Part shown: piece by piece, positions 1-64,000 of the stretch | How positions within the stretch are numbered: the first letter of the stretch is position 1 | Layout of the letters: the number at the start of each line of letters is the position of its first letter | From: Candidatus Marinacidobacterales bacterium | GTDB taxonomy: Bacteria; Acidobacteriota; Vicinamibacteria; Marinacidobacterales; DATDRI01 | DNA length: 64,000 bases | Assembly: GCA_965226495.1 (NCBI GenBank) | Contig: OZ245365.1 | Coordinates: forward strand, 1,184,001-1,248,000 | Direction of reading: 5' to 3' | Made by a program: the position numbers and the translations under genes | Notes under the pieces: model-generated | Databases searched by the model: none | Told to the model about the DNA's origin: nothing | What the model saw: only the letters and a program-made list of their open reading frames with translations

Positions 1-1035
1 CTCCGCGGTGCTCCAGACTTCATAGCGAGTCGTTCCCATTTGACCTAGTCCGTCGACGTTCATATAGGCGAGGGCGTTTTGTCTGAGATCGAACCTTGCC
101 GAATCGGCATACCAAGTGGAGCCAGCGTAACGTCCGTTCGAGTGTGCGGGCCACCAGGCGACTTTGAGACCGCGCTCGAGCTCGTCGCGATGGCGGTAGA
201 AGATCCGTGCAAGCTCCAACATGGCCGCGTTGGACGCGCCCTCGTCGTTCGCGCCGTGATGCCATGCGTCAATATGGCCTCCCAAGAGAATAAAGCCTTC
301 GGGATCTCTCTCGCTCGCGATCGTGGCAATCGGTAGCCTCAGCGGCTTGAAGCCCGCGTCCACCTCGGTCTCGAGCCAGAGCTCCACCGGTTCCAAGGCG
401 AGCTTGGCTCTAAGATCGTTGCCGTCCTTCTTGCTGATCGCGATGCTCGGGATGGCGGGAAGGCGCTGGTAGTTCTTGTGTGTGGGAGTGCCCCAAATCG
501 TACTCACCGTGAGCTCATGAAGCTTGTCTGTGGGCGAGGAGAAAACAACCGCCGCGGCGCCGGCCTTTTCCGCGGCGTCGATGCTCCAGGGGTAGGCTAG
601 TGCTTCGACCAAAGCGATCTTTCCTTTCACATCGACCCGCCGGTAATCTGCAACCGTACCTTTTCCGCAATCGACGACCCGGCCACTCAAGCCTCCATCG
701 TCCGTTGGCTTGGCTAGGGCTTGGGTGAGACAAGTGATGGGCACACCGTCTCTAGCTCTCAATCTGGCCTCGCACCGCACGGGGTCGCTGACGTATGCGG
801 AGAACTCCATGACCTCGAACGGAATTCCATCCGCCTCGAGTGTCTCGACGATGTAGTCGATGGCGGCGAACTCTCCGGAACTTCCTCCTGGCCGAACGTG
901 CTGGATGATCTCGCGGGCGTGTGCTTGGAGCTCATCCTGTTTCACTTCTTTCAGGATTGTGGGTTCGTCCGGTGAGGCCGCGGGAACGAAGAGTAAAACG
1001 CCCCAAAGAGACAGAACCCCGATCCTATGAATCAT
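1..1035 (-). CDS. Secreted M28-family metallopeptidase, 3' end runs off the window
   Basis: Manual translation: AGGAGG RBS, MIHRIGVLSLWGVLLFVPAAS signal peptide, then GGHIDAW and AYMNVDG M28-type motifs. Not in the ORF track because there is no stop codon in the window. Confidence 0.8.
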   Translation of the reverse strand, partial: MIHRIGVLSLWGVLLFVPAASPDEPTILKEVKQDELQAHAREIIQHVRPGGSSGEFAAIDYIVETLEADGIPFEVMEFSAYVSDPVRCEARLRARDGVPITCLTQALAKPTDDGGLSGRVVDCGKGTVADYRRVDVKGKIALVEALAYPWSIDAAEKAGAAAVVFSSPTDKLHELTVSTIWGTPTHKNYQRLPAIPSIAISKKDGNDLRAKLALEPVELWLETEVDAGFKPLRLPIATIASERDPEGFILLGGHIDAWHHGANDEGASNAAMLELARIFYRHRDELERGLKVAWWPAHSNGRYAGSTWYADSARFDLRQNALAYMNVDGLGQMGTTRYEVWSTAE

Positions 1036-1369
1036 GACTTCCTCCTGCGAGCCGCTGGCTTCGAGGCGGAGTTTCCCCCATTGCGAGTGGATAATTCAAC
1101 ATCGTCAGCGGCATGGATGGCAAGAGTGGCGTCTTAGTTGTTCATTCCTAATGGTTTAGGACTAGCCGCCATGCGTCGCCGAAAACGGCGTGTTCTACGC
1201 GTTCGCTCCGCCTGACAGGCCCTCAAGAGGGTGCTATCATCTATTTAAGCACCCAAGTCGACTCATTAGAACGACCGTCGTTCGGTAGATTGTGTTCCTG
1301 GCGGGCCGTTCGAGGCTTGCCCGGGCTGCCCCTCGGCAGTCCGGAAACACGGGGACGCGCATCGGCCCG

Positions 1370-3481
1370 ATGAATATCAGAGTCAAAGGCAAGGTAAACA
1401 ATAAAGGGCAGTTCGCCGGCGTCCTGGGGGCGCTCGGGGTGGCGCGGAAGACCGGCTGTCTCGTGGTGACTTCAGAGGACGTCGAGAGAAAACTCTACTT
1501 CGAGGGCGGAGCTATTGTCGCCGCGTCGTCGAGCGCCGCGGACGAATCGTTCGGACACGTTTTGGTCGAGCGGGCGATCATCAAACAGCACAATCTCGCC
1601 AACGCCAAGGAACTCGGTACCAACCAGGACTCGCTGCTCGGAAGCCGATTGGTGGAAGTGGGTGCCTTGTCCGAGGACGATGTTCGGAATGCTGTTCGAT
1701 TGAAAGTCCGGGACACTCTCACCGAAATACTTGCCGTCCCCGGCGGTCAGTACGAGTTCACTGACGATCGACTGCCAACGAAGGACAAGGTGCCGGTGTT
1801 TCTCGATCCGGGCGAGTTGATGGGGGGAGCGAAGGTTCTCCAAGAGGGACAGCCTTCGACGACTGAACCCTCCGAACATCCGAGCGAGCCGGCGAGCGCG
1901 ATGCCGGCGAGCGCGATGCCAGAAGAGCCCGAACCGACGCTGTCCGGCTCTGGCTCCGAACCGACGCTGTCCGGCTCTGGCTCCGAACCGACGCTGTCCG
2001 ACTCCGGCTCCGAACCGACGCTGTCCGGCTCCGACTCCGAATCGACGCTTGTCGACCGACGCGACCCCGATGTCTCCGATCGTCGTGACCCGGAGGTTCC
2101 CGATCGTCGGGACATCGCTAGCACCAAGGATCTGAGCGAGGGGTCTCCCGACCGGCGCGATCCAGCGACATCGGACCGACGCGATTCTTTGGAGCCCGAT
2201 CGTCGCGACCCGAAGGTGAACAAAATGCTCGAGATGTTTGCCGACTTCCACCTCGGAGGCGATTCGTCTGCTTCTTCTGATTCGGCTGCCTCGGAGCCGA
2301 CGTTGAGCGGGACCGAGTCGACCCTGACGGGTGGGACGGCCTATGAAGAGTCGGAGCCCACGATCCGTGAAACAACACCGTCCTACACTGAGCCTGCGCC
2401 GACACTCGTCAACGCGGAGCCAGAGCCAAGTGAGCCGGAGTCGAAGCCGAGTACCGGGAGCTATGCGAAGCCGGCGACAGGCAGTTATGCGAGACCAACT
2501 ACTGGGAGCTATCCCAGACCGACTACCGGAAGTCATGCCCGCCCCCATACCGGCGTACACGACAAACCGAAAAGCAACACGCCTCTCATTGGTGCCGCGG
2601 CGGTCGCAGCTGTCGTGATTCTCGGAGGGGGTTCCTGGTTGTTTCTCGGTGGTGATTCGGAAGAGCCGGCGACGGGCACGCGCCTCGAAGTGCCTACGAT
2701 AGAGACCGCGCCGACTCAGCCTCAGACCCAGCCCCAGTCCCAATCAACGTCCCTACCGAAAAAGACCGCTGAAGCACCGGCACCGAAACAACGGCAGGCG
2801 CCGCCCAAGAGGGAAAAAGCGCCGGCGACCACTGCTCCCAAGCCAGCTCCGTCAACACCCGTCAAGAAGCAAGAGGCGCCGGTCAAGAAACAAGAGGCTC
2901 CAACTGCTACGCGGCAGGCTTCGGTGAAGACAGCGCAAAACGTCGTTCCGAATCCTCCACCTGTAACGGGGAGCGCGGGGTCGACTCCACCACCCGCGGC
3001 AAAGACGGCGCCGGCCGCAACCACGACTACGAAGACTGCTAGCGAGTCGGCTAACCCACCGGCCGCGGAAGCGAAAGCGGAACCGAGCGAAGCGGGGTGG
3101 GACAACGCTGTTTTCGCGCCCACGAGGGCTACCGTTGTGACGAGCAAGCCGGCGGCTCCCGAAGCTAACGCCGTGAAAGTGGGGGATCTGGTCCAGCCTG
3201 GCCCAGAGGTCATCGACCCGGTTCTCATCGAGCATCCCAAGCTGAAGTTTCCGAAGGCCGCCAAGAAGCAGAAAATTCAGGAAATGGTGGTTCGCCTTCG
3301 CGTTCTCGTCGACGAGAACGGCAAAGTACTGGAAGCGAAACTAGACAAACCAGTCGGAAACGGCTTCGACGAATCAGCCGTCCAAGTAGCCCGCCAAGCG
3401 CGATTCATCCCGGCGACCCACGGTAGAGTCCAGGTCAAAATGTGGACTGAGCTTCCACTTCATTACCTCCAAAAGAAATAG
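1370..3481 (+). CDS. TonB-family protein with N-terminal DUF4388/PATAN-like domain, repeat-rich linker, one TM helix and TonB C-terminal domain
   Basis: N-term KTGCLVV..RKLYFEGGAIVAASS; TM segment LIGAAAVAAVVILGGGSWLFL; Pro/Lys/Ala-rich spacer; C-term FPKAAKKQ..VRLRVLVDENGKV..FDESAVQVARQARFIPA. Confidence 0.8.
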   Translation: MNIRVKGKVNNKGQFAGVLGALGVARKTGCLVVTSEDVERKLYFEGGAIVAASSSAADESFGHVLVERAIIKQHNLANAKELGTNQDSLLGSRLVEVGALSEDDVRNAVRLKVRDTLTEILAVPGGQYEFTDDRLPTKDKVPVFLDPGELMGGAKVLQEGQPSTTEPSEHPSEPASAMPASAMPEEPEPTLSGSGSEPTLSGSGSEPTLSDSGSEPTLSGSDSESTLVDRRDPDVSDRRDPEVPDRRDIASTKDLSEGSPDRRDPATSDRRDSLEPDRRDPKVNKMLEMFADFHLGGDSSASSDSAASEPTLSGTESTLTGGTAYEESEPTIRETTPSYTEPAPTLVNAEPEPSEPESKPSTGSYAKPATGSYARPTTGSYPRPTTGSHARPHTGVHDKPKSNTPLIGAAAVAAVVILGGGSWLFLGGDSEEPATGTRLEVPTIETAPTQPQTQPQSQSTSLPKKTAEAPAPKQRQAPPKREKAPATTAPKPAPSTPVKKQEAPVKKQEAPTATRQASVKTAQNVVPNPPPVTGSAGSTPPPAAKTAPAATTTTKTASESANPPAAEAKAEPSEAGWDNAVFAPTRATVVTSKPAAPEANAVKVGDLVQPGPEVIDPVLIEHPKLKFPKAAKKQKIQEMVVRLRVLVDENGKVLEAKLDKPVGNGFDESAVQVARQARFIPATHGRVQVKMWTELPLHYLQKK
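1931..2212 (+). repeat. Intragenic tandem repeats: 27-bp EPTLSGSGS x4, then DRRD(P) x6
   Basis: gaaccgacgctgtccggctctggctcc units at 1931-2038; DRRD motifs visible in the translation. Confidence 0.9.
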
Positions 3482-3642
3482 CCCGCTCTCTGTTTGCTCT
3501 GCAATCATGCCGCAAGTAGAATCCCGACACAGTCGGTTTACGGGGAAAAAAGTGCGAATCGTGAACAAGCTGCTCGTAAGGTAGTTTCTCGGGAAGTGTG
3601 ATCTTGAATGCTAAGCGCGAATGTTTTGTTCCGGAGGTTTCG

Positions 3643-5016
3643 ATGCGGGCTCTAATCGTGATGTTGGGTCTAATGTCCGGCGGGGCGGCCTTCTCAGCGG
3701 AGAACTGGCCCAATTGGCGGGGTACTCACGGGACGGGGATTAGCGACGACCATCCCTTGCCCACGCGATGGAGTGCCGAGGAGAACATCGCTTGGCGAGC
3801 ACCGCTTCAAGGGTTGGGCGTTTCAGGGCCCATTGTTTGGGGAGATCGCATCTTCGTGACCTCGCAACTTGGGATCGGAGCGCTTAGGGAAGGCGGCCAT
3901 CCGAGTCTGGTACGCGGGGAACAACCCTCGGCAGAACGCCCGCTGGGCGACGCCAGAGAAAATGGGAAAGGGGAGATCGATGAAGTCGTCTTCCTGGTAG
4001 AAGCCTTCGATCGCGCCGATGGCCGCCGGGTCTGGGAGTACCGTTTGCCCGCCGAAGAGGTTGCGGGGGAGCTGCCTCCCGTTCACAGCAAGCATAATCT
4101 GGCTAGCCCGAGCCCAGTCACCGACGGAGATCATGTTTACGCCTGGTTCGGAACCGGACAACTCGTGGCGCTCGACATGAATGGGGAACTTGCTTGGAAG
4201 CGACACCTAGGCAAGGAGATCGCACCTTTCGAGATCCTCTGGGGCCACTCGAGCTCTCCGACCCTCTACGGCGACACGCTCTTCTTGCTTTGTGATCACG
4301 ACAACGAATCGTACTTGTTGGCATTGGACAAACGGACAGGCAAACAAAAATGGAAGAACGATCGCGGTGAAGGCAGGAGGTCCTACAGCACACCCTTCGT
4401 GGTTCGTGGGACCGAGCGAGACGAGCTCATCGTGAGCTCGAACAAGCGCGTCGAGGCCTTCAACCCGGCGACGGGTGAACTGCTTTGGTACACGGGGGAG
4501 TCGAATCGATTTCCTGTCCCTGTTCCGTCGTACGGGGATGGAGTTTTATACATGAACCGGGGTTCCCGAAGTGGACCCTATATGGCGGTGCGCATCGGGG
4601 GAAGTGGTGACGTCTCCTCCTCCCACGTGGTTTGGCGTGTGGAGACGGGGGCCCCGTATGTGTCCTCGATTCTGTATTACGATGGGCTGGTTTACATGGC
4701 GAACGGAGCAGGCATCGTGACGTGCGTCGATGGAAAAACCGGCCAGCGCGTCTGGCAGGAGCGCATGGATGTCATCTTCTCGGCGTCTCCGGTAGCCGGA
4801 GATGGGAAGGTGTTCTTCTTGGCGGAGAGCGGCGAGACCTTTGTGCTCGCCGCAGGGCGAAAGCTGAATGTTTTGGCTCGAAACGCCGTCGGCGAAAGAA
4901 GCGTGGCGTCCCCGGCCCTGGCGAACGGCCAGATCTTTATCCGCACCGACGGCCATTTATACTGTGTCGGGAAACAAGGCGAGGCCGGCACGACGACTTC
5001 CGGCCACGGCCGCTAG
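3643..5016 (+). CDS. Secreted PQQ-like beta-propeller repeat protein (BamB-like family)
   Basis: ENWPNWRG start after a signal peptide; repeated SP/TP..G..LY and ALD..TG..W blades; GGAGG RBS. Confidence 0.85.
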   Translation: MRALIVMLGLMSGGAAFSAENWPNWRGTHGTGISDDHPLPTRWSAEENIAWRAPLQGLGVSGPIVWGDRIFVTSQLGIGALREGGHPSLVRGEQPSAERPLGDARENGKGEIDEVVFLVEAFDRADGRRVWEYRLPAEEVAGELPPVHSKHNLASPSPVTDGDHVYAWFGTGQLVALDMNGELAWKRHLGKEIAPFEILWGHSSSPTLYGDTLFLLCDHDNESYLLALDKRTGKQKWKNDRGEGRRSYSTPFVVRGTERDELIVSSNKRVEAFNPATGELLWYTGESNRFPVPVPSYGDGVLYMNRGSRSGPYMAVRIGGSGDVSSSHVVWRVETGAPYVSSILYYDGLVYMANGAGIVTCVDGKTGQRVWQERMDVIFSASPVAGDGKVFFLAESGETFVLAAGRKLNVLARNAVGERSVASPALANGQIFIRTDGHLYCVGKQGEAGTTTSGHGR

Positions 5017-5272
5017 GGCTCTCAGTCAGCCATTCCCCGGGGCGCTGGGACACCCGTCCCACCCCACCCCCTCGACCGTCCAGATGAAGTTCGCGATCTT
5101 CCACTGCCGTTTACTTTTGCGAGAGCAATGTTGTCGACTCCGGAGTGAGAGAACCTCCCGTCGATCCAGAAGTTGTAGTCTCCCCAAACGACGGCGATGG
5201 ACCCTTGGATGAAGCGAGACTTTGTGAGAAGCGCGTCTCTTTAGATTGTGACGTAGGGTCCCGCCCCAACCA

Positions 5273-5290
5273 TCTTCAGTATTTCTTCAG
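5273..5290 (+). promoter_or_regulatory. Putative OmpR-family binding box (TCTTCAG direct repeat, 11-bp period)
   Basis: TCTTCAG at 5273 and 5284, just upstream of an OmpR-family regulator gene. Confidence 0.45.
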
Positions 5291-5364
5291 ATTGTCCCAA
5301 TAGGATGTTTCAGAGTTTGGAAGGACGCTATCTGACTCACGCCTCATTTCTATAGACTGTAGAC

Positions 5365-6042
5365 GTGCAGATTCTCATTGTCGAGGATGACGATCGCTTG
5401 GCGGCGCTCTTGGAGCGAGGTTTGAAGCGGGAGGGACACATCATCACGCTGGCGGCGGACGGATCGGAAGGGCTCGACATGGCACTGTCGCACCCCTTCG
5501 ACGTGGTCATTCTGGATGTGATGCTGCCGGTAATGGATGGGTTTAAGGTCGCCCGGAAGCTTCGGGAGACGGGGTACCAAACGCCGATCCTCATGCTGAC
5601 GGCACGCGACGCGCCGACCGACATCGTCACCGGACTCGATACCGGAGCCGACGATTACTTGACTAAACCCTTCTCGTTCGATGAGCTTCTGGCTCGGGTG
5701 CGAGCCGTCGCGCGTCGCGGTCCCGCGCCACGTCCGGCGATCTTGAGCGTCGGCGACTTGCGTGTGGATCCTGCCTCTCACAAGGCTTGGCGGGGCGAGC
5801 GCGAGCTGAGCCTAACGCCCCGAGAGTTTCAGATCCTGGAGCTTTTGACCCGCCGTGCGGGGCTCGTGTTGACGCGTGAAGCGATGATCGAAAACGTTTG
5901 GGGGCATGAATCCGACGTCGAGTGGAATACGGTCGACGTCTTCATGAGTACCTTGCGTCGCAAGATCGACCGTCCCAACGACCCACCTTTGATTCAGACC
6001 ATCCGAGGTGTCGGTTTCTGCTTGAAAGAAGCCGGACCATGA
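5365..6042 (+). CDS. OmpR/CusR-family response regulator
   Basis: ILIVEDD, ILDVMLP, GADDYLTKPF and winged-helix QTIRGVGF motifs. Confidence 0.95.
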   Translation: MQILIVEDDDRLAALLERGLKREGHIITLAADGSEGLDMALSHPFDVVILDVMLPVMDGFKVARKLRETGYQTPILMLTARDAPTDIVTGLDTGADDYLTKPFSFDELLARVRAVARRGPAPRPAILSVGDLRVDPASHKAWRGERELSLTPREFQILELLTRRAGLVLTREAMIENVWGHESDVEWNTVDVFMSTLRRKIDRPNDPPLIQTIRGVGFCLKEAGP

Positions 6043-7493
6043 AGCCCTGGCGTTCACTCGAGTTTCGACTCACCGCCTGGTATGCGGCGATGCTCTTCGT
6101 GGGTTTCCTGGCTTTGTCTCTCGTTCTGTGGATGGCGGTGCGATATGCCGTTCGAGCGGCGGTCGACGATCGACTCCTAGAGCGAATCGAGCGAATGGTA
6201 GTCGTCGTATCTATGGAAATGGAGGAGGAGCTCGCCGAGCAGCTCGATGACGAGCCGGACGAGCCCGAGGAGAGTAACGACGAGCTCGAAGAGCTCCAGG
6301 GCGAGGTTGAAGAGGAGCTTGCTGAATATGTTCTGGCGCTTCCCGAAGGTCGCTTGACTCAAATCCAAGACGAAGAAGGCGAGCAGGTTTTCCCGCCGGA
6401 CGGGACCGATCCTCCGCAGATTCCCTGGCGGCGTGGGGGAGCCGAGCCGCTCTTATATACGACCCACGTCTCGTCCGTGCCACATCGTGTGCTTATTAAA
6501 GAGGTGACATTGGGGAGCGAGTCGTACGCGGTTCTTCTGGCTAGCTCACTGGAGAGTTTGAGCGCGATTCGTGGCCGGATGCTAATGTCACTTCTCGTTG
6601 CGGCGCCGGCGGCGCTTCTACTTAGTTGCGGCGGAGGGTTCTACATCGCTCGCAAGGCTCTGGACCCGGTTAACGAAATCAGCGAAACTGCGGCGGTTAT
6701 TTCCGTTGGAAACCTTTCCAAGCGCATTACGGTGCGCGAGACGGGCGACGCGCTCGAACGACTTTCGCGAGCCTTTAACGCGATGCTCGACCGTCTCGAG
6801 AGCTCCGTCGCGAAGATCGAACAGTTCAGCGCGGACGCCTCGCATGAGCTGCGAACCCCGATCTCGGTCATCCGCACCACCGCTGAGTTAGCGGTGAGGC
6901 ATGGAAGAACCGAAGAAGAGTATCGTTCGGACCTCAAAGACATCGAAGCCGAGGCGAACCGTCTCACCGAGCTCATCGGCGTGCTCCTGTCGCTTTCGCG
7001 CGAAGGTGCACAAAGTCGTCCGGTCTCGATGTCCGATATGGACCTCTCCTGGCTCGTGGTCGAAGTCTGCCACCAGTTCGAGAGGGAGGTCGAGTCAAAG
7101 GGGTTAGAGCTCGAGGTCACTGTACCCGAGGCAGAGACGACGGTGACAGGGAACGAACCGTCCCTCCGCCGAATGCTCGCCTCGCTTCTCGAGAACGCTC
7201 TGGCCCACACCGACGAGGGGCGTATTACGGTCTCACTCCAGAAGGATCCAGACGGTATTCGGCTGGGCGTGAGGGATACCGGGGAGGGAATTCCCGAGGA
7301 GGCCATCGGATTTGTCTTCGATCGCCTCTATCGAGTGGATTCGTCGAGGGCTCGTGAGGGTGGGAACCTCGGGCTGGGACTTTCCATCGCCAAGCGTATT
7401 GCAGAGCTGCATGAGGCGGAGCTATCGGTCAGCAGTGACGTGGGTGGAGGGACCGAGTTCACCGTGCTTTTTCAGCCGAGCGTCAAGTCGTGA
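6039..7493 (+). CDS. Sensor histidine kinase (2 TM, HAMP, HisKA, HATPase)
   Basis: FSADASHELRTP H-box, LLENA N-box, DTGEGI and GLGLSIA; ATGA overlap with the regulator. Confidence 0.95.
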   Translation: MKPWRSLEFRLTAWYAAMLFVGFLALSLVLWMAVRYAVRAAVDDRLLERIERMVVVVSMEMEEELAEQLDDEPDEPEESNDELEELQGEVEEELAEYVLALPEGRLTQIQDEEGEQVFPPDGTDPPQIPWRRGGAEPLLYTTHVSSVPHRVLIKEVTLGSESYAVLLASSLESLSAIRGRMLMSLLVAAPAALLLSCGGGFYIARKALDPVNEISETAAVISVGNLSKRITVRETGDALERLSRAFNAMLDRLESSVAKIEQFSADASHELRTPISVIRTTAELAVRHGRTEEEYRSDLKDIEAEANRLTELIGVLLSLSREGAQSRPVSMSDMDLSWLVVEVCHQFEREVESKGLELEVTVPEAETTVTGNEPSLRRMLASLLENALAHTDEGRITVSLQKDPDGIRLGVRDTGEGIPEEAIGFVFDRLYRVDSSRAREGGNLGLGLSIAKRIAELHEAELSVSSDVGGGTEFTVLFQPSVKS

Positions 7494-7513
7494 AGAGGGG
7501 GAAAGGGGGCATC

Positions 7514-8389
7514 ATGAATCGGACACATCACCTGCACCGGAGCTTGGTCCTGCTGGGCCTGCTGAGCCTGCTAGGCTTGACGAGCTCACCCACGATGGGC
7601 GACGACAGCGTCGATCCGTTCTTCGTTCCACGTTACGAGTCGCATGGGGCGATGCTTGCCCCGGCGCCCAGCCTTGAAAGGCAAGAACAGGATTCACGAA
7701 ACCTCTTTCTTCAGATCGGTGTTGATTTCAAGAACGTTTTCACAACCAAGGAAAACCTTGTGATCATGGGTGCGGGTCTCGGTGCGGCGTGGGGCGCGAG
7801 TCACTTCGACGAGGACATCGCGGCGAGCAGTTTCAACGCCGAGCTGAGCCAAAGTGGATCACTCGACGGCTTCTTCGAGTCCGGCGAAATTCTCGGGGAT
7901 GGTCGAGTTCAAGCCGCAGCTGCTTTTGCCACTTACGGACTAGGGAAATTGTTCAAGGCGCCCGAGGTGGCGTCTTTGGGGCGGGATCTCGTGCGGGCTC
8001 AGATCGTCACCGCAACCATCACCTTCGCGCTCAAGGAAGCGGTCGGGCGAGAGCGCCCCGATGGCTCGAGCCAAACCTCTTTTCCTTCGGGCCATACCTC
8101 GAGCACATTCGCGACGGCAACGGTACTGCAGCGACGATACGGATGGAAAGTGGGGATTCCGGCGTACGCGGTGGCCGGCTACGTCGCGGGCTCACGCATG
8201 AACGAGGGTCGTCACTACCTGAGTGACGTCATCTTCGGTGCCGCAATCGGGATCATGGTGGGTCGCACCGTGACCATCGGCATCGCGGACAATCGCTTCG
8301 CGATCAGTCCGATGCTGGCCCCAAGTGGTGCGGGGGTTCAGTTTACTTGGCTCGGTTCGAACGGAGATTCGCTTGGGAGGTCACAGTGA
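7514..8389 (+). CDS. PAP2-family phosphatase, exported
   Basis: KEAVGRERP, SFPSGH and SRMNEGRHYLSDV motifs; N-terminal signal peptide. Confidence 0.9.
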   Translation: MNRTHHLHRSLVLLGLLSLLGLTSSPTMGDDSVDPFFVPRYESHGAMLAPAPSLERQEQDSRNLFLQIGVDFKNVFTTKENLVIMGAGLGAAWGASHFDEDIAASSFNAELSQSGSLDGFFESGEILGDGRVQAAAAFATYGLGKLFKAPEVASLGRDLVRAQIVTATITFALKEAVGRERPDGSSQTSFPSGHTSSTFATATVLQRRYGWKVGIPAYAVAGYVAGSRMNEGRHYLSDVIFGAAIGIMVGRTVTIGIADNRFAISPMLAPSGAGVQFTWLGSNGDSLGRSQ

Positions 8390-8391
8390 CG

Positions 8392-8745
8392 ATGTCGGAG
8401 CAAAACAAGAAGTTGGTCCGTGAGTTGGTCGAGAACATCTACGGAGGGGAGCTCACGCGTTTGGATGAGTTTGTGGCTGAGACATACGTAGACCACAGTC
8501 GGTGGGGCGATCGCGACGGGCTAAGACGCATGCTCGCGCAGTTCAAGACCGCTTACCCGGACATCGAGTTCGTCGTAGAGGACGTTGTCGCGGAAGGCAA
8601 TAGGGTGGCGGCCCGAATTCGTGCCACCTACACCGGGAGTCCAAAGCAGCGCGACCGGGAAAAAACCATTCGCGCGACGGCGATCTTCCGGATCGCCGAG
8701 GGTAAAGTCGTCGAGCACTGGGGCCACAGCGATTCGTTCTACTAG
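8392..8745 (+). CDS. SnoaL-like/ester cyclase family protein
   Basis: NKKLVRE..AYPDIEFVVEDVVAEGNRVAAR..IFRIAEGKVVEHW. Confidence 0.85.
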   Translation: MSEQNKKLVRELVENIYGGELTRLDEFVAETYVDHSRWGDRDGLRRMLAQFKTAYPDIEFVVEDVVAEGNRVAARIRATYTGSPKQRDREKTIRATAIFRIAEGKVVEHWGHSDSFY

Positions 8746-10072
8746 TTCTCGGTCTCGCCCCGGTTTCGCCGAGCCACCTCGAAACGCTCGCGTGAATCGT
8801 GTATGTTCTGCCGGAATTCTAGATAGGAAGATACGAGAGATCGAGGAACCCGGAGGTCGGCACTTTCCTCACGCAACGCATCGAGCTCGCGCAATAGCTC
8901 TTCTGTCTCGACACCCGGTCCCATGGCCTTCTGCTCCAGCTGTTGGAGGCGGCGGTAAAACTTCTGAAGGTGCATAGAGAACCGGAGTTTGAACACCCCA
9001 GGGACGGCTTTGAACACAAAGAAGGCGACGGTCGCAACGGGGGTCAGAAGCGTGACCAGCCATGTGGCTAGCGACGCCAGCCAGAAGGGCAGCAGCTTGT
9101 AGACAAATCCCTGGCCTTGGGAGAAGTACTGTGTCGCCGCCGGGCTGAGCGGGAGGGAAACATACTTGCTGCTAGGAAACATGCCTTGTGCTGCGAATAG
9201 AGTGGGGGAGCGATGAATTTCCTTCGCAGCCTCCAGAAGAACGGCGACCGCCGCCGGGTGTAGCTCGGCCCCCGCGACGAGATTCGTGGCCGGGGCCACC
9301 AGATCCAGATCCGCGGAAGGGATATTTCGGGCCAAGTCGTACGCCCCCATGGGAAGTACCAACTCTTCCAGCTCGGGATGGCGTCGAGCATAGGCAGCCG
9401 TCCGAACCAAGGACAATGGCACCAAGCCCTCGGTTTGGAGGAGTTGGGAAATAAACGGAGCACTAGGCTGGCCAACCAGGCAGGTGGCGTCCATCCGTCC
9501 CGACGAGAGCTCCGCGGCCAAGGCTTCTGGCGAAGGATGCTCGTACGGTACGAGCTCGACGTCGTCTTCGATGCCGTTATCTTCTATCAACAGGAGGGCT
9601 GTGGCACGGGAACCGCTGCCCTTGGGTCCGAGGAGCACGCGCCGTCCGGCTAGGTCGCTGATGGAAGTGATGGCGTCTTCCTTGCGAACGAACACCCAAA
9701 AAGGCTCGAAGCTAAGACTACCCAACGAGACAAGATCCGAAACCAAGTCTTGATCATCGAGCTCCCGCTCGATGCAAGACTCCACGAAACCCACCGCCGG
9801 TCGGTCCTCCGACGAAAGACGCCGCAGGTTGTCGAGGGAGCCTTCGGTTTGGATCAAGCGAGCCGTGAGACCCTTCGCGCCGAGGAACCCAACGTACTGC
9901 TTTCCGTACTCGTAGTAGCCCGTTCCGATCGTCCCGCGAAGATAACGATCTCGCGCGGTGCGGCGGGGCTGACGTTGCGCCAGGTCACGATGAACACCAC
10001 CAAAAGTACGAGTAGCGAGACACCGAAGAAGATACGGCGGGACCTTTTAGTTAGCGGCTTTGAGGGCGTCAT
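8742..10072 (-). pseudogene. TAXI-family TRAP solute-binding subunit, frameshifted near 9933 (possible sequencing error)
   Basis: The N-terminal frame (MTPSKP..TM..REIVIFAG) joins a second frame (TIGTGYYEYGKQY..IQTEGSLDNL..GPKGSGS) if one G is added in GCGGGACG. Confidence 0.75.
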
Positions 10073-10073
10073 A

Positions 10074-11552
10074 TTATTGGAGGCCGCGGATCGCCACGCC
10101 CGGCGAAACACCCTCGACGATTTCGGAATCACGCACCACGAACATTCCACCGACCAAAACGTGAATGATGCCGCCCGAAGGCGCGTCTCCGCGCGTGTAA
10201 TTGGCTCGGTCGATGATCTTTTCCGGATCGAAGATGGTTAGATCGGCGTCGGCACCTTCCTGAACGCGACCCTTCTTCTTCATTTGCGCGGAGGCTCCCT
10301 CCACTCGCTGTGCCGGCAGTAGGGTCATTTTGCGGAGAGCGTCCATCAGACTCAACGATTTGCGCTCGCGCACATAGTGACCGAGAACGCGCGAGAAAGT
10401 GCCGGCGCCGCGCGGGTGGGCAGGTCCGTGGAGGTAGGGGATTCCGTCGCTTGCCACCATGACGTCTGGCTGGGCGACGATCCACTCATTGGTCTTCTCC
10501 GTGCGTCCATGGATGATGACCCAACCCCCTTGCTCTCGGTACTTCCGAAAGGTTGCTGCGGTCAAACGCTCACCCGTTTCAGGCCATTGAAGCTGCCGGT
10601 AGTCCTCATCGGTGAGTCCCTCCCAGGGGTCGAAGAGAGCCGACTGAATCAATGTGGATCCCGCGGTGTAAGGATAAGACTCGGTGGTCACGTCGAGCCC
10701 TCTTTCGCGCGCACCGCGGATCATCCCCAGAGTGACTTTCGCAGCTTCATCGGCGCTGCTGTTCATATGAACGATATGGACGGAGACTCCGGTTGAGGCG
10801 GCATTGGAGATTGCCTCTTGGAACTTTCCGAGCGTCCCGCCAGAATTTTCGCCGCGAAGGTGGAGATAGACGGCGACACTGTGATCGGCCGCCAACTCGA
10901 ACAGCCGGAGGATTTCGAAGCGCGAAGCGCCCGGTGTATACGTAATCCCGAAGCCTAGTCCGAGCCCGCCTTCGTCGAGTCCCTTTGTAAGCATCGCAAC
11001 TAGCTTGTCGAGCTCCTCGGCGGACGCTTCCTTATAGGCGTGGTCGCCCTTATTGAGCTCGGCTTGCTCCTCGGGTGGAAGGGTGGGGATGTGTCTGAGG
11101 TTGATCCCGTCCATGAGCTTGGCTCGAGCCGGCCAATGTCCTGCGGTCGCTCCGTAGTGAATGAGCGCGTCGCCTTCACGTGAGGCCAGCCACTCTCCCA
11201 CCGGATAGACTCCGACTTCCATTTCTAAGGCCGTCGTCACACCATCCGCGGCTTGAAGACGATTACTGACCGGGTCCTGGCCATGGGCATGAAGGTCGAT
11301 GAAGCCGGGAGCGACGACGAGTCCCGTTGCGTCAATCTTCTCCGGCGCTTCGAGCACGTCTTCGGTAATCGCGACGATCGAACCGTTCGCGATGCCCACG
11401 TTTCGCACCGCATCGAGTCCGGTTTCGGGATCCATGACCCGTCCGCCCGAAATCACGAGGTCGAGCGGCTCGGTCGACTGGGCGCGTGCAACGCTTGGGC
11501 TCCACAGTAGAGCCGCCAATAGAAGAGGGAACATTTTCCGAAGTGGTTTCAT
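10074..11552 (-). CDS. Secreted amidohydrolase (N-acyl-D-amino-acid deacylase-like)
   Basis: APGFIDLHAH, VASDG, HPRGAGTF and GADADLTIFDP motifs. Confidence 0.9.
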   Translation of the reverse strand: MKPLRKMFPLLLAALLWSPSVARAQSTEPLDLVISGGRVMDPETGLDAVRNVGIANGSIVAITEDVLEAPEKIDATGLVVAPGFIDLHAHGQDPVSNRLQAADGVTTALEMEVGVYPVGEWLASREGDALIHYGATAGHWPARAKLMDGINLRHIPTLPPEEQAELNKGDHAYKEASAEELDKLVAMLTKGLDEGGLGLGFGITYTPGASRFEILRLFELAADHSVAVYLHLRGENSGGTLGKFQEAISNAASTGVSVHIVHMNSSADEAAKVTLGMIRGARERGLDVTTESYPYTAGSTLIQSALFDPWEGLTDEDYRQLQWPETGERLTAATFRKYREQGGWVIIHGRTEKTNEWIVAQPDVMVASDGIPYLHGPAHPRGAGTFSRVLGHYVRERKSLSLMDALRKMTLLPAQRVEGASAQMKKKGRVQEGADADLTIFDPEKIIDRANYTRGDAPSGGIIHVLVGGMFVVRDSEIVEGVSPGVAIRGLQ

Positions 11553-11637
11553 TCTCTCCCTTCCTAGGAAGTAGGTTTCATACCAGGGGCGGGGCGGTTT
11601 CTAGCAGTAAGACGGTGCTCGGGTCGATTGGCTCGGA

Positions 11638-12540
11638 TTACGGCGACGCTTCGCGAAAGTCGGCCGGTGCGCAGCCAAAGTGATCACGGAAGGCTCGGGA
11701 GAAGTGGCTCCGGCTGGCGAAACCGACTTTGCCGGCGACGTCGTTCACCGACAGATCGGCGCGATGCAACAGACGGGCGGCGCGTCTCAGCCGGACGTCG
11801 CGTAGGTAGTCCATCGGCGTGCGCTCGAAACACTCGTGGAACCGCTTGGCGAAGACCGACCGGCTCATGTTCGCGAGCTCGGCAAGTGATTCCAAAGAGT
11901 GGGGGCGCTCGGGCCTCGCGAGGAGCTCGTCGAGAACCGGAGCCAGGCTAGGGTCCTCGAGTGCGGAAAGCCACGGCAACTGGTCCGAATGATCGCTCAG
12001 TCGCCGGAATACCGAGATCAGGCATTGGTTCATGAGCGCAGTCATCATAGCGCTGCTGCCAGGCTCGCCGGCTCCAAACTCCGCGACCAGAGACTCGAAC
12101 GTGGTGCGCATGGGTGGCGAGTCGGAGAAATCGAGGACGATCGCCTCCTCGAGGTGGTCAAACAAACCCGGTCCGCCCCCGCCGTACGTCACTTGGATAC
12201 GGCCGCAGGCCACCACGACCCCTACATCCTCGGAAGGACCCGCGCCGAGCTGGCAAATCGGAGCACCGGGCTCGTCACCCCGCACCGAGCTCTCATGGTG
12301 TACATCAGTGCCGCTCTCGATGGAATGAGTTAGGCGCGGCGGCATGATTCCGAGGCAGTCGGGCCTTAGCGGGAGGACTTCGCCGGAGCCGACTCGAAGC
12401 CCGCCCTCACCCTGCAAGATGAAATGGAAGATCACCCAGTCTCGGATCGGAAGCTGTAGCCGCCATCCCGGGGCCACACGGCAGGTCGCGAAAGGCTCGA
12501 CATTGAGTGCCAGGTTCTCGAAGAGTCGTTCGATGAGCAC
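11638..12540 (-). CDS. AraC-family regulator with cupin domain
   Basis: C-terminal double HTH (SLESLAELANMSRSVFAKRF; VGFASRSHFSRAF); divergent from a cysteine hydrolase gene. Confidence 0.9.
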   Translation of the reverse strand: MLIERLFENLALNVEPFATCRVAPGWRLQLPIRDWVIFHFILQGEGGLRVGSGEVLPLRPDCLGIMPPRLTHSIESGTDVHHESSVRGDEPGAPICQLGAGPSEDVGVVVACGRIQVTYGGGGPGLFDHLEEAIVLDFSDSPPMRTTFESLVAEFGAGEPGSSAMMTALMNQCLISVFRRLSDHSDQLPWLSALEDPSLAPVLDELLARPERPHSLESLAELANMSRSVFAKRFHECFERTPMDYLRDVRLRRAARLLHRADLSVNDVAGKVGFASRSHFSRAFRDHFGCAPADFREASP

Positions 12541-12738
12541 GAGGCATCTTAGTTCATGCGGGCTTTGCGCTTCAATTCGTAAATGGATGGCATTTCCACG
12601 CAGGCCGCCTCATCCCAGAGTTTCGAGACGATTTAGCACCTCATCCGGACCCAATCGCACATCCAGGATGGCACACTTACATCATGGTTGAAGACGATAA
12701 GAAACGAACCCAACCCTAAACCAGGTAGGAGGAGCGTC

Positions 12739-13395
12739 ATGGATATTACAAGTCGGGACACTGGCCTCGTCATCACGGATCCGCAGAACGATTTTCTGAG
12801 CCCCACAGGCGTGACATGGGGGCTCGTTGGCGACAGCGTGAAAGAGAACCGGACGGTCGAGCATATCGAGGAGCTTCTGAAAGCCGCGAAGCAGGCGGGC
12901 TGCCCGGTTTTCGTATCGCCCCACTACTACTATCCCACCGACCACCGCTGGAAGTTCGGCGGGACCGTCGAAAAGATGATGCACGAGATCAAGATGTTCG
13001 ACCGCACCGGAGCCCTTACGATGGATGGTTTCGCTGATTCGGGAGCCGATTGGCTCGACGTCTACAAGCCCTACATCGAAGACGGCGAGACCGTTGTCGT
13101 GAGTCCTCACAAGGTTTATGGCCCCGAGAGCAACGACCTCGTGTTGCAGCTACGAAAGCGTGGCATCTCGAAGGTGCTACTCGCCGGGATGTCGGCCAAC
13201 TTGTGCCTGGAGAGCCATCTACGCGAGCTCCTGGAGCAGGGCTTCGAGGTCTCCGTGGTCAAGGACGCTACCGCCGCCGCGCGGCATCCGGAGCTCGGAG
13301 ACGGGTACGCGTCAGCCCTGACCAACTTCGGATTCCTTGCCAGCGCCGTCCTCACCACGGACGAGGTACTCCGTTCCTTGAGGGCCGCCGCCTAA
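12739..13395 (+). CDS. Isochorismatase-family cysteine hydrolase
   Basis: ITDPQNDF and AGMSANLCLESH motifs; AGGAGG RBS. Confidence 0.9.
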   Translation: MDITSRDTGLVITDPQNDFLSPTGVTWGLVGDSVKENRTVEHIEELLKAAKQAGCPVFVSPHYYYPTDHRWKFGGTVEKMMHEIKMFDRTGALTMDGFADSGADWLDVYKPYIEDGETVVVSPHKVYGPESNDLVLQLRKRGISKVLLAGMSANLCLESHLRELLEQGFEVSVVKDATAAARHPELGDGYASALTNFGFLASAVLTTDEVLRSLRAAA

Positions 13396-13516
13396 TTCGC
13401 CGGTCTGCCGATCTGCGTGAAGGAGGCAAGCAAGGACGGAAGAGCGTGGGTCCAAGAGGCCCGCGCTCGAGGCGGGAGATGGAATCGATACGAGATTGTC
13501 CTCGCCGCTATCCACC

Positions 13517-13574
13517 AACCCCCTCACCCGCCCGCCTTCGGCGGGCGACCTCTCCCCCGCGGTCGGGGGAGAGG
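13517..13574. repeat. REP-like palindromic element between convergent genes
   Basis: CCCCTCACCC head, CGCCCGC/GCGGGCG hairpin and CCTCTCCCCC/GGGGGAGAGG hairpin; a related copy lies at 37033-37070. Confidence 0.7.
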
Positions 13575-13609
13575 CGAGAGAGGTGGTACCAACTTCGTTG
13601 GTAGGCTTC

Positions 13610-13879
13610 TTAGTCGGAGCAGCGAACACTCTTTGGTTCGCTACCGCCGCAGAGGATGTTCTCCGTTCTGCCATTTGTAATGCGGGCGCAGGCGTTGTTG
13701 CGGGCGGCCACGATCGCTTCTTCTTTGGCTGGGGCTCGCGCGGTGCGGCAGGATTCACGCCCCTTGAACTCCATGCAGACCTCGCAGCTCGCCTTGCTGA
13801 GCGCGAGCGTGGAGAGTACGACGTAGGCTATGAGGCCGAGGAAGGCCACGGTGATTCCAAGTTTCGCGGGCTTTGTCAT
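13610..13879 (-). CDS. Small membrane-anchored Cys-rich hypothetical protein
   Basis: N-terminal hydrophobic helix and six Cys, including CEVC. Confidence 0.65.
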   Translation of the reverse strand: MTKPAKLGITVAFLGLIAYVVLSTLALSKASCEVCMEFKGRESCRTARAPAKEEAIVAARNNACARITNGRTENILCGGSEPKSVRCSD

Positions 13880-13979
13880 AGGGCGGTCATTATACGGGAT
13901 GCAGCGGATCTTGATTTCGCGGGGGGGGAAGGAAACCCGTTCCCAGCCCGGGCAAACGGACTGGGAACGGGACGAGACT

Positions 13980-15482
13980 CTAATACCGGTAGTGGTCCGG
14001 CTTGTAGGGCCCCTCGATCGGCACTCCGATGTAGTCGGATTGCTCTTTCGTCAGCTTGGTCAGCTTCACGCCTAACTGTTCCAAGTGTAGGCGAGCGACT
14101 TCCTCGTCGAGCCTCTTCGGAAGCATGTAGACCTTCTTTTCATAAGAGGCCTCGTTCTGATGGAGCTCGAGCTGGGCCAATACCTGATTGGTGAAAGACG
14201 CCGACATGACAAAGCTCGGGTGCCCGGTGGCGCAGCCGAGGTTCAACAGCCGACCCTCGGCAAGAATCATCACGCTATGGCCATCGGGGAACCGCCACTC
14301 GTCGTACTGTGGCTTGATGTTGATGCGCTCGATGCCCGGGACCTTCTTGAGGCCGGCCATGTCGATCTCGTTGTCGAAGTGACCGATGTTGCCGACGATG
14401 GCCTTGTCCTTCATCTTTGCCATGCTATCGGCGGTGATGATGTTGAAGTTGCCCGTGGTGGTGATGAAGATATCGGCTTCCTCAATCACATTCTCGAGTG
14501 TGTTCACTTCATACCCATCCATAGCGGCTTGAAGGGCGCAAATGGGGTCGATCTCGGTAATGATGACGCGGCTGCCTTGCCCGCGCAGCGATTGCGCACA
14601 GCCCTTACCGACCTCGCCGTAACCGAAGACCAGCGCGACCTTGCCTCCGATCATGACGTCGGTGGCGCGGTTGAGTCCGTCGGGGAGCGAGTGCCGGCAT
14701 CCGTACACGTTATCGAATTTACTCTTGGTGACCGAATCATTGACGTTGATGGCGGGGAAGAGCAATTTCCCCTCTTCCATCATCTGATACAGGCGATGCA
14801 CGCCGGTGGTGGTCTCCTCGCTGACTCCGCGGATGCTGGACGCAAGGTTAGTGAAGTGTTTTTTGTCCTTGGCCTGCTCTTCGCTGAGAAGGTTCAGAAT
14901 GACACCCCACTCTTCTGGATCTTTGTCGGGGTCGAAGGAGGGGACGGCGCCAGCTTTCTCGAACTCGACGCCTTTGTGCACCAAGAGGGTGGCATCCCCA
15001 CCGTCATCCACAATGAGATGGGGACCGTTTCCGTCCGTCCACTTGAGCGCTTCGTTAGTGGCCCACCAGTACTCTTCGAGCGTCTCTCCCTTCCAGGCGA
15101 AGACGGGGATGCCCTTGGGGTCGTCCGGCGTGCCATCGGTTTCCGGGCGACCAACGACAACCGCGGCAGCCGCATGGTCCTGAGTCGAAAAGATATTGCA
15201 CGATACCCAGCGAATGTCGGCGCCCAGCTCGGCGAGCGTCTCGATGAGCACGGCGGTCTGAACGGTCATGTGCAGGCTACCCATGATGCGGGCTCCAGCG
15301 AGTGGTTTGTCGGCACCGTAGCGCTTCCGAAGTGCCATCAGTCCGGGCATCTCATGCTCGGCGAGTCTAATTTCCTTCCGTCCAAAATCGGCCAGGCTCA
15401 AGTCCTTGACCTTGTGAGGGACGCGGCCAGCCTTCTCGGCGGCCTTGAAAGCGTGCAATCCCTGAGTTGCCGTTGTGCTCAT
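13980..15482 (-). CDS. ahcY: S-adenosylhomocysteine hydrolase
   Basis: [37 protein letters not shown] and [10 protein letters not shown] motifs. Confidence 0.98.
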
Positions 15483-15529
15483 GAGCTAATTCCTCCAGAT
15501 TAAAGGGTTCAAGTGGTACGTGTTTATCA

Positions 15530-16534
15530 TCACGCCGTTTCTTTGGCGAGTTCTTCCGTCTTTCGAGAGCGAGTCCGCCCTTTGAGGCCACGCACATCTT
15601 TGTATGCGACGGTAGCAAAGAGGGTCGGACCCATCGCGTCCACATCGGGTGAAAGCGAATGGATGGCGCCGAGGTCGAAACCGGCCGCGGCAAGGTGTTT
15701 CTTCATCGTCTGTTCCGAAAAGCCGAGCCAGACATGTCCCATTTGCTGCTTATACTCCTCCCGCTGGTGGGGGTACATGTCGACGATCATCAACTTGCCT
15801 CCCGGGCGCAACACGCGCCGTGCCTCGCTGAGAACGGCGATCGGAGCCGGCAGGTGATGCAAAACCAACATGAGCACGGCGGCATCGAGCGAAGCGTCCT
15901 GAATGGGGAGCTTCTCCAAAACGCCTTTGCGAAGGAGCACGTTCTTGTGTTTTCGCAAGCGTGCCCGCGCCGCACTCAGCATTTCGGCGGAACCATCGAC
16001 GGCCACTACGCGTTCGACGAATGGGGCTAAGAGTTCCGTCACTTGCCCTGTGCCACAGCCCAAGTCTCCCACTACCCAACTGCGATCGAGGAGCGCCAAG
16101 AGCGAGTGAGAGTAAAAGTGTTCTCCGAAAAGCTCGGTACGGAGTCGGTCCCATTCCCCGGCCGCAGAAGCGAAGAACTCCTGTGATTTCGTCCGCCGCG
16201 CGACCCAGGTGCTCTCGAGCCGCTTGAAATCCTGTATGGCAGCCGGGGTCTCCGCGATTTCTCCTCGGACGATGTTCCACAACTGCGGCAAAGCGGACCC
16301 GTCGCCGCCGTCTGGAAGATAGTAATAATGACTCGTGCCGTCGCGCCGGGACACAACCCAACCCGACTCGCCGAGCGTCTTCAGGTGGCGGCTGACCGTC
16401 GACTGGGGAAGTTGAACCACCGAGCAGAGCTCGCCAACCGTGAGCTCATGTTGTTCGAGCAGGAGCAGGATGCGGCAGCGAGCGGGATCGGTCAGCGCCG
16501 ACAAGTGATCGAGAATCGCTTCGGTGGCTTTCAT
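15530..16534 (-). CDS. sahR: ArsR-HTH plus SAM-methyltransferase-fold regulator (SahR type)
   Basis: ArsR HTH (QSTVSRHLKTL), DLGCGTG motif; co-oriented directly upstream of ahcY. Confidence 0.85.
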   Translation of the reverse strand: MKATEAILDHLSALTDPARCRILLLLEQHELTVGELCSVVQLPQSTVSRHLKTLGESGWVVSRRDGTSHYYYLPDGGDGSALPQLWNIVRGEIAETPAAIQDFKRLESTWVARRTKSQEFFASAAGEWDRLRTELFGEHFYSHSLLALLDRSWVVGDLGCGTGQVTELLAPFVERVVAVDGSAEMLSAARARLRKHKNVLLRKGVLEKLPIQDASLDAAVLMLVLHHLPAPIAVLSEARRVLRPGGKLMIVDMYPHQREEYKQQMGHVWLGFSEQTMKKHLAAAGFDLGAIHSLSPDVDAMGPTLFATVAYKDVRGLKGRTRSRKTEELAKETA

Positions 16535-16580
16535 CCGTATATCCGGATGCAGTGTTGCATCACGACGGGGATCTTGTCAA
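16532..16580 (-). promoter_or_regulatory. sahR promoter and palindromic operator
   Basis: Minus-strand TTGACA (16575-16580), TGcAACACT -10 region; the palindrome CATCCG-TATATC-CGGATG (16532-16549) overlaps the start codon. Confidence 0.65.
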
Positions 16581-16614
16581 GTGCTTGTTGGGCCTAATGG
16601 CTGCCACCCGGCAC

Positions 16615-16864
16615 TAGAGCTTTTCTGTTACATACCGTGCCGCCGCGGAGGCCCATCGTCCGAGGATGGGGCATCGGCCAGCATGCGGGCGAGTGAAGTC
16701 GGCGATGTGAAATCGCCGAGCCTTCCAAGCACATACCCGGCGTACCAACCGGCCCACTGCTTGTCGGCTTCCCCGTTCAGGAAGTTGCCCTCATAATCGT
16801 GATGGGCTTGCCCGGCGGCCCGCAAAGCGTTCTCTACATCTGCTGCTGCTGGTTTAGCGCTCAT
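16615..16864 (-). CDS. Small hypothetical protein, probable frameshift near the C-terminus
   Basis: RBS-led ORF (AHHDYE..WAGWYAGYVL). One added T near 16655 gives ..DDWASAAARYVTEKL*. Confidence 0.55.
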
Positions 16865-16919
16865 GGATTTTTCTCCCTTTCGTGATAGGTTCGCATCGAT
16901 AGCGTTTCGGAGTCTGACA

Positions 16920-17815
16920 ATGAGCCTACATCAAATCGGCATTCTAGCGCCCGGTCCAAGCCTGGGCCGGTTTCTCTTCTTCCAGCTCGCGCCCGGCGAC
17001 GACCCGCGCGCCGCGGTGAAAGCAATCCAGGGACTGGACGTGGACGAGGATATCGTTGTTGGGTTCGGAAGCTCACTCGTGCTCGCGACGGGTGGCCGTA
17101 TTGATGGCCTTCGGGCTTTCCCTAGCCTTACCGGTCCCGGGATCGAAGTTCCGTCCACGCAGGCTGCCGCTTGGTGTTGGCTCAGAGGCGAAGGCGACCG
17201 CGGTCAATTGGTTCACCGATCGCTCGTGCTCGAACAACTGCTGGAACCACTCATGTTGTCCAGCATCGTCGACAGTTTCAAGCACGACCCGACGCCGTCC
17301 GGACGGGAAGAGACCTATCCGGGTACGAAGACGGTACAGAGAATCCGACCGGCGACAAGGCAATCGCGGCCGCCATCGCGTCGGGAGGAGGCCCAGGGCT
17401 CGATGGCTCGAGCTTCGTCGCCGTGCAGACGTGGCAACACGATCTCGTCGGATTCCAGGCGATGACTCAGGACGAGCGGGACAACATCATTGGACGGCGC
17501 TTACGTGACAACGAGGAGATCGAGGACGCACCGGACTCCGCGCACGTCAAGAGAACCGCGCAAGAGAGTTTCGAGCCAGAGGCGTTTGTTGTCCGTCAAT
17601 CGATGCCATGGGCCGATCCCGACGGGGAAGGCCTCGTCTTCGTTTCATTCGGGCGGACACTCGATGCATTCGAGGCACAACTCAAGCGAATGGTTGGCCT
17701 CGAAGACGGCATCGTCGACGGTCTCTTCCGCTTCTCCCGCCCGGTATCAGGAGGGTACTACTGGTGCCCGCCGGTGGGTGATGGAAAGCTCGACTTGCGC
17801 GCACTAACGAGCTAG
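16920..17815 (+). pseudogene. Dyp-type peroxidase, frameshifted near 17305 (possible sequencing error)
   Basis: The N-half in one frame ends at SFKHDPTPSG. The C-half in another frame has GRDLSGYEDGTENP, SAHVKR and GYYWCPP. Confidence 0.8.
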
Positions 17816-17831
17816 CCGGAAGGGACGGGCC

Positions 17832-18464
17832 ATGGGCTATCGCGCGGTGGATGCCTACTACCGTCAACAGCTGTTCGACTTCTTCCGTACGTTTCAACTC
17901 CCCATCTACAGTGTCACCGTCGAGCTCGACATCACTGGCTTGAGAGATTTTACCCGCAAGCACGAACTCCCGATCTACCTCAACTCTTGCTACTTCTTTG
18001 CCCGAGCCATGCAGGAGATCGAAGACTTTCGCTATCGCCTCGTCGACGATCGGATCGTGCTCTACGACGAGCTTCAACTCGGGCTGACGGTGCCGGCTCC
18101 GGGTGGCATGTTTAGCTTCGCTCATTTCCGCAACGACCCCGATGTGTGGCGTTTCAACGAACGCGCCAAGCCCGTCCTGCAGCAAGCTAAGAGCGCTCTC
18201 CAGACGGGACCTCCTAACGACCACAACTACATCTTCTTCACCGCCGCACCCCAGCTGCGCTTCACCGGAGTCACGCACCCTGTGAAGAGTCCGATGGAGC
18301 AGGAGCCCAAAATTGCTTTCGGCCAGCATTCCGAACGCGACGGTCGTCTCTCCGTGCCGGTAGGTATGCAGGTCAATCACATCTTCATCGACGGCGCGGC
18401 GATGGGGAAGCTCGTCGAGCGCGTTCAGGAGTTCTACCGAGATCCGGCCGCCGCGCTGGGGTAG
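17832..18464 (+). CDS. CatA-like O-acetyltransferase
   Basis: YSVTVELDIT, EDFRYRL, PKIAFG and QVNHIFIDG (CAT active-site-like motif). Confidence 0.8.
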   Translation: MGYRAVDAYYRQQLFDFFRTFQLPIYSVTVELDITGLRDFTRKHELPIYLNSCYFFARAMQEIEDFRYRLVDDRIVLYDELQLGLTVPAPGGMFSFAHFRNDPDVWRFNERAKPVLQQAKSALQTGPPNDHNYIFFTAAPQLRFTGVTHPVKSPMEQEPKIAFGQHSERDGRLSVPVGMQVNHIFIDGAAMGKLVERVQEFYRDPAAALG

Positions 18465-18534
18465 CGCTGGTCGGTGGGCGCGGCAGCGCTGACCGCTTGA
18501 CTTGTCCCGCCTAAAGCGAGAGACTAGCACCGAA

Positions 18535-18616
18535 CGATACGCCTAGGGGTGGCCGCTCGGCCTGAGAGCAAACCCTCGGAACCTGATCCGGTTGATACCG
18601 GCGTAGGGAACGGCAG
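18535..18616 (+). ncRNA. TPP riboswitch
   Basis: GGGGTG..CTGAGAG..ACCC..AACCTGATCCGGTTGATACCGGCGTAGGGA THI-box consensus. Confidence 0.95.
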
Positions 18617-18692
18617 CTGGCTCTTCTGGCATCATAGAAGAGCGGCAATCTCGAACGAGTCGGTCATCTCTAGCGTCAATCTACAAGGGAGA

Positions 18693-21041
18693 ATGACGAT
18701 GCTCGCGACCCAAATTCACCGGCTCCTTCTCACGATGTTGCTAGTCGCGGTGGTTGCGCCCAAGGCGGGGTCTCAAACGCCGATTCGCGTGCAGGGCCTG
18801 GTCGTCGCCCCTACCGGCGAGGGAGTTGCGGCGGCCCGTATCGACATCGATGGCCGCGAGCCCGTTACCCCCGTTACTACCGACGAGAATGGAAACTTCC
18901 AGCTCTCGCTGCCGTCGGGTGAGTGGGAGCTGCGCGTTTCACATCCCGCCTATCGGCTGTTGCGCCACCGCGTGAAAACTGCGGCTCCAAGTGTCGATCT
19001 CGAGCTCCGCCTCGAATGGGTAAGTTCGGTCGAGGAATCGATTACGGTAATCGGGATTCGGGCCGGAGAAGAAGTTCCGGTGACCAAGCGGAACATCGAT
19101 CGTGAGGAGATCGAAAAACTCAGCTATGGGCAGGATGTTACGGAGCTGCTGGAGCACACGCCGTCGATGAACTGGTACTCGGACTCGGGCATCGGGAGCA
19201 ACTACTCCTACTTCAGCCTGCGCGGTATCCAACAGACGCGCATCAGCATGACTTACGACGGCGCGCCGCTCAACGATCCTGCGGAGCACGCCCTGTTCTT
19301 CAACAACTTCCACGACTTTCTGAGCGGCATCGACAGCATTCAAATCCAACGCGGCGTGGGCACCTCGTCGGTCGGCTCGCCCGCGTACGGGGGCTCGGTG
19401 AACTTCGCGAGCTCGCCACCGGCTCAAGACAACCGCGGCGAGGCCCGGTTGGTACTGGGCTCCTACGATACCGCGCGCGCCTCTATCGGGTACGAGTCCG
19501 GTATCTTCGACAACGGGCTCTACGCCTCGGGACGGTTTTCCTACGCCAAATCAGACGGCTATCGCGAGCGTTCCGGCACCGAGCATCACACCTTCTTTCT
19601 GAACACGGGATGGCAGGGGGAGCGTTCTTCGTTAACGCTGGTCGCGTTCTCGGGCGACGAGAAGACGGAGCTCGCCTATCTCGCCGTCGATCCGGACACC
19701 CTGAGCGAAAACCGGCGCTTCAACCCGCTCACCGAGGAAGACCGCGACAACTTCGGCCAAGACTTCGCACAGCTCAAGTACATGCGCGACCTGGGCAGTG
19801 AGACATTGCTGACCGCGTCGTTCTATTACAACGGCGCCGATGGATGGTTCCAGCTCTGGGACGACCCGGTGGCGCAAAACGACCTGCTGCGATTCGGCAT
19901 CGACCAGGGTTTCTTCGGCAGTATGGTAACCATCAGCACCCGCGCCGACAATCTGACGGCCACTCTGGGTGTGCATTACAACGATTTCAGCGGCGACCAT
20001 TTCCTAGACAGCGATGCCGGCGGTCGGGTCTACAAGAACACTGGTTTCAAGGAGACGGCGAATGCCTTTGGCAAGCTCGAGTACCGGCTTGGCGAAACGC
20101 TGCTGTTCGGCGACCTCCATTGGCGTTGGGCCGGTTTCTCGTACGAAGGCGATGTCGATTTGGGCTCGGTCGACTGGAACTTTCTCGATCCCAAGATCGG
20201 CATCCGGCAAACCCTTGCTCCTGGGCTGAGTCTCTACGGCTCGATCGGCAGGGCACAGCGCGAGCCGGCCCGGCTCGATCTGTTGCTGGGTGAGGACAAC
20301 GCCAGCCTTCCGCACGACCTCGAAGCGGTGAAACGCGAGTCGGTGGTGAACTTCGAGGGCGGGGTCAATCTCAACACGCCCCGGCTCGGCTTGCAGGCCA
20401 ACGTCTACCTGATGGAGTTCCGGAACGAGATCGCTTTGACAGGAGAGCTGTCCGAGGTCGGCCTGCCGCTAAGGCGCAATGTCGATCGCTCGTACCGCCG
20501 TGGCGCCGAAATCGACCTCAAGTGGATGCCGGTGCCGAATTGGTCGGTATTGCACAGCCTCAACGTGAGCCGCAACCGTATCAAAGAATGGATCCAGTTC
20601 TACGACGTCTTTGACGAAGAAGGAGCATGGGCCGGGAGCGAGCCGATCGCTTACCAAAACGTGCGGCCGCTTCTGTCGCCCGAGCTGGTGTTCAATCTCG
20701 GTGTGGAATGGGCACGCCGCGACACCAGCGTTGGCCTCATGGGTCGCTACGTGGCCGCATCCCAGCTCGACAACACCGGGCTCTCCCGATTCCGGACACC
20801 CTCTTTCGCCAACTTGGACTTGCGGGCCTCGCAGACCCTGGGTCGCTGGTGGCGAGGAGCCGATGCGCGCATCACTTTGTTCGTCAACAACCTGTTAGAT
20901 AATCTCGATCAGTTGCCCAGCGGCTACAGTTATCAATTCCTCGTTCGGGATGGCGCCGGCATGGATACGCTCGACGGCATCCCCTTTTACTATCCCTTGG
21001 CCACTCGCAACTTCGTCGTCTCGCTGGAGCTAGGTTTTTAA
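18693..21041 (+). CDS. TonB-dependent receptor, predicted thiamine uptake
   Basis: Plug motifs (SIQIQRGVGTSSVG..YGGSVN), C-terminal Phe; directly under a TPP riboswitch. Confidence 0.9.
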   Translation: MTMLATQIHRLLLTMLLVAVVAPKAGSQTPIRVQGLVVAPTGEGVAAARIDIDGREPVTPVTTDENGNFQLSLPSGEWELRVSHPAYRLLRHRVKTAAPSVDLELRLEWVSSVEESITVIGIRAGEEVPVTKRNIDREEIEKLSYGQDVTELLEHTPSMNWYSDSGIGSNYSYFSLRGIQQTRISMTYDGAPLNDPAEHALFFNNFHDFLSGIDSIQIQRGVGTSSVGSPAYGGSVNFASSPPAQDNRGEARLVLGSYDTARASIGYESGIFDNGLYASGRFSYAKSDGYRERSGTEHHTFFLNTGWQGERSSLTLVAFSGDEKTELAYLAVDPDTLSENRRFNPLTEEDRDNFGQDFAQLKYMRDLGSETLLTASFYYNGADGWFQLWDDPVAQNDLLRFGIDQGFFGSMVTISTRADNLTATLGVHYNDFSGDHFLDSDAGGRVYKNTGFKETANAFGKLEYRLGETLLFGDLHWRWAGFSYEGDVDLGSVDWNFLDPKIGIRQTLAPGLSLYGSIGRAQREPARLDLLLGEDNASLPHDLEAVKRESVVNFEGGVNLNTPRLGLQANVYLMEFRNEIALTGELSEVGLPLRRNVDRSYRRGAEIDLKWMPVPNWSVLHSLNVSRNRIKEWIQFYDVFDEEGAWAGSEPIAYQNVRPLLSPELVFNLGVEWARRDTSVGLMGRYVAASQLDNTGLSRFRTPSFANLDLRASQTLGRWWRGADARITLFVNNLLDNLDQLPSGYSYQFLVRDGAGMDTLDGIPFYYPLATRNFVVSLELGF

Positions 21042-21059
21042 GTCCGCTACTTCTAAGTC

Positions 21060-21623
21060 GTGTTTTCCCTCGAGCTGGTCGCCGTCGTCCTCACACTGGT
21101 GGCCGTCTACCTGACGGCGCGCCAGATCATCTGGTGCTGGCCGCTCGCCATGGTCAGCGTCGTCCTGTACGCAGCGGTCTTCTACGACGTCCGACTGTAC
21201 GCCGATATGGGGCTACAGGGTCTGTACTTTGGGCTGGCCGCCTACGGCTGGTGGGCGTGGCTGCGCGGCGGTGAGGATCATGGCGAGCTCGAGGTTTCCC
21301 TGACCTCGAGCCGGACGCGGGTGGTGCTGGTGGTGGTCGCGACACTCGGCGGGATTTTGCTGGGTCAGATCCTGATGCGCTTCACCAACGCGTCGCTGCC
21401 ATTCATGGATTCGATGCTCACCTCGTTTAGCATCGCGGCCCAGTGGATGCAGACCCGAAAGCTACTAGAATCCTGGCTGGTGTGGCTTGCCGTTGATGTT
21501 TTTTACGTCGGCATGTTCTTGTACAAGGGGCTCTACCCGACGGCGGGACTGTACGCCGCCTTTCTTGTCCTCGCTGTAATGGGTTTCACCGAGTGGCGAC
21601 GCTCGATGCGAGGCGCGCGATGA
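21060..21623 (+). CDS. pnuC: PnuC-family transporter (thiamine-type by context)
   Basis: LYADMGLQ, PFMDS and ESWLVWLAVD PnuC motifs. Confidence 0.9.
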   Translation: MFSLELVAVVLTLVAVYLTARQIIWCWPLAMVSVVLYAAVFYDVRLYADMGLQGLYFGLAAYGWWAWLRGGEDHGELEVSLTSSRTRVVLVVVATLGGILLGQILMRFTNASLPFMDSMLTSFSIAAQWMQTRKLLESWLVWLAVDVFYVGMFLYKGLYPTAGLYAAFLVLAVMGFTEWRRSMRGAR

Positions 21624-22144
21624 TCCGCGTCGTGGTGACCGGCTCCGAATGCACCGGCAAGACGAAGCTCGCCGAGGCGATTGCCACACACTACGAGACC
21701 GTCTGGGTCCCGGAGTTCGCTCGCCAGTTCGTGATCGACAAAGGCGCCGCTCCCGTGTACGAAGATGTCGAGACCATCGCCCGCGGCCAAATCGCCCTAG
21801 AGGACCACAAAGCCGGCGAGGCATCCAGCCTACTTCTTCAAGATACCGATCTACTCAGCACCATCGTCTATAGCCGCCACTACTTCGGTGATTGCCCCCA
21901 CTGGATCGAGGAGGCTTTCGAGAAACGAGCCGCCGGCCTATACCTTCTAGCCGGCATTGACGTTCCCTGGGTACCCGAAGGGGAGCAACGCGACCGCGGA
22001 GACCGGCGCGAAGAGATGCACGAGCTATTCCGGAGCGCCCTGGTCGATCGCCGCCTGACCTATGCCGAGATAGGTGGGGCAAGGGGTGAGCGATTGGAAG
22101 CGGCGGTGTCGCGGATCGACCAGCTTCTTAGTCGAGGCCGCTGA
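21620..22144 (+). CDS. NadR-type ribosylnicotinamide-kinase-like P-loop protein
   Basis: TGSECTGKTKL, VPEFAR, QDTD and DVPWV..QRD motifs; ATGA overlap with pnuC. Confidence 0.85.
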   Translation: MIRVVVTGSECTGKTKLAEAIATHYETVWVPEFARQFVIDKGAAPVYEDVETIARGQIALEDHKAGEASSLLLQDTDLLSTIVYSRHYFGDCPHWIEEAFEKRAAGLYLLAGIDVPWVPEGEQRDRGDRREEMHELFRSALVDRRLTYAEIGGARGERLEAAVSRIDQLLSRGR

Positions 22145-22279
22145 ATACTTGCTAGGGCCGGACCGGGTCGCTATGCGGTCACTGAGTCCCGCCCAGCGAT
22201 GCTTGGTGTGGTCGAGGCAAAGCTGTCCGCTTAACGGCAGAGGAGTTGCGGGTGTCTCCCGATTACTCCCCAAGAACCC

Positions 22280-22789
22280 CTAACGCACGTCGTCAACTGT
22301 TAGGCGAGGGGCTTTGTCTCCCTCCGGGGCGTGGAAAACTCCTGACACGCTCACCTCAGTGTCGTTGTCCAGCTTCTCAAGCTCGTCCGAGGCCTTATCA
22401 CCCTCCAGGAGGATTAGCATATCCAGACTGGACTCATACCCGACTCGGAGCGCTAGGGCATTCTCCACCCTCTCCAATGTGCCCTTAACGTCAACCTTCA
22501 CTTTGCCCGCTGAGAAGCCAGCGGCCTCGACGGCCTTGGCAATCTGTGCCGGATCGAAAGAGTGGTCCGGTTCGGCAAGGATCACGGTCTCGCCCGTGTC
22601 GAGACTCATCACTTCAGCGTCCTGAACGCCATCCAGGCGTTCCAGAGCCGTCTCGGCCCCGTGTGCTCACAACCCTCACGTCATGCCCTGAATCCAGGTT
22701 CGGGCTTCTTGGACTTGGGCAAAGGCTACTCCCGACAATGCGTGGCAGAGAATAATTGTACTTAGTGATAGGAGCGTTCTCACTTTCAT
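22280..22789 (-). CDS. Secreted HMA-domain heavy-metal-binding protein with a UxxU motif (two in-frame TGA read as Sec), 169 aa
   Basis: GAGAGGA RBS; MKVRTLLSLSTIILCHALSGVAFA signal peptide; IQGMT-TGA-GL-TGA-AHGAETALERLDGV..IAKAVEAAGF, in frame with the listed 22280-22612 ORF. Confidence 0.85.
22624..22661 (-). promoter_or_regulatory. Two tandem SECIS-like hairpins
   Basis: CGGGGCC-GAGAC-GGCUCUG (22661-22643) and GAACGCC-UGGAU-GGCGUUC (22642-22624). Confidence 0.6.
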
Positions 22790-22810
22790 GTCGTTAGGTC
22801 CTCTCTTTTG

Positions 22811-23662
22811 CTAGTGAAGGTATCGAAACCCTGTTACGAACACCCAGTCTTTATTCAACCGATGACCGTTCAACTCCTGGTACACGGGGAGTTGGACAGA
22901 CAACTCCAATATCAAGTTGCGCCGCAAGAAGACTTCAACTCCCGGCGAGACAAAAACGGACTCGCCACCCGTTGCAAGGATCTCCGTCCCGTCACGGTTC
23001 GACCGGCTCTCAATGAAGGAGTTGACTTCCAACACGACGAATAGGTCGTTTCGCTCCGGGTACCGGAGGAGGCGATACATGACGGATGCGTCCAGCTGCA
23101 GAAGGTTCCCCGCCTTGAACCCGCTCTCTTTCGTCGTTGCTGTCCACTGGAAATCGGTGTTGACGAACCAACTAGTCGTTGCGTGGGTAAAAATAAGCCC
23201 CTGAAGAAGGTCCGTCGCTCCGGTCGAGAAACCCTCTTGGCCCCAAGGTACCTTCACTCCCAAGAAACCCGCCAGCCGAGAAAAACCACCAGGCCGGTTT
23301 TTCGCATAGAGCCCGTCGTACTGCACGAAAAACATTGGGTCCGCCAAGCTCGTGTCTCTTGGTTGGCCGCCCGGTGAGCCGCTGACTACGGGTACCATAG
23401 CGACCCACATGAGGTGGCGTGGTAGACCGAAGACGAACGTGTTTTCCCAGGCCATCACCGTGTGGTCTCGGTCACGCTCGGGGCGACCGTCCGTGACATC
23501 TAGCGACGGAGGAGATCGTTTCAGGACTCGCCAATCAGACCGATAGAGAAAGTTGCGGACGAACAAAGTTCTAGCCCCGGGGGAGTTGATTTGCCCAGAT
23601 AGGGGCAAGTGCTGAAGCAACAAAACGGACGCCAGGACAAATCGGAGACAGATTAGTCGCAC
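22811..23662 (-). CDS. Putative outer-membrane beta-barrel (MetA/phenol-degradation transporter-like)
   Basis: Signal peptide, alternating beta-strand pattern, GVKVPWG, TGGESVFVSPGV and a C-terminal GFRYLH. Confidence 0.6.
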   Translation of the reverse strand: MRLICLRFVLASVLLLQHLPLSGQINSPGARTLFVRNFLYRSDWRVLKRSPPSLDVTDGRPERDRDHTVMAWENTFVFGLPRHLMWVAMVPVVSGSPGGQPRDTSLADPMFFVQYDGLYAKNRPGGFSRLAGFLGVKVPWGQEGFSTGATDLLQGLIFTHATTSWFVNTDFQWTATTKESGFKAGNLLQLDASVMYRLLRYPERNDLFVVLEVNSFIESRSNRDGTEILATGGESVFVSPGVEVFLRRNLILELSVQLPVYQELNGHRLNKDWVFVTGFRYLH

Positions 23663-23787
23663 GGCGTAAGTCTAGTTACCCGGCCAGAGGTTACCCAAAC
23701 AACACCTACCCTCAGGGTTTCGCAACTCGCAAGCCGAGCGCCCAGCTTCCACGTGTGCATGGATGCGCGATTCGGCAGCGTCGGCGT

Positions 23788-23835
23788 CACACCGAAGCCG
23801 GCGGCGACGGCTCCGAAACCGCTCCATTTGGACAT
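23788..23835 (-). pseudogene. Possible 5' remnant of a MerT-like membrane transporter
   Basis: Strong AGGAG RBS right after the merR stop; MSKWSGFGAVAAGFG resembles the MerT first TM helix, but similarity ends before the expected CC pair. Confidence 0.35.
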
Positions 23836-23844
23836 GACATCTCC

Positions 23845-24463
23845 TCAGGCTTTCTCGTCGGATACGTCGGCAATCACCGGGCATCTCGAACCCTGGTCAA
23901 TCGCCTGAGCGCATTGGTCCCGGTAGTTAGACATTTGTCGATGGAAGCGCTTCATTTCTTTACCCTGCTGGGCGATCTCGACTATTTTCTTGTCGAGGAT
24001 GCCCAACACGCGACGGCAGCTCCCGGGGTTGTCCGGCCGGAGGCCCAGGAGTACCGAGATCTCGTCGAGAGCGAAACCAAAACCCTGCGCGCGTTTGATG
24101 AAACTCAGACGCTGCTCAGCTTTGGGCCCATAAAGGCGGAGAGCCTGATCTGGAACGCCGCTTCATTTCTTTACCCTGCTGGGCGATCTCGACTATTTTC
24201 TTGTCGAGGATGCCCAACACGCGAAGCTCCCGGGGTTGTCCGGCCGGAGGCCCAGGAGTACCGAGATCTCGTCCGAAACCAAAACCCTGCGCGCGTTTGA
24301 TGAAACTCAGACGCTGCTCAGCTTTGGGCCCATAAAGGCGGTAGCCTGATCTGGAACGCCGGCTGGGTTTGAGAATGCCGCGCCGCTCGTAGTACCGGAG
24401 GGTTTCGCGGTTCACACCGGCCCGCAGAGCTAATTCACCGATGAGAAGCGAGTCGTTCTTCAT
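23845..24463 (-). CDS. merR: Heavy-metal-responsive MerR-family regulator, disrupted by an internal ~200-bp tandem duplication
   Basis: IGELA..TLRYYERRG..GYRLY HTH. The reconstructed 138-aa protein has Cys82, Cys117 and Cys127 and ends RCPVIADVSDEKA*. Confidence 0.8.
23948..24361. repeat. Imperfect tandem duplication inside merR
   Basis: 23948-24158 matches 24159-24361; the right copy lacks 4-bp and 5-bp stretches, and the left copy has a 1-bp indel. Confidence 0.95.
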
Positions 24464-24481
24464 TCGATTGCTCTTGGCGCC

Positions 24482-24513
24482 ATTGTAAACCTTTGACTCG
24501 GGTACAGGGTCAA
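24482..24513 (-). promoter_or_regulatory. MerR-type long-spacer promoter/operator
   Basis: TTGACC-20 bp-TACAAT with an imperfect dyad ACCCTGTAC-CCGA-GTCAAAGGT. Confidence 0.8.
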
Positions 24514-24594
24514 GCCCTTTTTTACAACAATCGAGGCTTGCTAGCTATTTCTGGGGGGCGAATGTAAACGGTTCAAATTGGAGGGTTTGTCGCT

Positions 24595-24615
24595 TGGTGC
24601 CGAAAAGGGAGATTC
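24595..24615 (-). repeat. att-like copy 4 of the tRNA-Leu 3' end (most diverged)
   Basis: TGGTGCCGAAAAGGGAGATTC versus tRNA TGGTGCCGAAGGGGGGATTC. Confidence 0.75.
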
Positions 24616-24685
24616 GGCAAAGCTCCTCTGTGCTTTCCCGAGCTGGCAATCCACTCAAGAATTCCGTGAGTACCGGAACCGTAGG

Positions 24686-26197
24686 CTAGGCGCCGCTGGG
24701 TACCTGCAATTCCGGCATCGGTGCAGTGTGAAACAAGCGCCGGCAGGGCTTCGCTATCCACCTGGCCACCGTCGTCGCCCGGTTCACACGGGCACTGTCC
24801 GTCGCAATCCCTGTGCTGGCGTACATTTGCCGGTAGAGCTTGGAAAGCAAGACGAAGGCGAGACGTGCGCGCAACGTTGGAGTACATCGAGAGCGCTTCC
24901 AGACTGGGCCCAAGCTATAGAAACGATCCCAGACCGACTGCGTGCGCGACCTGATCTCCTCGGCCGACAGCACTGGATGGTCGCTGTAGATTTTCGGCCG
25001 AAGATTTTGAGGAATCAACCAGTGGCGGGTCAATGGGATACCCCCAATGCGCGTCGGGTCATCCTTCATCGAAGCTTCCCAATTGTTGAAATCTACCGTC
25101 CCCGGGAACGGGGTCATCATCACGAACTGCGCAAAAGTCAGATCGGCCTCCTGCGCGAGGGCCGCGGTAGCGTCGAAGGTCTCCGCGCGGTCCGTGGGCA
25201 GACCAAAGATGAACGAGCCCAAGACGTGCACTCCGTGCTTACGAAACTTGCGAAGCTGCAGCACTAAGTCTGCGCCCGAGGTGTTGAAATTCTTGTAGAC
25301 CGCTTTCAGCCCTTCGGCAGTAACAGACTCGACTCCGACGAGAGCTCCTTTGATGTTGGCTTTGCGCATGGCATCCAGAAAATCGGGATCGTCGGCGACT
25401 TCCATCGTGATCTGAGTAAAGAACACCATATTGGCGGGCAACTTGGCCATTTGCGCCATCAACTGGAACCGATCTTCGCGTATTGATTTGAGCTCTTGGA
25501 GCCGGTGCACATCGTTGCGACTTTCGGCAAGCCTCAAGTCCTCTAACGTAACCGGGTAGAAATTGTCGTCCGCCAGGGCGATAAATCGAAATCCGAGCCG
25601 TCGGAGCTCGACAATTTCTTCGATGACGGCGTCGGACGGGCGCTGGCGGGGTTTTTGGCCGTCCGTGCGCCAGACGGAGCAAAAAGAGCAATGCTTGGGG
25701 CATCCGCGCACCGTTTGAACGGAGGCCCACATATAGCTGTTGGGAGGAATCAGTTCCCAACGGGCGGGCTTGAACTGGTCGGCCTCGATCTTTCCCGCGT
25801 CGTACAATCTTTCGGGCTTTCCTTTCGCGCAGTCGGCCAGGACGGTGGCCCAAACGACGTCCCCGTCGCCCTTGACGACGCCGTTTGCGCCGCCCAAATC
25901 GAATGCTTCCTCGGGGTAAAGCGTGGCGTGAATGCCTCCATAGATCACATGGGCCCCTCGCTCCTGCGCCATGCGGCCGACCTCGTACCCGCGCAGCGCG
26001 TTGCCGGTATGGATGCTGATGCCGACCACATCGCCGTGCTGAATGTCGGAGGGGTCGATTTGCTCTAGCGTTTCGTCGACAATCACCGGGTCTCCGTACT
26101 CTCGGGGGGTCGCGCCGGCAAGTACGAAGAGCCATCGGGGGGTTATAACGCCTATTCCAAAGGAGATATGGCTGGGGTTGACTAGATGCACTCTCAT
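24686..26197 (-). CDS. B12-binding-domain radical SAM protein
   Basis: VIYGGIHAT, RGCPKHCSFC (CxxxCxxC), DDNF, GVES and TPFPGT motifs. Confidence 0.92.
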   Translation of the reverse strand: MRVHLVNPSHISFGIGVITPRWLFVLAGATPREYGDPVIVDETLEQIDPSDIQHGDVVGISIHTGNALRGYEVGRMAQERGAHVIYGGIHATLYPEEAFDLGGANGVVKGDGDVVWATVLADCAKGKPERLYDAGKIEADQFKPARWELIPPNSYMWASVQTVRGCPKHCSFCSVWRTDGQKPRQRPSDAVIEEIVELRRLGFRFIALADDNFYPVTLEDLRLAESRNDVHRLQELKSIREDRFQLMAQMAKLPANMVFFTQITMEVADDPDFLDAMRKANIKGALVGVESVTAEGLKAVYKNFNTSGADLVLQLRKFRKHGVHVLGSFIFGLPTDRAETFDATAALAQEADLTFAQFVMMTPFPGTVDFNNWEASMKDDPTRIGGIPLTRHWLIPQNLRPKIYSDHPVLSAEEIRSRTQSVWDRFYSLGPVWKRSRCTPTLRARLAFVLLSKLYRQMYASTGIATDSARVNRATTVARWIAKPCRRLFHTAPMPELQVPSGA

Positions 26198-26422
26198 TCA
26201 GATTTCACTCGTATCCTCCTGGGGGCTGCTGGCGCCTCCGACCGCCCGTATGTTTCGAATCGGACGAACCTGAGCGCCTAGTCTATCAATTTCAGGCTGT
26301 GAATGCGTCTTTTTCTTCATCGCGGGATCCGCGGCACTTTACCCTGAATCCTATCTGGAGCGCTAGATGTGAAGGCGATGAATTCCGAGCCGGTTGGCGA
26401 GAAAGGGTACCAAGGGAATTGT

Positions 26423-27319
26423 CTACTCGTTGTAGGCAGGCGCCTGCTTAACCTGTTCGAAGCGCGCCAGTTCGTGCTCGATCCAAAGCTCCGCACCGGT
26501 CTCCTCGAGGAACTTCTCGATACGCTCCATCGAAGCGAGAGTCGCTTCCGCGTCGAAGTTGAACGCGGGGACGCGCCGCTCCCGGCGATTGAGCTGGAAG
26601 ATAAATAGATCGCCGGATAGGACGACAGGCCCTGTTTTTTCGAGGTCGACGAAAAGGACCTGATGGCCGGGAGTGTGGCCGGGTGCCGAGAGGATCCGGA
26701 CGCGTCCATCGCCGAAGACGTCGTGCTCGCCGTCGAGGATCTGGCGGTCGGCGTCGTGCAGGCCTTGGTAGGTTGTGGGATCAAAACCAACTACTGAAAC
26801 TTCATCAGCGAAGGCGGCATCGTATTCCGCTCGTTGGATGAGGAGCGTCGCGCCTTCGATCTCGTTCGCGACCCCGACGTGGTCGGGGTGCATGTGGGAG
26901 AACGCCATGTAGTCGACCGAGGTGTAATCGAGGCCGATCTCGGCGAGCTGCTCTCCGAGAGTTCTGTCGAGACGCATCTGCATTCCCCCCGCGTCCTGCC
27001 AGCTCTCCGCGTCGGCGATTTCCGAAGCAAGGCCGCCATCCCAGAGCAGCCGGCCTCGCTCGTGCTCGATGACGTAGCACGGCACGACGAGCTCGCGCAC
27101 GTCGGTTTCCGCGCTCGTGAAGCCGAAGTCGAGCGCGTCGAACGTCTCGTCATCGAAGCGCATGCGCCCGCAGTCGAAAACGTAGAGCTTCAGGGACGCG
27201 GGTCCCTCGGTTTCAGTTTGGGTTTCGGCGGCCGGTTCTCGCTCGGTGTCGGCAGCGCAACTCGCAAGCGCGAGCACCAGCGATAGGGATAGCGTCGATA
27301 ATCGCATCTTGAGCGGCAT
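26423..27319 (-). CDS. N-acyl-homoserine-lactonase-family MBL-fold hydrolase, lipoprotein
   Basis: SHMHPDHVG, PGHTPGHQ and LSGD motifs; LASC lipobox. Confidence 0.85.
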   Translation of the reverse strand: MPLKMRLSTLSLSLVLALASCAADTEREPAAETQTETEGPASLKLYVFDCGRMRFDDETFDALDFGFTSAETDVRELVVPCYVIEHERGRLLWDGGLASEIADAESWQDAGGMQMRLDRTLGEQLAEIGLDYTSVDYMAFSHMHPDHVGVANEIEGATLLIQRAEYDAAFADEVSVVGFDPTTYQGLHDADRQILDGEHDVFGDGRVRILSAPGHTPGHQVLFVDLEKTGPVVLSGDLFIFQLNRRERRVPAFNFDAEATLASMERIEKFLEETGAELWIEHELARFEQVKQAPAYNE

Positions 27320-27449
27320 TTTAAACCTCAAGTGTTCGAGCGCGGCCAATTTCTTTTGTATCAACAACATACGGTCTCGAGAAAAGGCTGGTGCGTTGCA
27401 AAAATTCAAGTAATCCATTTAATTGCAATAGGTTACAAGCCATCGAAAC

Positions 27450-27478
27450 TTGACAAATCAATAACATTTACCTAATAT
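27450..27478 (+). promoter_or_regulatory. Sigma70-like promoter for the HNH gene
   Basis: TTGACA-17 bp-TAATAT in an AT-rich intergenic region. Confidence 0.55.
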
Positions 27479-27548
27479 ACACCTACCAGGTTTTGGGGAA
27501 TTCAATAGCCCTTCTTGCCTTAAGCCCATGGAAACAGGGAGGTTTCGA

Positions 27549-28823
27549 ATGCAAGCGTTACTTACTGACTCGATACAAGAGTCATCCAATACACATTCCG
27601 GGAGCGAGGATCTTTCAATCGCCGACCTTGACCAACGGCTCGAGCAAGCGGTCCAAGAAAATGAGCGATCCGAACGTCTCATTTGCGACTATCTCTTGGC
27701 GATGGTCGAACGTCGGGGGTACGAAAAGTTCGGCTTCGCCGACATCTACTACTACGCGGAAGGGCGGTTCGGCTTTTCAGCCCGCAAGACCCGTTACCTG
27801 CTCCGCCTCTCCCAGCAGCTCCGGAAGCTTCCCCGGATCAAAGAAGCTCTCGGCGAGGGCCGCCTTGGCTGGACGAAGGCCAGTCGTATCGCACGAGTCG
27901 CGACCATCGACGACGAGTCCATGTGGCTCGATTCCGCCCTATCCTTATCTGTTCGAGAGCTCGACCAAAAGCTCAACGAGCAAAGGGACGCCATGGGAGT
28001 GAAAATCCGCGCGTGGCTAACCCAGGAACAAGCTTCGGTGTGGGACCAGGCACTCGAAGTCTGCCGTCGCTTGAGCGGGGAGGATCTGGATGTCGGCCGC
28101 TGCCTCGAGTACATCGCCGGAGATTTCCTCGCCACTTATGCCTACCTCACGTACCGGAAAGAGGGGGACGAGGGCTGTGAAGGAACGACCGTCAAGGAGC
28201 GGCACCAAGTAGAGGACGGACCTTCCGACGAGGAGGCCGCGGCGGTAGAGCTGAAGATATGTCCGGACAACGAGGACCTTCCTGCTCCAATGACTCCCTC
28301 CGAGTACGGCAAGACGTGGCGATACGTGCTGGAGCGTGACGCCTACCGCTGTCAGTACCCGGACTGCGGCGTGCGGAGTGAGCTCCAAGTGCATCACATC
28401 GTGTTTCGGAGCCGCAGTGGTAAGAAAGGTCGGCGCCGAAGCAACTCGCCTCAAAATCTGGTGACGCTATGCGTCTTCCACCACCGGACGGTTCACGCCG
28501 GAACGATCGGAGTTATGGGGCAGGCGCCCAATGAGCTCGAGTGGCGCCGCCCGGTGCTGATGGAGAACGCCCTCCCTCCGCGAGATAGCGCGCGCGGCGA
28601 TTATGGTGGCGAGCTCGCTCGAGAGCCTGGACCAGTTTATGGCCGGCGGCACACCGCGGTTCTCGTTTGGCAAACGTTTTCCAAAGCCAAATCTGTGTCA
28701 AAAGGTAGCAGACCGCCTCGAAAACGTTATCCAAAGTCCGATCTGTATCGACAGGTAGCGGCTTCGGCGATCGGGACCGCCGCGCGTGCGCGTGCCACCG
28801 GGCGAACCGAAACGGGTTCTTGA
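27549..28823 (+). CDS. HNH endonuclease with DUF222-like helical N-terminal region
   Basis: VLERDAYRCQYPDC..LQVHHIVFRS..NLVTLCVFHH; N-term LPRIKEALGEGRLGWTKA. Confidence 0.85.
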   Translation: MQALLTDSIQESSNTHSGSEDLSIADLDQRLEQAVQENERSERLICDYLLAMVERRGYEKFGFADIYYYAEGRFGFSARKTRYLLRLSQQLRKLPRIKEALGEGRLGWTKASRIARVATIDDESMWLDSALSLSVRELDQKLNEQRDAMGVKIRAWLTQEQASVWDQALEVCRRLSGEDLDVGRCLEYIAGDFLATYAYLTYRKEGDEGCEGTTVKERHQVEDGPSDEEAAAVELKICPDNEDLPAPMTPSEYGKTWRYVLERDAYRCQYPDCGVRSELQVHHIVFRSRSGKKGRRRSNSPQNLVTLCVFHHRTVHAGTIGVMGQAPNELEWRRPVLMENALPPRDSARGDYGGELAREPGPVYGRRHTAVLVWQTFSKAKSVSKGSRPPRKRYPKSDLYRQVAASAIGTAARARATGRTETGS

Positions 28824-28838
28824 GGCTAGGTTGGACTT

Positions 28839-28858
28839 TGGTGCCGAAGAGGAGATTC
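28839..28858 (-). repeat. att-like copy 3 of the tRNA-Leu 3' end
   Basis: TGGTGCCGAAGAGGAGATTC, 2 mismatches to the tRNA. Confidence 0.85.
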
Positions 28859-28866
28859 TGGAAAAA

Positions 28867-31305
28867 CTAGTGCCCTCTAGTGCCGCCCTGTCCGTGTAGT
28901 GTTTTCTCATTCGCTCTCGATTCTCGAGAATGAGCAGCCTGCCTGGTTCGGGCATCGAGCGCCGCCTTCACTCGCCCGTGCGTAAACGGCACCTCTCTGA
29001 TACGGGCACCGGTAGCGTCGAAGATGGCGTTTCCGATGGCTGCGGCGGCGAGCGTGATGGTGGTCTCGCCGGCACCCAACGCCTCCACGTCAGCGCGATC
29101 GATGATGACCGTTTCCACCTGGGGCACGTCGAAGCCGACCGGAAGGCTTCGGTACGTTCCCCAGTCCACCGAGGTCACCTTCTTCTCGTCCCACGTGACC
29201 TCTTCGAGGAGCGCGCGGCTCATTCCCTGGAGCGTGCCCCCTTCGATCTGATTCCGCAGCCCATCCGGGTTCGAGACCGGGCCGCAGTCGACACCGGCTA
29301 CCAGACGCTTCACTGCTACGGATCCAGTGTCCTGATCCACCTCGACGTGCGCCACCAACGCGCAATACCCGTTGTCGCCTTCATACAGCACGCAGGCCAT
29401 CCCGCGACCCGTCGCAACCCCACTCCGCGAGACGCCGCGCTTCGGCGAGGGACGAGGATCCCAATTGGCCTTCCGCGCCACCGCCCGCACGATCTCGATC
29501 ATCCGCTCGTCTCTCACATGATCCAGTCGGAAGGCCATCGGATCGACTCTCGCCTGCGCCGCCGCCTCATCCATGATGGACTCGTGCGCAAACGTATTCT
29601 GGAGCCGTGACGGAGATCTGAGGGGCCCGGTGAAGAATGCCGATTTGACGTTGTGTATCAGCACCCGCTCGCTCTTGACGGTTCCGGTGCCGCCACAACG
29701 GCCGCCGACACACCCCGCAACGTACGAAGGCGCGGCGTTGCTGCCGTTTCTGTAAGTGCGGGGATCCGATGCCGGGGTTCGCGGAGTGAAGGCCGCCGGC
29801 TCGAAACCGGCTAGAAAACCAGTGATCACATTCCCAGGAGTTCCGCTGCGTGGTCGGCTCCCCAAGACCGGGAACCAGGCCTCGTAGTCCCACGCGAGAA
29901 TCCGTCCCTCGGCGTCGAGTCCTATGCTCTGATCGATGACGTAGGCGTATCCGAAGTTCTCCCACGCCATTTCGTCCTGTCGCGAGAGCTGCACCCGGAC
30001 CGGTCGACCCACCGCTTGCGACAGCAGCGCGGCGTCGTAGGAGACCGTATCGGCCCCGTTCAGTCCGTAGCAGCCGGAACCCATCCTGAAGATCACGCGC
30101 ACCTCTTCCGGGGAAACGCCGAGGATCATGGCCACCGTCTGCTTCAACGGATGCACCGCCTGGGTAGCCGACCAAATCGTGGCCTTCCTGCCCTGCACAT
30201 CGGCAACCGCGCAGGAGCTGCCCACCGATCCGTGCATCTGATAGGGATGGCGATAGGTGGCGCTGACGGTGATCGCCGCTCCCGCGAGCGTGGCGTCCAC
30301 ATCTTTGGAATCCACGACCAGCCTGTCGCTGGTCGGGTTCTGATGTCGCAGGTAGTCGTAGAAGTCGCGATGGCTCGGCAGCTCGACGCCCGGGCTCCAT
30401 GTACAGCTCAGTTTGTCGGCGGCCTGGATGGCCTGCCAGGGCTTGTCGGCGACCACTCCGACGAAGTCGTTCTTGACGACGACCTTCACCAGACCGGGCA
30501 CGTCTTGCACGGAACGCTCGTTGACGCTCATGAGCTTCGCGCCAACCACCGGCGGTCTGACCACTCGGCCATGCAGCATGCCGGGGACACTCACATTGTG
30601 CACGAACTCGAAGCGGCCGGTGACCAGCTCTGGGATCTCCGACCGCGGTACTGGCTTTCCCAGCACGCGCCACTCGCTCGGGTGCCGGCGTTTGGCGCGG
30701 CCGTCAAGCCGAAGGGCGAACGTCTTCCCCCCAATCAATTGCCCATACTCCGCGCGCGCCGTTGGATCGGTCGTTACCTGGATCACGCCATTTTCGACGG
30801 CCAGCTTCTCGACGGGCACCTGGAGGCGTGCCGCCGCCATACGGAACAATTCTTCGCGGGCAGTCGCCGCGGCCTGGGCCAGGTTGGTGTTGTTGAAATT
30901 GGCAGGGTGTGATTGGCTACCGGACGTGGTGCCCTGATCGGGAGTTCGTGCAGTATCGCACTGAATCAGCGTGACGCGATCGATAGGTATGGCCAGTTCT
31001 TCGGCGATCAGTTGACTTTGTGCGGTGTAGAGACCCTGTCCAAGCTCACACTTGCCGGTGTAGGCGGTCACCCGTCCCTGCGGGTCAATAGCAATCCACG
31101 AGTCGAGCTGGTCTCCCGGCACTCCCGAATCCTGGGCCGCTGCGAGCCCTGAAGCGAGAATCCTTCCCGCCGCGCTGAAGCCGACGATCAAGCAACCGGC
31201 TCCCTTCAGCCAATCCCGGCGGGACAATTGAAGCCCGTCCAAGGCGGCACCGGCGTCCGGGGTCAAAGACTTCGCATCCACCGCTCCACCCGGCTGCTTC
31301 CTCAA
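28867..31305 (-). CDS. Xanthine-dehydrogenase-family molybdopterin-binding subunit (IorB/nicotinate dehydrogenase B-like), Tat signal
   Basis: SRRDWLK, GKCELGQG, QIEGGTLQGMS and GAGE..AAAIGNAIFDATG motifs; start codon uncertain (31305 or 31281). Confidence 0.9.
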   Translation of the reverse strand: MRKQPGGAVDAKSLTPDAGAALDGLQLSRRDWLKGAGCLIVGFSAAGRILASGLAAAQDSGVPGDQLDSWIAIDPQGRVTAYTGKCELGQGLYTAQSQLIAEELAIPIDRVTLIQCDTARTPDQGTTSGSQSHPANFNNTNLAQAAATAREELFRMAAARLQVPVEKLAVENGVIQVTTDPTARAEYGQLIGGKTFALRLDGRAKRRHPSEWRVLGKPVPRSEIPELVTGRFEFVHNVSVPGMLHGRVVRPPVVGAKLMSVNERSVQDVPGLVKVVVKNDFVGVVADKPWQAIQAADKLSCTWSPGVELPSHRDFYDYLRHQNPTSDRLVVDSKDVDATLAGAAITVSATYRHPYQMHGSVGSSCAVADVQGRKATIWSATQAVHPLKQTVAMILGVSPEEVRVIFRMGSGCYGLNGADTVSYDAALLSQAVGRPVRVQLSRQDEMAWENFGYAYVIDQSIGLDAEGRILAWDYEAWFPVLGSRPRSGTPGNVITGFLAGFEPAAFTPRTPASDPRTYRNGSNAAPSYVAGCVGGRCGGTGTVKSERVLIHNVKSAFFTGPLRSPSRLQNTFAHESIMDEAAAQARVDPMAFRLDHVRDERMIEIVRAVARKANWDPRPSPKRGVSRSGVATGRGMACVLYEGDNGYCALVAHVEVDQDTGSVAVKRLVAGVDCGPVSNPDGLRNQIEGGTLQGMSRALLEEVTWDEKKVTSVDWGTYRSLPVGFDVPQVETVIIDRADVEALGAGETTITLAAAAIGNAIFDATGARIREVPFTHGRVKAALDARTRQAAHSRESRANEKTLHGQGGTRGH

Positions 31306-31769
31306 CCCGCCACCTCTCGTGCATATCGCTTGATGGCTCGAAGCATCCGAACGTGTGCAAAGCAACGGCACAGAACCGTCGACAGGGCCTGCTGCATCTG
31401 TTCGTCGCTCGCCTTCGGGTTCTCATCAAGGAGAGCTTTTGCGGTCAAGATCACGCCGCTGAGACAGAATCCGCATTGCGTCGCCTGCTCTTCGATGAAG
31501 ATTCGTTGAATCGGGTGCGGGCTCTGCGCAGTACCCAAGCCTTCTAGTGTGGTTATGTCCGCACCATCCATTGTCTCCACGGGTGTGACGCAGGCGCGGA
31601 TTGCCCGACCTCCCGCGATCACCGTGCAGGCTCCGCACTGTGCCAGCCCACAGCCGAACTTCGGTCCACGTAGCTCGAGGTCGTCACTAAGGATGTAGAG
31701 GAGCGGTGTAGAGGGGTCCACATCCAGAGAGTGTGAGCTACCGTTGACCGTCAGGGTAATAGCGCTCAT
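31302..31769 (-). CDS. [2Fe-2S] subunit (IorA/CoxS-like)
   Basis: KFGCGLAQCGACTV, QCGFC and LCRC motifs. Confidence 0.95.
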   Translation of the reverse strand: MSAITLTVNGSSHSLDVDPSTPLLYILSDDLELRGPKFGCGLAQCGACTVIAGGRAIRACVTPVETMDGADITTLEGLGTAQSPHPIQRIFIEEQATQCGFCLSGVILTAKALLDENPKASDEQMQQALSTVLCRCFAHVRMLRAIKRYAREVAG

Positions 31770-31914
31770 ATCGTCCTGCCTCGTGTGTCAGGACCCCGCT
31801 CCACTCCCCGAGTGACGAGTGAAAGCGTTGTCGCGAGATTTTAAGACAGCTGGGAAGCTTCAAGCAACGGATTTTCTCATGCCCAATGACCTTGCAGCTC
31901 GGGAAGGGCCGTGG

Positions 31915-32056
31915 TGGTGCCGAAGGGGAGATTCTACCAGGACGTTATCGCCTCGTGCCGCCTTTCACGCCTGGCGTTGTTTCTCAGTGGCTTACGCTGA
32001 GACGGAGCCCGCCTAGTCGTGCCTCATATCACGTCGTGGTCGCCCAGTTCCGCACA
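31915..32056 (-). repeat. att-like copy 2 plus conserved element end
   Basis: TGGTGCCGAAGGGGAGATTC (1 mismatch); 31945-31989 is identical to 34159-34203. Confidence 0.9.
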
Positions 32057-32172
32057 TTCGTCGAGGCGACAGAATTCCCAGATGCAGAGGCTCTCGGAAG
32101 GTCACCCCGACCTCCCGGTCGGCGGCGTGTCATGGCCGGCCGCACTTGCGTACTGCCGATGGCCCGAGCGCA

Positions 32173-33960
32173 TCAGGGATCGAAACGCGTGACCGCCCAC
32201 CCGGCCTTGTTTTCGGGCAGAAATTCTCCGTCATCGCTGCTAACCTCCGCGTCGATGGCGTCGGTCAGCTTTTGATTCATCGCAAGCAACAGTTCGCCGT
32301 TTGCCCTTCTATCGACTGCCAGGTTTCGCATCTCGTCCGGATCCGCCTCGAGATCGTACAACTCGACGTCGTTGTAATCGAATATCTGCTCGATCGTTCC
32401 CGGAAGGTTGTGTTGTTGCGGCGAGAAATAGCGGCTGTAGCGATAACGGCCGTCCGTGATGCTGCGTATCGCTCCCCGTTTGGTCAGGTCCAGTTTCAGG
32501 CCGAGGCTTGCGACATCCTGCCCGCGCGACTTGGCGTCATATACCTGCTGCATGAAGTCGGCGTCCTGGTACAACCACATATTGAAGTTATAGAGCGCGC
32601 CGCCCCTGACCGCATTCGCGCCGGCGGATTCAGGCGATGCCAACAGGCCACTCAGGTCGTGCCCTCGCAGTTTTGGCGCCATCGCCTGGCGCTGGTCCTC
32701 GCCGACGCCCGCAAGCGCTAGGATGGTCGGTGTGATATCGAGATGTGACGTGAGGGCCGGGCATTCTTTTCCAGCGCTTCCGGCATGGCCAGGGTGCCGC
32801 ACCACCAGCGGCACGTGAAGCTGCTCCTTGTATGCCGTAGCGCCCTTTCCATGCATTTGGTGGGCTCCCGCCAACTCGCCGTGGTCCGATGTCATGACGA
32901 CGATGGTGTTGTCCGCCAGCCCAAGCTCGTCCAGCTCCTGGAGGATTCGTTCCACATGCCGATCGCAGTCGGCGATGCAGTTCAAGTAGTAGTCCTGCAA
33001 TCGCTTCCAGCGTGCGTCCTCATTTGGAAACTGGCCGACCAGCGTACTGCGCGCAAACTGGTACTCATAGTGCGCTCGCGGTCGGCCATCATAATCCCAA
33101 GCCTCATTGCGGCTTTCGGGCAGAGCCATGTTCCAGCTTCGCTGGTAGATGGAATGCTCCGGTGCGCGATTGAGGGGCATCAGGTGGCGGGAATCCTGCA
33201 CGGGTCGCGCGCCCGGCGCGTCGGTGTTGTAAAACATCACGTCGTGCGGATTGACGAGGTTCAGCGCCAGGAACCAAGGTTTTCCCTGTTGCTCGAGCTG
33301 GGGTGCCTCCGCCCTCAGCCAGCGCACCGCGGTGGACGTGGTGAACTCATCCGTCCTGTAGCCGCCCATTGTCATACCGATGATGTCGCCTACGCCGACA
33401 TAGTCCTCGAATCCGTACTCCTGCATCACGGCGTTCAGCGTCGCCATGTTGACGTCGGGCGCCTGCTCAACCTCGATATCTTCGAGCGCTTTGACGAAAT
33501 GGCACTTGCCGAGGTATGCAGGCCAAAAGCCTGCGTCCCGCAGGTAATTGCCGACGGTCGGGATGTCTGACGACAGCTCACTCGACCAAGGTAAGCCCAA
33601 GTTGTCGAACACCTTCGTGTGCTGGATATGCTGGCCCGTATAGATCACCGAGCGCGAGGAACTGCAGACCGAAGTGGCGATCTGGTGGTTCGTGAAGATC
33701 ACGCCTTCGCGCTGCAGGCGTTCGCGGCCTGGCAGTGAATAGTCGTCCGGCAAAGTTGCCGGATCGAAATACCGTTCCTGATCCGTCAGTATGAAAAGAA
33801 TGTTGTAAGGTTGGCTGGCCTCCGCGCCCGCTTGTGGAGCGAAGCTGGTACCGCCCTCGACCATATGAGGGCCCAGTGCCAGTGCGCCACCGGCAGCGCC
33901 TGTTTTGATGAATTCTCGCCGACTGATTCCGAAGCCAGGTTTTTTGTTGCCTTTCGCCAT
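32173..33960 (-). CDS. Tat-exported sulfatase-family hydrolase
   Basis: SRREFIK, NILFILTDQ, CSSSRSVIYTG, GKCH and TSDHG motifs. Confidence 0.9.
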   Translation of the reverse strand: MAKGNKKPGFGISRREFIKTGAAGGALALGPHMVEGGTSFAPQAGAEASQPYNILFILTDQERYFDPATLPDDYSLPGRERLQREGVIFTNHQIATSVCSSSRSVIYTGQHIQHTKVFDNLGLPWSSELSSDIPTVGNYLRDAGFWPAYLGKCHFVKALEDIEVEQAPDVNMATLNAVMQEYGFEDYVGVGDIIGMTMGGYRTDEFTTSTAVRWLRAEAPQLEQQGKPWFLALNLVNPHDVMFYNTDAPGARPVQDSRHLMPLNRAPEHSIYQRSWNMALPESRNEAWDYDGRPRAHYEYQFARSTLVGQFPNEDARWKRLQDYYLNCIADCDRHVERILQELDELGLADNTIVVMTSDHGELAGAHQMHGKGATAYKEQLHVPLVVRHPGHAGSAGKECPALTSHLDITPTILALAGVGEDQRQAMAPKLRGHDLSGLLASPESAGANAVRGGALYNFNMWLYQDADFMQQVYDAKSRGQDVASLGLKLDLTKRGAIRSITDGRYRYSRYFSPQQHNLPGTIEQIFDYNDVELYDLEADPDEMRNLAVDRRANGELLLAMNQKLTDAIDAEVSSDDGEFLPENKAGWAVTRFDP

Positions 33961-34124
33961 TCTCGCCTCCTCCTCGTTCAGGAGTAAACCATGCCTCAGG
34001 ACGCGAGCGGATTCAAGTCGGTTGATTCACGGCAGGTCGGTGGAAACAAAAAATCAATTTGGAGACGTTTTGGAGACGGCAACCGGTGCGAAAGTGAATG
34101 CTAAGGACTAGAAGGACTTAGTTA

Positions 34125-34270
34125 CTGTTGGTGCCGAAGGGGGGATTCTGCCAGGAGTTTATCGCCTCGTGCCGCCTTTCACGCCTGGCGTTGTTTCTCA
34201 GTGCCTTACGCGGAGCCTGCGCTCGTGTGGCATTGCCTCATATCGTCTCGTGGTGCCAAGTTCGTGAACA
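34125..34270 (-). repeat. att-like copy 1 plus conserved element end
   Basis: 34125-34148 is identical over 24 bp to 36883-36906. Confidence 0.92.
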
Positions 34271-34889
34271 TGGTGTGAACAAGGAGAATTCTGGAAGCGG
34301 TCTAACCGTCTCCTGTTGGGGAGTTCGTTAGCTATTTGTTAGCTGTTTGGCCCTCTATCATCGCCAGCCGGTGTATATCGGCATCCCGCGTGATCTGCCG
34401 CCGTAGCAAACACTGGCAGTCCCGAGAACGGGCAGCAGCAGAACCAGGGCTGCATTGATTGGTGACTGCATACAGAGAGGCATCGCCGAATCGCTGACCT
34501 ACTGATACGCTATCAGTCGTTCGAGGCCCTGGCCGCGCCACCGCTGGCGCATATCGGGCTCTACTTGACGCCAAACTGATTGGCGCGACGAGTGGCCTGC
34601 CTCGCTCGTCACCAAGAGGTGACCGGAGCTCTTTTTCTTCTTTGCGTCTTGGAAACAATTGTCAAGAGTTGTGGATCAGAAGGGGCGTCTCTTGCCCCGG
34701 AAGGTGTCATGATGTCGCCTTCCTCCCGGTGAGGGAGGCCGTGGGATCAGGATCTCAGGCCGCTCGAGGATCTCGGCGTGTCACGTTTTCCGGTGGAACT
34801 TGTCAGGCCGCCACGGACACGTATAATCACCGCCCTACCCACAGGAAGTCTGCTGAGCAGATTTCCCATAGCTAAGGAGGAAGCTTGCT

Positions 34890-36617
34890 ATGCCGAAGCG
34901 CACGTTCCTTGCCACTATGCTGGCCCTGATTATCGCCTTCGGCTGTGCGGCCCCACAGCCTGGCGGCGAAGTCGCTGACACCGTCTACACCAACGGCAAG
35001 ATCTACACCGTCAACGAAGCCCAGCCCTGGGCTGAGGCCCTGGCGGTGAAGGACGGCAGGCTCCTTGTCGTCGGCTCCAGCGCCGACGTCGAGGCCGTGA
35101 CCGGCGACGGTACGGAGGTTGTCGATCTGGGCGGCAGGTTCGTGATGCCCGGTATCAACGACCTGCATAATCACGGGATCGACATCTCGACCACAGCCAT
35201 GGATCCCGACGCGTTGGCGATTGCCGAGGAGGCGAAAGCGAGTCCGGAAGCCATCGTCGCTGCCGTCAAGGAATTCGCGGATGCCCATCCCGATCTGCCG
35301 TTGATCTACGCGGAGGACTTTCCAGACGGCATGTTCCCCGGCAACAACGGACCCAAGGAACTGCTGGACGAAGCGAGCCGAGATCGCCCGATCATGATCC
35401 TGAGCTCCGGCGGTCACGCATTCTGGGGGAACTCCAAGGCGTTCGAGGCCGCCGGGATCACCGCCGATACGCCGGACCCCGAGTACGGCGTCATCGGCCG
35501 AAAGCCCGGATCGCGTGAGCCCATCGGTGGCGTGCACGAGAGCGCCATGCAGCTCTTATGGGCCCTGAAGAACAGGCCGAGCAAGGACTCGATCGCAACC
35601 GGGATCAGGCATCACGTGGCGCGAATCAATGGACTCGGCGTGACCGCCGTGCGCATCGCCGGCATCACGCAGGACCACTTGGACATGACGCTGGCGGCGG
35701 ATGAGGCTGGGGAGCTCAATGCGTACCACAGCTTGGCCTTTCACTGGCGTACCTCCTACATTGCGCAGAGAGACCCGGACCTGGACCTGATTCGCCAACA
35801 GATCCTCGATTCAAAGAACATCGCCACCGAGAACGTATCCGCCGGCGCGCTGAAGTACTACGCCGACGGGGCGCCGGCGAGCAAGACCTCCTTCTTGCTC
35901 GAGGACTACGAGAATGATCCCGGGAATCGCAGCCAGCTACAGATGGAACCGGACCTGTTCCTTGAGGAGTTCGCGTTCTGGACCGAGAACGGCATCACGA
36001 CGATGACACACGTCACCGGCGATGCGGCCGCTCGGGCTGTTCTCGAGGCGGTCGAGGCCGCGCAGGAAAGGCACGGCAAGAATGGCGTGCGCCACCACAT
36101 GAGCCACACGGTGATGGTGGATCCTTCCGATCTGGGTCGCGTGAAGCCGTTGGACATGGTGGTCGACGTGTCGCCGACCGTCGCCGCGCCGATGGCGTTT
36201 CACGATGCCTACAAGCATCACTACGGTGACCGCCACGAGCAGTTCTTCCCGTCCCGTGGACTGATCGATGCCGGGGCGAAGTTCATGGTGGCCTCGGACT
36301 TCCCGGTCGGCCCGGACAATCCCTGGTCCAACATCGAGGTCTGGACCACTCGCATGAACCCCTGGGGAGAGGCGCCGGGCACGTTGGGGGCCCACTCCGC
36401 GATCAGCCTGGAAGAGGCGCTCGAGGCGGCGACCCTGACGGGCGCATACGGGCTCTACATGGAAGACGAGTTCGGCTCCCTGGAAGCCGGCAAGCGGGCG
36501 ACCTTCATCGTGCTGAACCACAACCTGTTCGAGATCCCACCGGCGGACCTCAGCGAAACCGAGGTCCTGCAGACATACTTCAACGGTCGCCTGGTCCACG
36601 ACGCGAACCGCAACTGA
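34890..36617 (+). CDS. Amidohydrolase-3 (YtcJ-like) lipoprotein
   Basis: [26 protein letters not shown] and GSLEAGKRA motifs; AFGC lipobox. Confidence 0.9.
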
Positions 36618-36886
36618 GCCACGTCGGCGAGACGAGCCTTCGACCCGCAGCGTCTTCACTCGTTGGGGAGTGCAAGGGCGACGCGCGTGACATCTTTCCT
36701 GGCGAAAGGTGCCACCGAGAGCGTTTGTCTCGGCCACCTGTGCAAACTAATGGTAGGCGGTTTTCACTGCCCGCGGGAGAGACGATCTCCACCAGCGTCG
36801 ACACGCAGCACACCTCACCGAAAGCGGCCAGTAGAAACCTTGAACGGGTTGCCGGTTCGTTGCTGAGCTGGATGTCCGGAGTCTGT

Positions 36887-36971
36887 TGGTGCCGAAGGGG
36901 GGATTCGAACCCCCACGAGTTGCCCCATACGCCCCTCAAGCGCACGTGTCTGCCAGTTCCACCACTTCGGC
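36887..36971 (-). tRNA. tRNA-Leu(GAG)
   Basis: 85-nt cloverleaf GCCGAAG..CTTCGGC-ACCA, anticodon loop TTGAGGG, long variable arm, GTTCGAATC; canonical position after secG. Confidence 0.97.
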
Positions 36972-37032
36972 AACCTGGATCTTCGGTCGCCCCGAGCGGG
37001 ACGCCGAAAGATTTGAATTATAGCAGAAGCAG

Positions 37033-37102
37033 AACCCCTCACCCTACCCTCTCCCCGAGGGGAGAGGGTAAAAGAAAGAAGAGCTTCCCCGAGGGGAGAG
37101 GG
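37033..37102. repeat. REP-like palindromes
   Basis: CCCCTCACCC head with TACCCTCTCCCC-GA-GGGGAGAGGGTA hairpin, plus a partial second copy. Confidence 0.7.
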
Positions 37103-37107
37103 AAACT

Positions 37108-37518
37108 TTACTCCGGGTTTGGGAATGGTTCAGTTGGCTCGTTACTCGATTCGGCCTCGCCCTCGGGTGACGCGGCCTCTTCTCCAGGCGCGCCAGTGCC
37201 CTGGGGAGGAGGCGTTTCTCCGGGACCGACATCGGTCGGGACGGTTTCGGCGGGAGGCGTGCCCAATGGAACGACGGACCCGCCGGAAACAGCCGGTCGG
37301 AGATACGATAGTCCCAGCGAGGTCATCATGAAGAGGACCGCACAGATGGTCGTGACCTTCGCAAGGAATGTGGCCGCGCCCCGTGCGCCGAAGGCCGCCG
37401 AGGATCCGCCGCCACCGAAAGCGCTTGCCAGATCCTGGCCCTTACCTTGTTGCGCGAGCACAACCAGGATCAGAAGCGAGCTGACGACAATGTGAAGGAT
37501 GGTGAGCAGGATGGTCAT
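37108..37518 (-). CDS. secG: Preprotein translocase subunit SecG
   Basis: LILVVLAQQGKGQDLASAFGGG..FLAKVT; follows tpiA. Confidence 0.95.
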   Translation of the reverse strand: MTILLTILHIVVSSLLILVVLAQQGKGQDLASAFGGGGSSAAFGARGAATFLAKVTTICAVLFMMTSLGLSYLRPAVSGGSVVPLGTPPAETVPTDVGPGETPPPQGTGAPGEEAASPEGEAESSNEPTEPFPNPE

Positions 37519-37529
37519 GTTCTTCCTTT

Positions 37530-38288
37530 CTAATTCCTCTCGAATCTGCAAATACGCACGTACGAAGCTGCCTTGAGGCTTGCCCCGCCTACCAAGGCGC
37601 CGTCGATGTCTGCCTCGGCCATGAGTGAATCAACATTATCGGGCTTGACGCTGCCGCCGTAGAGGATGCGTACCCCGGCGGCCGCCTCGTTTCCAAAAAG
37701 CTCTGCCAACTTGGCACGAATGGTTTGGTGTACCTCTTGCGCTTGTGCGGGGGTCGCGGTTCGTCCGGTCCCAATAGCCCAGATGGGTTCATACGCCACG
37801 ACCACTTTTGCCATCTGGCTCGCGGCTACGTCTTTCAGGGCGCCGGTCACCTGGCGGTCGACGACAACGAAGGTTACTCCCCGGTCTCTTTCTTCTTCCG
37901 ATTCTCCCACGCACACAATGGGAACCAGGTTGTGCTTGAACGCGGCGAGGACCTTGCGGTTGACGCCCTCGTCGGTCTCTCCGAACAACTGTCGACGCTC
38001 GGAGTGGCCGAGGATGACATAGCGGCAACCAACGTCCGTTAGCATCGCCGGCGCAATCTCGCCCGTGAAGGCTCCTTTATCCTCCCAGTGCATATTTTGG
38101 GCACCGAGTCCGATCGAGCTTCCGGCAAGTACTTTTCCGACCGCGGCGAGCGCAGTGAACGTTGGAGCCACGGCGATATCGACCCCATCGACCTCGCGAC
38201 AAGATGCGACGAGCTCCGAGGCCAACCGGGATGCCTCGGACGTCGTCATGTGCATCTTCCAGTTACCCGCGATGAACGGCTTACGCAT
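37530..38288 (-). CDS. tpiA: Triosephosphate isomerase
   Basis: AGNWKM, GHSERR and [11 protein letters not shown] motifs. Confidence 0.99.
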
Positions 38289-39453
38289 CGGTCAAGACCT
38301 CAACACCGGGTAACTTTTCTCCAGCCAAGAAATCCAACGACGCCCCGCCTCCCGTAGAGATGTGTGTGATTTGGTCCGCAACACCAGCGCGGTGTACAGC
38401 CAGAATGGAGTCGCCGCCGCCAACGAGGCTCGTGGCTTCACTCGACGCGACCGCATGGGCTATTTTGAGGGTTCCGTTCGCAAAGGGCTTTTTCTCAAAC
38501 ACTCCCATCGGACCGTTCCAGACTATCATTCTCGCGTCGCCGAGGATTCGCTCGTAATCGCGAACCGTTTCGGGACCGATGTCGAGTCCCATCCATCCGT
38601 CGGGAATCTCCCCGCTTGGGACGGTCCTCACCGACGCGACCGCAGCGAAGGACTCGGCTACCACGTGATCGCGCGGAAGCTCCAGTTTGTCGCCCGCCTG
38701 CCGCAATAACTCCTCAGCCAGTCCGATCTTGTCTTCTTCGACGAGAGAGTTACCCGTGGCGAGGCCCTTGGCTCTCAGGAACGTGTAGGCCATACCTCCG
38801 CCAATAAGAAGTCGGTCGACCTTAGTGAGCAAGTTCTTCACCACTTCGATCTTGTCGGATACCTTTGCGCCCCCCAAGAGTGCGATGAAGGGACGCGGTG
38901 CCGATGTCAGACACATATCGAGATAGCGAAGCTCGTTCTCCATCAGGAACCCGGCCGCCGCCTTAGGAAAGTGCTTTACCATCCCGACCGTTGAAGCGTG
39001 CGCACGATGCGCGGTTCCGAAGGCATCGTTAACATAGAACTCTCCCAGCGTCGCCAACTCGCTCGCGAAGGTCGCATCGTTTTTCTCCTCGCCCGGCGAG
39101 AAACGCAAGTTCTCGAGAAGTACGACGCTTTCCGAAAGATCGTCGGCCTGCTCTTTCGTTCCGAAACCGGGAGTCTGTGACGCAAAGCCAACCGGCATTT
39201 CTAGAAGCTGCGACAAGCGGGCGGCCACCGGTGCCAAGCTCAAGGCCTGGTTTGCCTTGCCTTTGGGGCGGCCCAGGTGTGAACCAAGAATCAGGCGCGC
39301 GCCGGCGCCGCAGGCATACCGCAGCGTGGGCAGCGTTGCGCGGATCCGCGTGTCGTCTGCGACTTTCCCGTCTTCGAGTGGAACATTGAAATCGACTCGC
39401 ATGAAAACGCGACGGCCCTTTAGGTCTAGCTCTTTTATAGAAAGCTTCCTCAT
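38281..39453 (-). CDS. pgk: Phosphoglycerate kinase
   Basis: [16 protein letters not shown] and [10 protein letters not shown] motifs. Confidence 0.99.
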
Positions 39454-39545
39454 AAAAGCGAAAACACACCAGTATATAGGCGTATCTATTGTGGTGTCAA
39501 CGTTTGGGCCAGAGGGTCGGTGCCGGCCTTCCCCTGGCCAGTCCG

Positions 39546-40748
39546 CTATCGGAGGGTCGAGCCGAGCTCGACGTTGCGCTGGGCGATTTCGAAGACTTGC
39601 AGCGCTTCTGTGATCTGCTCCGCCGAGTGCGTCGCCATGGCCGTCACCCGCAACCGGCTGGTTCCCCGAGGCACTGTGGGTGGTCGGATGCCATTAATAA
39701 AGACGCCTTCCTCCAGGAGTCGTTGCGCGAAGGTCATCGTACGACCGCCGTCGCCGTCGCCGATGACGACGGGAACGATATGGGCCTCCGATTCAAGCGT
39801 GGAGAGCCCGAGGTCACGAAACCCCGCTCGCAGCGCCTCTGCATTTCTGCGGAGTGCCCTGCGCCGCTCCGGCTCGCTCTCTACGATATCCAGGGCGGCT
39901 AGAGAGGCGGCGGCCACGGCCGGAGGAAGGGCGGTCGTGAACATCAGCATGCGAGATTGGTTGACGAGATACTCGATGAGCGTGTCGGAGCCGGCGACGA
40001 ACGCACCAAAGCTTCCCAAGGCTTTTCCCATCGTGCCCATGGTGACGTCCACCTGTCCACCAAGACCGAAGTGCTCGATCGCGCCACCTCCTCCAGGACC
40101 GAGGCACCCGATGGCGTGCGCCTCGTCGACCATCGTCCAAGCTCGGTAGCGGCGAGCTAGGGCCACGATATCCGGAAGGGGAGCCAGATCGCCGGCCATC
40201 GAGAATAGGCTGTCCGTCACGATGAGCTTGTTGTGAGCGGTACTCGCCCGCAGGAGCTGGTCGAGATGTTTCAGGTCCCGGTGCCGGAAAACGTGAGTAT
40301 CGGCGCGGGAGAACCGGCAGGCATCGATGATCGAAGCGTGGTTCAGCTCGTCGGAGAAAACGGCGTCGGTCGGACCGACGAGCGAGACGATCGTGCCGAC
40401 GTTGGCTACATACCCGGTGTTGAAGATGACGGCGCGCTCACAGCCCGTTAGGCGTGCGAGACGTTGCTCGAGCTGTTCATGCAACGCCATCGTGCCGGAG
40501 ACGTGGCGTGATGCACTGGCGCTCGTTCCCAGCTCGAGGGACGCTTCAGCGGCGGCGCTGCGCAGACGTGGATCGTCGGCAAGGCCCAAGTAGTTGTTGG
40601 AGCAGAGAAGCAAGACGTTTCGGCGCTCCCCGGTGTCCGGATCTTCCAACTGAACCGACGGCCCCTGAGGCCCGTGCACGATGCGGAAGGTCCTGTAGAG
40701 GCCCGCCTTGCGCACCGCCTCTAGGCATTCCTTGAGAAATGTCTCCAT
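39546..40748 (-). CDS. bioF: 8-amino-7-oxononanoate synthase
   Basis: [27 protein letters not shown] and IRPPTVP motifs. Confidence 0.88.
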
Positions 40749-40825
40749 CAGCTTCTTGGAGTATAACGAGAAGTTTCTGACCCGACGGAAGGCTTGCCGT
40801 CAGACTTCACGAGTGGGGCGCAACT

Positions 40826-41347
40826 CTATTTCCGCAGCGGCGGAAGCTCTTCGCCCTCGGGGACGAACTTCAGCGCCACGCCGTTATTGCACCACCTTTG
40901 GCCGGTCGGTTGGGGACCGTCATTAAATATGTGACCCTGATGGCCACCACAGCGAATGCAGTGATATTCCGTCCGTGGCAGGACGAGTTTGAAATCTTTC
41001 TTCGTACCGGTGCGGCCGTCGATCGGACGGAAGAAGCTGGGCCAGCCGGTGCCACTATCGAACTTCGTTTTCCACGCAAACAGAGGGAGGTAGCAGGCGG
41101 CGCAAATGAAGGTTCCCTTGCGTTTCTCTTTGTCCAAGGGGCTTGTGAAGGCCCGCTCCGTGCCGTCTTTGAAGAGCACTCGATAGGCATCTTCGTCGAG
41201 GAGCTCGCGCCACTCGTCCTTCGATTTCTCGAGCTTCTTGATTTCCTCTTGAGAGGATCCCATGGGTATGCCTTCTTTCGTTTGTACCAACCATGCGGGG
41301 AGCACAAGCCCAACACCCGCGGCCTTGAAGAAGTCTCGCCTGTTCAA
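40826..41347 (-). CDS. msrB: Methionine-R-sulfoxide reductase with Tat signal (Cys form)
   Basis: NRRDFFK after an AGGAGG RBS, GTERAF, GTGWPSF and GHIFNDGP..RWCNN. Confidence 0.95.
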   Translation of the reverse strand: MNRRDFFKAAGVGLVLPAWLVQTKEGIPMGSSQEEIKKLEKSKDEWRELLDEDAYRVLFKDGTERAFTSPLDKEKRKGTFICAACYLPLFAWKTKFDSGTGWPSFFRPIDGRTGTKKDFKLVLPRTEYHCIRCGGHQGHIFNDGPQPTGQRWCNNGVALKFVPEGEELPPLRK

Positions 41348-41536
41348 TGAGCACCTCCTGACATGAGTCATTTGCTCGCCGCCCAATTATAGCGCGAGGG
41401 GAAGCGTCCACCGTATCTGCCAATTTCGCGGCGTCTTAGCGGTGGGAGGGAAAGTGATGCGAGCGTCGGCGATTTTCTTCTTGTCGTGAATGGTGCCATC
41501 ACCTATACTCCGGGGCGACAACTGAATACGGACAGT

Positions 41537-41721
41537 CTCAGGTGCCCGAATCGCGGGGTAAAAGGGAATGGGGTGAGATGCCCCAACGGCCCACGCCACT
41601 GTGAGTAGGAAAGCCGGCCGCCTTGGTCCAAACCTTATTAGTAAGGAGCGGACAGCCACTTCCGGAAGGGAGGGAAGGCAGGCGGCGGCGATCGATCCTC
41701 AAGTCAGGAAACCTGCCTGAG
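41537..41721 (+). ncRNA. Cobalamin riboswitch
   Basis: AGGTGC..AAAAGGGAATGGGGTGAGATGCCCCAACGGCCC..GCCACTGTGA..GCCAC..GGGAAGGC..AAGTCAGGAAACCTGCCT. Confidence 0.95.
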
Positions 41722-41915
41722 CCTAGAAGTCGGGGCACTCTTCGATGGGAAGAGTCCGGTTTTGAGGGCAGGTTTCATCAAGCTCCTTGTTCTTCCCTGG
41801 AAGAGTGAGGAGCTTTTTCTATTTGCCTCCTCGCTCTCCCAGCCTGCCGCGAGACCCCACTCCGCTCGTCCGGATCTTCAACGGCGCCTCGGGCGCCAGA
41901 TTGGGAGGTCTACTG

Positions 41916-44342
41916 ATGAGGGCGAAACTCTTACTTGCGGTCGTTTTTTGGACTTTCGGTGTCGCAACACCGTTCGCAGCACAACAAACGGTTGGCACCA
42001 TCACCGTGCGCATCCAGGATCCGCAGGGCGCGATGATCGCCCGTGCCAAGGTATCTCTTTTTACGCGCGACAACCGCGTGCGGCTTTCCGTGCTCACCGA
42101 TGAGTCGGGTGAGTATCGGTTCGAGCGTCTTCTCGCCGGTGAGTACTTGATCACTGCGGAGGCGCCCGGGTTTTCTGGAGCCGAAGTGCGAACTCTTACT
42201 TTACCCAGTGGCGACTCGGTGATCGCCGACTTCAAGCTGAAACTGGCCGCTCTTCAGGAGAACGTCGTGGTCACCGCGTCCGGCAGCGCACAGACCGTCG
42301 ACCAGGTTTCTAAGGCCATCACGGTCGTGGAAGATAAAGAGATCGAGGCTCGTAATGAGTACTCGATCCCGGAGGTTCTCCGCACTGTTCCCGGTTTACG
42401 TGTTCAGCAGCTGGGCGGCCCGGGGGCTTTCGTTTCCATCAAGATGCGAGGGTTGCGCAGCGAGGATACCGCGGTCTTATTGGACGGCTTCCGGCTTCGA
42501 GACGCCGCGTCGACGCAGGGAGATGCTTCCGCGTTGATGGAGAGCTTGGTGGTCACCGATCTGGATCGGATCGAAGTGTTGCGCGGCTCCGGTTCGTCGC
42601 TCTATGGGACGAACGCAGTAGGCGGAGTCATCAATATAGTGACCGCCGAGGGGGGTGGACCCGCCCGGGGAAGCTTGCTTCTCGAGGGCGGCTCGCTCGA
42701 TCTTTTTCGCGGGCGAGCGCGGATCGCGGGAGGGTTCAAAGAAGACCGCGTGACCTATAGCATCGGCCTTACGCACCTGAACGTCGGTGAAGGGTTGGAC
42801 GGTGACGACGACGTGAAGAACACCAGTGTGCAAGGACAGATTCGCTGGCGCCCCTCCGCTACGGCGACGCTTTCCGCGAGGCTCTACACCGCAGACTCCT
42901 TCTCCAAGATCAACGAAACGCCACAATCAATTGGATCGATTCCGGCCACAGGAATCATAGAGGCGGTACCGCTCTCGCCATCGGAGGTCAACCGCTTCGA
43001 GGGTGGCGTACCGTCCTCGGAGCTCGTTCTCGGAGACGCGAATGTCATTCCTTCCGCGAACGATCCGGACAACACTCGACACGCGCGGTTCGTCTCGGCG
43101 GCGGTGAGCTTTGAGCAGAGGCCTTCTGAGACCTTTAGCTACTCTCTGGCCTATCATGGCTTGATGACCGACCGCGCGTTCAGAGACGGACCGCAAGGTG
43201 TATCGTTTGAGCCGAGCCGCGACACGCTCTCGGAATTCGACGGCCGCGTCCACACGTTTTACGCACTGGCTAATCTCGACCTCGGTTCCTGGAATTTCCT
43301 CACCGCCGGGTACGAGCTCGAGAGCGAAACCTTTATTAACTCCTCGTTCCCTGAGAATCCCGCAGAGAACTCTTCAGTCGATGTGACGCAAAGCAGCAAT
43401 ACGTTTTTCGTACAAGATCAGATGAATTTCCTTGAAGGCTCGCTACAGATCTCCGGTGCATTTCGCGCCCAGTTTTTCTCCCTGGATGACCCCATCTTCG
43501 CCCCGGTAGAGAACGCGCCCTATGCCGGAGTGCAAGTAGAAGATCCACCGCGTGCCCTGACCGGAGACGGTTCCCTCGCGTATTTCTTTCGGAGCTCGGG
43601 CACCAAGCTGCGAGCACACGTTGGGAATGCGTACCGCGCACCTTCGTTGTTCGAGCGGTTCGGCACCTTTTTCAGCACATTCGGATACTCAGTTTTCGGG
43701 GATCCGCGGCTCGAGCCGGAGCGCTCGCTTGGTTACGATATCGGAGTGGACCAGGCGATGTTTCGCCAACGGTTGAACCTTTCGGCGACCTTCTTCGACA
43801 CCCGACTCCAGCAAGTCATCGTTTTCGACTTCACCGGCGCCATTGATCCTGTCACCGATCCGTTCGGGCGCTTCGGCGGTTACCGCAGAGTCGACGGCGG
43901 AAACGCCAGAGGGCTGGAGCTGAGCTCTGCGGCGACTCCCACCGAGTCCCTACACCTTGCTGTCGCCTACACTTACACCGACACCGAGCCGCCCGCCGCA
44001 GGTGACGAGGCGCTAACGCAGGCGTTCGTCATTCCGAAGCATCAGTTTTCGCTGGTAGCGACGCAGTATCTCGCTCGCGATCTTTACGTGAACTTCGAGC
44101 TCAACGCGTCCGATAGCTACTTCGCGCCGGTTTTCGACCCCGTCACGTTCGTGAGCCGGACTTACCGCTTCGGAGGCATCCTGAAGGCCGACTTGGGTGC
44201 TAGCTACACGTGGCCGCTCGCGGGAGCCAAGGGCGTCCGGCTCTTCGGCAAAGTAGAGAATCTCTTCGACCGAGAGAACTTCGAAAGCGGTTTTCGCACG
44301 CCAGGCCGAACGGTTGTGGCCGGGGCGGCCTTCCAGTTCTAG
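41916..44342 (+). CDS. btuB: TonB-dependent cobalamin receptor
   Basis: DRIEVLRGSGSSLYGTNAVGGVINI plug motif, C-terminal Phe; under a B12 riboswitch. Confidence 0.9.
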   Translation: MRAKLLLAVVFWTFGVATPFAAQQTVGTITVRIQDPQGAMIARAKVSLFTRDNRVRLSVLTDESGEYRFERLLAGEYLITAEAPGFSGAEVRTLTLPSGDSVIADFKLKLAALQENVVVTASGSAQTVDQVSKAITVVEDKEIEARNEYSIPEVLRTVPGLRVQQLGGPGAFVSIKMRGLRSEDTAVLLDGFRLRDAASTQGDASALMESLVVTDLDRIEVLRGSGSSLYGTNAVGGVINIVTAEGGGPARGSLLLEGGSLDLFRGRARIAGGFKEDRVTYSIGLTHLNVGEGLDGDDDVKNTSVQGQIRWRPSATATLSARLYTADSFSKINETPQSIGSIPATGIIEAVPLSPSEVNRFEGGVPSSELVLGDANVIPSANDPDNTRHARFVSAAVSFEQRPSETFSYSLAYHGLMTDRAFRDGPQGVSFEPSRDTLSEFDGRVHTFYALANLDLGSWNFLTAGYELESETFINSSFPENPAENSSVDVTQSSNTFFVQDQMNFLEGSLQISGAFRAQFFSLDDPIFAPVENAPYAGVQVEDPPRALTGDGSLAYFFRSSGTKLRAHVGNAYRAPSLFERFGTFFSTFGYSVFGDPRLEPERSLGYDIGVDQAMFRQRLNLSATFFDTRLQQVIVFDFTGAIDPVTDPFGRFGGYRRVDGGNARGLELSSAATPTESLHLAVAYTYTDTEPPAAGDEALTQAFVIPKHQFSLVATQYLARDLYVNFELNASDSYFAPVFDPVTFVSRTYRFGGILKADLGASYTWPLAGAKGVRLFGKVENLFDRENFESGFRTPGRTVVAGAAFQF

Positions 44343-44360
44343 CCGGGACCGGAGAAGAAA

Positions 44361-45269
44361 ATGTCCCGCCTTCGAATATGTCGGACCGCAACCTCGGTCG
44401 GGTTGATCGTGCTCATGGCCGGGGTGATTGGGGCTAGGGGTGAGCCGAAGATCCCCCGAGCCATCATTTCGCTCTCGCCCAGCGTCACGGAGATTCTCCA
44501 TGGCGTCGGCGCGTTCGACCGGGTGGTAGCGGTTTCCAGCTTTTGCGAGTATCCGCCACAGGCAAAAGAGCTGCCGAGGGTTGGGGGTTGGCAAAACACG
44601 AGTTTGGAGCGGGTCGCATCGCTCGAGCCGGATTTGGTGATTATGACCGATGCCCAGGCGCCGTTCGTCCACGACCACCTCCAGGCGCTTGGCATCCGGA
44701 GCTTGGTCGTTGGCAGTCAGTCTCTCGAGGACGTTTTTTCTTCCATAACGGAGATCGGCCGTGCAGTGGGGCGGCGCGCGGAAGGTGAGCGACTCGCTGA
44801 GCGGGTTCGAGCTGAGCTTGAAGACGTTCGCCGACGGACCGCTGATCTACCTCGACCGCGGGTTCTTTGTGTCGTCGATCGCCTACCGGGGACGCTCCGG
44901 GACTTATACGTGGCGACCAAAGGAAGCTATTTTGCCGATCTCATCGTGATTGCAGGCGGTCAGCCGCTGTTGCCAACCGCGAGCCACAACTACGTCAAGA
45001 TAACCGCCGAAGCCGTGGTATCGCTGAACCCCGATGTGATTCTCGACATGGTGCAAGCCGTGGCCGCTCCGTTGACCCTCATCGCGGGAAATACGAGCCT
45101 CGCAGAAGATCCGAGCGGCGTGTGGCGAGCGCTCGGCGGTGTCCGCGCCGTGGAGGAGGGGCGAGTCTATCCGTTGCGGGATGCGCAACTGATCCATCCC
45201 TCCCAGTTTGTCGGAAAAACAGCGCGCCGGATTGCCGAGTTTCTGCACCCCGAAGCGTTCGAAGACTGA
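44361..45269 (+). CDS. btuF: Cobalamin ABC transporter substrate-binding protein
   Basis: IISLSPSVTEILHGVG and LEPDLVI motifs. Confidence 0.85.
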   Translation: MSRLRICRTATSVGLIVLMAGVIGARGEPKIPRAIISLSPSVTEILHGVGAFDRVVAVSSFCEYPPQAKELPRVGGWQNTSLERVASLEPDLVIMTDAQAPFVHDHLQALGIRSLVVGSQSLEDVFSSITEIGRAVGRRAEGERLAERVRAELEDVRRRTADLPRPRVLCVVDRLPGTLRDLYVATKGSYFADLIVIAGGQPLLPTASHNYVKITAEAVVSLNPDVILDMVQAVAAPLTLIAGNTSLAEDPSGVWRALGGVRAVEEGRVYPLRDAQLIHPSQFVGKTARRIAEFLHPEAFED

Positions 45270-45277
45270 GCCTAAAC

Positions 45278-46069
45278 GTGGACCTGCCATTGTTGCCATT
45301 GTTAGAAGCCTGCAACGTTCGTTTCGGCTACTCGCGAAGCGTCGAAGCGGTGCGTGGCGTTTCGCTGTCAATCCGGCAGGGAAGCTTTTGTGCGCTCATC
45401 GGACCCAACGGGTCGGGAAAATCAACCCTGTTACGTCTGCTGGCCGGCATCCTGGCGCCTCGCGAGGGCGAGATCCGCTTCGAAGGAAGGTCACTTGCGG
45501 CGGTCGATCGTCGTCGCTTGGCGACCCGCGTCGGGTACGTCTCCCAATCGCACAGCACGGTCTTTCCCTTTACGGCTCTCGAAGTCGTGCTGACCGGGCG
45601 CAGCCCTTACACTCCTTGGTTCCGTTTCGAGAACGAGGCCGACCGAGAAGTGGCCCGTCGAGCCCTGGCCACGGTGGATGCTCTGGACCTGGAGTCGCGT
45701 CCAGTCACAGAGCTCTCGGCCGGAGAGCGGCAACTGGTGGCGGTAGCGCGGGTCCTCGCACAGGACGCCGATTGCATGCTGCTCGATGAGCCCTCCGCGT
45801 CGCTGGATCTGAAACACCGCGCACGTCTCATCGCCACGCTGCGGCGTCTCCGCGACGAACGAGGCCTGACGACGGTGATGGTTACTCACGACCTCCAACT
45901 GTTAGATCCGGGACTCGACCATGCATTCGCCATGCGTGCCGGCGAGATCGTGGCGGAGGGCAGCCCTTCCGCGGTGTTGCACCAGAGTAAGTTGGTGGAG
46001 ATCTACGGGGACCCACGTGTCCGTTCGCGGCAGATGGACGGACGCACATTCGTATGGTCGGAGTGGTGA
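45278..46069 (+). CDS. btuD: Cobalamin ABC transporter ATPase
   Basis: GPNGSGKST, LSAGERQ and LLDEP motifs. Confidence 0.85.
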   Translation: MDLPLLPLLEACNVRFGYSRSVEAVRGVSLSIRQGSFCALIGPNGSGKSTLLRLLAGILAPREGEIRFEGRSLAAVDRRRLATRVGYVSQSHSTVFPFTALEVVLTGRSPYTPWFRFENEADREVARRALATVDALDLESRPVTELSAGERQLVAVARVLAQDADCMLLDEPSASLDLKHRARLIATLRRLRDERGLTTVMVTHDLQLLDPGLDHAFAMRAGEIVAEGSPSAVLHQSKLVEIYGDPRVRSRQMDGRTFVWSEW

Positions 46070-47109
46070 GGCTTCAGCAAGCGGCGGGTCTTGTATCGAC
46101 GCCGGTCGTGACCCGACCCGCCTCGCGGAGCTTGAAGGGGCCGCTTGTCCTCTTGCTTGGAGTTCTCGGTGTCGCGATATGGATCGCCCTGTTGTCGGGT
46201 CATCAGCGAGTCGATTGGACGGCACTTCGCTTAGATGAAACGACACGGATGATCTTCTTCCAAATACGGCTTCCTCGTGTCGCACTCGGCGTCCTGGTCG
46301 GAGCGTCTCTAGCCGTGGTTGGCGCCGCTTTACAGGCGCTGTTTCGCAACCCATTGGCCGATCCGTTCACACTCGGGGTCTCGGGCGGCGGGGCGTTCGG
46401 CGCCAGCGTAGCGATCGCGCTGGGTCTTGGTGCGCAAGTTGGCGGCATCCCGCTGGTCTTCGTCGCCGCCTTCATTGGAGCGGGAGCGGCGGTCTTCGTT
46501 GTGTATCGGTTGGCTTCGACGGGAGCCATCGTGTTACCTGGTGCATTACTCCTCGCCGGGATCGTCCTGAACCTAATCGCCGCCTCAGGTGTACTGGTGA
46601 TCCAGTTCCTTGCGGACTATACCCGAGCCTTGCAGATCCTTCGGTGGATGATCGGCAGTCTGGACGTGGTCGGATTCAGCTTGGTGTGGCGAATGGCCCT
46701 CTTCGTTCTGCCGGGCCTGGTCATGTTGGTGGTCTCTGCGCGCGACCTGCATCTGTTGGCGGTGGACGAGGAAACCGCGATCAGTCTGGGGGTCGACGTT
46801 CGCCGCGTGGAGAAAATGGTATACGCCGCCTCTTGCTTGGTAGTGGGAGCCACGGTTGCCGTGGCGGGGCCCATCGGATTCGTTGGGCTCATTGTTCCCC
46901 ATGCGGTGCGTGTCCTGTTTGGAGAAGATGTACGCATCGTTTTGCCTTGTTCTTTACTTCTTGGGGCGTCCTTTCTCGTGTTGGCCGATGCTGTGGCGCG
47001 CACGGTGCTCGGCGGGAGTGAGCTACCGGTGGGTGCGGTGACGGCGCTCGCCGGAGGACCAACCTTTCTATGGCTGCTGAGACGACGGCAACGATATTCG
47101 GCCCTTTAA
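46066..47109 (+). CDS. btuC: Cobalamin ABC transporter permease (FecCD family)
   Basis: IRLPR, FRNPLADP and GPIGFVGLIVPH motifs. Confidence 0.9.
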   Translation: MRLQQAAGLVSTPVVTRPASRSLKGPLVLLLGVLGVAIWIALLSGHQRVDWTALRLDETTRMIFFQIRLPRVALGVLVGASLAVVGAALQALFRNPLADPFTLGVSGGGAFGASVAIALGLGAQVGGIPLVFVAAFIGAGAAVFVVYRLASTGAIVLPGALLLAGIVLNLIAASGVLVIQFLADYTRALQILRWMIGSLDVVGFSLVWRMALFVLPGLVMLVVSARDLHLLAVDEETAISLGVDVRRVEKMVYAASCLVVGATVAVAGPIGFVGLIVPHAVRVLFGEDVRIVLPCSLLLGASFLVLADAVARTVLGGSELPVGAVTALAGGPTFLWLLRRRQRYSAL

Positions 47110-47162
47110 CGACGTAACGACGTAACGACGTAACGATGTGAGGATGTGAGGATGTGAGGATG
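47107..47162 (+). repeat. Compound 8-bp tandem repeat (TAACGAYG)x4 + (TGAGGATG)x3
   Basis: Read directly from the sequence; fills the btuC-pduO spacer. Confidence 0.95.
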
Positions 47163-47164
47163 CC

Positions 47165-47743
47165 ATGAGTATCTCGACGAAGCGCGGTGACGACGGGCAG
47201 ACGAGTTTGATCGGCGGTCGGCGTGTGTCCAAAGGTGCAGATCGGGTGGCAGCGTACGGCGCCATCGATGAGTTGATTTCGGTCATGGGATTCGCGCGTT
47301 CGATTTGCGACAACGCCGAAGTGCGAGAGCGGACGAAGGGGATCCAGCGCGAGTTGTTCGTGGTGAGCTCCTCCGTTGCGACGAGTCCGGATGCCAAGAA
47401 GAAAGAGACACCTGCGGTAACAAAAGAGAGTGTCGTGGCATTGACGCAGGATGTTAACCGCATCGAGAAGCTGGAGGGCCTCCTCGACGATTGGGTGCTC
47501 CCGGGAGAGCATCCGGGCGCCGCGGCTTTCGATGTGGCCCGCACGACGTGTCGCCGTGCAGAGCGAGACGTGGTTCGGTTAATGGAGTCCGGCGAGGAGG
47601 TCGATCCGAAAGTCGTCTCCTACCTCAATCGACTCTCCGATCTCCTTTGGTTGTTTGGGAGACGGTTGGAGAAGGATGCAGGGGTCGATGGGCGGCTGCG
47701 TGACGAGAAGCATTCCGGGGCTCGATGGTCGAGAGCTTGGTGA
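47165..47743 (+). CDS. pduO: PduO-type corrinoid adenosyltransferase
   Basis: TKRGDDGQT, AYGAIDEL, ARTTCRRAER and YLNRLSDLL motifs. Confidence 0.93.
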   Translation: MSISTKRGDDGQTSLIGGRRVSKGADRVAAYGAIDELISVMGFARSICDNAEVRERTKGIQRELFVVSSSVATSPDAKKKETPAVTKESVVALTQDVNRIEKLEGLLDDWVLPGEHPGAAAFDVARTTCRRAERDVVRLMESGEEVDPKVVSYLNRLSDLLWLFGRRLEKDAGVDGRLRDEKHSGARWSRAW

Positions 47744-47761
47744 TTCAGAGAAGAAGCGCAA

Positions 47762-49306
47762 ATGGCGAAGGCATTGATGGTACTGGGGACGGGATCCCAC
47801 GCGGGCAAATCTTTAATGACCGCGGCGCTGTGTCGGATCTTGGCGCAGGAGGGCTACCGGGTAGCCCCGTTCAAGGCCCAGAACATGGCACTCAATTCGG
47901 CGGCCACGCCAGACGGATTCGAGATCGGACGTGCGCAGGCCATGCAGGCCGATGCCGCAGGCGTGCCGTCTAGTGTGGACATGAATCCGGTTCTCATCAA
48001 ACCGTCCTCCGATACATCGGCGCAGGTGATCGTCCGCGGCCGGGTGTGGGGCCAGTTCTCCGCGGCGGACTATCATCAGGGGCGCGTGGAGACGCTATTT
48101 CCGACGGTGGCCGAGTGCTACCAGCGTCTCTCCAACGACTATGATGTCATCGTGCTCGAGGGCGCGGGCTCTCCCGCCGAGATCAACCTCAAGCAGCACG
48201 ACATCGTGAATCTTCGGATGGCGGAGCTGGCGGACGCCGCGTGTCTACTTGTGGGTGATATCGATCGCGGAGGGGTTTTCGCGGCGCTTGTCGGAACGAT
48301 CGAGCTACTCGACGCGGACGAGCGATCCCGCGTGTGGGGTTTCTTGATCAATAAGTTCCGCGGTGACCGGGAGCTCCTGCAGCCTGGCATCGATTTCATC
48401 GAGAAGCGTATCGGAAAGCCATGCATGGGCGTCGTGCCTTTCCTTGAAGATGTCGGCCTGGAAGAAGAAGACAGTGTTGCGATCGAGGGTCGAAACGGCG
48501 TGCCCTCTGGCTGGCTAGAGGCCGTCGGTTCGGAGCGCCGACTCAAGATCGGCGTCGTCTCCTATCCCTATATGGCCAACTTCACCGACTTCGACGCGCT
48601 CGCCGCCGAGCCGGCAGTCGCTCTGACCTACTTGACCCGACCCGGTGATATCGAACCCGCCGACGTTCTGATCCTGCCCGGGTCCAAACAAACGAGCGGC
48701 GATTTGGCTTGGCTGAGATGCAATGGTTGGGACGCTGCGGTTCGCGCCCACGCGAGCCACGGCGGGATCACGGTTGGGATCTGTGGCGGCATGCAGATGT
48801 TGGGAAAGGAGCTTCGCGATCCGGATGGAATCGAGGGGGGCGGCACCGTGGAGGGGCTTGGGCTTCTGCCGGTCGAAACTTTCCTGGTGCCCGAAAAGAT
48901 CACGGTGAGGTCACATGCCCGGCTCATGAAGCCGGACCTCTTTGGAAAGGCCATGGATGGCTATGAGCTCGAAGGCTACGAGATCCACCTCGGACGGACG
49001 GAGTTCCGCGAGGGGGCCGCTCCTCTCTTCGCACTCCGTCGTGAGGGCCAATCGGAGGAAAGACGCGACGGGGCGGCGAGCCTCGATGGACTGACAATCG
49101 GCACCTACCTCCATGGTCTATTTGATTCTGATCGTTTTCGGCATGCGTTCATAAGCGCGGCCCGCGCCGCCTCGGGGCTCAATTCTCCGTCTGAGGTCGT
49201 CTTTTTCTCCGCTGAGCGAGAATCTCGCTTCGATCGTCTCGCCGCCTGTGTCCGTGACGCGATGGACGTGGAAGCAGTTCTAGGTTGGCTCGAGTTGGGA
49301 CGGTGA
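47762..49306 (+). CDS. cobQ: Cobyric acid synthase
   Basis: PFKAQNM, EGAGSPAEINL, GICGGMQMLG and GTYLHGLF motifs. Confidence 0.96.
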   Translation: MAKALMVLGTGSHAGKSLMTAALCRILAQEGYRVAPFKAQNMALNSAATPDGFEIGRAQAMQADAAGVPSSVDMNPVLIKPSSDTSAQVIVRGRVWGQFSAADYHQGRVETLFPTVAECYQRLSNDYDVIVLEGAGSPAEINLKQHDIVNLRMAELADAACLLVGDIDRGGVFAALVGTIELLDADERSRVWGFLINKFRGDRELLQPGIDFIEKRIGKPCMGVVPFLEDVGLEEEDSVAIEGRNGVPSGWLEAVGSERRLKIGVVSYPYMANFTDFDALAAEPAVALTYLTRPGDIEPADVLILPGSKQTSGDLAWLRCNGWDAAVRAHASHGGITVGICGGMQMLGKELRDPDGIEGGGTVEGLGLLPVETFLVPEKITVRSHARLMKPDLFGKAMDGYELEGYEIHLGRTEFREGAAPLFALRREGQSEERRDGAASLDGLTIGTYLHGLFDSDRFRHAFISAARAASGLNSPSEVVFFSAERESRFDRLAACVRDAMDVEAVLGWLELGR

Positions 49307-49310
49307 GGCA

Positions 49311-50093
49311 ATGAGGAGGGTCGCGGCCGCGGTCTCTTTCCTGACCCGAGTTCCGGTGCCCGGAGCCGGGGAGTTCCATTCGGTCGACGTGGGCCGGGCC
49401 ACACTCTTTTTTCCACTTGTCGGTGCGGCGATCGGTACTGCCGCGGTTGCGGTGTTGAAGTTATTTTCCATCCACGTCGGAGGGGGAAGTCTGCACTTCG
49501 GCGCGCCCTGGTTGCCGGCGCCGCTGGTGGCGCTTCTCGTCGTAGCGTTTTCCGCATGGCTAACGGGTGCCATTCATCTCGATGGACTGGCGGACACCGC
49601 CGACGGACTCGGCGGCGGACGAACCCGCGAGGATCGGTTGCGGATTATGCGAGACCCAAAGGTGGGCTCTTACGGGGTGGTGACCCTCATTCTCTTGCTC
49701 GCTATCAAAGTAACGGCGTCGAGTACCCTGATCGCACGGGGGGCTGCCGTGCCGTTTCTCATCCTTGCACCGACCCTCGGGCGCTGGGCCACCGTGGCGC
49801 TAGGGCGATTTCTTCCCTATGCGCACGAACAGCGTGGCGGGCTGGGGAGGGCGGTGACCGAGCATGTGGGATGGCACGAGCTAATCGGTGCGACCGTCAT
49901 CGCGGCAGTTGTTACTTCTCTTGTCAGCGGCATGGTTGGCGCGTCGAGTTGGATAGCGGTTGTCGTCGTTACGTTGGTGATGGGTCGATGGTTCCGCGGA
50001 CGGATCGGTGGTGTTACCGGCGACACCATGGGGGCGAATACGGAGCTCGCCGAAACGGCGGTGCTGGTCGTTGCGGTGGGGATGACGACTTAA
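49311..50093 (+). CDS. cobS: Cobalamin synthase
   Basis: HLDGLADTADG, IMRDPKVG and GGVTGDTMGA motifs. Confidence 0.95.
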   Translation: MRRVAAAVSFLTRVPVPGAGEFHSVDVGRATLFFPLVGAAIGTAAVAVLKLFSIHVGGGSLHFGAPWLPAPLVALLVVAFSAWLTGAIHLDGLADTADGLGGGRTREDRLRIMRDPKVGSYGVVTLILLLAIKVTASSTLIARGAAVPFLILAPTLGRWATVALGRFLPYAHEQRGGLGRAVTEHVGWHELIGATVIAAVVTSLVSGMVGASSWIAVVVVTLVMGRWFRGRIGGVTGDTMGANTELAETAVLVVAVGMTT

Positions 50094-50145
50094 ATGCGAG
50101 TTGCTGGTGTCGTTGGCTCGTAGAGCCTGGGAAACACCCTCTGGG

Positions 50146-50772
50146 GTGAGCACGCGCTTCTTCTTGGTGCGGCACGGGGAACCCGAGGCCTCCGCGCGCG
50201 GGCGATGTTACGGCAGGCTCGACGTGGGGCTGTCCGCTTCAGGCAGGGAGCAGATCGATTTGGTTGCTCATTGTCTTCGGCAAGCACCGCTCGCCGAAGT
50301 GTACACGAGCCCGCGCCGCCGAGCGCGCGAGAGCGCCGAAATCGTTGCCCGGTTGCACGAGCTTTCACCGTCAGTGGACGAAAGACTTGGAGAGATCGAT
50401 TTCGGTCAACTGGAGGGAATGTCCTATGACGATGCGGCCAAGACGTATCCAGAGCTCTATCGTGCGTGGATGGAGCGACCGACCGAGGTCGAGTTTCCCG
50501 GCGGCGAGAGTTTCGACATTATGGAGAGGCGGGTCCTTTCCGCAGCCGCGGATCTGCGGTTACGCCACCGAGGGCAAGTGGTGGCCATCGTGACTCATGG
50601 TGGGGTGAATCGCGTTCTACTCCGTGAAGCGCTGGGGATGCCGAAGACGAGTATCTTCCGCCTAGACCAGTCCTACGCTGCGATAAGTCTGGTCGACTAC
50701 TATGAGGACGCGCCGGTCGTTCGATTCGTCAATGTCGAGCTCGATAAGTTCGACCGCCGACCGGAATGCTGA
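50146..50772 (+). CDS. cobC: Alpha-ribazole phosphatase (histidine phosphatase)
   Basis: LVRHGE, EIDFGQLEG and VTHGGV motifs; lies between cobS and cobU. Confidence 0.85.
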   Translation: MSTRFFLVRHGEPEASARGRCYGRLDVGLSASGREQIDLVAHCLRQAPLAEVYTSPRRRARESAEIVARLHELSPSVDERLGEIDFGQLEGMSYDDAAKTYPELYRAWMERPTEVEFPGGESFDIMERRVLSAAADLRLRHRGQVVAIVTHGGVNRVLLREALGMPKTSIFRLDQSYAAISLVDYYEDAPVVRFVNVELDKFDRRPEC

Positions 50773-51323
50773 CGCTTGTTCTAGGGGGTGCGAGGAGCGG
50801 CAAGAGCCGTTATGCCCAGTCGCTCTGTGCCGATTCCCAGAGCGTCGTCTTCCTCGCCACCGCGTGCGAGCAAGACGATCCCGAGATGCGCGCTCGCATT
50901 GACCGGCACCGTGCCGAACGGTCTGGACGATTTGATCGGTGGAAAACGATTGAAGAGCCGCAGGCGGTCGTCCGGGTGGTTCGCGAGTCGGAGCCATTGG
51001 CCACGGTACTTCTGGACTGCGTGACCACGTGGGTTGCGAATCTCGCGTGGGAGCACCGATCGCTTTCGGCAACGGAGCTCCAAAACCTCGTGATTGAAGA
51101 GGTGGCGTCATTGGCGGAGGTGGCCAAGGGGCGCGAGGTCGTTGCGGTCAGTAATGAAGTGGGAAGCGGGATCGTGCCGGAGCATCCTTCCGGACGTCAC
51201 TTCCGGGACTTACAGGGCGCCGCCAACCAGCATCTTGCCCGTGAGGCGGCGTACGTCGTCCTGATGGTGTCCGGTCTACCCCTTGTTCTCAAGGACGAGC
51301 GCACGGGTTCCTTCCTGCGCTAG
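50766..51323 (+). CDS. cobU: Adenosylcobinamide kinase/guanylyltransferase
   Basis: GGARSGKS, EMRARIDRHR and VSNEVGSGIVP motifs. Confidence 0.96.
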   Translation: MLTLVLGGARSGKSRYAQSLCADSQSVVFLATACEQDDPEMRARIDRHRAERSGRFDRWKTIEEPQAVVRVVRESEPLATVLLDCVTTWVANLAWEHRSLSATELQNLVIEEVASLAEVAKGREVVAVSNEVGSGIVPEHPSGRHFRDLQGAANQHLAREAAYVVLMVSGLPLVLKDERTGSFLR

Positions 51324-51420
51324 AATAGGGCTTCCGCCAAAGTGGTTCTGCTGCCAGTCGCGTCGATTCGGCGACTGGATACCATTCCGTGGGAAAGGTG
51401 AGTTCGAGCGGGATAAATCT

Positions 51421-52626
51421 ATGAAAGGGAACGTCAAGCGCCCAGTCACGTCGCTTCTGCTATTGGCGATGTTCTCGAGTCCTGTTCTCGCGCAGAGCTT
51501 CCGGACGGAGGAGTATCAGGCGGCCAGTGAGCAGGGCGTCGACCACCTCTTTCAGCTGGAGCACGATAAGGCCATTCAGTTCTTCTCTGACATAGCCAAG
51601 GAGCGGCCCGATCATCCCGGTCCGCGGCTGGCGGGCGCTGTCGCCGTCTGGCTCCGTGAGCTCTTCGCGCGCCAAGAGCTCGACTTGGACGAGTTCATCT
51701 CTCCCGGATATTTCACGCGCCCCTCAGAGAGAAAAATGCCGGAGGCCGATCGCCAAGCCTTCTTGGACGGCATCGCCAAGAGCCAGGAATTAGCAGCGAA
51801 ATATCTAGCCGAGCATCCCGGAGATCAAGACTCCCGTTACTACCTGGGCGCTTGTGAAGGTGCCCTAGGAGGTTTCGCCCTTACGATTGAGCGCAGCTAC
51901 TTGAGCGCGCTGCGTCACGGCAAGAAGGCGTATCAGATTCAGCGTGAACTGGTGAACGAGGATCCAGAGTTCTGGGATTCTTACATGACGGTCGGCACCT
52001 ATGAGTACGTTTTGGGAAACATTCCGTGGTATCTGAAATGGATCACGACCATCGCCGGATATCAAGGTAGCGCCGAGCGTGGTTTCGAGTATTTGATCAT
52101 GGCTGCCGACAAAGGGATGTTCGTTCACAACGAGGCGCGCGTATTGCTCACCGTCCTCTACGTGAGGGAAAAATCCTACGCCTATGCACTCGAAGTGGTC
52201 GGGCACCTTCGAAAGAAGTATCCGGAGAACTTCTTGCTCCACTTGAACGAGGCGCAACTTCTGGAACGGATGAACGAAAGAGAGCGCGCGATACAAACTT
52301 ACCTCGATGTCGTGCGGCTCGCAGAAGAAGGCAGGAAGAACTATCAGAAGGTGCCGCTGGGAACGTTTCGCTATACCGTGGGAAGCAGGCTGGCCGAGCT
52401 CGGCGCCAAGGAACGGGCGCTCCAGCTCTTCATCGGTGCCACTCGAGACGCCGCGACGCCGGAGCGCGAAAGAGCCTTGTCCCACCTCAGGGCGGGCGAG
52501 CTCCTAGATCTCTTGGGCAAACGCGATGAAGCGATCACGCAGTATGAGGAAGTTCAAGAACTTCCCCAGTACGAGGACTCACACCAGGCTGCGACGAGGC
52601 ACTTGAGAAGCCCTTACGAGCCATAA
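51421..52626 (+). CDS. Secreted TPR-like helical repeat protein
   Basis: Signal peptide followed by TPR-like helices. Confidence 0.75.
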   Translation: MKGNVKRPVTSLLLLAMFSSPVLAQSFRTEEYQAASEQGVDHLFQLEHDKAIQFFSDIAKERPDHPGPRLAGAVAVWLRELFARQELDLDEFISPGYFTRPSERKMPEADRQAFLDGIAKSQELAAKYLAEHPGDQDSRYYLGACEGALGGFALTIERSYLSALRHGKKAYQIQRELVNEDPEFWDSYMTVGTYEYVLGNIPWYLKWITTIAGYQGSAERGFEYLIMAADKGMFVHNEARVLLTVLYVREKSYAYALEVVGHLRKKYPENFLLHLNEAQLLERMNERERAIQTYLDVVRLAEEGRKNYQKVPLGTFRYTVGSRLAELGAKERALQLFIGATRDAATPERERALSHLRAGELLDLLGKRDEAITQYEEVQELPQYEDSHQAATRHLRSPYEP

Positions 52627-52642
52627 TCGAGGAAGCGTCTCG

Positions 52643-53053
52643 CTACAGTAGCAGCGGTATCCCACTTCTCTTGGCCGCTTTCGTAAGGCTGCGATCGAGT
52701 GTCGCCAGCGGCAGACCTTGTCTTTGCGCCAGCTCGAGATAGCACGCGTCGTAAGCACTCACGCCGTGTTCGCGAGCGACGGGCCCGAGTCGTTTCAGAA
52801 TGGCTCGACCGTCGGATTCGATGACGATGGGTAGCGCTAGGATGAGCTCGACTGCCCTTTGGGAGTCGGCGAGGCTGATCCGCCCTCTCCGCTCGGCCAC
52901 GGCCAGCACATTTGCCATCTCTACGGGCCACAACGTTGGTACTAAAGCTTCGTCCGATCTCAATCTCTTGAAGATATTCGTTGCTCGAGCGCTCGTTTTG
53001 TCCTCAAGAAACCAGGCAGCGGACACCGAGCAGTCCAGCACGAAACGGTTCAA
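52643..53053 (-). CDS. vapC: VapC-family PIN toxin
   Basis: FVLDCS, EMANVL, SAYDACYLELA and LATLD motifs. Confidence 0.92.
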   Translation of the reverse strand: MNRFVLDCSVSAAWFLEDKTSARATNIFKRLRSDEALVPTLWPVEMANVLAVAERRGRISLADSQRAVELILALPIVIESDGRAILKRLGPVAREHGVSAYDACYLELAQRQGLPLATLDRSLTKAAKRSGIPLLL

Positions 53054-53295
53054 AACCGCCGTCCTTCTTCGCGCAGCTTGCGCAGGCTCTCCCGACCTTT
53101 CTTGGTGCGGCGCCGGAGTTCTTCCACTTCTTGGATGATGTCTTCCACTCGCTCTCTGTGGGTTTCTTGAACGGGGACGAGCACGGCGACCGGAACACCG
53201 TGTTTCGTGATGGTCACTCGTTCTCCCTGACGCACCAGCTCTAGCAGTTGAGAAAGCTTCGTTTTCGCTTCAAAAGCGCCGATCTCAAGGGCCAT
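53050..53295 (-). CDS. Phd/YefM-family antitoxin
   Basis: IGAFEAKTKLSQLLELV..ITKHGVPVAVL; overlaps vapC by 4 bp. Confidence 0.92.
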   Translation of the reverse strand: MALEIGAFEAKTKLSQLLELVRQGERVTITKHGVPVAVLVPVQETHRERVEDIIQEVEELRRRTKKGRESLRKLREEGRRF

Positions 53296-53308
53296 GGCAA
53301 GTCTCTCA

Positions 53309-53329
53309 AACCAGTCTAAACAACTAGTT
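53309..53329. promoter_or_regulatory. Putative toxin-antitoxin operator palindrome
   Basis: AACCAGT-7 bp-ACTAGTT immediately upstream of the antitoxin start. Confidence 0.45.
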
Positions 53330-53581
53330 GATTTTAGCAACGTCCAAGGTCGCACGCAACCCCTCGTTCTTGGGAAGAGACGAATTTCCCGCCCCGAATC
53401 CTCCCTCCCAACCAGGTGCCACCCACTTGGTGAACCTTCGGTCGTGGAGGATCTCGGTGGCCGAGGGCCGGAGAGAGCAGATCCTCATTGCGGCTATTCT
53501 ATGTGATTTCAATTTGACAATTGCGCACGCGTCGCCCTAGGATGCCGGCACTCGTTCTTCAATAAACAAAAGGAGGACCTC

Positions 53582-54373
53582 ATGAAAGGCTTTAAGTTCC
53601 TGGCTTTAGCAGTTGTGTGTCTAGTTGTCACCGCACCCTCTGCGTCATCGCAGCCTCTCAAGTATCTCGAAGTCGTCACGATTAGCGTCAGACCCGGGGC
53701 GGTGCCGCAATTCGAGGACTACGTCAAGAAGATCGTCGAGGCGGCCAACAAGGTTGGGGTAGCGGACACTTGGACTACCTATCAAGTCGAGCTCGGTCTC
53801 CATGGGAATACCTACAGCGTCACGCTCCAATTCGACAAGTGGGCGGAGAGGGACGCTTGGACTCCCTATCCCGAGTACCTTGCAGAGGCATTCGGTGATT
53901 CGGAAGCGGCGAAGATCATGAGAGCCGGAGAAGCTACGATCCAGAGTCTGGACACGATCGTGTTGCAAACCCTCCCCGAGCTTAGCGTCAACCTCGACCG
54001 TGCAGCCGATAAGGCCTTTTACTCGGTTCGGCGAGACCATGTGAAGCCATCAGGGGTAGAGGATTTTCGATTCTTCATCTCGAAATTAAAGGAGGCTGAA
54101 GAACAGGTGGGCGACGGTCTGACTCGGATTCGGCGGAGCACGGCCGTAGGGCCGGTTTGGACGTATTCGACCGCCATAGGGTTCGACAAGTGGTCGGAAC
54201 GTGATTCAACCGGTCCCACTTTCATGGAGATGATGAACAAGACTCACGGTGAGGCCGAGACTGCGAAGCTTCTAGACACAGTGAGGTCCAGCGTCACGGG
54301 CAGTGATATTTTCATCCTAAGGACGCGCCCCGATCTCAGCCGAACGAAGAGCGCTGGGTCGACGACCGACTAG
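53582..54373 (+). CDS. Secreted protein with two NIPSNAP-like alpha/beta domains
   Basis: AGGAGG RBS, signal peptide, internal repeat (VRPG..FDKWAERD / VKPS..FDKWSERD). Confidence 0.75.
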   Translation: MKGFKFLALAVVCLVVTAPSASSQPLKYLEVVTISVRPGAVPQFEDYVKKIVEAANKVGVADTWTTYQVELGLHGNTYSVTLQFDKWAERDAWTPYPEYLAEAFGDSEAAKIMRAGEATIQSLDTIVLQTLPELSVNLDRAADKAFYSVRRDHVKPSGVEDFRFFISKLKEAEEQVGDGLTRIRRSTAVGPVWTYSTAIGFDKWSERDSTGPTFMEMMNKTHGEAETAKLLDTVRSSVTGSDIFILRTRPDLSRTKSAGSTTD

Positions 54374-54383
54374 AAGTTCGGGG

Positions 54384-54408
54384 GAGGGAGGAGCCGGTCT
54401 CCTCCCTC
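54384..54408. terminator. Hairpin between convergent genes
   Basis: GAGGGAGGAG-ccggt-CTCCTCCCTC perfect 10-bp stem; no U-tract. Confidence 0.55.
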
Positions 54409-55835
54409 TACCGCCTAATTGCGCAGCCCGGAGTGACTCCATCCACGAGCTCGGAATCGCGGACCACGAACACTCCCCCCACCAACACGTGCACGAACCC
54501 CTCGGAGTACTGAGCGGGTTCTTCGAACGTCGCTCGATCGATGACGCTTTCGGGGTCGAAGATGGCTAAGTCCGCGTCGGCTCCCACGCGGATCCGCCCC
54601 TTGTTCTTGAACACGGGCACCGAATCTTCCAGGCGCCGCGCCGGCATGAGGCTCATCTTCCGCAGAGCCTCCATAAGCGTCAATATTTTTCTAGTCCTAA
54701 CGTAGCGCCCGAGTATTCGCGCAAACGTGCCGGCACCCCGCGGGTGAGCCCGGCCGTTGACGAAGGGCACACCGTCGCTGGCGATCATGACCAAAGGATG
54801 ACCCACCGCCAAGTCGACCATCTCCTCGGGAATGATATGGCCGATGATCATTCCGCCCCTCTCCCGATAGAGCGCAAAACTCTCCTCGTCCAGCCGTTCG
54901 CCGGTTGCGACCCACTCGATGTCTCCATAATCGGCTTCGACTCTCTTCCGCCAACCGTCATTGAAGATGGCCGATTCGATGGCCGTCGAAACCGCGGTAT
55001 AAGGGTAAACCTCAGTGGTGACATCGACGCCGCGACCTCGAGCTCCCTCGATCATATCGAGCGCGGTCGGCACTTGGCGAAGACCACTGCTCCCAATATG
55101 AACGATATGAACCGAAGCGCCCAGTGAGGCAGCGTTCGCGATCATCTCTTGGACGGCTTCGACACTGCTTCCCGGCTCGACGGCGCCGGCGTGCCGGATG
55201 TGAACGAAGTTGGTCACCCCATGGTTTTGAGCCACCTGGAACATGCGAATGATCTCTCCTCGACTTGCCGCCGGGGTGTACTGGATTCCGTAGCCCACAC
55301 CGAGAGCGCCTTCGTCCAGGCCCCTTTGGATAAGCCTTCCGATCTCGCCGATCTCGTCCGAGGTTGCGGTTCGGTACGAGACGTCCTGACCTTTTTCAGA
55401 GCGGCCAGGTAAGACGTTCGCTCGCGCCTCGCTGTGACTGACGGTCGCGCCGTAATGTAGCAAGGCCTGGCCTGCCCGCGTCTGGTACCATTCCAACACC
55501 GGAAAGGCTCCACCTTCCATCTCTAGAGCGGTAGTGACGCCATCCATTGCTTGGAACCGGTTGCTTTCGATATTTTGCCCGTGGGCGTGCAGGTCGATGA
55601 AGCCGGGCGCCACCACCAATCCCCGAACGTCTACGAACTCTTCGCCTTCGAGTGGTTGAGCGGAAATTGCAGAGATCTTTCCATCACGAAGACCCACGTA
55701 ACGAATCGCGTCGAGCCCTGATTCGGGATCCATCACCCGGCCTCCTGCCAGCACGAGATCGAGTGCGGGGGGTTCCTGAATGGCTTCGGAGACGAAAGCG
55801 AAGGCGAGGAACAGGAGGAAGCAGTATTTCGACAT
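54408..55835 (-). CDS. Secreted amidohydrolase (D-aminoacylase-like), paralog of 10074-11552
   Basis: APGFIDLHAHGQ and HPRGAGTF motifs. Confidence 0.9.
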   Translation of the reverse strand: MSKYCFLLFLAFAFVSEAIQEPPALDLVLAGGRVMDPESGLDAIRYVGLRDGKISAISAQPLEGEEFVDVRGLVVAPGFIDLHAHGQNIESNRFQAMDGVTTALEMEGGAFPVLEWYQTRAGQALLHYGATVSHSEARANVLPGRSEKGQDVSYRTATSDEIGEIGRLIQRGLDEGALGVGYGIQYTPAASRGEIIRMFQVAQNHGVTNFVHIRHAGAVEPGSSVEAVQEMIANAASLGASVHIVHIGSSGLRQVPTALDMIEGARGRGVDVTTEVYPYTAVSTAIESAIFNDGWRKRVEADYGDIEWVATGERLDEESFALYRERGGMIIGHIIPEEMVDLAVGHPLVMIASDGVPFVNGRAHPRGAGTFARILGRYVRTRKILTLMEALRKMSLMPARRLEDSVPVFKNKGRIRVGADADLAIFDPESVIDRATFEEPAQYSEGFVHVLVGGVFVVRDSELVDGVTPGCAIRR

Positions 55836-55840
55836 CACGG

Positions 55841-56944
55841 TTATCCCCAAAAACTCGTCGCGGTATCGACGAGGAGTTTTAGTTTCGATTTCTGGTCTTC
55901 CACCGAGATGCGGTTCCCCACGACAGACGTGGAGAATCCGCATTGAGGTGAGATGGCGAGGCGCCCAGCGGGCACGAATTTGCTGGCCTCGCGAATGCGG
56001 GCTTCGAGATCTTCCTGTTTTTCCAGTGCCGGAAGCTTGGTATTGACGAGACCGAGCACCACCGTCTTGTCGTCGGGTACGTGCCTCAAAGCTGCGAAGG
56101 AACCGGAGCGCTCATCGTCATACTCGAGAAGAAGCCGCTGTGCTTGGATAGAGCCGAAAAGTTGCTTCGCAATGGGCTCATAGTCACCTTCCGACAGCCA
56201 CCGGCTGTTCTGGTTGCCTCTTCAGAGGTGAAACCCGAACGTGACGTCGGCAAAATCCCCTATCACCGCGTTCTCGAGCTCGACGCCTCGAGCGATCCAG
56301 TACTCTAGACCCCCGCCACGCTCCTCATAGAAAGGCCGGGTTCTCGGGTCGAGGAGCTGCGTGTAGTGCGGGGCGTCGAGCTGAATGTAAGTAGCTCCCA
56401 GCCGAACGAGCTCGGCCACCTCTTCCTGCAAGATCTCGACGACATCTCCCAAGAACGCATCGACGTTCGAGTAAACCTTGGCAGAGTGCTCGGACCAAAA
56501 GTTGGTAAAGAGCGTCGGGCTGGGAAGGGTAACCTTCGGGATGCGCGTAGTCCGGCTGCGGAGGTAAGTGAATTCGTCCGCGGAAAGATGGCGGTGGCGT
56601 TTGAGCTTCGACACGACACCGATAGAAGGCGGGCGCTCGACGGACCAATCACCGAGCTTCTGGCTGTGCCATTTACCCCAGAGGAAGACGTCGATATCGT
56701 GCGCGGCGAAACCCTCGACCGCGTCGGTCATCTGGCTTTGAAAGGAAAGTCTTCGCATCTCGCCGTCGGTGACGACGTCCAGTCCTGCCTCTTCTTGCAG
56801 GTCGATTGCGGCGTCCACCGCGTGGTCTTCTATATCTTTGAAGCTCGACGGGCCGATGCGGCCCGCGGCGAGATCCTCACGAGCGCGAAGAAGCTCTGGT
56901 GGGCGAAGGAGACTTCCGATGACGTCGGTGTGTGAAGTGATCAT
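55841..56944 (-). CDS. Cobalamin-independent methionine synthase II family protein with in-frame TGA (probable Sec) at 56222-56224, 367 aa
   Basis: GSLLRP, TDGEMRR, YIQLDAP, FHL-TGA-RGN, LLEYDDERSG and ISPQCGF all in one frame; the ORF track splits it in two. Confidence 0.88.
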
Positions 56945-56963
56945 GCGCCCGCCGGCTGCGGCT

Positions 56964-57713
56964 TCACTTTTTCTGTTTCAATTGACCGGCCACCGCCTCG
57001 GTGGCCCGCTTCACGGCTTCCGGGTCTCCGAGGTAGAAACTTCGGATCGCCGTCAAATCATCTTCTAGCTCGTAAACGAGAGGGATGCCAGTGGGGATGT
57101 TGAGCCCGGCGATTTCCTCATCCGAGACATGGTCTAGATACTTCACCAGCGCGCGAAGGCTGTTGCCGTGCGCGGAAATAATGACTCGCTGACCGGCTCG
57201 CACGCTCGGAGCGATCGTATCGTGCCAGTAGGGGAGAAATCGCTCGACCGTGTCCTTGAGGCACTCCGTCAAGGGAAGCTCATCAGCCGAGAGATCGGCG
57301 TACCGAGGATCTTTGCCCGGGAAGCGCTCGTCGTCAGGAGTTAGCGCCGGCGGCGGCACGTCGTAGCTGCGGCGCCACACATTGGTCTGTTCGATCCCGT
57401 GCTTTTCTGCAGTCTCCGTCTTGTTGAGACCCTGAAGCGCGCCATAGTGACGCTCGTTGAGCCGCCAGCTGCGGTGCACCGGGATCCACATGAGGTCCAT
57501 CTCTTCCAGGGCAAGCCACAACGTTTTGATGGCTCGCTTCTGCAGAGATGTAAAGGCGACATCGAAAACGTAGCCTTCGTTCCGCAAGAGCCGTCCGGCT
57601 TCGATCGCCTCCTGAGTGCCCTTCTCCGTCAATCCGACATCCGTCCAGCCGGTGAAGCGGTTTTCCAAGTTCCATGTGCTTTGACCGTGTCGAATGAGGA
57701 CGAGCTCTTTCAT
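56964..57713 (-). CDS. gpmA: 2,3-BPG-dependent phosphoglycerate mutase
   Basis: [19 protein letters not shown] and AHGNSLR motifs. Confidence 0.98.
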
Positions 57714-57758
57714 AGATGCCTAACTTACAATACTCCCGGCGAGGGTGAAAAGGCGACT

Positions 57759-57860
57759 TTTCATAGAGACTACATCGTGATACTACAGGACGGCGCGCGC
57801 CTGAGTTTGAGCCGCAGTTACCGGGAGAAGCTCCAGGCGCTCCTCGGTCAAACTTTCTAA
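57759..57860 (+). pseudogene. C-terminal remnant of a LytTR-domain regulator
   Basis: FHRDYIVILQDGARLSLSRSYREKLQALLG* with no N-terminal part or start codon. Confidence 0.6.
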
Positions 57861-57872
57861 GGAGTAGACGCA

Positions 57873-58322
57873 ATGAAAATTCTAGTCATAACCATAATCC
57901 TAGCGATGGCGTGTATCTTGATGGCGGCCGTCCCGTCGTTTTCGGGTGAAGCTCCGCCGGTTTCTGGGCAAGTCACCTTTCTTTACTACGAGGACCTCGA
58001 GCGCGCGGGAAAGTTCTATGGCGAGACCCTGGGTTTGAAAGTCACGCTCGACCTCGATTGGGTCAAGATGTACGAAACCTCACCCGGCTCTATCGTAGGG
58101 CTGGTCAGTGCTACCGGAGGCGCGCACCGCCCGTCAGAGGATAAGCCGGTGATGGTGAGTCTCGTCGTCGAGGACGCCGACGCTTGGCACGCCTACTTGA
58201 AAAAGCAGGGCGTCGATGTGCCGAATGCGCCCAAGGACAGCACCAAGGTCAACGTGCGCTCCTTTGGATTCAAGGACCCCGAGGGGTACACCCTCGAAGT
58301 CTTCCAGTGGCTCAAGGAGTAG
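57873..58322 (+). CDS. Secreted VOC/glyoxalase-family protein
   Basis: DLERAGKFYGETLGL and FKDPEGYTLEV motifs. Confidence 0.85.
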   Translation: MKILVITIILAMACILMAAVPSFSGEAPPVSGQVTFLYYEDLERAGKFYGETLGLKVTLDLDWVKMYETSPGSIVGLVSATGGAHRPSEDKPVMVSLVVEDADAWHAYLKKQGVDVPNAPKDSTKVNVRSFGFKDPEGYTLEVFQWLKE

Positions 58323-58331
58323 ATGCGTTCG

Positions 58332-60764
58332 CTAATACGCTGGCTCGAGATCGCCGTCCTCGGTTCGCTCCCAAGGGGTCCAAGCCAGAGCCAGTCGGCT
58401 GACGGCAATATCGGACTTCCGAGGTCGAATCAGAATCTCTTCCAACTCTAGCGCCGCGGGGTCGGGGAGCTCTCGAAGCGCTTCGACCTCTTCCTCGAAG
58501 GCCTCCTCCAGCTCCTGCAGTTTCATCTGTTGACGCTCGACTTCTTTTTCCGCCCGCGAGATGTCTCCTTTTTCTCGCGCCGCCCGGCCCGCGGAGCGAG
58601 CCGTAGTCGTGGCGCGGCCCACGTTGCCAGTGCTCGTCACCTTGCGGCCGAGGAGAGCTCCAAGAAGCGTCGCGCCGAAAGAGACTGCGGCCTGGTATTT
58701 CCGTTCGGTGTATTGCCCCTTCTCTCTGTCCACGCGTTCTTCGGCCTTCCGGATCCTTTCTTGGAGGCGAGCCAGCTTGGGGGCGTAGCGCTTTCGGAGT
58801 TTCTCGATTTCCTTATCTCTTTTCTCGCGGAGGGCCTGCGATAGTCGCGTTCTAAACGCAGCCTGATCCTCGCCGACCCGCGACATCGTTCGCAGCTCTG
58901 CGCTCTTCCACAAGGTGAGCGTTCGGTTCTGGTAGAAGTAATTGCGAAGGGACGTGCTCCAGCGGATGTAGTTCTTGGTTTGCATGGCGGTGGCAGGTAG
59001 CTTCGCGAAGCGCACACCCTCGACGCCCGTTTTCTGAAGAGAAGGTTGCTGGCCTTTTTGCAGTGCCCCCTGGTCCCAATCCAAATCGGACTTGCTGCTT
59101 GAAAGCGGGAGGAGCGCCGAGAGTGTCTCCCAGTGGTCGATTTTGCTCCGAGCGCTGACGTAATGGAGGCGCGTGGTTGCCCGCAAGGCCGGCCGATAGA
59201 TGAGACGGCTCGCTTCTGCGGTGCCCTCGCGGAGAGGGAGGAACCCCTGGGGGATTTCGCGCGGGACAATGGGACTCTCGGCCCGAACGGTCCCCGGGCG
59301 TTGTTTTCGCGGTTTTGGTTCGCCGGCCAGCTCGGCTTTCTTGCGCCGCGCCATCAGCGCTTCGATCTGAGTCCTGGTTAGAGGTCCCCTCAAGTACGAC
59401 AGTGCCCAGCGCGTCTGAAAAAGAGTGGGCTCGTCTTCGTGCACGTTGTGCATCAGGAACACCCTCTTTCCTAAACCAGCCAAAAGCTGTTCCGTCTTCC
59501 TCCGATCGAATCGTTTGCCACCCGATGCCCCTTCGAGCCCATTGATGACGCGTTCTTTGTCACGCTCCGTCTGAAGCCTTCCGAGGAACCAGGTTCCGAT
59601 GTTCGATAGTCCCTTGTAGTCCAGATCGACGGGGTTCTGGGTCGCAAGAAGCACGCCGAGACCGTACGCTCGCGCCTGCTTGAGAAGGGTGAGCATGGGG
59701 AGCTTGGAGGGTGGAACGGCGGTCGGCGGGAAGTAGCCGAAGATCTCGTCCATATAAAGAATGGCTCGGAGGCTACCCGTCCCAGGGAGGGTCCTCATCC
59801 ATGCGATCACTTCGTTCAGCAGCATGCTTACGAAAAACATACGTTCCGCGTCCGACAAGTGGGCGATCGAAAAGATCGAATGCCGTGGGTGTCCCTCCGA
59901 CGTGTAGAGCAGACGATGTATGTCGAGCGGCTCGCCTTTTCTCCAGACCTCGAAGGCCGGTGAAGCCAGAAGGTTGTTGAGCTGCATCGCGAGCTCGCGC
60001 CGATCTTTCGAGGGGAAGAATGACTCCAGATCCATCACCCCCATTTTTTCGAACGGCGGCTCCTGGATGCTGCGGATGAGGCTCGCGACATCCATGTCAC
60101 GGCCTTGGCGCCACGCTTCTTCGAGGAGCTTCGACAAGAGAATATGCTCGCGGCTGCGGATCGGGTCGGCTTTCGCGCCGGTCAGCCCGAGCAAGCCGAG
60201 CAGGCCCGAGACGGCGGTGAGGATGCGTTCCCGAAGCGCATCGGAATCCTTCACTTGGTCCGCGGGTGGGGCGGTGAAGGAACGGAGCATCGAAAGGGGC
60301 AGGCCCGCCTCGCTGCCGGGAGTGTAGATGGCGAGGTCGACGGAGCCGCGGAATTTCTTGATGCGATTTCGATTTTGCCCCCAGTCCGCTAGGCCGCTCT
60401 GCCATTTCTCGGCCGTCTGCGCGGCGTAGGTATCTGGGTCGACTCCCTTGCGGCTGGCCTCGCTCTCGTCGATCCAGGGCCTGAAGTCGGCAGGTCGAAG
60501 CTTGGGGAAACTGAGTAACAGATTACCCATGTCGCCCTTGGGGTCGATGATGAGGGCGGGGATACCGTCGATCGCGGCTTCTTCGAGGAGCACCACCGAT
60601 AACCCGGTCTTGCCGCTGCCGGTCATGCCCACGATAAGGCCATGGGTCGTTAGGTCCTTGGTGTCATAAAGTAGTGGGAGGAGCGGTTCGTCGCTCGACG
60701 CCTTTTCCTCCACGTCGTAACGGCGACCCAGGTAGAACGCACCCAACTTTTCTAAATCGTTCAC
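58332..60764 (-). CDS. HerA/FtsK-like P-loop ATPase with C-terminal coiled coil
   Basis: GMTGSGKT, IDPKGD, YMDEIFG and LATQNPVD motifs. Confidence 0.85.
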   Translation of the reverse strand: MNDLEKLGAFYLGRRYDVEEKASSDEPLLPLLYDTKDLTTHGLIVGMTGSGKTGLSVVLLEEAAIDGIPALIIDPKGDMGNLLLSFPKLRPADFRPWIDESEASRKGVDPDTYAAQTAEKWQSGLADWGQNRNRIKKFRGSVDLAIYTPGSEAGLPLSMLRSFTAPPADQVKDSDALRERILTAVSGLLGLLGLTGAKADPIRSREHILLSKLLEEAWRQGRDMDVASLIRSIQEPPFEKMGVMDLESFFPSKDRRELAMQLNNLLASPAFEVWRKGEPLDIHRLLYTSEGHPRHSIFSIAHLSDAERMFFVSMLLNEVIAWMRTLPGTGSLRAILYMDEIFGYFPPTAVPPSKLPMLTLLKQARAYGLGVLLATQNPVDLDYKGLSNIGTWFLGRLQTERDKERVINGLEGASGGKRFDRRKTEQLLAGLGKRVFLMHNVHEDEPTLFQTRWALSYLRGPLTRTQIEALMARRKKAELAGEPKPRKQRPGTVRAESPIVPREIPQGFLPLREGTAEASRLIYRPALRATTRLHYVSARSKIDHWETLSALLPLSSSKSDLDWDQGALQKGQQPSLQKTGVEGVRFAKLPATAMQTKNYIRWSTSLRNYFYQNRTLTLWKSAELRTMSRVGEDQAAFRTRLSQALREKRDKEIEKLRKRYAPKLARLQERIRKAEERVDREKGQYTERKYQAAVSFGATLLGALLGRKVTSTGNVGRATTTARSAGRAAREKGDISRAEKEVERQQMKLQELEEAFEEEVEALRELPDPAALELEEILIRPRKSDIAVSRLALAWTPWERTEDGDLEPAY

Positions 60765-60871
60765 CGATACCTCCGGACGACAGGCAGGTACCATACTCCG
60801 ATCTGCGGCTCGATTTGTAGTGCCTGGTGATGTAGTCTTCCTCTGCAACGGGGGAGGTCCAAACTCCAGTC

Positions 60872-61687
60872 ATGCGTGTCGCTGCTGTCCAAATGTGCTC
60901 CACCAACAATCGAGAGGCGAATCTCGAGAAGGCGCGCGGCTTGATGGAAGAAGCCGTTCTTGCCGGCGCCCAGGTGGTTGCGCTTCCTGAGAATTTCTCC
61001 TTTATCGGTGACGAGGGCGAACAGGTTCGCGTCGCCGAAGACGATTCGGGCCCGAGCGTCCAGTTCTTGAGAGTCTTCGCCGCCGAACATCGTGTGCACG
61101 TGGTCGGGGGTAGCGTGTCACTCAGGACGGAAAACCCATCCAAAGTTACCAACACCTGTCTGGTTTATAACCCGGAAGGGGACTTGGTAGCCCGCTACGA
61201 CAAGATGCACTTGTTCGATGTGAGCGTCGACAAGCAGCACAACTTCAGGGAGTCTAGCTACGTCGAAGCGGGGAAATCCATCGTGACCGTCGAAGTGTTC
61301 AACCACGTCGTGGGGTTAACGATCTGTTACGATCTTCGATTCCCCGAGCTCTATCGAGCACTGGCGCTCCGCGGGGCGGAGATTCTTTTCGTCCCCGCTG
61401 CGTTCACCGTTCCCACGGGTAAGGACCACTGGGAAACGCTGCTTCGCGCGCGAGCCATCGAGAACCAGTGTTACGTCGTGGCTCCCGCTCAGTTCGGTCA
61501 GCACAGTGAACGCCGTGCCAGCTTCGGGCGGACGATGGTCGTCGATCCCTGGGGACAGATTCTAGGCCAATGTCAAGACAAAGAGACTGCGCTCGTCTGT
61601 GATATCGATTTCGAGCTCCTGAAGGACATTCGTTACCGGCTCCCATCTTTAGAGCACGCTCGCCGCGGCAAGATTGGAGTATCGTGA
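60872..61687 (+). CDS. Carbon-nitrogen hydrolase (Nit1/deaminated glutathione amidase-like)
   Basis: LPENF, YDKMHLFD, ICYDLRFPE and RARAIENQ motifs. Confidence 0.93.
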   Translation: MRVAAVQMCSTNNREANLEKARGLMEEAVLAGAQVVALPENFSFIGDEGEQVRVAEDDSGPSVQFLRVFAAEHRVHVVGGSVSLRTENPSKVTNTCLVYNPEGDLVARYDKMHLFDVSVDKQHNFRESSYVEAGKSIVTVEVFNHVVGLTICYDLRFPELYRALALRGAEILFVPAAFTVPTGKDHWETLLRARAIENQCYVVAPAQFGQHSERRASFGRTMVVDPWGQILGQCQDKETALVCDIDFELLKDIRYRLPSLEHARRGKIGVS

Positions 61688-61708
61688 AACGGTTGATGGG
61701 TCGTGTCT

Positions 61709-62833
61709 ATGGCACTGAGTCTCACTGATCGACAAGCCAAGACCGTCGCCGCCGCCATCACCATCCTCTCGGTGGTTGTCATCCTCGTTGCGGTCGGCGC
61801 TTTCTTCTGGCTGGTCTCCTGGTTTCTTCGCTCATTCTCGGTCGTTTTCCTTCCCTTAGCGGTGGGAGGCATTGCGGCGCTGGTGTGCCGACCCTACTAC
61901 GACTGGCTTCGCCAGCGTCTGCGTCTTCCCGGTGCCGTCGCCTTGGTAGCCATCCTCCTGTCATGGCTGGTTCCGGTGGGTGCATTTCTGTGGTTCTTCG
62001 GGGCCATCGCGGTCGAGCAGTTGGTCGGATTGGTGGAGCAGCTGCCAGATTGGTGGGCGCAGTTTCAGGTTTTTGTGAAAGAGCGTTGGCCCCGCGTGGT
62101 GGGATTCATGGAGAACAATCCCTGGGGACAGCGGATCCGAGAAGCTCTAGAAGGACAAGAGGAGAACGTTTTGGAGGGGCTTCAAATCTTCGGCCAGGGT
62201 GCGATCACCGCCGGCCGTGGCTTGGTTCGTGGGGTGGGAGCTCTCTTCGGCTGGGCTGTGTTGCCTGTCTACTTCGCTTTCTTTCTGATGACGCCGACTC
62301 GTTTCGACGCGGCGCAGCTTCTGCCGTTTTTGAAAGAGGAGACCCGAAAAGACGTTGTCTATCTCATCAAGGAGTTCGTCGACATCGTCGTGGCATTCTT
62401 TCGAGGGCAGCTCCTTATCGCGTTCCTCCAGGGCTTGCTCTTCGCGCTCGGGTTCAGCATCGTCGGCCTGAAGTACGGCTTCGTTTTGGGATTGATGTTG
62501 GGCTTGCTGAACGTCATACCTTATCTGGGAAGTATCATCGGGCTGAGCATTACTCTTCCCCTCTCGCTTTTCCAGCCGGGAGGCGGCACGCAGACGCTGC
62601 TCGGAGTTGTCGTAGTTTATGTCGTCGTGCAGCTCATCGAGGGCTACGTCCTTACCCCAAGAATCATGGGCGACCGCACCGGGCTTCCCGCCATCGCCAT
62701 CATCATCGCCATTTTCTTTTGGGGCACGGCGCTCGGCGGAATACTGGGAATGATCCTCGCCATTCCTCTCACCGCATTTCTCGCCTCTTTGTGGCGGCTG
62801 GTCAAGGATAAGTACATCACCGAGCTCGTTTGA
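61709..62833 (+). CDS. AI-2E family transporter
   Basis: FFRGQ, IPYLG, EGYVLTPRIMG and GMILAIPL motifs. Confidence 0.9.
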   Translation: MALSLTDRQAKTVAAAITILSVVVILVAVGAFFWLVSWFLRSFSVVFLPLAVGGIAALVCRPYYDWLRQRLRLPGAVALVAILLSWLVPVGAFLWFFGAIAVEQLVGLVEQLPDWWAQFQVFVKERWPRVVGFMENNPWGQRIREALEGQEENVLEGLQIFGQGAITAGRGLVRGVGALFGWAVLPVYFAFFLMTPTRFDAAQLLPFLKEETRKDVVYLIKEFVDIVVAFFRGQLLIAFLQGLLFALGFSIVGLKYGFVLGLMLGLLNVIPYLGSIIGLSITLPLSLFQPGGGTQTLLGVVVVYVVVQLIEGYVLTPRIMGDRTGLPAIAIIIAIFFWGTALGGILGMILAIPLTAFLASLWRLVKDKYITELV

Positions 62834-63169
62834 GTCGTGCCTTTGGATATGGGCCCGATGAACCGCGACAGGGATTCGGAACCGACCAGGGTGAAGGACC
62901 CAGAGTCGAGTTCAAGGTGTCACTTCGCTTTGACTCGGGGGTCCAGAGGGCGCGAGCACGGGAGGAAGACCCTTGGCAGCGATTCCTATAACGACCTTCT
63001 CCGTGGTTTTCTTCGTGCTGACGTTTGTGGCGTGGCGGCGTTATCTCTGCGCTGCGGAAAAGGGGCCGCGCGGGCAGGTGGATGAACCTGGCCCTGAGCT
63101 ACGCCGATTACTTCGACCTCATTCCGGCGCCTCTCCGTCTCTCTACGTCAGGTACGTCACGGATCCGAG

Positions 63170-63631
63170 TCAGTCCAACACTTTCTCGTCACCTACGAAA
63201 CTGACGAACCGCCAGCCGTCTTCGGTCCGGGTCAGGACGTCGGTGGAGCGACCGACCGCGGTCTCCCGCTCGCCGTCGCTGTATTCGGTGATGGTCGTGT
63301 GGAAGTAGTGGATGACCGCGGTGTCCCCCGTAACGACGATCCCGACCGGCGCGAGGTCCTGCGCCACAATTTTGAAACGGCCGGCCTCGGCAGCGATGAA
63401 GCGCGCGGCGTCCGTCTTGTCAAGCGGCATCGGCGATTCGTTCGGCCAGGCCTGGAACGAAGGATGGAGCAACTCCATCCACGCCTCGTCCCCGGCCTTC
63501 TCCAGGTCCCACTGCTTGGAGATGATCTGCCAGACTTCAAGCTGCTCTGCTGACCACTCCTGCCCCTGCACCGGCAGCGCCGGCAGGGCGAGGACACACG
63601 TCACGCACACGAGTAAGAAAACCTGTTTCAT
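63170..63631 (-). CDS. Secreted NTF2-like (DUF4440) protein
   Basis: Signal peptide; GDTAVIHY..GRSTDVLTRTEDGWRF. Confidence 0.8.
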   Translation of the reverse strand: MKQVFLLVCVTCVLALPALPVQGQEWSAEQLEVWQIISKQWDLEKAGDEAWMELLHPSFQAWPNESPMPLDKTDAARFIAAEAGRFKIVAQDLAPVGIVVTGDTAVIHYFHTTITEYSDGERETAVGRSTDVLTRTEDGWRFVSFVGDEKVLD

Positions 63632-63709
63632 CGTTTCTCCTCCTTCTTGATCGAACCGGCGAATGTTACTGCAGAGAGCGTGGTGCCCGCAATGATGAGA
63701 GCTGAGCGC

Positions 63710-64000
63710 TTACCGGTCGGTTGTCTTTTCCTTCTTATGCTTCTCGTGGAGTTCGATGTTGGTCAGGCGAACCGGGTCCTGGCCGTACCGCTCAACGGTG
63801 AGCTGGTTCTTAGCCTTGTCGTAACTTAGCTTGACTCCCACGAGCAACTGACCCTTCCCCTTCTCTTTCTTCTTCCCCTCTTCGGCTTGCACGGGCATTT
63901 CGTAGGAGATGGCGGAGATATCGTAGTCCGTCGACCATCCCTGATTGAGGGCTTCGGCGAACCCGATAGGCCGATCGGTGACGATGACGATCTTTTCCTT
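63710..64000 (-). CDS. Hypothetical protein, 5' part outside the window
   Basis: Frame is open from the window edge: KEKIVIVTDRPIGFAEA..ERYGQDPVRLTNI. Confidence 0.65.
   Translation of the reverse strand, partial: KEKIVIVTDRPIGFAEALNQGWSTDYDISAISYEMPVQAEEGKKKEKGKGQLLVGVKLSYDKAKNQLTVERYGQDPVRLTNIELHEKHKKEKTTDR

Follow-up and report, generated by a model that had tools for sequence, protein, structure and literature searches.

A predicted secreted HMA-OB selenoprotein with two closely spaced in-frame UGA codons in a Marinacidobacterales genome

The locus and its encoded proteins

On the minus strand of the window (the whole stretch of 64,000 nucleotides that was analysed), translation of TGA as selenocysteine (Sec, U) yields a frame of 169 residues with no further stop, MKVRTLLSLSTIILCHALSGVAFA/QVQEARTWIQGMT-U-GL-U-AHGAETALERLDGV..., preceded by two co-oriented genes. 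The 110-residue open reading frame at 22280-22612 is only the tail of this frame, as the first-pass annotation of the locus had proposed; all of its coordinates hold on the minus strand, and the ribosome-binding site, the ATG at 22789 and the signal peptide that it described can each be read from the sequence. The features are as follows.

22280..22789, minus strand: predicted selenoprotein coding sequence of 169 codons and a TAG stop, codons 38 and 41 encoding Sec (translation with TGA as U)
22789-22787 and 22282-22280, minus strand: ATG start codon and TAG stop codon, respectively (direct reading of the sequence)
22799..22807, minus strand: Shine-Dalgarno-like AAGAGAGGA, 8-18 nt 5' of the ATG at 22789 (read from the sequence)
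22718..22789, minus strand: signal peptide, residues 1-24, with a putative VAFA/Q cleavage-type site
22676..22678, minus strand: first UGA (Sec38), aligned with the first Cys of GMTCxxC
22667..22669, minus strand: second UGA (Sec41), aligned with the second Cys of GMTCxxC
22514..22717, minus strand: HMA domain, residues 25-92, ferredoxin-like beta-alpha-beta-beta-alpha-beta (Pfam, AF2, Foldseek)
22283..22513, minus strand: C-terminal OB-fold domain, residues 93-169 (AF2 and VIA-align)
22811..23662, minus strand: outer-membrane beta-barrel gene, Phenol_MetA_deg-like (Pfam PF13557, 26.9 bits, cut-off 22)
23845..24463, minus strand: MerR-family metal-sensor gene, upstream (MerR_1 and MerR HTH matches)

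With U read as C, the protein matches the Pfam HMA family PF00403 over residues 32-92 (44.2 bits, gathering threshold 24.8), and U38 and U41 fall on the two motif cysteines of this match, exactly where the two TGA codons had been placed in GMTCxxC on first inspection. The AF2 model of the whole protein (pLDDT 89) comprises strands at residues 25-34, 55-62, 67-72 and from 93 onward and helices at 39-50 and 81-89, with U38 and U41 at the start of helix 1 and the site lying between strand 1 and helix 1. Across the signal peptide the pLDDT is 54-55, indicating disorder, and a comparable hydrophobic leader is present in every family member read. Foldseek matched the model to HMA7, CopZ, ATP7B and MerP (1osd, 1afi) with TMt values of 0.79-0.87. 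The C-terminal domain, folded alone by AF2 with a pLDDT of 88.4, is modelled as a barrel of five strands in which a helix separates strand 3 from strand 4, and nearly all of its matches in a wide VIA-align search are OB-fold proteins (SSB, PriB, PotA, the NlpE C-domain and YgiW; Z 8.9-6.3, 63-77 residues aligned), bearing out the earlier guess of a beta-rich, OB-like domain. A Pfam search returned no family for this domain, and the OB assignment is one of fold only, to no sequence family.

No difference at either TGA codon is among the 40 of 47 listed for contigs from four public runs, which cover both codons; these runs comprise two of DNA type, from two studies, and two metatranscriptomes, and the comparison was between contigs, which drop rare variants. 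The TGC or TGT codons that the first-pass annotation had proposed looking for in other data are not among these listed differences at either site in the independent assemblies. A single 548-nt contig from an RNA library (22252-22808) covers the whole gene. A promoter and terminator scan of 22100-24700 returned a single promoter-like site, which lies within the coding region, and no terminator 3' of the gene.

The barrel gene ends 21 nt 5' of the selenoprotein ATG in the same orientation, and the two genes probably belong to the same operon. Of 26 loci from relatives, 19 have a homologous barrel gene beside the family gene, 18 times directly upstream on the same strand and once downstream, and phmmer linked all 19 copies to the barrel of the window. 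At E<=0.001 no Pfam family was assigned to the 18 upstream barrel ORFs of relatives, the barrel being recognised only in the window and in locus L050. The predicted complex of the window barrel (alignment A7) with the OB domain alone (A6) scored 0.01 against a mark of 0.32, a value that speaks neither for nor against binding. Further upstream, the MerR-family gene is interrupted in the assembly by a tandem duplication of ~205 nt (repeats 23948-24139 and 24159-24341); its N-terminal part scores for ZntR and MerR, and the best match of its C-terminal part is TIGR02051 MerR (59.8 bits). This gene may be linked to the selenoprotein operon. None of the five neighbouring ORFs that were scanned is merT or merA.

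Homologues, RNA hairpins and the selenocysteine machinery

The 29 best loci from a sample of 401 genomes of the phylum comprise eight UxxU, eleven UxxC and ten CxxC forms, and 20 additional regions, 14 of which had been chosen for carrying two TGA codons, gave more UxxU forms as well as two CxxU forms. All four forms occur at the same two columns with conserved flanks on both sides, which is the pattern of C or TGA at both sites that the first-pass annotation had suggested seeking among homologues. The Sec38 column holds TGA where a homologue is UxxC or UxxU, and Cys where it is CxxC or CxxU; at the Sec41 column, Cys is present in the UxxC homologues and in protein P0004, which starts M-C-AHGAE. 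The motif of P0004 would read U-G-L-C in full. Because homologues with 25-41% identity carry TGA or Cys at both columns, chance can be set aside, in agreement with the original argument that a coincidental pair of nonsense changes was unlikely. An alternative genetic code, with TGA read as Trp or Gly, was likewise rejected, because TGA serves as the ordinary stop of several family genes and homologues have Cys at these sites.

In the register of the window gene, UGA occupies both positions in 22 of 23 UxxU rows. The exception, G003, is the closest full-length relative (82% identity) and has TAA in place of the second UGA and lacks 1 nt after the ATG, in a genome that does have selB; this copy is decayed or mis-assembled, so that in at least one lineage the gene is either dispensable or prone to error. 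In a phylogenetic tree built without the six truncated tail proteins P0003-P0008, CxxC genes from genomes with no detected selB nest within a UxxC clade; for this alignment and tree (A5), loci L034, L036, L047, L051, L052, L059, L068, L069 and L075 were re-read by another reading or omitted. A single-protein search of metagenome contigs yielded no loci, and the same search of genome contigs yielded the G003 record only. Searching metagenomes with alignment A2 gave two loci, one of them ending before the motif. A profile search of a public protein catalogue retrieved 518 cluster representatives; among the 149 best, 122 are calls that lack the N-terminal part.

Two hairpins follow the UGA codons of the window gene.

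22643..22661, minus strand: hairpin 1, CGGGGCCG-aga-CGGCUCUG (RNA fold), conserved in structure, free in sequence, with a variable loop
22625..22641, minus strand: hairpin 2, AACGCC-UGGAU-GGCGUU, with an invariant stem and a G-rich loop

In 18 UxxU genes, 97.2% of the cells of the two hairpins are paired, and shifting the partner by 1-3 columns lowers this to 31-46%, the structure having been derived from the very sequences used for these pairing counts. Twenty cells are altered on both sides, and the observed covariation score was reached by 0 of 500 shuffles. Hairpin 1 has 94.4% of its cells paired in alignment A4, where four of the six pairs show changes on both sides; changes at 22658 and 22652 in a variant strain leave its pairing intact. 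In hairpin 2, 100% of cells are paired across 18 sequences, and two codons of its stem, CGC for Arg+13 and GGC for Gly+16, are used in 22/22 UxxU genes and are mixed in the Cys forms. The stretch of the window gene folds at -24.8 kcal/mol vs a mean of -14.4 kcal/mol for synonymous-codon shuffles, none of 300 reaching the native value. Across the UxxU genes the mean z of this fold excess is -2.24 (p<=0.05 in 18/24), and for the CxxC genes it is -0.32 (2/14); the UxxC genes show no excess over synonymous shuffles in the 45-nt stretch (z -0.20, 0/14). Only UxxU genes have both hairpins, and the Cys forms lack this arrangement. No hairpin was consistent between the two CxxU genes. In the UxxC genes, inspection by eye shows a short hairpin 21-22 nt 3' of the UGA, with GUG as its loop.

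Stem-loops just 3' of a UGA are the mark of SECIS-type elements, and the two conserved hairpins occupy this place, with SelB binding predicted. Hairpin 2 resembles the apex of the fdhA SECIS in the same genome (GCC-AGUCU-GGC) and may be the one that SelB binds. Its geometry is not the usual one, because its loop lies 44 and 35 nt 3' of the two UGAs vs 21-22 nt in fdhA, a distance shared by a second molybdoenzyme gene. Hairpin 1 is at the usual distance from the UGAs, but its loop is not conserved. An Rfam search of 22200-22900 at E<=10 returned no SECIS family and four matches at chance level.

The machinery for selenocysteine insertion, which the first-pass annotation had named as a point to check, is present in the same genome. 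Matches to selA (570 bits), selB (378 bits) and selD (333 bits) each exceed the cut-off, as does tRNA-Sec (70.9 bits), which ARAGORN also calls as tRNA-SeC with anticodon tca. Moreover, selD carries a TGA of its own, encoding the U within an SAGU-ASK motif, and the fdhA match (1342 bits) contains an in-frame TGA. Across the family, selB was detected in 37 of 39 genomes with a Sec form vs 9 of 13 genomes with CxxC only; the two Sec-form genomes in which it was not found at E<=1e-60 are G177 (84% complete) and G399 (100% complete).

Proposed function and alternative readings

The intact frame, the Sec machinery, the Sec- and Cys-containing homologues and the conserved RNA structure together support the original reading of the gene as encoding a periplasmic UxxU selenoprotein. 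Judged from its sequence, the gene is very likely to be a genuine selenoprotein gene, whose product would be exported by the Sec pathway as a mature protein of ~145 residues, made of an HMA domain with Sec-Gly-Leu-Sec in place of Cys-x-x-Cys and an OB fold, and carrying a predicted soft-metal site. In the mechanism that we propose, SelB with Sec-tRNA(Sec) would read both UGAs, which are 9 nt apart, under the guidance of the two tandem hairpins; hairpin 2 would act as the part resembling the fdhA SECIS, and hairpin 1 as a covarying helix between hairpin 2 and the UGAs. The two selenolates may bind a soft metal ion in the periplasm, such as Cu(I), Hg(II), Cd(II), Zn(II) or Ag(I), and the protein may work with the barrel encoded just upstream, the metal being passed to or from that channel, in an operon possibly controlled by the MerR-type metal sensor.

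The alternative that fares best accepts a real selenoprotein and takes U-x-x-U to be a redox centre (diselenide/diselenol), for example of a periplasmic reductant or oxidant, instead of a metal ligand. Going by the table text of two reviews (PMC9312934, PMC13188914), most catalogued bacterial UxxC, CxxU and UxxU selenoproteins are redox proteins, and the Foldseek match 1osd is, according to its title, a MerP crystallised in oxidised form. The fold and motif of the window protein are nevertheless those of HMA metal binders and not of a thioredoxin-like fold, its best NCBIfam matches are all metal proteins, and a MerR-family sensor lies in the neighbourhood, making a redox role improbable.

We regard as very unlikely that only one of the UGAs is usefully read as Sec, the other being read by another tRNA or mostly terminating translation, in which case there would be no true diselenolate site. 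Two UGAs 9 nt apart cannot both sit at an fdhA-like distance from a hairpin, and the UxxC and CxxU forms show that a single Sec suffices in relatives; against this stand the near-uniform presence of UGA at both positions of the UxxU rows, from which G003 alone departs, and the restriction of the two-hairpin arrangement to UxxU genes.

That the locus is an HMA pseudogene killed by two nonsense mutations, with at most the 110-residue tail at 22280-22612 being made, is hardly credible, for although gene callers list tails only (six of seven close homologues are called at 106-119 residues) and the G003 copy has a TAA and a frameshift, TGA stands at exactly both columns in 24 UxxU genes from several clades, the tree members being 19-41% identical to the window protein, the signal peptide and first beta-strand 5' of the UGAs remain conserved, the hairpins covary, and a tail starting inside the HMA fold would be without the signal peptide and the first strand.

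Returning to a secreted metal-binding selenoprotein as the preferred reading, we suggest, more tentatively, that the window protein could serve as type member for a large family of secreted HMA-OB selenoproteins, most of which lack annotation. Its two UGAs, 9 nt apart, might be served by a bipartite recoding signal, consisting of a freely covarying spacer hairpin and an invariant SelB-type hairpin ~13-22 nt further downstream than in the single-Sec genes of the same genome, and a dedicated outer-membrane channel might receive soft metal from its diselenolate or deliver metal to it.

Members of the family occur widely across the phylum, and 19 of the 29 best loci have a Sec form. Because gene callers cut short almost every Sec form, the catalogues hold these as hypothetical proteins of 70-140 residues; recognising the family would mend many annotations and enlarge the acidobacterial selenoproteome. 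The occurrence of CxxC, UxxC, CxxU and UxxU on one scaffold constitutes a natural experiment on what each selenium contributes to the metal site, and the UxxU-specific hairpin pair offers a testable case of bacterial decoding of two close UGAs as Sec. Lastly, the recurrent linkage to an outer-membrane barrel gene suggests a hitherto undescribed route for soft metals across the outer membrane.

Comparison with known systems

The novelty that the first-pass annotation had left to a database search does not extend to the presence of UxxU in an HMA domain, which is already catalogued: NF041115 ('UxxU_metal_bind') is the best NCBIfam match of the window protein, and UxxU HMA metal-binding selenoproteins are entered in the table text of two reviews (PMC13188914, PMC9312934). 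Like the window protein with its U-G-L-U, NF041115 describes an HMA-type domain in which Sec replaces both cysteines of the CxxC metal motif. The cut-off of this model, 95 bits, is reached neither by the window protein (44.7 bits) nor by 14 relatives (<=49.3 bits). The model spans 74 positions and one domain, whereas the window protein has 169 residues, including a signal peptide and an OB domain, and, unlike NF041115, is linked to an outer-membrane barrel gene. A single-Sec UxxC HMA domain of an ATPase is also on record in entries of PMC13188914, PMC9312934 and PMC2398784.

NF045683, a MerT/CopZ fusion-like heavy metal transport selenoprotein, likewise combines selenocysteine with an HMA-like module and heavy metals, but it is a membrane-protein fusion of another architecture, to which the window protein scores 24.8 bits against a cut-off of 375. 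CopZ, HMA7 and ATP7B have the same fold and the same motif position; in contrast to the window protein, they are cytoplasmic and have neither a signal peptide nor an OB domain. With the CopZ models NF047957, NF033795 and NF033794 the window protein scores 44.3, 34.9 and 32.3 bits, respectively, below cut-offs of 85-95. MerP (TIGR02052), the mer-operon protein that binds Hg(II) in the periplasm, is likewise a secreted HMA protein with its metal site in the beta1-alpha1 loop. It is without the OB domain that the window protein has, and the latter scores 33.7 bits with TIGR02052, below the cut-off of 92.55. A Sec-containing MerP, entered as 'Mercuric transport protein MerP', appears in a table line of the GOS selenoproteome survey (PMC2398784). 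A UxxU HMA selenoprotein is, then, not categorically new, NF041115 having been curated already; the window protein belongs to a separate, secreted HMA-OB family, represented in public catalogues mostly by truncated hypothetical proteins.

Read-through frame and decoding machinery

The gene at 22280-22789 on the minus strand, encoding a signal peptide, an HMA domain and an OB domain, is very probably a real selenoprotein gene. The first-pass annotation had described a 169-codon frame interrupted by TGA at the two metal-binding positions, and direct reading of the sequence bore out its coordinates and description in every detail: AAGAGAGGA is followed after a gap of 9 nt by ATG at 22789, 169 codons and TAG at 22282-22280, the sole interruptions being TGA at 22678-22676 and TGA at 22669-22667, and the ORF listing of the window holds the 110-aa tail alone (22280-22612). 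With TGA read as U, the product is MKVRTLLSLSTIILCHALSGVAFA-QVQEARTWIQGMT-U-GL-U-AHGAETALERLDGV...; if C is substituted for U, residues 32-92 match Pfam HMA at 44.2 bits (gathering score 24.8), and both Cys positions of the metal-binding motif of the domain are the two TGAs.

The region 22000-23700 was compared with four public sequencing runs as contigs, not reads, from which rare variants drop out, and no difference fell at either TGA among the 40 of 47 differences that were listed. Runs X6 and X7 (type unrecorded, two studies) gave coverage in every bin of the region, and the metatranscriptome runs X18 and X19 covered the gene itself, one X18 contig of 548 nt spanning 22252-22808. X6 and X7 also contain a minor strain with changes at 22658, 22652, 22640 and 22622, beside the UGAs; the first three of these keep both downstream hairpins. 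Nine nucleotides at 22433 (22433-22441) are missing from the contigs of all four runs, so that the Gly-Tyr-Glu they encode within the OB domain is an in-frame insertion confined to the window's assembly; it is also absent from P0003, the closest catalogued protein.

In the window's genome (6.34 Mb, one contig), the Sec genes sought were all found above their cut-offs, namely selA (570 bits), selB (378 bits), selD (333 bits) and tRNA-Sec (70.9 bits, gathering score 47), the last at the locus where ARAGORN also reports tRNA-SeC with anticodon tca. In-frame TGA codons occur elsewhere in the genome (G000) in:

G000:C1:1800365-1803361, fdhA, formate dehydrogenase alpha subunit (1342 bits)
G000:C1:1767197-1767667, second molybdoenzyme gene
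G000:C1:5697778-5698710, selD, its product with a U of its own in the motif SAGU-ASK

The decoding genes and these TGA-bearing genes together thus indicate that Sec decoding is in use in the organism.

Exchange of selenocysteine and cysteine across the family

In the protein catalogue, six of the seven close relatives matched are tails of 106-119 aa, and P0004 (127 aa) starts M-C-AHGAE, placing Cys at the second site. When stops were read through in 60 related genomes, three forms appeared, UxxC (GMD-U-VV-C), UxxU (GL[VA]-U-MF-U) and CxxC (GLA-C-PF-C), which share the signal peptide, the HMA domain and the C-terminal domain. Of 401 genomes sampled across the phylum, 159 matched in a profile search at E<=1e-8, many of them through ordinary HMA domains, and the 29 best loci comprised 8 UxxU, 11 UxxC and 10 CxxC genes. 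Twenty further regions were read, 14 of them chosen for '2 TGA': 17 contributed family genes to the counts (12 UxxU, 1 UxxC, 2 CxxU of the form GYL-C-GN-U and 2 CxxC), L094 held one more CxxC gene that was used but stands outside those form counts, and two held plain HMA genes ending in TGA. One metagenome contig added another UxxU gene. In total 24 UxxU, 14 UxxC, 2 CxxU and 14 CxxC genes were read, a sample skewed towards UxxU by the twenty further regions. Homologues carry TGA or Cys at both sites, in all four combinations.

A selB gene scored above cut-off in 37 of the 39 genomes with a Sec form and was not found in the other two, G177 (84% complete) and G399 (100% complete); among CxxC-only genomes it was present in 9 of 13, three of the four misses being 99% complete. 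In a maximum-likelihood tree of 42 rows, the window's gene belongs to an exclusively UxxU clade of eight genes with good support (96/92), five changes are needed for the three forms, and CxxC genes from two genomes without detected selB nest within the UxxC clade. Judged from these sequences, the Sec/Cys distribution is the classical pattern of a true selenoprotein family. The nearest full-length relative (82% identity), the G003 copy (L044/L029, locus ~3001-3483), runs against this pattern: its first site is TGA but its second is TAA, and one nucleotide is deleted directly after its ATG, in a genome where selB is present. This copy is either decayed or mis-assembled.

Several family genes differ in other respects. 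The UxxU gene of L064 (G455), at 1456-3219, is a single frame of 588 codons in which HMA-OB is joined to a C-terminal extension of ~400 residues. The CxxU genes of L091 and L092 (G442, G258), with Sec at the second position only, have a longer C-terminal region, and no consistent hairpin was found in the two sequences. At L036, L032, L033, L030/L031 and others, the family gene uses TGA as its ordinary stop codon, TGA in these genomes being Sec within the gene and stop at its end.

Hairpins downstream of the two UGAs

In all UxxU genes of the window's register, two hairpins occupy fixed positions 3' of the second UGA:

22661-22643, minus strand, hairpin 1, sequence changing freely with pairing kept
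22641-22625, minus strand, hairpin 2, stem ACGCC/GGCGU invariant, loop (U/A)-G-(G/U)-N-(U/A/G)

Hairpin 1 occurs as GGGGCC/GGCCCU, GGUGUU/AACACC, GGGAUC/GAUCCC and AGCCUC/GGGGCU, and its register is shifted by one base in five genes. Across 18 genes of one register, 97.2% of cells in both hairpins are paired, a share that falls to 31-46% once the 3' partner is displaced by 1-3 columns, and double-sided changes occur in five pairs (20 cells); deriving the structure from the same 18 sequences inflates the paired percentage and not the double changes. None of 500 shuffles reached the covariation score. Synonymous-codon shuffling of a 45-nt stretch, which leaves the encoded proteins unchanged, gave a mean of -14.4 kcal/mol for the window's gene, and 0/300 shuffles reached the -24.8 kcal/mol of its native stretch; the mean z is -2.24 for UxxU genes (p<=0.05 in 18/24), -0.32 for CxxC genes (2/14) and -0.20 for UxxC genes (0/14). 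The stem of hairpin 2 uses the codons CGC (Arg) and GGC (Gly) in 22/22 UxxU genes, and the Gly codon at that position in UxxC and CxxC genes is GGC, GGT, GGA or GGG. In L035 and L036, a distant UxxU pair, the UGGAU-loop hairpin is kept through a compensatory change (ACGUC/GACGU).

Hairpin 2 (GCC-UGGAU-GGC) resembles the SECIS apices of fdhA (GCC-AGUCU-GGC) and the second molybdoenzyme gene (GUC-GGUCU-GGC), whose shared apex is (A/G)GUCU with C-G closing pairs. However, hairpin 2 follows the two UGAs at 44 and 35 nt, whereas the loop G of both molybdoenzyme genes lies 21-22 nt after the UGA; hairpin 1, 24-26 nt from the first UGA, has the usual spacing but lacks a conserved loop. No Rfam family matched the hairpin region. 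We infer that hairpin 2 would serve as the SelB site for two UGAs 9 nt apart, with hairpin 1 as a structural spacer. The two-hairpin arrangement, a putative recoding signal, is specific to the double-Sec forms.

Fold, neighbouring genes and known relatives

AlphaFold2, run with a 48-row family alignment, gave a model (pLDDT 89, pTM 0.81) with a disordered leader, an HMA fold at residues 25-92, in which U38 and U41 fall in the loop and the first turn of the helix, and a beta-barrel with one helix at residues 93-168. By Foldseek, the first domain matched HMA7, CopZ, ATP7B and MerP (TMt 0.79-0.87) and the second matched OB proteins weakly. Folded alone (pLDDT 88.4), the C-terminal domain matched SSB, PriB, potempin A, the NlpE C-domain and YgiW (Z 8.9-6.3 over 63-77 residues), with OB proteins in nearly all 50 rows of the match list; the domain, earlier thought possibly OB-like, is by its predicted structure an OB fold. 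It matched no Pfam sequence family and carries no conserved Cys, His or Met suggestive of a second metal site.

Two genes lie upstream on the same strand:

22811-23662, minus strand, barrel gene, 283 aa, Pfam Phenol_MetA_deg outer-membrane barrel (26.9 bits, cut-off 22)
23845-24463, minus strand, MerR-family gene

The barrel gene stops 21 nt ahead of the selenoprotein ATG. Of the 26 loci from relatives with sufficient flanking sequence, 18 have a barrel-like ORF with an aromatic last residue immediately upstream in the same orientation, and one further locus has it downstream; Pfam recognised only the downstream copy and none of the 18, and by phmmer seven relatives' barrels match the window's directly and all 19 fall in one cluster with it. 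At five loci of the window's clade (L046, L053, L057, L061, L074), NHL-repeat beta-propeller genes adjoin the UxxU gene; none lies in the window's neighbourhood. The C-terminal part of the MerR-family gene scores best against MerR (59.8 bits, below cut-off). In the window's assembly, the gene is interrupted by an imperfect ~205-nt tandem duplication (repeats 23948-24139 and 24159-24341; three blocks of 100% identity at spacings of 202, 207 and 211 nt), which may be real or may be a long-read assembly artefact; without it, the frame would code for a single intact MerR/ZntR-like protein containing three Cys. The arrangement suggests a two-gene module of channel and putative periplasmic metal binder, possibly under the control of a metal sensor. 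Structure prediction of the barrel with the OB domain gave no answer.

An OB-domain profile matched 518 proteins at E<=0.001 among 1.84 billion cluster representatives. The best 149 of these comprise 122 short calls starting inside the HMA domain past the motif (in 9 the start falls between U and C), 10 full-length CxxC proteins, 11 long unrelated-looking proteins and 6 others, and the nearest ESM Atlas clusters are 'hypothetical proteins' of 110-121 aa, mainly from Acidobacteriota. The HMA-OB family therefore has many members, most of them Sec-bearing and most mis-annotated. The catalogued P0093 (167 aa) reads IDGME-W-HL-W-ALG, apparently a UxxU gene in which the gene caller translated TGA as Trp.

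None of 15 family members, the window's included, reaches any NCBIfam cut-off, and searches of the literature on UxxU selenoproteins and on acidobacterial selenoproteins and SECIS found no description of the HMA-OB family, of which supplementary tables may list members; the text of a 2026 review contains neither 'PF00403' nor 'Acidobacteri'. The best NCBIfam match of the window's protein is NF041115 'UxxU_metal_bind' (44.7 bits, cut-off 95), selenoprotein tables of two reviews list that UxxU protein together with a MerT selenoprotein and a P-type ATPase of the UxxC form (PMC13188914, PMC9312934), and a GOS survey table lists a MerP selenoprotein (PMC2398784). Sec in an HMA metal site, the double form included, is therefore already known. 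The known feature is the U-x-x-U site of an HMA domain, and the secreted HMA-OB architecture with its conserved outer-membrane partner gene is the distinct setting.

Follow-up and report, generated by a model that had tools for sequence, protein, structure and literature searches.

A putative MerR-type operon pairing an outer-membrane barrel with a UxxU selenoprotein in a Candidatus Marinacidobacterales genome

Introduction

Selenocysteine (Sec) is mostly known from redox enzymes, and not as a ligand in exported metal binders. The window analyzed here, 64,000 nt of a Candidatus Marinacidobacterales genome (assembly GCA_965226495.1, contig OZ245365.1, positions 1,184,001 to 1,248,000 of the forward strand), holds on its minus strand a merR gene followed by the gene of a predicted outer-membrane barrel and by that of an exported HMA protein with TGA codons at both metal-binding Cys positions. 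What would a metal sensor control through a barrel and a selenium-based binder? The question touches a gap in the mer model, as mercury-type resistance has, in its reviewed form, no outer-membrane component of its own, and the accessible text of a mer review lists none (PMC8261052). A literature search found no paper on the pairing of a barrel with an HMA selenoprotein. An initial annotation, made from the letters of the window, had proposed a metal-induced envelope system that sequesters or relays metal instead of reducing it.

Results

Promoter and gene order

All features described here lie on the minus strand. A MerR-type promoter/operator occupies 24482-24513 and consists of TTGACC, a 20-nt spacer with an imperfect dyad, and TACAAT. 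This pattern, which the initial annotation had singled out, is present as an exact match and is the only site in the window with at most one mismatch; 0.06 sites are expected by chance, and 6 of 100 shuffled windows gave at least one match. The dyad forms an 8-pair stem at 24492-24514 if G-T pairs are allowed, and its arms, ACCCTGTACCC and GAGTCAAAGGT, are complementary at 7 of 11 positions by hand count. Both marks of a MerR-family promoter, 19-20 nt between the hexamers and a dyad operator, are found here. The 32-nt promoter differs at two positions, both mid-dyad, from that of metagenome locus L098, whose MerR is 86% identical to the window MerR; the sequence upstream has diverged.

Downstream, every item in the proposed gene order was found: merR (start at 24463), a short MerT-like stub ORF (23653-23835), the barrel gene (22811-23662), and the HMA gene (22280-22789). 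The last two are separated by 21 nt, which hold a GAGAGGA Shine-Dalgarno-like motif (seen by eye, unscored). We lean towards the view that merR, a dead merT-like remnant, the barrel, and the HMA selenoprotein make up a real, autoregulated MerR-type operon. Contigs from an RNA library cover parts of it; they may derive from DNA and give a weak hint of transcription. The RNA runs X19 and X20 have small shares of the window's sequence words, from which we take nothing on habitat or expression.

The merR gene and its sensor type

A tandem duplication (TRF 23948-24361, period 202, 2.0 copies) interrupts merR in the assembly, its copies differing solely by indels of 1, 5, and 4 nt. The 5' part of the gene (24274-24463) encodes the HTH domain with the beginning of the dimerisation helix, and the 3' part (23845-24071) the dimerisation helix and the metal-binding loop, with C82, C117, and C127. 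Between them lie the extra 202 nt (24072-24273), in which deletions of 5 and 4 nt and a 1-nt change break the frame, leaving a 115-aa ORF (24116-24463; PF13411 at 1.2e-14, PF00376 at 1.5e-13) and an out-of-frame C-terminal piece (23845-24132; PF09278 at 7.4e-14). The extra copy is seen only in GCA_965226495.1. In each of the four public runs compared with the window (from three DNA studies and one RNA library), contigs run across the junction 24071-24274 with the 202 nt skipped, and the bin 24132-24215 has zero depth; the duplication is also absent from the near-identical metagenome contig L097. In nature, merR is intact. Were the break in the window merR real, that strain would have a silent operon.

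A database protein of 138 aa (P0009) shows the intact form. It agrees with the C-terminal piece at all 95 residues (100% identity), and its N-terminal part is the same reading as the 5' ORF of the window. Its Cys residues at 82, 117, and 127, together with the run contigs that lack the duplication, bear out the MerR that the initial annotation had reconstructed. These residues align with the Hg-binding C79, C114, and C123 of Bacillus MerR (PDB 4ua1), one at the helix N-terminus and two in the loop, as in Hg-sensing MerR proteins, but the loop from Cys117 to Cys127 has one residue more than that of Hg-MerR, which counts against a mercury assignment. CueR-type Cu(I) sensors have a two-Cys loop, and at the N-terminal end of their dimerisation helix stands a Ser, not a Cys. 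P0009 departs from that type with its Cys at 82, and its score against the CueR model TIGR02044 (83.5 bits) is under the cut-off of 147.4. The best NCBIfam match is the Hg-MerR model TIGR02051 (107.3 bits, under the equivalog cut-off of 150.85), with 103.3 bits for ZntR (NF007069, cut-off 143) and 84.0 for CadR-PbrR. As no equivalog cut-off is reached, the family models, judging by sequence, assign this MerR no metal type.

A MerT-like remnant and the absence of mer enzymes

The stub had been called MerT-like, and its first 16 codons do agree, at 15 of 16 residues, with the opening of a MerT-like gene of 112 aa that is intact in L098. Homology is confined to these first 48 nt (23788-23835); the rest of the ORF has none and is probably non-coding spacer. 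GC by codon position is.56/.62/.66 in the stub, and second-position GC is.41-.48 in the neighboring genes. The L098 gene (L098:763-1101) matches the Pfam MerT model PF02411 at E 6.1e-6 (26.7 bits, under the cut-off of 32.9). It was solely through this close relative that the homology surfaced: the stub ORF has no Pfam or NCBIfam match, its best tblastn match to MerT/MerC proteins of more distant loci (E 0.08) lies on the opposite strand, and an HMM of five CC/C-U proteins scores it below 0. MerT-like CC or C-U forms stand upstream of the barrel in five of the 23 loci read. In the source genome, a six-frame search with PF02411 gave no match and the CC/C-U HMM none at E<=0.01, so that of an inner-membrane Hg transporter (MerT, MerC, or MerF) the 16-codon remnant is what remains. 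The genome looks to have kept merely a reduced form of an ancestral module that included a MerT-like inner-membrane protein, and that protein makes the family look like a mer-type inward relay to which an outer-membrane stage has been added.

The initial annotation had reported no merA and no P-type ATPase in the window, and neither a Pyr_redox nor an E1-E2 ATPase domain was found among its 53 ORFs of at least 90 aa. Across the genome, the best match to the MerA model TIGR02053 scores 407.1 bits, under the cut-off of 454.45; the lack of an above-cut-off MerA and of any MerT match fits the proposal that metal is handled in some way other than reduction.

The predicted HMA selenoprotein

The HMA gene (22280-22789) encodes 169 aa comprising a signal peptide, an HMA domain (PF00403 at 2.6e-11), and an OB-like C-terminal domain. 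As first described, it is of the UxxU kind: the metal site reads GMT-U-GL-U-A, with TGA at codons 38 (22676-22678) and 41 (22667-22669), the columns at which homologues carry the two HMA Cys residues. The best NCBIfam match is NF041115, UxxU_metal_bind (44.7 bits, under the cut-off of 95), and the site that defines that family, an HMA domain with Sec codons at both CxxC Cys, is present as GMTUGLUA. The MerP model TIGR02052 gives 33.7 bits, under 92.55. UxxU HMA selenoproteins as such are already catalogued (NF041115); selenoproteome reviews, in their accessible parts, list UxxU as a 'putative mercuric reductase' with two Sec (PMC13188914, PMC9312934).

The structure model of the protein is confident (pLDDT 90.4, pTM 0.81). 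Its HMA domain matches 4a48 and 1fvq (Z 8.3), whereas residues 93-169 have only weak OB-fold matches (Z 5.3-6.1), from which we draw no function; the alignment of this C-terminal domain has no invariant or near-invariant Cys, His, or Met column. An in-frame, assembly-specific 9-nt insert in the same domain (22433-22441) encodes GYES where relatives have P; it is left out in all four runs and absent from six of six database relatives and from the homologous locus in the relative G003. A contig from the RNA library spans 22531-22771, including both TGAs, with zero differing letters.

Two SECIS-like hairpins (22644-22660 and 22624-22642) follow the TGAs, in keeping with a stem-loop shortly after UGA. 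In a consensus fold of 12 UxxU genes, five of the 11 pairs have changes on both sides and 88.6% of cells are paired, compared to 36-51% with the partners slid; the covariation score was reached by none of 500 shuffles. The UxxC gene set gives 96.2% paired cells. Part of this conservation is owed to the protein, since the alignments are of coding sequence. The genome holds selA (570.1 bits), selB (377.7), and selD (332.6), each above its cut-off, and two tRNA genes typed SeC(tca) by ARAGORN, one canonical and the second with acceptor-stem mismatches. The selD gene itself carries one TGA. Taken on sequence grounds, UGA in the HMA gene appears to be read as Sec rather than Cys.

The outer-membrane barrel

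What had been noted as a beta-barrel-like gene (22811-23662) encodes 283 aa with a signal peptide, matches PF13557 at 26.9 bits (cut-off 22), and is predicted by AlphaFold to fold into 12 long strands (pLDDT 84.2), which together would place it in the COG4313/PF13557 class. Foldseek matches the model to FapF (5o65; E 9.5e-11, TM 0.67, with E values down to 3.3e-11) and to the COG4313 channel 4rl8 (E 1.5e-8, TM 0.66). A strain variant in run X8 has 23 synonymous and seven non-synonymous differences among the 30 listed changes, a pattern that shows purifying selection at the sequence level. Two points weigh against a role in metal passage. The barrel alignment has no invariant or near-invariant Cys, His, or Met column, and, according to the consulted part of their description (PMC4493636), the presumed cargo of COG4313 channels is hydrophobic molecules and not ions. 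Among the literature matches listed under the names of these families, titles and the openings of abstracts gave no metal link. With 114 representatives at E<=1e-10 in a set of 1.84 billion proteins, the subfamily is a small one. In its tree, the window barrel groups with mer-linked barrels of UxxU and CxxC loci, outside a copper-linked UxxC clade.

Gene pairing across the phylum

The initial annotation had made its reading depend on whether barrel and HMA(U/C) homologues co-occur with each other and with merR. In a survey of the phylum, a partner consisting of an HMA and a C-terminal domain is strictly adjacent to the barrel in 25 of 29 loci, with nine UxxU, ten UxxC, and six CxxC sites. A MerR-family regulator lies within 1.5 kb in eight of the 29 barrel loci and within 5.5 kb in ten of the 20 that were widened, so that both associations stand. 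The paired loci adjoin MerR-type or CsoR-like regulators, often with mercury or copper genes. Mer genes (Pfam MerT, MerC, or a reductase-type ORF of MerF-HMA-Pyr_redox architecture) adjoin the modules L038, L063, L083, L084, and L087. Four further loci in the order carry the pair behind CsoR-like repressors, which in four relatives have a C..Y..C pattern without His; the regulators vary, which counts against the mercury-like reading. So does the UxxC branch, which adjoins Cu P-type ATPases, multicopper oxidases, CopB, and Cus-like genes.

When the survey was turned round to start from metagenomic MerR homologues, the barrel appeared in two of 70 loci (L104 and L106). Most of the distant MerRs there adjoin P-type ATPase HMA domains; with 45% identity or less, they are different regulators. 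In the homologous locus of G003, the barrel is interrupted by an IS and the HMA gene carries a TAA as well as a frameshift, which also tells against a maintained function. The TAA was considered as a recoded codon and rejected, the gene being frameshifted and separated from the barrel by the IS. The database proteins of the HMA family that were found start after the TGAs. Gene callers truncate such selenoproteins, which has kept the family hidden.

Discussion

A proposed reduced mer-like envelope module

On balance, and with some reserve, we favor the reading that the operon is a mer-like envelope module in reduced form, with a three-Cys MerR switching on the genes of an outer-membrane channel and of a periplasmic metal binder of the diselenolate kind. 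A MerR dimer would occupy the dyad within the 20-nt spacer, which is over-long; binding of a thiophilic metal ion would realign the -35 and -10 hexamers and turn on merR and the two envelope genes. In the outer membrane, the barrel would form a 12-stranded channel like those of COG4313 and FapF, and the exported HMA-OB protein would hold metal between two selenolates where MerP and CopZ use two thiolates. A mercury-like ion would be the favored inducer, with Pb/Cd/Zn or Cu/Ag as alternatives. In relatives metal would pass inwards, as in mer, because a MerT-like CC/C-U protein follows merR; the pair in the window would most likely act as a periplasmic high-affinity sink coupled to outer-membrane passage. 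Both the direction of metal flow and a contact between the barrel and the HMA protein are presumed in this proposal. A point against it is that two Sec per metal ion are expensive for a stoichiometric trap.

A bolder version, which we hold to be rather unlikely, is that barrel and UxxU protein bind each other in an outer-membrane complex, a selenium-based gate for metal hand-over or a surface-displayed diselenolate trap. If true, it would be an outer-membrane stage of resistance without counterpart in the reviewed mer, cop, and cus systems, and repeated switching from Cys to Sec would tune affinity to the metal and to the oxidizing periplasm.

Alternative explanations

The rival that survives best is a Cu(I)/Ag(I) module, in which a periplasmic selenium-based chaperone would work with an outer-membrane outlet, by analogy to CusF or CopC with CopB or CusC. 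Gene content speaks for it in the relatives: UxxC forms stand behind CsoR-like repressors and beside Cu P-type ATPases with YHS/HMBD domains, they also adjoin multicopper oxidase, CopB, HlyD_D23/OEP/ACR_tran, and zf_CopZ genes, and at one UxxU locus (L082) a multicopper oxidase lies 4 kb away. The HMA domain finds its best structural matches in copper proteins (4a48, 1fvq), and the module-adjoining MerRs of L054, L062, and L063 are without the first Cys, like monovalent-metal sensors. The window MerR, in contrast, has its Cys at 82 and scores lower with CueR than with MerR and ZntR models, while the remnant behind merR is MerT-like and the barrel lies outside the copper-linked clade. For the window, a copper function would seem improbable on this evidence.

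It is less likely still that the barrel is a translocator, exporting or anchoring the HMA-OB protein at the surface in the manner of FapF or an autotransporter, with metal trapped outside the cell. The best structural match is indeed a protein-secretion channel (FapF), the COG4313 fold is called autotransporter-like by its authors in the portion consulted (PMC4493636), the two genes are strictly adjacent wherever paired, and a C-terminal domain without conserved ligands could be a docking or passenger element. The partner, however, is predicted to be compact, folded, and two-domain, and in relatives the inner-membrane partners of MerT type suggest that metal is handed over in the periplasm.

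Decay fares no better, and we doubt it to a similar degree: the locus would be a functionless leftover in the source genome, with merR broken, merT lost, and the rest drifting. The duplication and frameshift in merR, the merT-like remnant, the assembly-specific 9-nt insertion in the HMA gene, and the destroyed locus in G003 (IS and point lesions) could all be read this way. Yet merR is intact in the four runs, L097, and P0009; neither long ORF is disrupted and both TGAs are in place; strain differences in the barrel are mostly synonymous (23 versus seven among the 30 listed); the promoter is conserved in L098; and RNA-library contigs cover the genes. That the TGAs are not Sec, and give a CxxC product through the second UCA-anticodon tRNA (whose acceptor-stem mismatches could mean that it is something else) or no product through termination, is highly improbable, given TGA exactly at the first or both Cys columns in 19 of 25 partner genes, covarying hairpins at a SECIS-like distance, selA, selB, and selD above cut-off, and the catalogued UxxU HMA selenoproteins (NF041115; listed in the accessible parts of PMC13188914 and PMC9312934).

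The gene pair is conserved in 25 of 29 surveyed barrel loci, and in 19 of these 25 the partner is a selenoprotein, which speaks for a way of handling soft metals in the envelope that is widespread. The CxxC, UxxC, and UxxU forms are a natural series for what selenium adds to metal binding, and the window adds a minimal form composed of sensor, channel, and binder, without the inward transporter.

Comparison with known systems

Mer operons (Tn501/Tn21, and the Bacillus RC607 type with merR first) likewise have a three-Cys MerR acting at a promoter with an over-long spacer and a dyad. Their MerP, like the window protein, is an HMA protein with a signal peptide and a GMT-x-xx-x motif, and the likeness extends to the MerT-like gene that immediately follows merR in relatives and survives as a remnant in the window. 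The differences are that the window genome has no MerA and no functional MerT, that its module adds an outer-membrane barrel, and that its binder adds an OB-like domain and selenocysteines to what MerP has. The copper envelope systems CopA/CopB, PcoA/PcoB, and CusCFBA with CusF also combine an outer-membrane protein with a small periplasmic binder under a metal sensor, and UxxC relatives sit inside such clusters. Their folds differ, however: in L035 and L089, the Pfam model for CopB (PF05275) hits ORFs other than the window-type barrel, and the window ORFs include neither an efflux pump nor an oxidase.

Among single proteins, the COG4313/PF13557 channels (Pput2725, 4rl8) and FapF (5o65) resemble the window barrel in their 12 strands and fold. 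Known members are linked to hydrophobic-molecule uptake or amyloid secretion, in the part of the source consulted (PMC4493636). NF041115 shares with the window protein the HMA fold and the replacement of both metal-binding Cys residues by Sec. It is a model of 74 positions, to which the window protein adds a signal peptide, a 77-residue OB-like domain, and a barrel partner gene.

A compact gene cluster with an outer-membrane barrel

The window sits in a single 6.34-Mb contig, and in it a compact minus-strand cluster is bounded on one side by a convergent NadR-like AAA_28 gene (21593–22144, plus strand) and on the other by a radical-SAM gene (24686–26197, minus strand). Its promoter, TTGACC-20 nt-TACAAT at 24482–24513 (minus strand), is an exact match and remains the window's sole match to the pattern when one mismatch is tolerated (0.06 expected by chance), and the 20-nt spacer holds an imperfect dyad, as the initial annotation described. 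Next come merR (start at 24463), a stub ORF of 60 codons (23653–23835), a barrel gene of 283 codons (22811–23662) and last an HMA gene of 169 codons (22280–22789) with TGA at codons 38 and 41, all on the minus strand; this anatomy confirms the gene arrangement that had been described for the locus, a probable MerR-controlled operon of a barrel and a UxxU HMA protein. The 21-nt gap between the barrel and HMA genes contains a Shine-Dalgarno-like GAGAGGA (read by eye). A scan of 53 window ORFs, each 90 aa or longer, found neither a P-type ATPase nor a pyridine-nucleotide disulphide reductase, in keeping with the earlier statement that merA and P-type ATPase genes are absent from the window. A SelR/MsrB-domain ORF of 186 aa lies at 40826–41386 (minus strand). 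In L098, a relative's locus with an 86% identical MerR, the 32-nt promoter departs from the window's at just two places, which are both central in the dyad, and the sequence upstream has diverged.

The barrel passes the PF13557 cut-off, and its AlphaFold model (28 family rows; pLDDT 84.2) has 12 long strands. Foldseek places FapF first (E 3.3e-11 to 5.1e-10, TM 0.61–0.67) and the COG4313 channel Pput2725 next (E 1.5e-8, TM 0.66). The COG4313 channel is described as a 12-stranded barrel whose lumen is occluded by the N-terminus, with uptake of hydrophobic molecules proposed (PMC4493636), and among the matches listed for the literature on the barrel's families no title or abstract opening makes a link to metals. 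The barrel alignment has no invariant or near-invariant Cys, His or Met column. The subfamily is small: in a set of 1.84 billion proteins it has 469 representatives at E<=0.001, of which 114 reach E<=1e-10.

Probable selenocysteine at the metal site

The HMA gene product has a signal peptide and an HMA domain with the metal site G-M-T-U-G-L-U-A, U being an in-frame TGA taken as selenocysteine (Sec). Its model (pLDDT 90.4, pTM 0.81) predicts an HMA fold for residues 25–92 (Z 8.3 to 4a48 and 1fvq; 6.3 to MerP, 1afi) and a five-strand OB-like domain with weak structural matches (Z 5.3–6.1) for residues 93–169; no ligand residue is invariant or near-invariant in the alignment of this C-terminal domain.

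The source genome has selB (377.7 bits), selA (570.1 bits) and selD (332.6 bits) above cut-offs, and since selD (G000:C1:5697778–5698710, locus L012) contains one in-frame TGA, selenophosphate synthetase is probably itself a selenoprotein. ARAGORN finds two SeC(tca) tRNA genes outside the window, 2.3 kb apart: the first (G000:C1:173953–174050) is canonical, with an 8-bp acceptor stem and a long extra arm, and the second (176351–176447), with mismatches in its acceptor stem, could be either a decayed copy or a tRNA of some other type. Homologues of the HMA protein have Cys or TGA at exactly the two TGA columns of the window gene. Two hairpins lie 3' of the TGAs in 12 UxxU genes, with 88.6% of cells paired versus 36%–51% for slid partners, both-side changes in 5 of 11 pairs and a covariation score reached by none of 500 shuffles; one hairpin 3' of the TGA in 13 UxxC genes has 96.2% of cells paired and both-side changes in three of six pairs. 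Because both sets are coding regions of related genes, the controls overstate the signal somewhat. On this genomic and comparative support the TGA codons of the HMA gene would probably be read as Sec.

A relative of the HMA protein in the database (P0004, 78% identical by BLASTP) is called as a protein that begins M-C-A-H-G. This start suggests a UxxC form, with Cys replacing the second Sec of the window protein, and a switch between U and C seems to occur between near relatives.

The regulator and the stub

A tandem repeat of period 202 (23948–24361) duplicates the middle of merR and splits the gene into a 115-aa ORF and an out-of-frame C-terminal piece. When contigs from three DNA runs of three studies and one RNA library were placed on the region, all four runs joined 24071 to 24274, with zero depth in the bin 24132–24215; an undivided merR is also present in a near-identical metagenome contig (L097). 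The gene is broken in the assembly and intact in nature. The repeat copies are identical apart from indels of 1, 5 and 4 nt, and because an otherwise identical repeat differs by indels only, we infer that the duplication is more likely an error of local assembly than a product of evolution. Nine nucleotides of the assembly, at 22433–22441, are missing from all four runs, from six database relatives and from G003, a genome of the same family.

The intact MerR is present in the database as P0009 (138 aa); it matches the C-terminal piece with 100% identity, and its Cys residues 82, 117 and 127 are precisely those of the MerR reconstructed in the initial annotation. These align with the Hg-binding C79/C114/C123 of the Bacillus MerR 4ua1 (best solved relative, E 9.1e-10), the metal-binding loop being one residue longer than in 4ua1. 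NCBIfam ranks Hg-MerR first (107.3 bits) and ZntR second (103.3 bits), and none of its equivalog cut-offs is reached. Given this alignment and these scores, the sensor is, to judge from its sequence, a heavy-metal MerR without assigned metal specificity. In the MerR family, sensors of divalent metals typically carry Cys at the helix N-terminus.

The stub has no match from Pfam, NCBIfam or comparison with MerT/MerC proteins of distant loci, and its GC by codon position does not resemble that of genuine genes in the region. The gene after merR in L098 is intact, codes for 112 aa and has a Pfam MerT match (E 6.1e-6, under the gathering score) and the motif LCCLP; 15 of its first 16 residues are identical to the start of the stub. 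This shared start identifies the stub as what is left of the 5' end of a merT-like gene. The label "MerT-like" given to it earlier was right, and the gene is dead in the source genome. No MerT-like protein is found elsewhere in that genome by an HMM of MerT-like proteins, nor does PF02411 match. A small membrane protein precedes the barrel in 5 of 23 loci, with a CC motif in L048, L053 and L067 and a C-U motif in L057 and L064. The latter two are MerT-like, with a Cys-TGA pair where relatives have CC (L057 ~2474–2770, minus strand, PC-U-ALP; L064 ~1175–1474, plus strand, IC-U-TLP), which points to a putative second selenoprotein in these modules. Two further loci of the 23 (L065, L072), both UxxC modules, have a Cys-rich secreted peptide just upstream of the barrel, short and of the form MACCKKMAG-C-HMG...HPCC.

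Recurrence and maintenance of the pair

Barrel profile matches at E<=1e-8, from a profile built on six barrels, occur in 56 of 401 genomes of the phylum and 39 of 228 genera (source genome included). The HMA protein is matched in 11 of 61 relatives' genomes, again with the source included; in four of the 11 (G020, G026, G030, G024) the gene order is CsoR-like repressor, barrel homologue and HMA gene, the last of UxxU or UxxC form. We surveyed the 29 best non-own barrel loci with 1.5 kb of flank each, searching six-frame translations, TGA read through, with an HMM of eight partner proteins. The expected co-occurrence of barrel and HMA homologues was borne out: 25 of the 29 have a partner with HMA and C-terminal domains (9 UxxU, 10 UxxC, 6 CxxC), the four negative loci being L061, L073, L076 and L051, the last a 1.7-kb locus of the unpublished genome G107 that stops at a contig end. 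A MerR-family regulator with a MerR-DNA-bind domain lies in the 1.5-kb flanks of 8/29 loci. When flanks were widened to 5.5 kb for 20 of the 25 partner-positive loci (L055, L059, L072, L074 and L075 were left out, contig ends being among the reasons), 10 of the 20 had a MerR-family gene, both flank widths taken together. An NHL-repeat propeller gene is also found in the 1.5-kb flanks of 8/29 loci; this six-bladed propeller is a recurrent third partner, mostly of CxxC forms (L050, L056, L058, L060, L062, L063, L067, L071, L036).

A second strain, seen in the public run X8, differs from the window barrel at 30 listed positions (23 synonymous, 7 not) and from the HMA gene at 9 (5 synonymous, 4 not), three more differences existing beyond those listed. 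RNA-library contigs span both TGAs, parts of the barrel and HMA genes, and the stretch from the merR stop through the stub to the barrel start; they may be of DNA origin and are no proof of a single transcript. In G003, whose HMA protein is 82% identical, only the final 13 codons of the barrel gene are left, with transposase genes in place of all that lay upstream; the HMA gene has lost 1 nt and reads TAA where the second Sec codon would be.

Mercury-like or copper-like metal

The inducing metal, the direction of flow and the contact between barrel and binder are features of the module that we infer. For the window operon a mercury-like divalent soft metal is favoured as inducer, on the basis of gene context, the MerT-like remnant and the three-Cys MerR. 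Genes of mercury type lie beside related modules: L038 has a MerT-like protein, L063 and L083 each have MerC, and L084 has a MerT-HMA fusion. L087 combines a divergent merR with MerT, an HMA protein and an ORF of reductase type (MerF-HMA-Pyr_redox). Copper or silver is a serious rival. L035 has a Cu P-type ATPase, a multicopper oxidase and CopB beside its module; a P-type ATPase occurs in L037 and L081, a multicopper oxidase in L082 and L089 and CopB in L089, and HlyD_D23, OEP and ACR_tran, counted as copper-type, lie beside the modules of L081 and L084. CsoR-like repressors before four pairs (L032:3735–4040, L033:7413–7733, L035:4711–5073, L037:4672–5094) align with C46, Y71 and C75 at the sensing positions, a two-Cys form that lacks the His of copper CsoR.

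A maximum likelihood tree of 28 barrels, excluding L051, L053, L060, L071, L073, L075 and L076 (unpublished, over-long, fused or partial ORFs), groups 10 of the 11 barrels linked to UxxC proteins into a single clade (support 88/98), which contains the copper-linked loci; the remaining one (G237) is placed elsewhere, at the end of a very long branch. The rest of the tree mixes UxxU with CxxC barrels, and there the window barrel is sister to the UxxU-linked barrel of G433 (support 99/95). The deep order is unsure because of two long branches.

Comparison with known systems

A review of mer systems lists, in the part available, MerP and inner-membrane transporters only (PMC8261052). Pairing of a barrel with an HMA protein is not described, by title or abstract opening, among the matches listed for open literature on mer/MerP, outer-membrane barrels, selenocysteine metallochaperones and acidobacterial selenoproteins. 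The parts of the module are of known kinds; their combination was not found in print within those matches. The best NCBIfam match of the HMA protein is NF041115, 'UxxU_metal_bind' (44.7 bits against a cut-off of 95), a family that two selenoproteome reviews describe, in the parts available, as UxxU and as carrying two Sec (PMC13188914, PMC9312934), so the UxxU-HMA concept is already known. Compared with that family, the window protein is longer, exported and barrel-linked, and its score falls short of membership. The locus is best read as a mer-like module of the envelope in reduced form, bearing selenocysteine and comprising a sensor, an outer-membrane channel and a periplasmic binder.

Follow-up and report, generated by a model that had tools for sequence, protein, structure and literature searches.

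A row of displaced tRNA-Leu(GAG) 3' ends and small metabolic modules in a marine acidobacterial genome, probably built by tandem accretion of integrative elements

How does a tRNA gene come to be followed by four displaced copies of its own 3' end, separated by small sets of metabolic genes, in a region where no recombinase gene can be found? The window analyzed here is a stretch of 64 kb that contains a single tRNA gene, identified by ARAGORN as tRNA-Leu(gag). The features of the array that lies downstream of it are listed in order of increasing distance from the tRNA.

36887-36971, minus strand: intact tRNA-Leu(GAG), after pgk-tpiA-secG (ARAGORN; Rfam tRNA, 49 bits)
34149-36886: module 1, 2.7 kb
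34890-36617, plus strand: Amidohydrolase_3 gene, module 1 (PF07969, E 8e-66)
34800-34827: promoter-like site of module 1 before the amidohydrolase gene, TTGTCA-16-TATAAT
34264-34889: 626 nt of module 1 without a recognizable gene (no family match in the intergenic frames)
34149-34263: arm of module 1
34125-34148, minus strand: copy 1 of the tRNA-Leu 3' end, core 34129-34148 (0 mismatches in 20 nt, and 4 nt beyond CCA)
31935-34128: module 2, 2.2 kb
32173-33960, minus strand: TAT-signal sulfatase, module 2 (Pfam Sulfatase, E 6e-40)
about 32103-32168, plus strand: remnant of a formylglycine-generating-enzyme (FGE) gene, module 2 (PF03781, E 2e-4; GldK, E 4e-4)
31935-32050: arm of module 2
31915-31934, minus strand: copy 2 of the tRNA-Leu 3' end (1 mismatch)
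28859-31914: module 3, 3.1 kb
31302-31769, minus strand: 2Fe-2S small subunit, module 3 (Pfam, NCBIfam)
28867-31371, minus strand: molybdenum hydroxylase large subunit, module 3 (Pfam, NCBIfam)
28839-28858, minus strand: copy 3 of the tRNA-Leu 3' end (2 mismatches)
24616-28838: module 4, 4.2 kb
27528-28823, plus strand: HNH endonuclease gene, module 4, ending 15 nt before copy 3
27450-27478: promoter-like site before the HNH gene
26423-27418, minus strand: metallo-beta-lactamase-fold lactonase-like gene, module 4
24686-26197, minus strand: B12-binding radical SAM gene, module 4
24595-24615, minus strand: copy 4 of the tRNA-Leu 3' end, 21 nt (2 substitutions and a 1-nt insertion, edit distance 3)
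22157-24594: remainder of the variable region, with no recognizable closing repeat
about 23848-24544, minus strand: MerR-family gene, broken by an internal tandem duplication
22811-23662, minus strand: outer-membrane MetA-like ORF
22280-22612, minus strand: HMA-like ORF

Scans by mismatch count and by edit distance confirmed the four sites that a sequence-only reading of this DNA had reported, at 34129, 31915, 28839 and 24595, each of which repeats the final 20 nt of tRNA-Leu without a change of orientation. Searched for in its plus-strand reading, this core was found on the plus strand in all four copies, which is the orientation of the tRNA. One hundred dinucleotide shuffles gave no match to it at up to 3 mismatches. 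Copy 4 was detected by the edit-distance scan, as its 1-nt insertion escapes a mismatch search. That scan revealed five sites at a distance of at most 3, all on the plus strand and in the order 3, 2, 1, 0, 0 towards the tRNA, and 60 shuffles gave a total of one match at this distance on both strands. The spacings between the copies are 2758, 2214 and 3076 nt and, taken from the coordinates, 4244 nt. All four copies depart from the tRNA sequence at one common T-loop position, a further claim that held, and they end at or after the CCA; 4 nt past the CCA are common to the tRNA and copy 1. The geometry of the core repeats supports their assignment as displaced tRNA 3' fragments from site-specific integration.

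Divergence of the core grows with distance from the tRNA, and the order first given (0, 1, 2 and about 3 differences) is true, but the pattern is not one of simple decay: the three older copies have the same G-to-A change (3/3) and all changes lie in the arm-side half of the core. The first 10 nt, comprising the acceptor strand and ACCA, are invariant in all five copies, the tRNA included, and copy 4 is at distance 3 from the tRNA but only at distance 2 from copy 3. No older core copy in array orientation was found at an edit distance of up to 5 in 22157-24594. The core is an asymmetric tRNA 3' end and does not suggest a 28-bp dif-like site with XerC/XerD half-sites, as in a Xer dif/pdif module. 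A structured RNA or attC-like hairpin in the core and arm was considered and rejected: six folds covering both strands gave z values of -1.54 to +0.93 against shuffles, and Rfam reported the tRNA only.

A repeat length of 20 nt proved right for the core, but copies 1 and 2 are in fact about 139 nt long and consist of the core and an arm of about 115 nt that lies inside the module. Alignment of 31912-32050 with 34126-34263 spans 139 nt at 84% identity (E 4e-37), and over the 60 nt that follow the core the two arms agree at 56 positions. Both arms are full, and similarity is lost at about the same point, roughly 115 nt in. The conservation is confined to the module-internal side of the fragment, the side on which an attP would have its P arm. 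The common arm shows units 1 and 2 to be members of one element family, and the greater likeness of the two units nearest the tRNA bears out the polar order that had been proposed.

Arm similarity in units 3 and 4 is weak or absent. The stretch of module 3 beside copy 3 has 27 of 60 in-register identities to arm 1, against a null of 15.5 ± 3.4, and unit 3 would be at best a distant relative of the family of units 1 and 2; unit 4 could not be assigned. No further copy of the arm was found by blastn in the window or in 80 related loci, nor in plasmid and phage collections. Similarity at the tRNA-proximal ends of the units does not extend beyond 4 nt (all pairs p ≥ 0.078), and the modules have nothing in common besides core and arm, with no duplicated block longer than 139 nt.

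The description of the array as integrase-free holds for the array and for the whole window. No family match to an integrase, serine recombinase or excisionase was obtained among the 18 + 39 ORFs of the 64-kb window, and a Pfam search at E values up to 1 found no integrase remnant in the 65 intergenic stop-to-stop frames of the region. When 22 proteins were compared with PHROGs, no recombinase was found, and the sole 'integration' label was a weak transposase-HTH match to the MerR helix-turn-helix (E 2e-4). Because no recombinase gene or fragment was found, integration is deduced here from the scars alone.

Profile matches agree with the gene content and sizes first given for the four modules. 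The FGE remnant in module 2 belongs to a sulfatase-maturation gene, and the same motif matches PorK/GldK-type chains in the PDB (E 0.012) as well as FGE/SUMF1 chains (E 0.27-0.31). For the large subunit in module 3, the family alignments stop near residue 805 of 834, and the last ~29 codons lie beyond them and cover the stretch beside copy 3. The duplication in the MerR gene is perfect, with small indels. Module 2 and the MerR gene show that at least some units were trimmed by deletion; the signs of decay are the FGE remnant, the 626 nt of module 1 that match no family, and the MerR gene in its broken state. The internal deletion marked by the FGE remnant is accompanied by no integrase or transfer-gene remnant in the units. 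The 431-aa HNH protein of module 4 is an ordinary DUF222-type HNH endonuclease, its N-terminal domain being homologous to a DUF222-annotated fragment; an IscB-type RNA-guided nuclease was rejected, as the NCBIfam match covers the HNH segment only and scores 40 bits against a cut-off of 175. A DUF222-type homologous fragment also stands directly before an amidohydrolase homologue in another metagenome protein.

Host-unlike composition is a frequent, though not obligatory, trait of islands, and it was not found here. The GC content of the cargo is flank-like. GC3 lies within the core range in 8 of 9 genes, the exception being the amidohydrolase, which is slightly higher, and codon-usage distance is likewise within the core range in 8 of 9 cargo genes, the small HMA-like ORF being the one above. 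Homologues of the amidohydrolase show graded identities of 94, 91, 85, 84 and so on to 64%, followed by a drop to 43%, and the gene looks lineage-native rather than foreign.

Two close relatives, L001 and L002 (TpiA 91-93% identical), were compared with the window. Synteny with both stops exactly at the 3' end of the tRNA, between window positions 36887 and 36886 (blastn). In L001 it returns at window position 22156 after 1.4 kb of unrelated DNA, and 22157-36886 (14.7 kb) is therefore the variable region, which extends 2.4 kb past copy 4. The source of the window and three relatives, four genomes in all, differ from the first base after the tRNA, and the objection that relatives might have the same fixed content therefore fails. 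None of the three relatives has a displaced tRNA fragment within ~9.3 kb. Behind its tRNA-Leu, L002 carries a 943-nt 3' portion of the module 2 sulfatase gene, 83.9% identical (the backbone blocks have 84.9-86.9%) and interrupted by an IS256-type transposase gene. The homology ends at the sulfatase stop codon, and no arm or fragment follows. In the unrelated MAG L015, a tRNA-Leu(gag) and a perfect repeat of 21 nt enclose a second integrase-free islet, whose 8 ORFs of at least 90 aa all lack a match to a recombinase family.

These observations are probably best explained by tandem accretion, in which site-specific integrative elements arrived one after another at the tRNA-Leu(GAG) 3' end and gave rise to units that are now like cis-mobilizable elements. 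Each arriving element would have recombined with the intact tRNA gene, its attachment site would have rebuilt the 3' end of the tRNA, and the previous 3' end would have been pushed further downstream with all older units; this order of events is deduced from the repeat geometry. Between the attachment-site scars there now remain a single operon or a few genes. We infer that a matching recombinase encoded at another place could still act on the units. Counting against accretion, no recombinase gene or fragment was found, and a two-armed attP family should show some tRNA-proximal similarity, whereas none exists beyond the 4 nt; the native-like cargo, the three relatives without fragments and the weak or absent arms of units 3 and 4 also speak against it. 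That larger islands have decayed, which had been offered as the alternative to minimal islets, is favored by the signs of trimming but has no integrase fragment in its support.

Alternatively, the units might be minimal non-autonomous cassettes by design, each with one arm, a core and one operon and never with an integrase, and moved today by a recombinase from another genomic locus or from a helper element, so that tRNA-Leu serves as a polar gene-capture platform. Their compactness and mostly coding content would fit this, as would the total lack of integrase fragments, the two arms kept in full to their common end, the L015 islet, and a core with changes on the arm side only and an invariant first 10 nt, as expected for a site still under selection. 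We nevertheless consider it unlikely. That the units were once larger or different is shown by the FGE remnant together with the unassignable 626 nt, the arm has no second copy in the window, the related loci or the plasmid and phage collections, the sulfatase of the relatives comes without an arm, and the older cores have changed by substitution and by an inserted base. The units are accordingly not the clean minimal elements that the term islet had implied, as the end of module 3 and the broken MerR gene also show. Local duplication of the tRNA 3' end and neighboring sequence, by unequal recombination, slippage or repair after a nuclease cut (for example by the HNH protein), with genes shuffled in later, would account for the G-to-A change common to the three older copies and the closeness of copy 4 to copy 3, which suggest copy-to-copy descent. 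The end of the HNH gene 15 nt from copy 3 and the DUF222-type fragment before an amidohydrolase homologue might be read in the same way. Such an origin is very improbable, as the modules are alike only in core and arm, and as integrase-type insertion has its signature in copies that all begin in the T-loop and in synteny that breaks exactly at the end of the tRNA; we also know of no HNH-driven process that yields a tRNA 3'-end repeat geometry of this kind. An origin of the array in faulty assembly, or by chance in a metagenome-derived sequence, is scarcely credible. The relatives retrieved are all MAGs, so that the window may be one too, and the perfect MerR duplication with its small indels could be an assembly or polishing error, but the copies are not identical to one another and lie among unique, intact genes, the shuffles exclude chance, and the flanks are collinear with two independent assemblies.

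The array resembles several known systems. As in integron cassette arrays, small gene units that each end in a recombination site are stacked in a polar manner with the newest beside the entry site. The further claim that the array is integron-like could not be upheld: no intI with attI is present within 64 kb, the sites fold no better than shuffles (z -1.5 to +0.9) where an integron has attC hairpins, and instead of promoterless co-oriented cassettes there are genes on both strands, with promoter-like sites before the amidohydrolase and HNH genes.

Cis-mobilizable elements (CIMEs) are reportedly attL/attR-flanked units without recombination or transfer genes that occur in tandem at one integration site, as described by Pavlovic et al. 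in 2004. The label has been used in streptococci and Dehalococcoides and was defined for elements next to a living ICE, the source of their integrase in cis. The units studied here agree with CIMEs in that core repeats on both sides bound each of them with attL/attR-type sites of one integration system, in that no recombination, conjugation or mobilization genes were found in them, and in their tandem arrangement at one site. Unlike CIMEs, they have no living ICE partner in the window and are known from sequence alone.

A close likeness in geometry is described in Dehalococcoides, where tandem islands are bounded by a 20-bp ssrA 3' repeat, with insertion in the T-loop and a conserved motif beside the repeat (McMurdie et al. 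2011, PMC3146451). Both systems have tandem units downstream of a small RNA gene, 20-nt 3'-end repeats, the T-loop insertion point and an extra conserved sequence on the island side. They differ in the target, which is tmRNA there and tRNA-Leu here, and in the units, which are smaller here (2.2-4.2 kb) and native-like in composition. In addition, 16 Dehalococcoides units keep a serine-recombinase module (DsiB) that identifies the enzyme, whereas no unit or relative here shows a recombinase, and 15 islands without an integration module are discussed as cis-mobilizable elements or fixed remnants (PMC3146451).

In the tycheposon islands of Prochlorococcus, successive integrations push older elements inwards and leave scattered partial tRNAs (Hackl et al., bioRxiv 10.1101/2020.12.28.424599). 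The tRNA-proximal growth, the partial tRNAs between elements, degenerate remnants, nutrient-use cargo modules and marine host are similar here. In contrast, tycheposons are defined by their own recombinase and replication (or packaging) genes, none of which was found here in ORFs, intergenic frames or the PHROGs comparison. According to the Islander survey (PMC4383910), a regenerated tRNA and a correctly oriented displaced 3' fragment mark the ends of an island, and the T-stem region is a common site class. The array corresponds to this definition, with an intact, regenerated target tRNA at one end and four displaced 3' fragments in the correct, same orientation downstream. However, the survey requires each unit to have its own integrase gene, which these units lack, and the array would be filtered out. 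Arrays of at least three are given there as 4 among 3919 islands, and the four-fragment array therefore lies at the long end of the catalogued range.

The array has the scar, already known, of repeated site-specific insertion, and the one unusual trait here is that no recombinase gene is left. The locus is a clean example, from a little-studied marine acidobacterial lineage, of a tRNA gene collecting small metabolic packets (an amidohydrolase, a sulfatase, a molybdenum hydroxylase, and a radical-SAM and lactonase pair). It shows that such stacks can lose all trace of the enzyme that built them, and island finders that demand an integrase per unit would miss the array. The conserved arm with its core provides a specific probe for the missing recombinase and for movement of integrase-less units. 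A bolder reading, which we regard as distinctly unlikely, is that the tRNA-Leu(GAG) behind secG is a gene-capture site of marine Acidobacteria, at which integrase-free one-operon cassettes, moved in trans, are stacked in polar order with a one-sided ~115-nt arm and a 10-11-nt acceptor/CCA core as the sole mobility determinant. If true, the site would be a tRNA-based functional analogue of the integron and would escape island finders that ask for an integrase in each unit. If the units move, exchange of flexible metabolic genes in these bacteria would take place by single operons and at one fixed site.

The tRNA-Leu(gag) gene follows directly on pgk, tpiA and secG. Repeats of its last 20 nt stand in its own orientation at 34129 (no mismatches), 31915 (one) and 28839 (two); in 100 dinucleotide-preserving shuffles there was no match with three or fewer mismatches. 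An edit-distance scan places a fourth copy at 24595-24615, with one inserted base and two substitutions (distance 3), and 60 window shuffles scanned in this way yielded one match of that quality, both strands together. In every copy, agreement with the tRNA sequence ends at one and the same T-loop position, and the spacings are 2758, 2214, 3076 and 4244 nt. Judged by the shuffle controls and this common point of departure, the repeats are real and far beyond chance, so that the recurrence at four sites claimed in the sequence-only reading is borne out by the two scans together. We number the copies 1 to 4 outward from the tRNA, and the gene units that they bound as modules 1 to 4. Family matches to the genes agree with the content read earlier from the sequence.

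36887-36971, minus strand: tRNA-Leu(gag), the sole tRNA gene of the window
Module 1 (adjoining the tRNA): Amidohydro_3 enzyme
Module 2: sulfatase with a TAT signal
Module 3: molybdenum hydroxylase large subunit and 2Fe-2S partner
Module 4: B12-binding radical SAM enzyme, lactonase-like protein of the metallo-beta-lactamase fold, and HNH endonuclease
27528-28823, plus strand: the HNH endonuclease gene, DUF222-type, ending 15 nt from copy 3

The repeat is longer than 20 nt at the two copies nearest to the tRNA, where 31912-32050 and 34126-34263 form a 139-nt repeat (84% identical, E 4e-37); the recurrence noticed earlier stands for these copies, and its length does not. The extra repeated sequence is confined to the module-facing side. 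This conserved stretch of about 115 nt, the arm, is identical at 56 of its first 60 nt between copies 1 and 2. On the other side, the tRNA and copy 1 have 4 nt past the CCA in common. Copy 3 is faintly arm-like in register (27/60, where the null is 15.5 +/- 3.4 over seven shifts); local alignment with the register left free gives no significant likeness (p 0.12-0.30), and none was found at copy 4. A comparison of the tRNA-proximal module ends revealed no similarity (all p >= 0.078). In the usual B-O-P' ... P-O-B' geometry of integration, the conserved stretch sits where an element's attP leaves its P arm. By the arm that they share in this place, modules 1 and 2 are two members of one element family.

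Changes within the repeated tRNA end, or core, are unevenly placed. Across the five copies, the first 10 nt on the plus strand (acceptor 3' strand and ACCA) do not vary, and all changes lie in the arm-side half, which corresponds to the T-stem 3' strand. The substitutions are without exception G-to-A on the plus strand, and one of them is common to the three older copies (31915, 28839 and 24595). Sharing of this change is not expected under independent decay, for which its probability is roughly estimated at 0.001-0.02. The crossover may lie within the invariant acceptor/CCA part, in which case the T-stem half would be supplied by each element's own arm. On one reading, the "gradient" of the copies would then mirror divergence of the elements and not age alone. 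The alternative is that the G run is a decay hot spot.

A TpiA-anchored genome search found three relatives labelled Candidatus Marinacidobacterales, whose loci L001, L002 and L003 have TpiA identities of 93%, 91% and 68%. In each of them secG is followed by the same tRNA-Leu, whose 20-nt 3' end is identical, and no extra core copy occurs within about 9.3 kb downstream (edit distance of up to 5, array orientation). L001 runs parallel to the window, at 85-87% identity, as far as the final base of the tRNA. There follow 1.4 kb of unrelated DNA with PD-(D/E)XK/ATPase-type gene fragments, and collinearity returns at window position 22156. The variable segment relative to L001 is 22157-36886 (14.7 kb); the interval 24595..36971 proposed earlier does contain variable DNA, and the segment is 2.4 kb longer than was supposed. 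In L002 the synteny also breaks at the tRNA end, and the tRNA is followed by a small ORF, an IS256-type transposase gene and the 3' 943 nt of the sulfatase gene. These 943 nt are 83.9% identical to the window, compared with 84.9-86.9% for the backbone. Behind the sulfatase, homology stops at the stop codon, with neither an arm nor a tRNA fragment. In L003 a kinase-type gene, an IS240-type DDE transposase gene and tryptophan genes lie past the tRNA. Since the contents of L001, L002 and L003 are unlike those of the window, the four genomes differ right from the base that follows the tRNA; relatives sharing one fixed content, which the sequence-only reading had named as evidence against it, are not what we find. 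The same hotspot is occupied by insertion sequences in L002 (12157-14595) and L003 (13753-14292). The transposase gene in L002 removes the first approximately 280 codons of the sulfatase gene, and a DUF3604 gene in this locus is split in two.

Integrase, serine recombinase, excisionase and transposase families had no match among 18 + 39 ORFs spanning the 64 kb, nor among 65 intergenic stop-to-stop frames of 22100-36990 at E up to 1. A comparison of 22 proteins with PHROGs gave no match to recombinase, excisionase or transposase families either. The HNH protein was considered as an IscB, but that model matched the HNH segment only, far below the cut-off. Its N-terminal part is homologous to a DUF222-annotated fragment (29%, E 3e-11), and it has about 60 metagenome homologues at 50-79% identity. 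By these matches it is a DUF222-type HNH endonuclease and no recombinase. A metagenome protein of 722 aa, P0015, is homologous to the module 1 amidohydrolase at 70% identity; fused to its front is a truncated DUF222 domain, which has homology to the N-terminal part of the HNH protein (E 3e-11). Because of this fusion, DUF222-type HNH genes may travel with these cargo genes.

Several features of the array are signs of trimming. Formylglycine-generating enzymes (FGE) are the maturation partner of sulfatases, and an FGE remnant lies at 32103-32168 (plus strand), between the sulfatase stop codon and the arm of copy 2. Its frame carries the motif conserved in these enzymes and matches Pfam PF03781 (E 2e-4, among 65 frames) and NCBIfam GldK (E 4e-4); against PDB chains the same motif gives E 0.012 for the PorK/GldK type and 0.27-0.31 for FGE/SUMF1. 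As some 20-50 codons are left of a domain of about 255 positions, DNA has been lost from module 2 on both sides of this piece. In module 1, the 626 nt of 34264-34889 contain no recognisable gene. The large-subunit ORF of module 3 overruns its last domain match by about 29 codons (28867-28954, minus strand) toward copy 3, and the junction may have given rise to its present C terminus. To the left of copy 4, about 205 nt are duplicated in tandem inside a minus-strand MerR-family gene (23948-24341), which is thereby broken, with its HTH and dimerisation parts in different frames. The duplicated stretch comprises blocks of 66, 49 and 68 nt that match each other at 100%; between the blocks, 4 nt and 5 nt are missing from the second copy. 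The duplication could be a real recent event or an assembly or polishing error. The FGE remnant, the 626 nt, the large-subunit overrun and the MerR break favour once-larger units. Deletion remnants carrying integrase fragments had been named as a refuting result; the trimming is seen, and integrase fragments are not among its signs.

With 34 core genes of the window as reference, the GC and codon usage of the cargo are mostly core-like. GC3 is inside the core range in 8/9 cargo genes (the amidohydrolase is slightly above), as is codon-usage distance in 8/9 (a small HMA-like ORF is above). Homologues of the amidohydrolase are graded, at 94, 91, 91, 85, 84 and 84%, then 75-64%, with a drop to 43%. 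From composition and homologues together, the cargo looks native to the lineage or long resident, not imported from afar.

The otherwise core part of the window holds a Phd/YefM-PIN toxin-antitoxin pair (52643-53355) and an 838-aa HerA/DUF87-type ATPase with weak terminase-like PHROG matches (58332-60848), both unrelated to the array. At 41787-51323, a TonB-dependent receptor is followed by an ordinary cobalamin salvage and uptake cluster (ABC ATPase, FecCD permease, adenosyltransferase, CobQ, CobS, phosphatase and CobU); in module 4, the radical SAM enzyme contains a B12-binding domain.

The geometry of the array is that of the Dehalococcoides ssrA islands, for which passages of PMC3146451 describe tandem units bounded by 20-bp 3' repeats, insertion in the T loop and, next to each repeat, a conserved motif. 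Fifteen of those units have no integration module and are discussed there as cis-mobilizable elements or fixed remnants. In the Prochlorococcus tycheposon islands, as summarised in part of bioRxiv 10.1101/2020.12.28.424599, newcomers displace older elements inwards, and partial tRNAs and degenerate remnants build up. Islander maps islands by the regenerated tRNA and the displaced fragment and requires an integrase per unit; sections of PMC4383910 give 4 arrays of three or more among 3919 islands. Of 36 tRNA-Leu(gag) loci compared, one other has a downstream 3' repeat, L015 from an unrelated deltaproteobacterial MAG. Its 6.9-kb islet past secG-tRNA-Leu(gag) (11194-18157) is bounded by a perfect 21-nt repeat of the tRNA 3' end whose start lies in the T loop. 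The islet encodes a glucose/sorbosone dehydrogenase, a zincin-like protein and a PEBP-family protein, with recombinase family matches in 0/8 ORFs of 90 aa or more. As to the integron-like character suggested earlier, the integron features looked for are lacking: intI and hairpin-forming sites are absent, the array genes lie in both orientations, and promoter-like sites precede two genes, those for the amidohydrolase and the HNH protein.

Tandem accretion of site-specific elements at tRNA-Leu is the explanation that fits the array best. Its units would since have lost any recombinase gene, or never have had one, and would have been trimmed down to single operons; they are CIME-like. The stronger claim of the sequence-only reading, which makes them minimal cassettes built for the purpose and moved in trans, is at most consistent with the intact arms and with the half of the core that does not vary; the remnants count against a pristine minimal design. 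The main value of the tandem array is as a well-delimited case, in which the arm plus the core (34125-34263 and 31911-32050) is a usable probe for the missing recombinase.

Follow-up and report, generated by a model that had tools for sequence, protein, structure and literature searches.

In MetE, homocysteine has its thiol activated by a catalytic zinc, which is bound at a His-x-Cys...Glu...Cys site, and the N-terminal barrel of the protein helps to hold methyltetrahydrofolate polyglutamate. A single-barrel relative is represented by PDB 1YPX, a 'putative vitamin-B12 independent methionine synthase family protein' of Listeria, and we know of no member of this methionine synthase II branch that has a proven reaction or an established methyl donor. 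In the E. coli MetE, the zinc ligands are H641, C643, E665 and C726, and homocysteine is bound by Ser433, Glu484 and Asp599 (PMC7857596). The core methionine synthases, MesA-MesD, are described in the same paper (Price et al. 2021) as single MetE-like barrels with conserved zinc and homocysteine residues, the donor of which is not methyl-folate in the characterised cases (PMC7857596). Half-size MetE homologues that lie under methionine regulons have also been described, with an unclear role (PMC3228920, PMC6004538), and these may belong to another branch.

We analysed a gene of this kind in which the first cysteine codon of the zinc site is occupied by an in-frame UGA. In the window, which is the whole stretch of 64,000 nucleotides that was analysed, the core MetE-like (Meth_synt_2) gene occupies positions 55841..56944 of the minus strand, from an ATG at 56944-56942 to a TAA at 55843-55841. 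Its translation gives a single frame of 367 residues followed by the TAA, and the sole internal stop is a TGA (TFGFHL-U-RGNQNSRWL). This TGA, the proposed selenocysteine (Sec) codon for residue 241, lies at 56222..56224 (-), where the H-x-C zinc motif otherwise has its Cys. The earlier note had described the locus as two open reading frames broken only by this codon, with an intact region between them, a later Cys and a hairpin downstream. Both frames, 56222-56944 (240 residues) and 55841-56089 (82 residues), are in the list of open reading frames and share one frame, and the translation contains LLLEYDDERSG with E274 as well as SPQCGF with C335. The SECIS-like hairpin, ACAGCC-GGU-GGCUGU, was located at 56194..56208 (-), with ACAGCC at 56208-56203, GGT at 56202-56200 and GGCTGT at 56199-56194, and its loop starts exactly 19 nt past the UGA. 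The observation of one MetE-like frame with a single TGA and a downstream hairpin was thereby confirmed. We consider it highly probable that the gene encodes a full-length core MetE relative in which UGA 241 is decoded as Sec, with Sec replacing the first zinc-site Cys.

We then compared the protein with the described families. Residues 6-361 match Pfam PF01717 with 72.2 bits (gathering score 21), and the protein is alignable end to end with 1ypx_A (E 7.8e-51). It shares with 1YPX the single barrel (367 versus 375 residues) and the motifs HxC-RGN, LEYD-ERSG and SPQCGF. An AF2 model with a pLDDT of 90.8 gave the catalytic domain of T. maritima MetE (1t7l, TMq 0.77) and 1ypx (TMt 0.87) as the top structural matches. 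Among NCBIfam families, PRK06520 and PRK06233 scored best and were matched over their full length, despite scores below their cut-offs (243 versus 313 and 220.1 versus 576, respectively). The nearest relatives of full length in the database share 64-69% identity with it and are named after the cobalamin-independent methionine synthase II or 1YPX-type families. Unlike 1YPX, PRK06520 and PRK06233, the gene studied here has the UGA (Sec) in place of the first Cys.

The relationship to the larger MetE enzymes is more limited. The protein has the catalytic-barrel fold and equivalents of the zinc-ligand and homocysteine residues in common with MetE of E. coli, T. maritima and C. albicans. However, MetE is a two-barrel protein of ~750 residues, the N-terminal barrel is absent here, and Sec takes the place of Cys643. 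With the full-length MetE profile, TIGR01371, the 367-residue protein scored 51 bits against a cut-off of 929.95, and the match was confined to profile positions 428-733. It resembles MesA-MesD in having a single barrel with conserved zinc and homocysteine residues, but its likeness to MesD (3RPD / ACIAD3523), which depends on oxygen and MesX, is only distant (3rpd_A, E 2.6e-10; PRK09121, 56 bits), and there is no DUF1852 (MesX)-like gene among the flanking genes of the locus. Elsewhere in the genome we found a full MetH (1713.7 bits), and a search of the genome for a full-length MetE gave none.

The residues expected at the active site could be aligned one by one. His239 (56228..56230, minus strand), the H of H-x-U and the putative first zinc ligand, corresponds to the HxC histidine of 1ypx and MetE. 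The counterparts of U241 are the Cys residues of HICRGN (1ypx) and HFCYSD (C. albicans MetE). The putative third ligand, Glu274 of LLLEYDD (56123..56125, minus strand), pairs with the Glu of the C. albicans MetE motif IEFS, and the putative fourth, Cys335 of SPQCGF (55940..55942, minus strand), with PDCG of MetE and SPQCGF of 1ypx. Equivalents of the homocysteine-binding residues of E. coli MetE are also encoded on the minus strand. These are Ser11 of VIGS (56912..56914; Ser433), which aligns with TIGS of C. albicans MetE, Glu62 of TDGEMRR (56759..56761; Glu484), which aligns with HGEPER of MetE, and Asp190 of IQLDAPH (56375..56377; Asp599), which aligns with IQVDEPA of MetE. H239, U/C241, E274, C335, S11, E62 and D190 were invariant in 13 orthologues and in 52 wider homologues. 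Judged by its sequence, the protein is a core MetE-like enzyme of the 1YPX type with its zinc- and homocysteine-binding residues intact. As the counterpart of the HxC Cys of both 1YPX and fungal MetE, U241 is by homology a putative zinc ligand. The earlier note's interpretation of the UGA as Sec at a zinc-ligand position is supported, as none of the three conditions that the note named as refuting it was found to apply.

If the UGA were instead a true stop, the locus would be a pseudogene or would yield only the N-terminal 240 residues, leaving the downstream frame as a relic. Gene callers do treat UGA in this manner, and one relative (locus L028 of genome G018) has an additional in-frame TAG upstream. 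Among the Sec-form loci for which DNA was available, we observed a different pattern. The stop was always at the same codon and always TGA in all 40 of them (39 besides this one), and no other stop was ever found there. In 35 Sec-form loci the downstream frame was complete, with 126 open codons after the TGA. The median dN/dS was ~0.17 downstream (16 pairs), close to the ~0.13 upstream (13 pairs), which indicates coding constraint on both sides of the UGA. Furthermore, the invariant E274 and C335 are encoded downstream, and a fragment of 240 residues would be without half of the barrel and two of the zinc ligands. We therefore regard termination at codon 241 as extremely unlikely. The possibility of a read error, which the earlier note had raised, did not hold up either, as contigs of three other studies list no difference at 56222-56224. 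Two of these contigs are near-identical and span the whole stretch (one of them may be the source of this DNA), and the contig of the third study is a strain variant that keeps the TGA in spite of 6 other differences. The TGA in this MetE-like gene is neither an error nor the mark of a pseudogene.

The same codon was followed through the relatives. In 12 genomes of the phylum, TGA was present at the identical codon in all 12 loci, and two orthologous genome loci had TGC at codon 241. Among 61 related genomes, 11 had a best match of at least 62% identity (G000 included), and 10 of these carried one TGA in the match. A survey of 401 genomes of the phylum added two further TGA-form genomes to those found in the 61 relatives, and a genome-contig search with the single protein gave 2 close loci. 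In the best 80 of 570 metagenome loci, codon 241 was TGA in 28, TGC in 35 and TGT in 17; as these 80 are the best matches to a mostly Sec-form query alignment, 28 of 80 is not an unbiased frequency. The relatives are thus not restricted to Cys, and TGA alternates with TGC/TGT (28 versus 52 in this set). The Sec form occurs widely among Acidobacteriota and in metagenomes from soil and sediment.

In the protein databases, this form appears in a shortened version. Of the best 120 matches to residues 1-240, 97 stop exactly at codon 241. The 120 include 99 new proteins, 92 of which are no longer than 262 residues and all end with H-[LVIMF] at codon 241; 5 longer ones likewise end at this codon. The Sec form is cut to 240 residues in the databases because gene callers take UGA as a stop, and at least 97 public protein clusters that end at codon 241 look like mis-called truncations. 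Annotation pipelines and selenoprotein catalogues probably miss the Sec-form MetE-like family.

Next, we considered the capacity of the genome to decode UGA as Sec. The earlier note had made its reading depend on a host with tRNA-Sec and SelB, and the genome has the complete set, all scoring over the curated cut-offs: tRNA-Sec (70.9 bits, anticodon tca), SelB (377.7 bits), SelA (570.1 bits) and SelD (332.6 bits). SelD itself contains Sec, with a UGA in SAG-U-ASK. SelB was over the cut-off in 11 of the 12 Sec-form genomes and was not found in the remaining one, G001, which is 91% complete. However, SelB was detected in 57 of the 61 relatives, Cys-form genomes among them, and it is so nearly universal in the lineage that finding it together with the Sec form has little discriminating value. 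A second Sec candidate, which the earlier note took as further support for a Sec-rich host, was not found in the window: no Pfam domain spanned the TGA in the 58 single-TGA read-through candidates that were scanned out of 86, the other 28 being shorter or overlapping. Genes for the Sec-type SelD and for formate dehydrogenase are located elsewhere in the genome, outside the window.

It could be argued that the UGA is read through with no selenium involved, with Trp, Cys or Gly being inserted by a near-cognate or suppressor tRNA or by a Cys-charged tRNA-Sec-like species. The inserted residue cannot be told from sequence alone, Cys at 241 would work, and most relatives have Cys there. On the other hand, TGA is an ordinary stop in this DNA, where it ends 14 of the 36 window ORFs of at least 250 residues, and the genome has a complete Sec system with a tRNA-Sec of anticodon tca. 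Moreover, the stem and the G(G/U)U loop after the UGA match the geometry found in selD and fdh, a signature that plain read-through would not select. Taking these points together, we consider such selenium-free decoding very unlikely.

In E. coli fdhF, GGUC is located 18 nt after the UGA. In the present genome, selD has a hairpin with a GU loop 17 nt after its UGA, and fdh has one with a GU loop 19 nt after its UGA and a 10-bp stem. The MetE-like gene resembles such Sec/Cys-alternating bacterial genes (formate dehydrogenase, SelD) in that its UGA is aligned with Cys and is followed by a GU-loop hairpin at about +20. It differs from them in that the Sec is redox-active or Mo-bound in those proteins and would be a non-redox zinc ligand here. 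Its hairpin, of 5-6 bp, is also shorter than the 10-bp stem of fdh in the same genome, and the encoded protein sequence dictates a large part of it.

From RNAalifold analysis of 37 distinct Sec-form segments, the core conserved across the relatives was CAGCC-G(G/U)U-GGCUG, with 5 bp. This core is largely imposed by the codons of S-R-W-L and is found in about half of the Cys forms; therefore, it can serve as evidence only through its synonymous sites. We observed that the G(G/U)U loop was present in 37 of 37 distinct Sec-form segments versus 12 of 49 Cys-form segments, and the complete 5-bp core in 32 of 37 versus 24 of 49, all counted over related sequences, so that the Fisher p-values of these contrasts overstate independence. 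The Arg codon in the loop was CGG in 33, CGT in 6 and AGG in 1 of 40 Sec forms, as compared with CGC in 37, CGT in 9, CGG in 4 and CGA in 3 of 53 Cys forms. Synonymous variation was suppressed at the stem and loop codons of the Sec-form hairpin: the codon entropy was 0.21 bits at S+6, 0.71 at R+7 and 0.97 at L+9, whereas 116 columns had a mean of 1.71 bits. The synonymous sites of loop and stem separate Sec from Cys forms beyond chance.

In an 8-pair version of the hairpin, 85.8% of the cells were paired, and the covariation score was 0.099 versus 0.071 in shuffles, with none of 500 shuffles reaching it. This covariation is modest, as double changes were seen in 2 of the 8 pairs (3 cells) and the outer three pairs were unpaired in 9-15 of the 37 sequences. 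The folding energy of a single 66-nt stretch was unremarkable (z = -0.12; 81 of 200 shuffles folded equally well or better). A search of 20 loci against Rfam at gathering thresholds gave no match (no SAM riboswitch, T-box or curated SECIS).

In the mechanism that we propose, codon 241 would be read as Sec by SelB and tRNA-Sec, and this decoding would be guided by the in-gene hairpin CAGCC-G(G/U)U-GGCUG, with its loop starting 19 nt past the UGA. The Sec would stand in for the first Cys of the His-x-Cys...Glu...Cys site, its selenolate would be among the zinc ligands, and the acceptor of the methyl (or alkyl) group would be homocysteine bound to the zinc, or else a close amino-acid thiol. We infer the insertion of selenium at residue 241, and the alignment suggests Zn-Se bonding at this position. 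Homocysteine or a close amino-acid thiol would most likely be the substrate. Our guess is that Sec is favoured for a tuned Lewis acidity of the zinc or for a zinc site that recovers from oxidation.

Sec might also be inserted at 241 and yet not act as a passive zinc ligand, being instead an alkyl acceptor, a redox switch, or a residue that serves another metal or a selenium-containing substrate. According to a 2026 review of 119 selenoprotein families, Sec in most of these proteins takes a reactive part in catalysis; the entries include Sec-type forms of methylated-DNA-protein-cysteine methyltransferase and arsenite methyltransferase, together with predicted metal-binding selenoproteins, namely CobW-related, MbdU and SaoB/SaoC (PMC13188914). 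Of these, arsenite methyltransferase, CobW-related, MbdU and SaoB/SaoC are similar to the present case, having Sec at a metal or metalloid site and not being classic oxidoreductases. Their folds and chemistry are different (SAM-dependent, transport, chaperone), and none is a MetE-type zinc alkyltransferase. The text of the review makes no mention of PF01717, MetE, methionine synthase or homocysteine (PMC13188914). A changed chemistry would also be compatible with the fact that, in MetE and YxjG, oxidation and thiolation target cysteines of the zinc site (PMC4360819). Against it, neither the three homocysteine residues nor the three zinc ligands besides residue 241 vary in either form. Sec and Cys forms are also intermingled on the tree, where the number of switches between them is at least 2 and may reach 10. 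Such intermingling, together with the invariant residues, favours a shared reaction, and we consider a changed role of Sec unlikely.

If Sec indeed acts as a ligand of a catalytic, non-redox zinc in this family, selenium would here be put to a different use. Redox enzymes make up the overwhelming majority of known selenoproteins, and the metal-bound Sec residues known to us are found with Mo/W or Ni in redox enzymes, with a metalloid, or in transport and chaperone proteins. The MetE-like gene may then provide the first natural catalytic zinc-selenolate, with Sec as a first-shell ligand in a non-redox thiol-alkylating enzyme, a latent SECIS-like hairpin in S-R-W-L, and selenium feeding methionine-type metabolism; we give this broader proposal an even chance. 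The S-R-W-L motif may represent such a latent hairpin, and conversion of a Cys form to a Sec form would take a TGC-to-TGA substitution and one or two further, synonymous substitutions. Such a short path would account for the recurrent switching between Cys and Sec along the tree. If this reading is right, selenium supply would become an input to the methionine-type metabolism of these bacteria. Dozens of close natural Sec and Cys versions allow comparison, and such pairs could test whether a selenolate tunes the Lewis acidity of the zinc or protects an oxidation-prone zinc site. As MetE-type zinc-site cysteines are described as weak under oxidative stress (PMC4360819), a selenolate there suggests an adaptive reason.

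Finally, we looked at expression and at the gene neighbourhood. RNA was represented by one 158-nt contig from one metatranscriptome run (X19), which covers only 56777-56934 and comes from a library that may contain DNA. The MetE-like protein has neither the folate-binding N-terminal barrel nor a conserved neighbour gene: of the 143 flanking ORFs taken from 90 loci, the largest recurring group comprised 9, and the neighbourhood gave no hint to the methyl donor. At this locus, the adjoining genes encode an amidohydrolase and a histidine-phosphatase-family His_Phos_1 (GpmA-like) protein, and the neighbours also include a glyoxalase, a HerA-like ATPase and a PIN gene.

Translation of window positions 55841–56944 on the reverse strand gave a single frame of 367 sense codons, from the ATG at 56944 to the TAA at 55843–55841, in which the TGA at 56224–56222 (residue 241, context TFGFHL-U-RGNQNSRWL) is the sole interruption. 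The earlier note had described one frame broken only by this codon, and both the translation and the standard ORF list, which splits the frame into 56222–56944 and 55841–56089, bore this out. TGA is an ordinary stop in this DNA, terminating 14 of the 36 window ORFs of at least 250 aa as well as the upstream neighbour of the gene. We consider it very probable that the gene encodes a full-length, Sec-decoded core MetE-like enzyme having Sec at a zinc-ligand position.

One alternative explanation, already named in the earlier note, is that the TGA is a read error. Near-identical DNA was found in 18 public runs from at least seven studies, and contigs from four of those runs were compared at the TGA. 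Two contigs from two studies span the MetE-like stretch with no differences (both are near-identical, and one is possibly the source of the window DNA). A strain-variant contig from a third study (56161–56288) carries six differences, with adjacent synonymous sites changed and 56222–56224 unchanged. A read error is therefore excluded, as the codon is unchanged in contigs of three studies, including a strain variant. Run X9, a single metagenome, contains several strain variants of the gene that show as many as 30 differences over 286 nt, and one of its contigs swaps 84 nt for 81 other letters at 56544–56629; the TGA is kept in every X9 contig covering it.

The coding constraint continues past the TGA. 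In 35 Sec-form loci the frame after the codon is complete. An alignment of 34 Sec forms, from which the short row L103 was omitted, gave a median dN/dS of 0.13 for the part before the codon (13 unsaturated pairs) and of 0.17 for the part after it (16 pairs). Two zinc ligands are encoded downstream of it and are invariant.

The same codon recurs across genomes. Among 61 related genomes, 11 (the window's own, G000, included) have a match of at least 62% identity, and all of these except G058 have one TGA in the match; 401 sampled genomes of the phylum added two further TGA forms (G365 and G188) and a second Cys form (G126). The TGA directly follows H-[LVI] in 12 of 12 genome loci, and the Cys forms have TGC at that codon. 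In a metagenome scan with the orthologue alignment, codon 241 was TGA in 28, TGC in 35 and TGT in 17 of the best 80 of 570 loci, a TGA share that is biased because these loci are the best matches to a query dominated by Sec forms. The best 120 database hits to residues 1–240 comprised 99 new proteins, of which 92 are at most 262 aa long; all 92 end in H-L at the TGA codon, and five longer ones stop there as well. As these database proteins end at codon 241, the Sec form is common and is shortened by gene callers. One locus in G018 (L028, G018:C1:5539862-5540962) has an in-frame TAG in its N-terminal part in addition to the conserved TGA, with an open stretch of only 24 codons before the TGA, which may point to a pseudogene or to an error in that assembly. 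Distant MetE-like matches at G014:C4:227316-228358 and G055:C1:223456-224355 (31–54% identity over parts, with TGA inside or split in pieces) may represent additional paralogues of the Sec type, or broken genes.

We then compared the read-through protein with known families. It matches Pfam Meth_synt_2 (PF01717) with 72.2 bits over residues 6–361. The top NCBIfam families, PRK06520 (243 bits, cut-off 313) and PRK06233 (220 bits, cut-off 576), both remained below cut-off, and full-length MetE (TIGR01371) and the MesD-like PRK09121 scored 51 and 56 bits. Among solved structures, 1YPX is closest in sequence (E 7.8e-51, aligned over the entire length); in it the Cys of HICRGN corresponds to U241, FLEYDNERSG to LLLEYDDERSG and SPQCGF to SPQCGF. 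In the alignment with Candida albicans MetE, the zinc-site residues fall on HFC, IEF and PDCG, and VIGS, TDGE and QLDAP on TIGS, HGE and QVDEP. The equivalents of the zinc-ligand and homocysteine-binding residues given for E. coli MetE in the sections of Price et al. considered here (PMC7857596) are H239, U241, E274 and C335, and S11, E62 and D190; these seven positions (U or C at 241) are invariant in 13 orthologues and also in 52 homologues with identity down to 29%. The AlphaFold2 model (pLDDT 90.8, pTM 0.91) resembles the catalytic barrel of T. maritima MetE (TMq 0.77), 1YPX (TMt 0.87) and MesD 3RPD (TMq 0.72). From the profile, alignment and structure matches, we placed the protein in the 1YPX branch, as a single-barrel 'core' relative of MetE; unlike MetE, it is without the N-terminal barrel. 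Besides a full MetH (1713.7 bits), G000 encodes three Cys-type paralogues that are more distant (25–34% identity), and full-length MetE was not found in it.

The sel genes to which the earlier note had pointed are all present in G000, each over its curated cut-off: SelA (570.1 bits), SelB (377.7 bits), SelD (332.6 bits) and tRNA-Sec (70.9 bits; ARAGORN: tRNA-SeC, anticodon tca). The SelD gene (L041, G000:C1:5697778-5698710, outside the window) has its own UGA in TSAG-U-ASK, and a formate dehydrogenase alpha subunit with RL-U-HGP is encoded at L131 (G000:C1:1800365-1803361, also outside), where the match also contains one TAG. SelB exceeded its cut-off in 57 of the 61 relatives and in all 5 further genomes tested; it was present in 11 of 12 Sec-form genomes and was not found in G001 (91% complete). 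As it is equally present in Cys-form genomes, its presence does not discriminate between the forms.

A hairpin, ACAGCC-GGT-GGCTGT, lies at 56208–56194 on the reverse strand with 19 nt between the TGA and the loop, just as the earlier note had it. Its folding energy is unremarkable in the single sequence. The core AGCC-GNU-GGCU results from the codons AGC-CGN-TGG-CTN of S-R-W-L, a motif common to Cys forms, and hence the evidence for the hairpin is confined to synonymous sites. At these sites the two forms differ. The loop Arg codon is CGG in 33, CGT in 6 and AGG in 1 of 40 Sec forms, and CGC in 37, CGT in 9, CGG in 4 and CGA in 3 of 53 Cys forms. Among distinct 54-nt segments, a GGU/GUU loop was observed in 37/37 Sec versus 12/49 Cys forms (Fisher p 3.7e-14) and the complete 5-bp core in 32/37 versus 24/49 (Fisher p 4.9e-4), both tests ignoring relatedness; mean MFE was −10.5 versus −8.9 kcal/mol. 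In Sec forms, the conserved codons S(+6), R(+7) and L(+9) had entropies of 0.21, 0.71 and 0.97 bits, where the mean over 116 informative columns was 1.71, and thus ranked in the lowest 1%, 3% and 4%; in Cys forms the entropies were 0.30, 1.28 and 1.43, with a mean of 1.52. The 5-bp core was predicted by RNAalifold. An 8-pair version has 85.8% of cells paired (best slid version 70.6%) and a covariation score of 0.099 versus 0.071 in shuffles, reached by 0 of 500 shuffles; pair 18:30 appears as C:G, A:U, G:U and U:G. The residue following S-R-W-L (codon +10 after the UGA, 56191–56193, reverse strand) is Ser/Ala/Thr in 39 of 40 Sec forms and Val/Met in 43 of 53 Cys forms. With Ser/Ala/Thr the second base is C and can form a pair with G16 in the lower stem; the RNA element may therefore constrain the protein sequence here. 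Similar elements occur in selD of G000 (GUCC-AGU-GGAC, loop 17 nt after the UGA) and in its fdh gene (10-bp stem, loop GUC 19 nt after); GU thus lies within one or two nt of equal UGA distance in the three genes. In E. coli fdhF, GGUC is found 18 nt downstream of the UGA.

A quick maximum-likelihood tree was built from 80 orthologues, 34 of the Sec and 46 of the Cys form (rooted on three paralogue-like rows of 47–49%, L103 omitted), and in it the two forms were interspersed. The fewest changes were 10, and the starred branches force at least two; support was 100% both for a clade of 14 made up of Sec forms only and for the clade of 8 Sec forms to which the window gene belongs. Switching is easy, since a single base separates TGC from TGA and half of the Cys forms already contain the hairpin core.

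The observation of the earlier note is confirmed, and its reading of Sec at the zinc-ligand position is supported by the recoded codon, selection on both sides of it, the Sec machinery, the hairpin signature, and homology in fold and in ligand and substrate-binding residues. By analogy with established bacterial Sec insertion, SelB and Sec-tRNA-Sec would bind the hairpin when the ribosome arrives at the UGA, and Sec would be inserted. Judging by homology, Sec241, His239, Glu274 and Cys335 would hold zinc, and an amino-acid thiol, most likely homocysteine, would displace Glu and then be methylated as in MetE. As for the methyl donor, the protein lacks a folate-tail barrel, and neither a conserved neighbour gene nor a riboswitch was found at the MetE-like loci. 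As for the reason for Sec, we can only speculate that a softer, fully ionised selenolate weakens the Lewis acidity of zinc and makes the bound thiolate a better nucleophile. Alternatively, and equally as a guess, Sec makes the zinc site recoverable after oxidation; parts of one report describe S-thiolation of the MetE zinc-site Cys (B. subtilis, C. glutamicum) and of YxjG under oxidative stress, leading to methionine starvation (PMC4360819). Half-size MetE homologues, which may or may not belong to the branch of the window protein, are placed in methionine regulons with a role called unclear in passages of three papers (PMC3228920, PMC4239095, PMC6004538).

The enzyme fold and the recoding mechanism are known; Sec at a catalytic non-redox zinc site appears to be new, and the family uncatalogued in the review and main texts searched. 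Table 1 of a 2026 review of prokaryotic selenoproteomes covers 119 families and subfamilies (PMC13188914), and 'methionine synthase', 'MetE', 'homocysteine' and 'PF01717' are absent from its text, as they are from the main texts of deep-Sep (PMC12013277) and BSepDB (PMC13326102). A full-text literature search found no selenoprotein of the cobalamin-independent methionine synthase, Meth_synt_2 or MetE type, and no selenoprotein-specific NCBIfam model matches the protein. The nearest analogues listed in that review are a Sec-type arsenite methyltransferase and predicted metal-binding selenoproteins (PMC13188914).

A His_Phos_1 (GpmA-like) gene (56964–57713, reverse strand), which ends in TGA, precedes the MetE-like gene at a distance of 20 nt. 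The stop codon of the MetE-like gene falls ~100 nt inside the ORF listed for the following gene (54408–55943, reverse strand; bounds as listed), which encodes an amidohydrolase whose N-terminus is signal-like. This tight spacing on one strand suggests that the three genes may be co-transcribed; the arrangement is not conserved among the loci of relatives. Elsewhere in the window, a MerR-family gene (23656–24544, reverse strand) is seemingly split across two frames, with the MerR HTH in 23963–24544 and the MerR DNA-binding part in 23656–24162. A stretch of ~16 residues is repeated within one frame, and the split may reflect a duplication or a frameshift.
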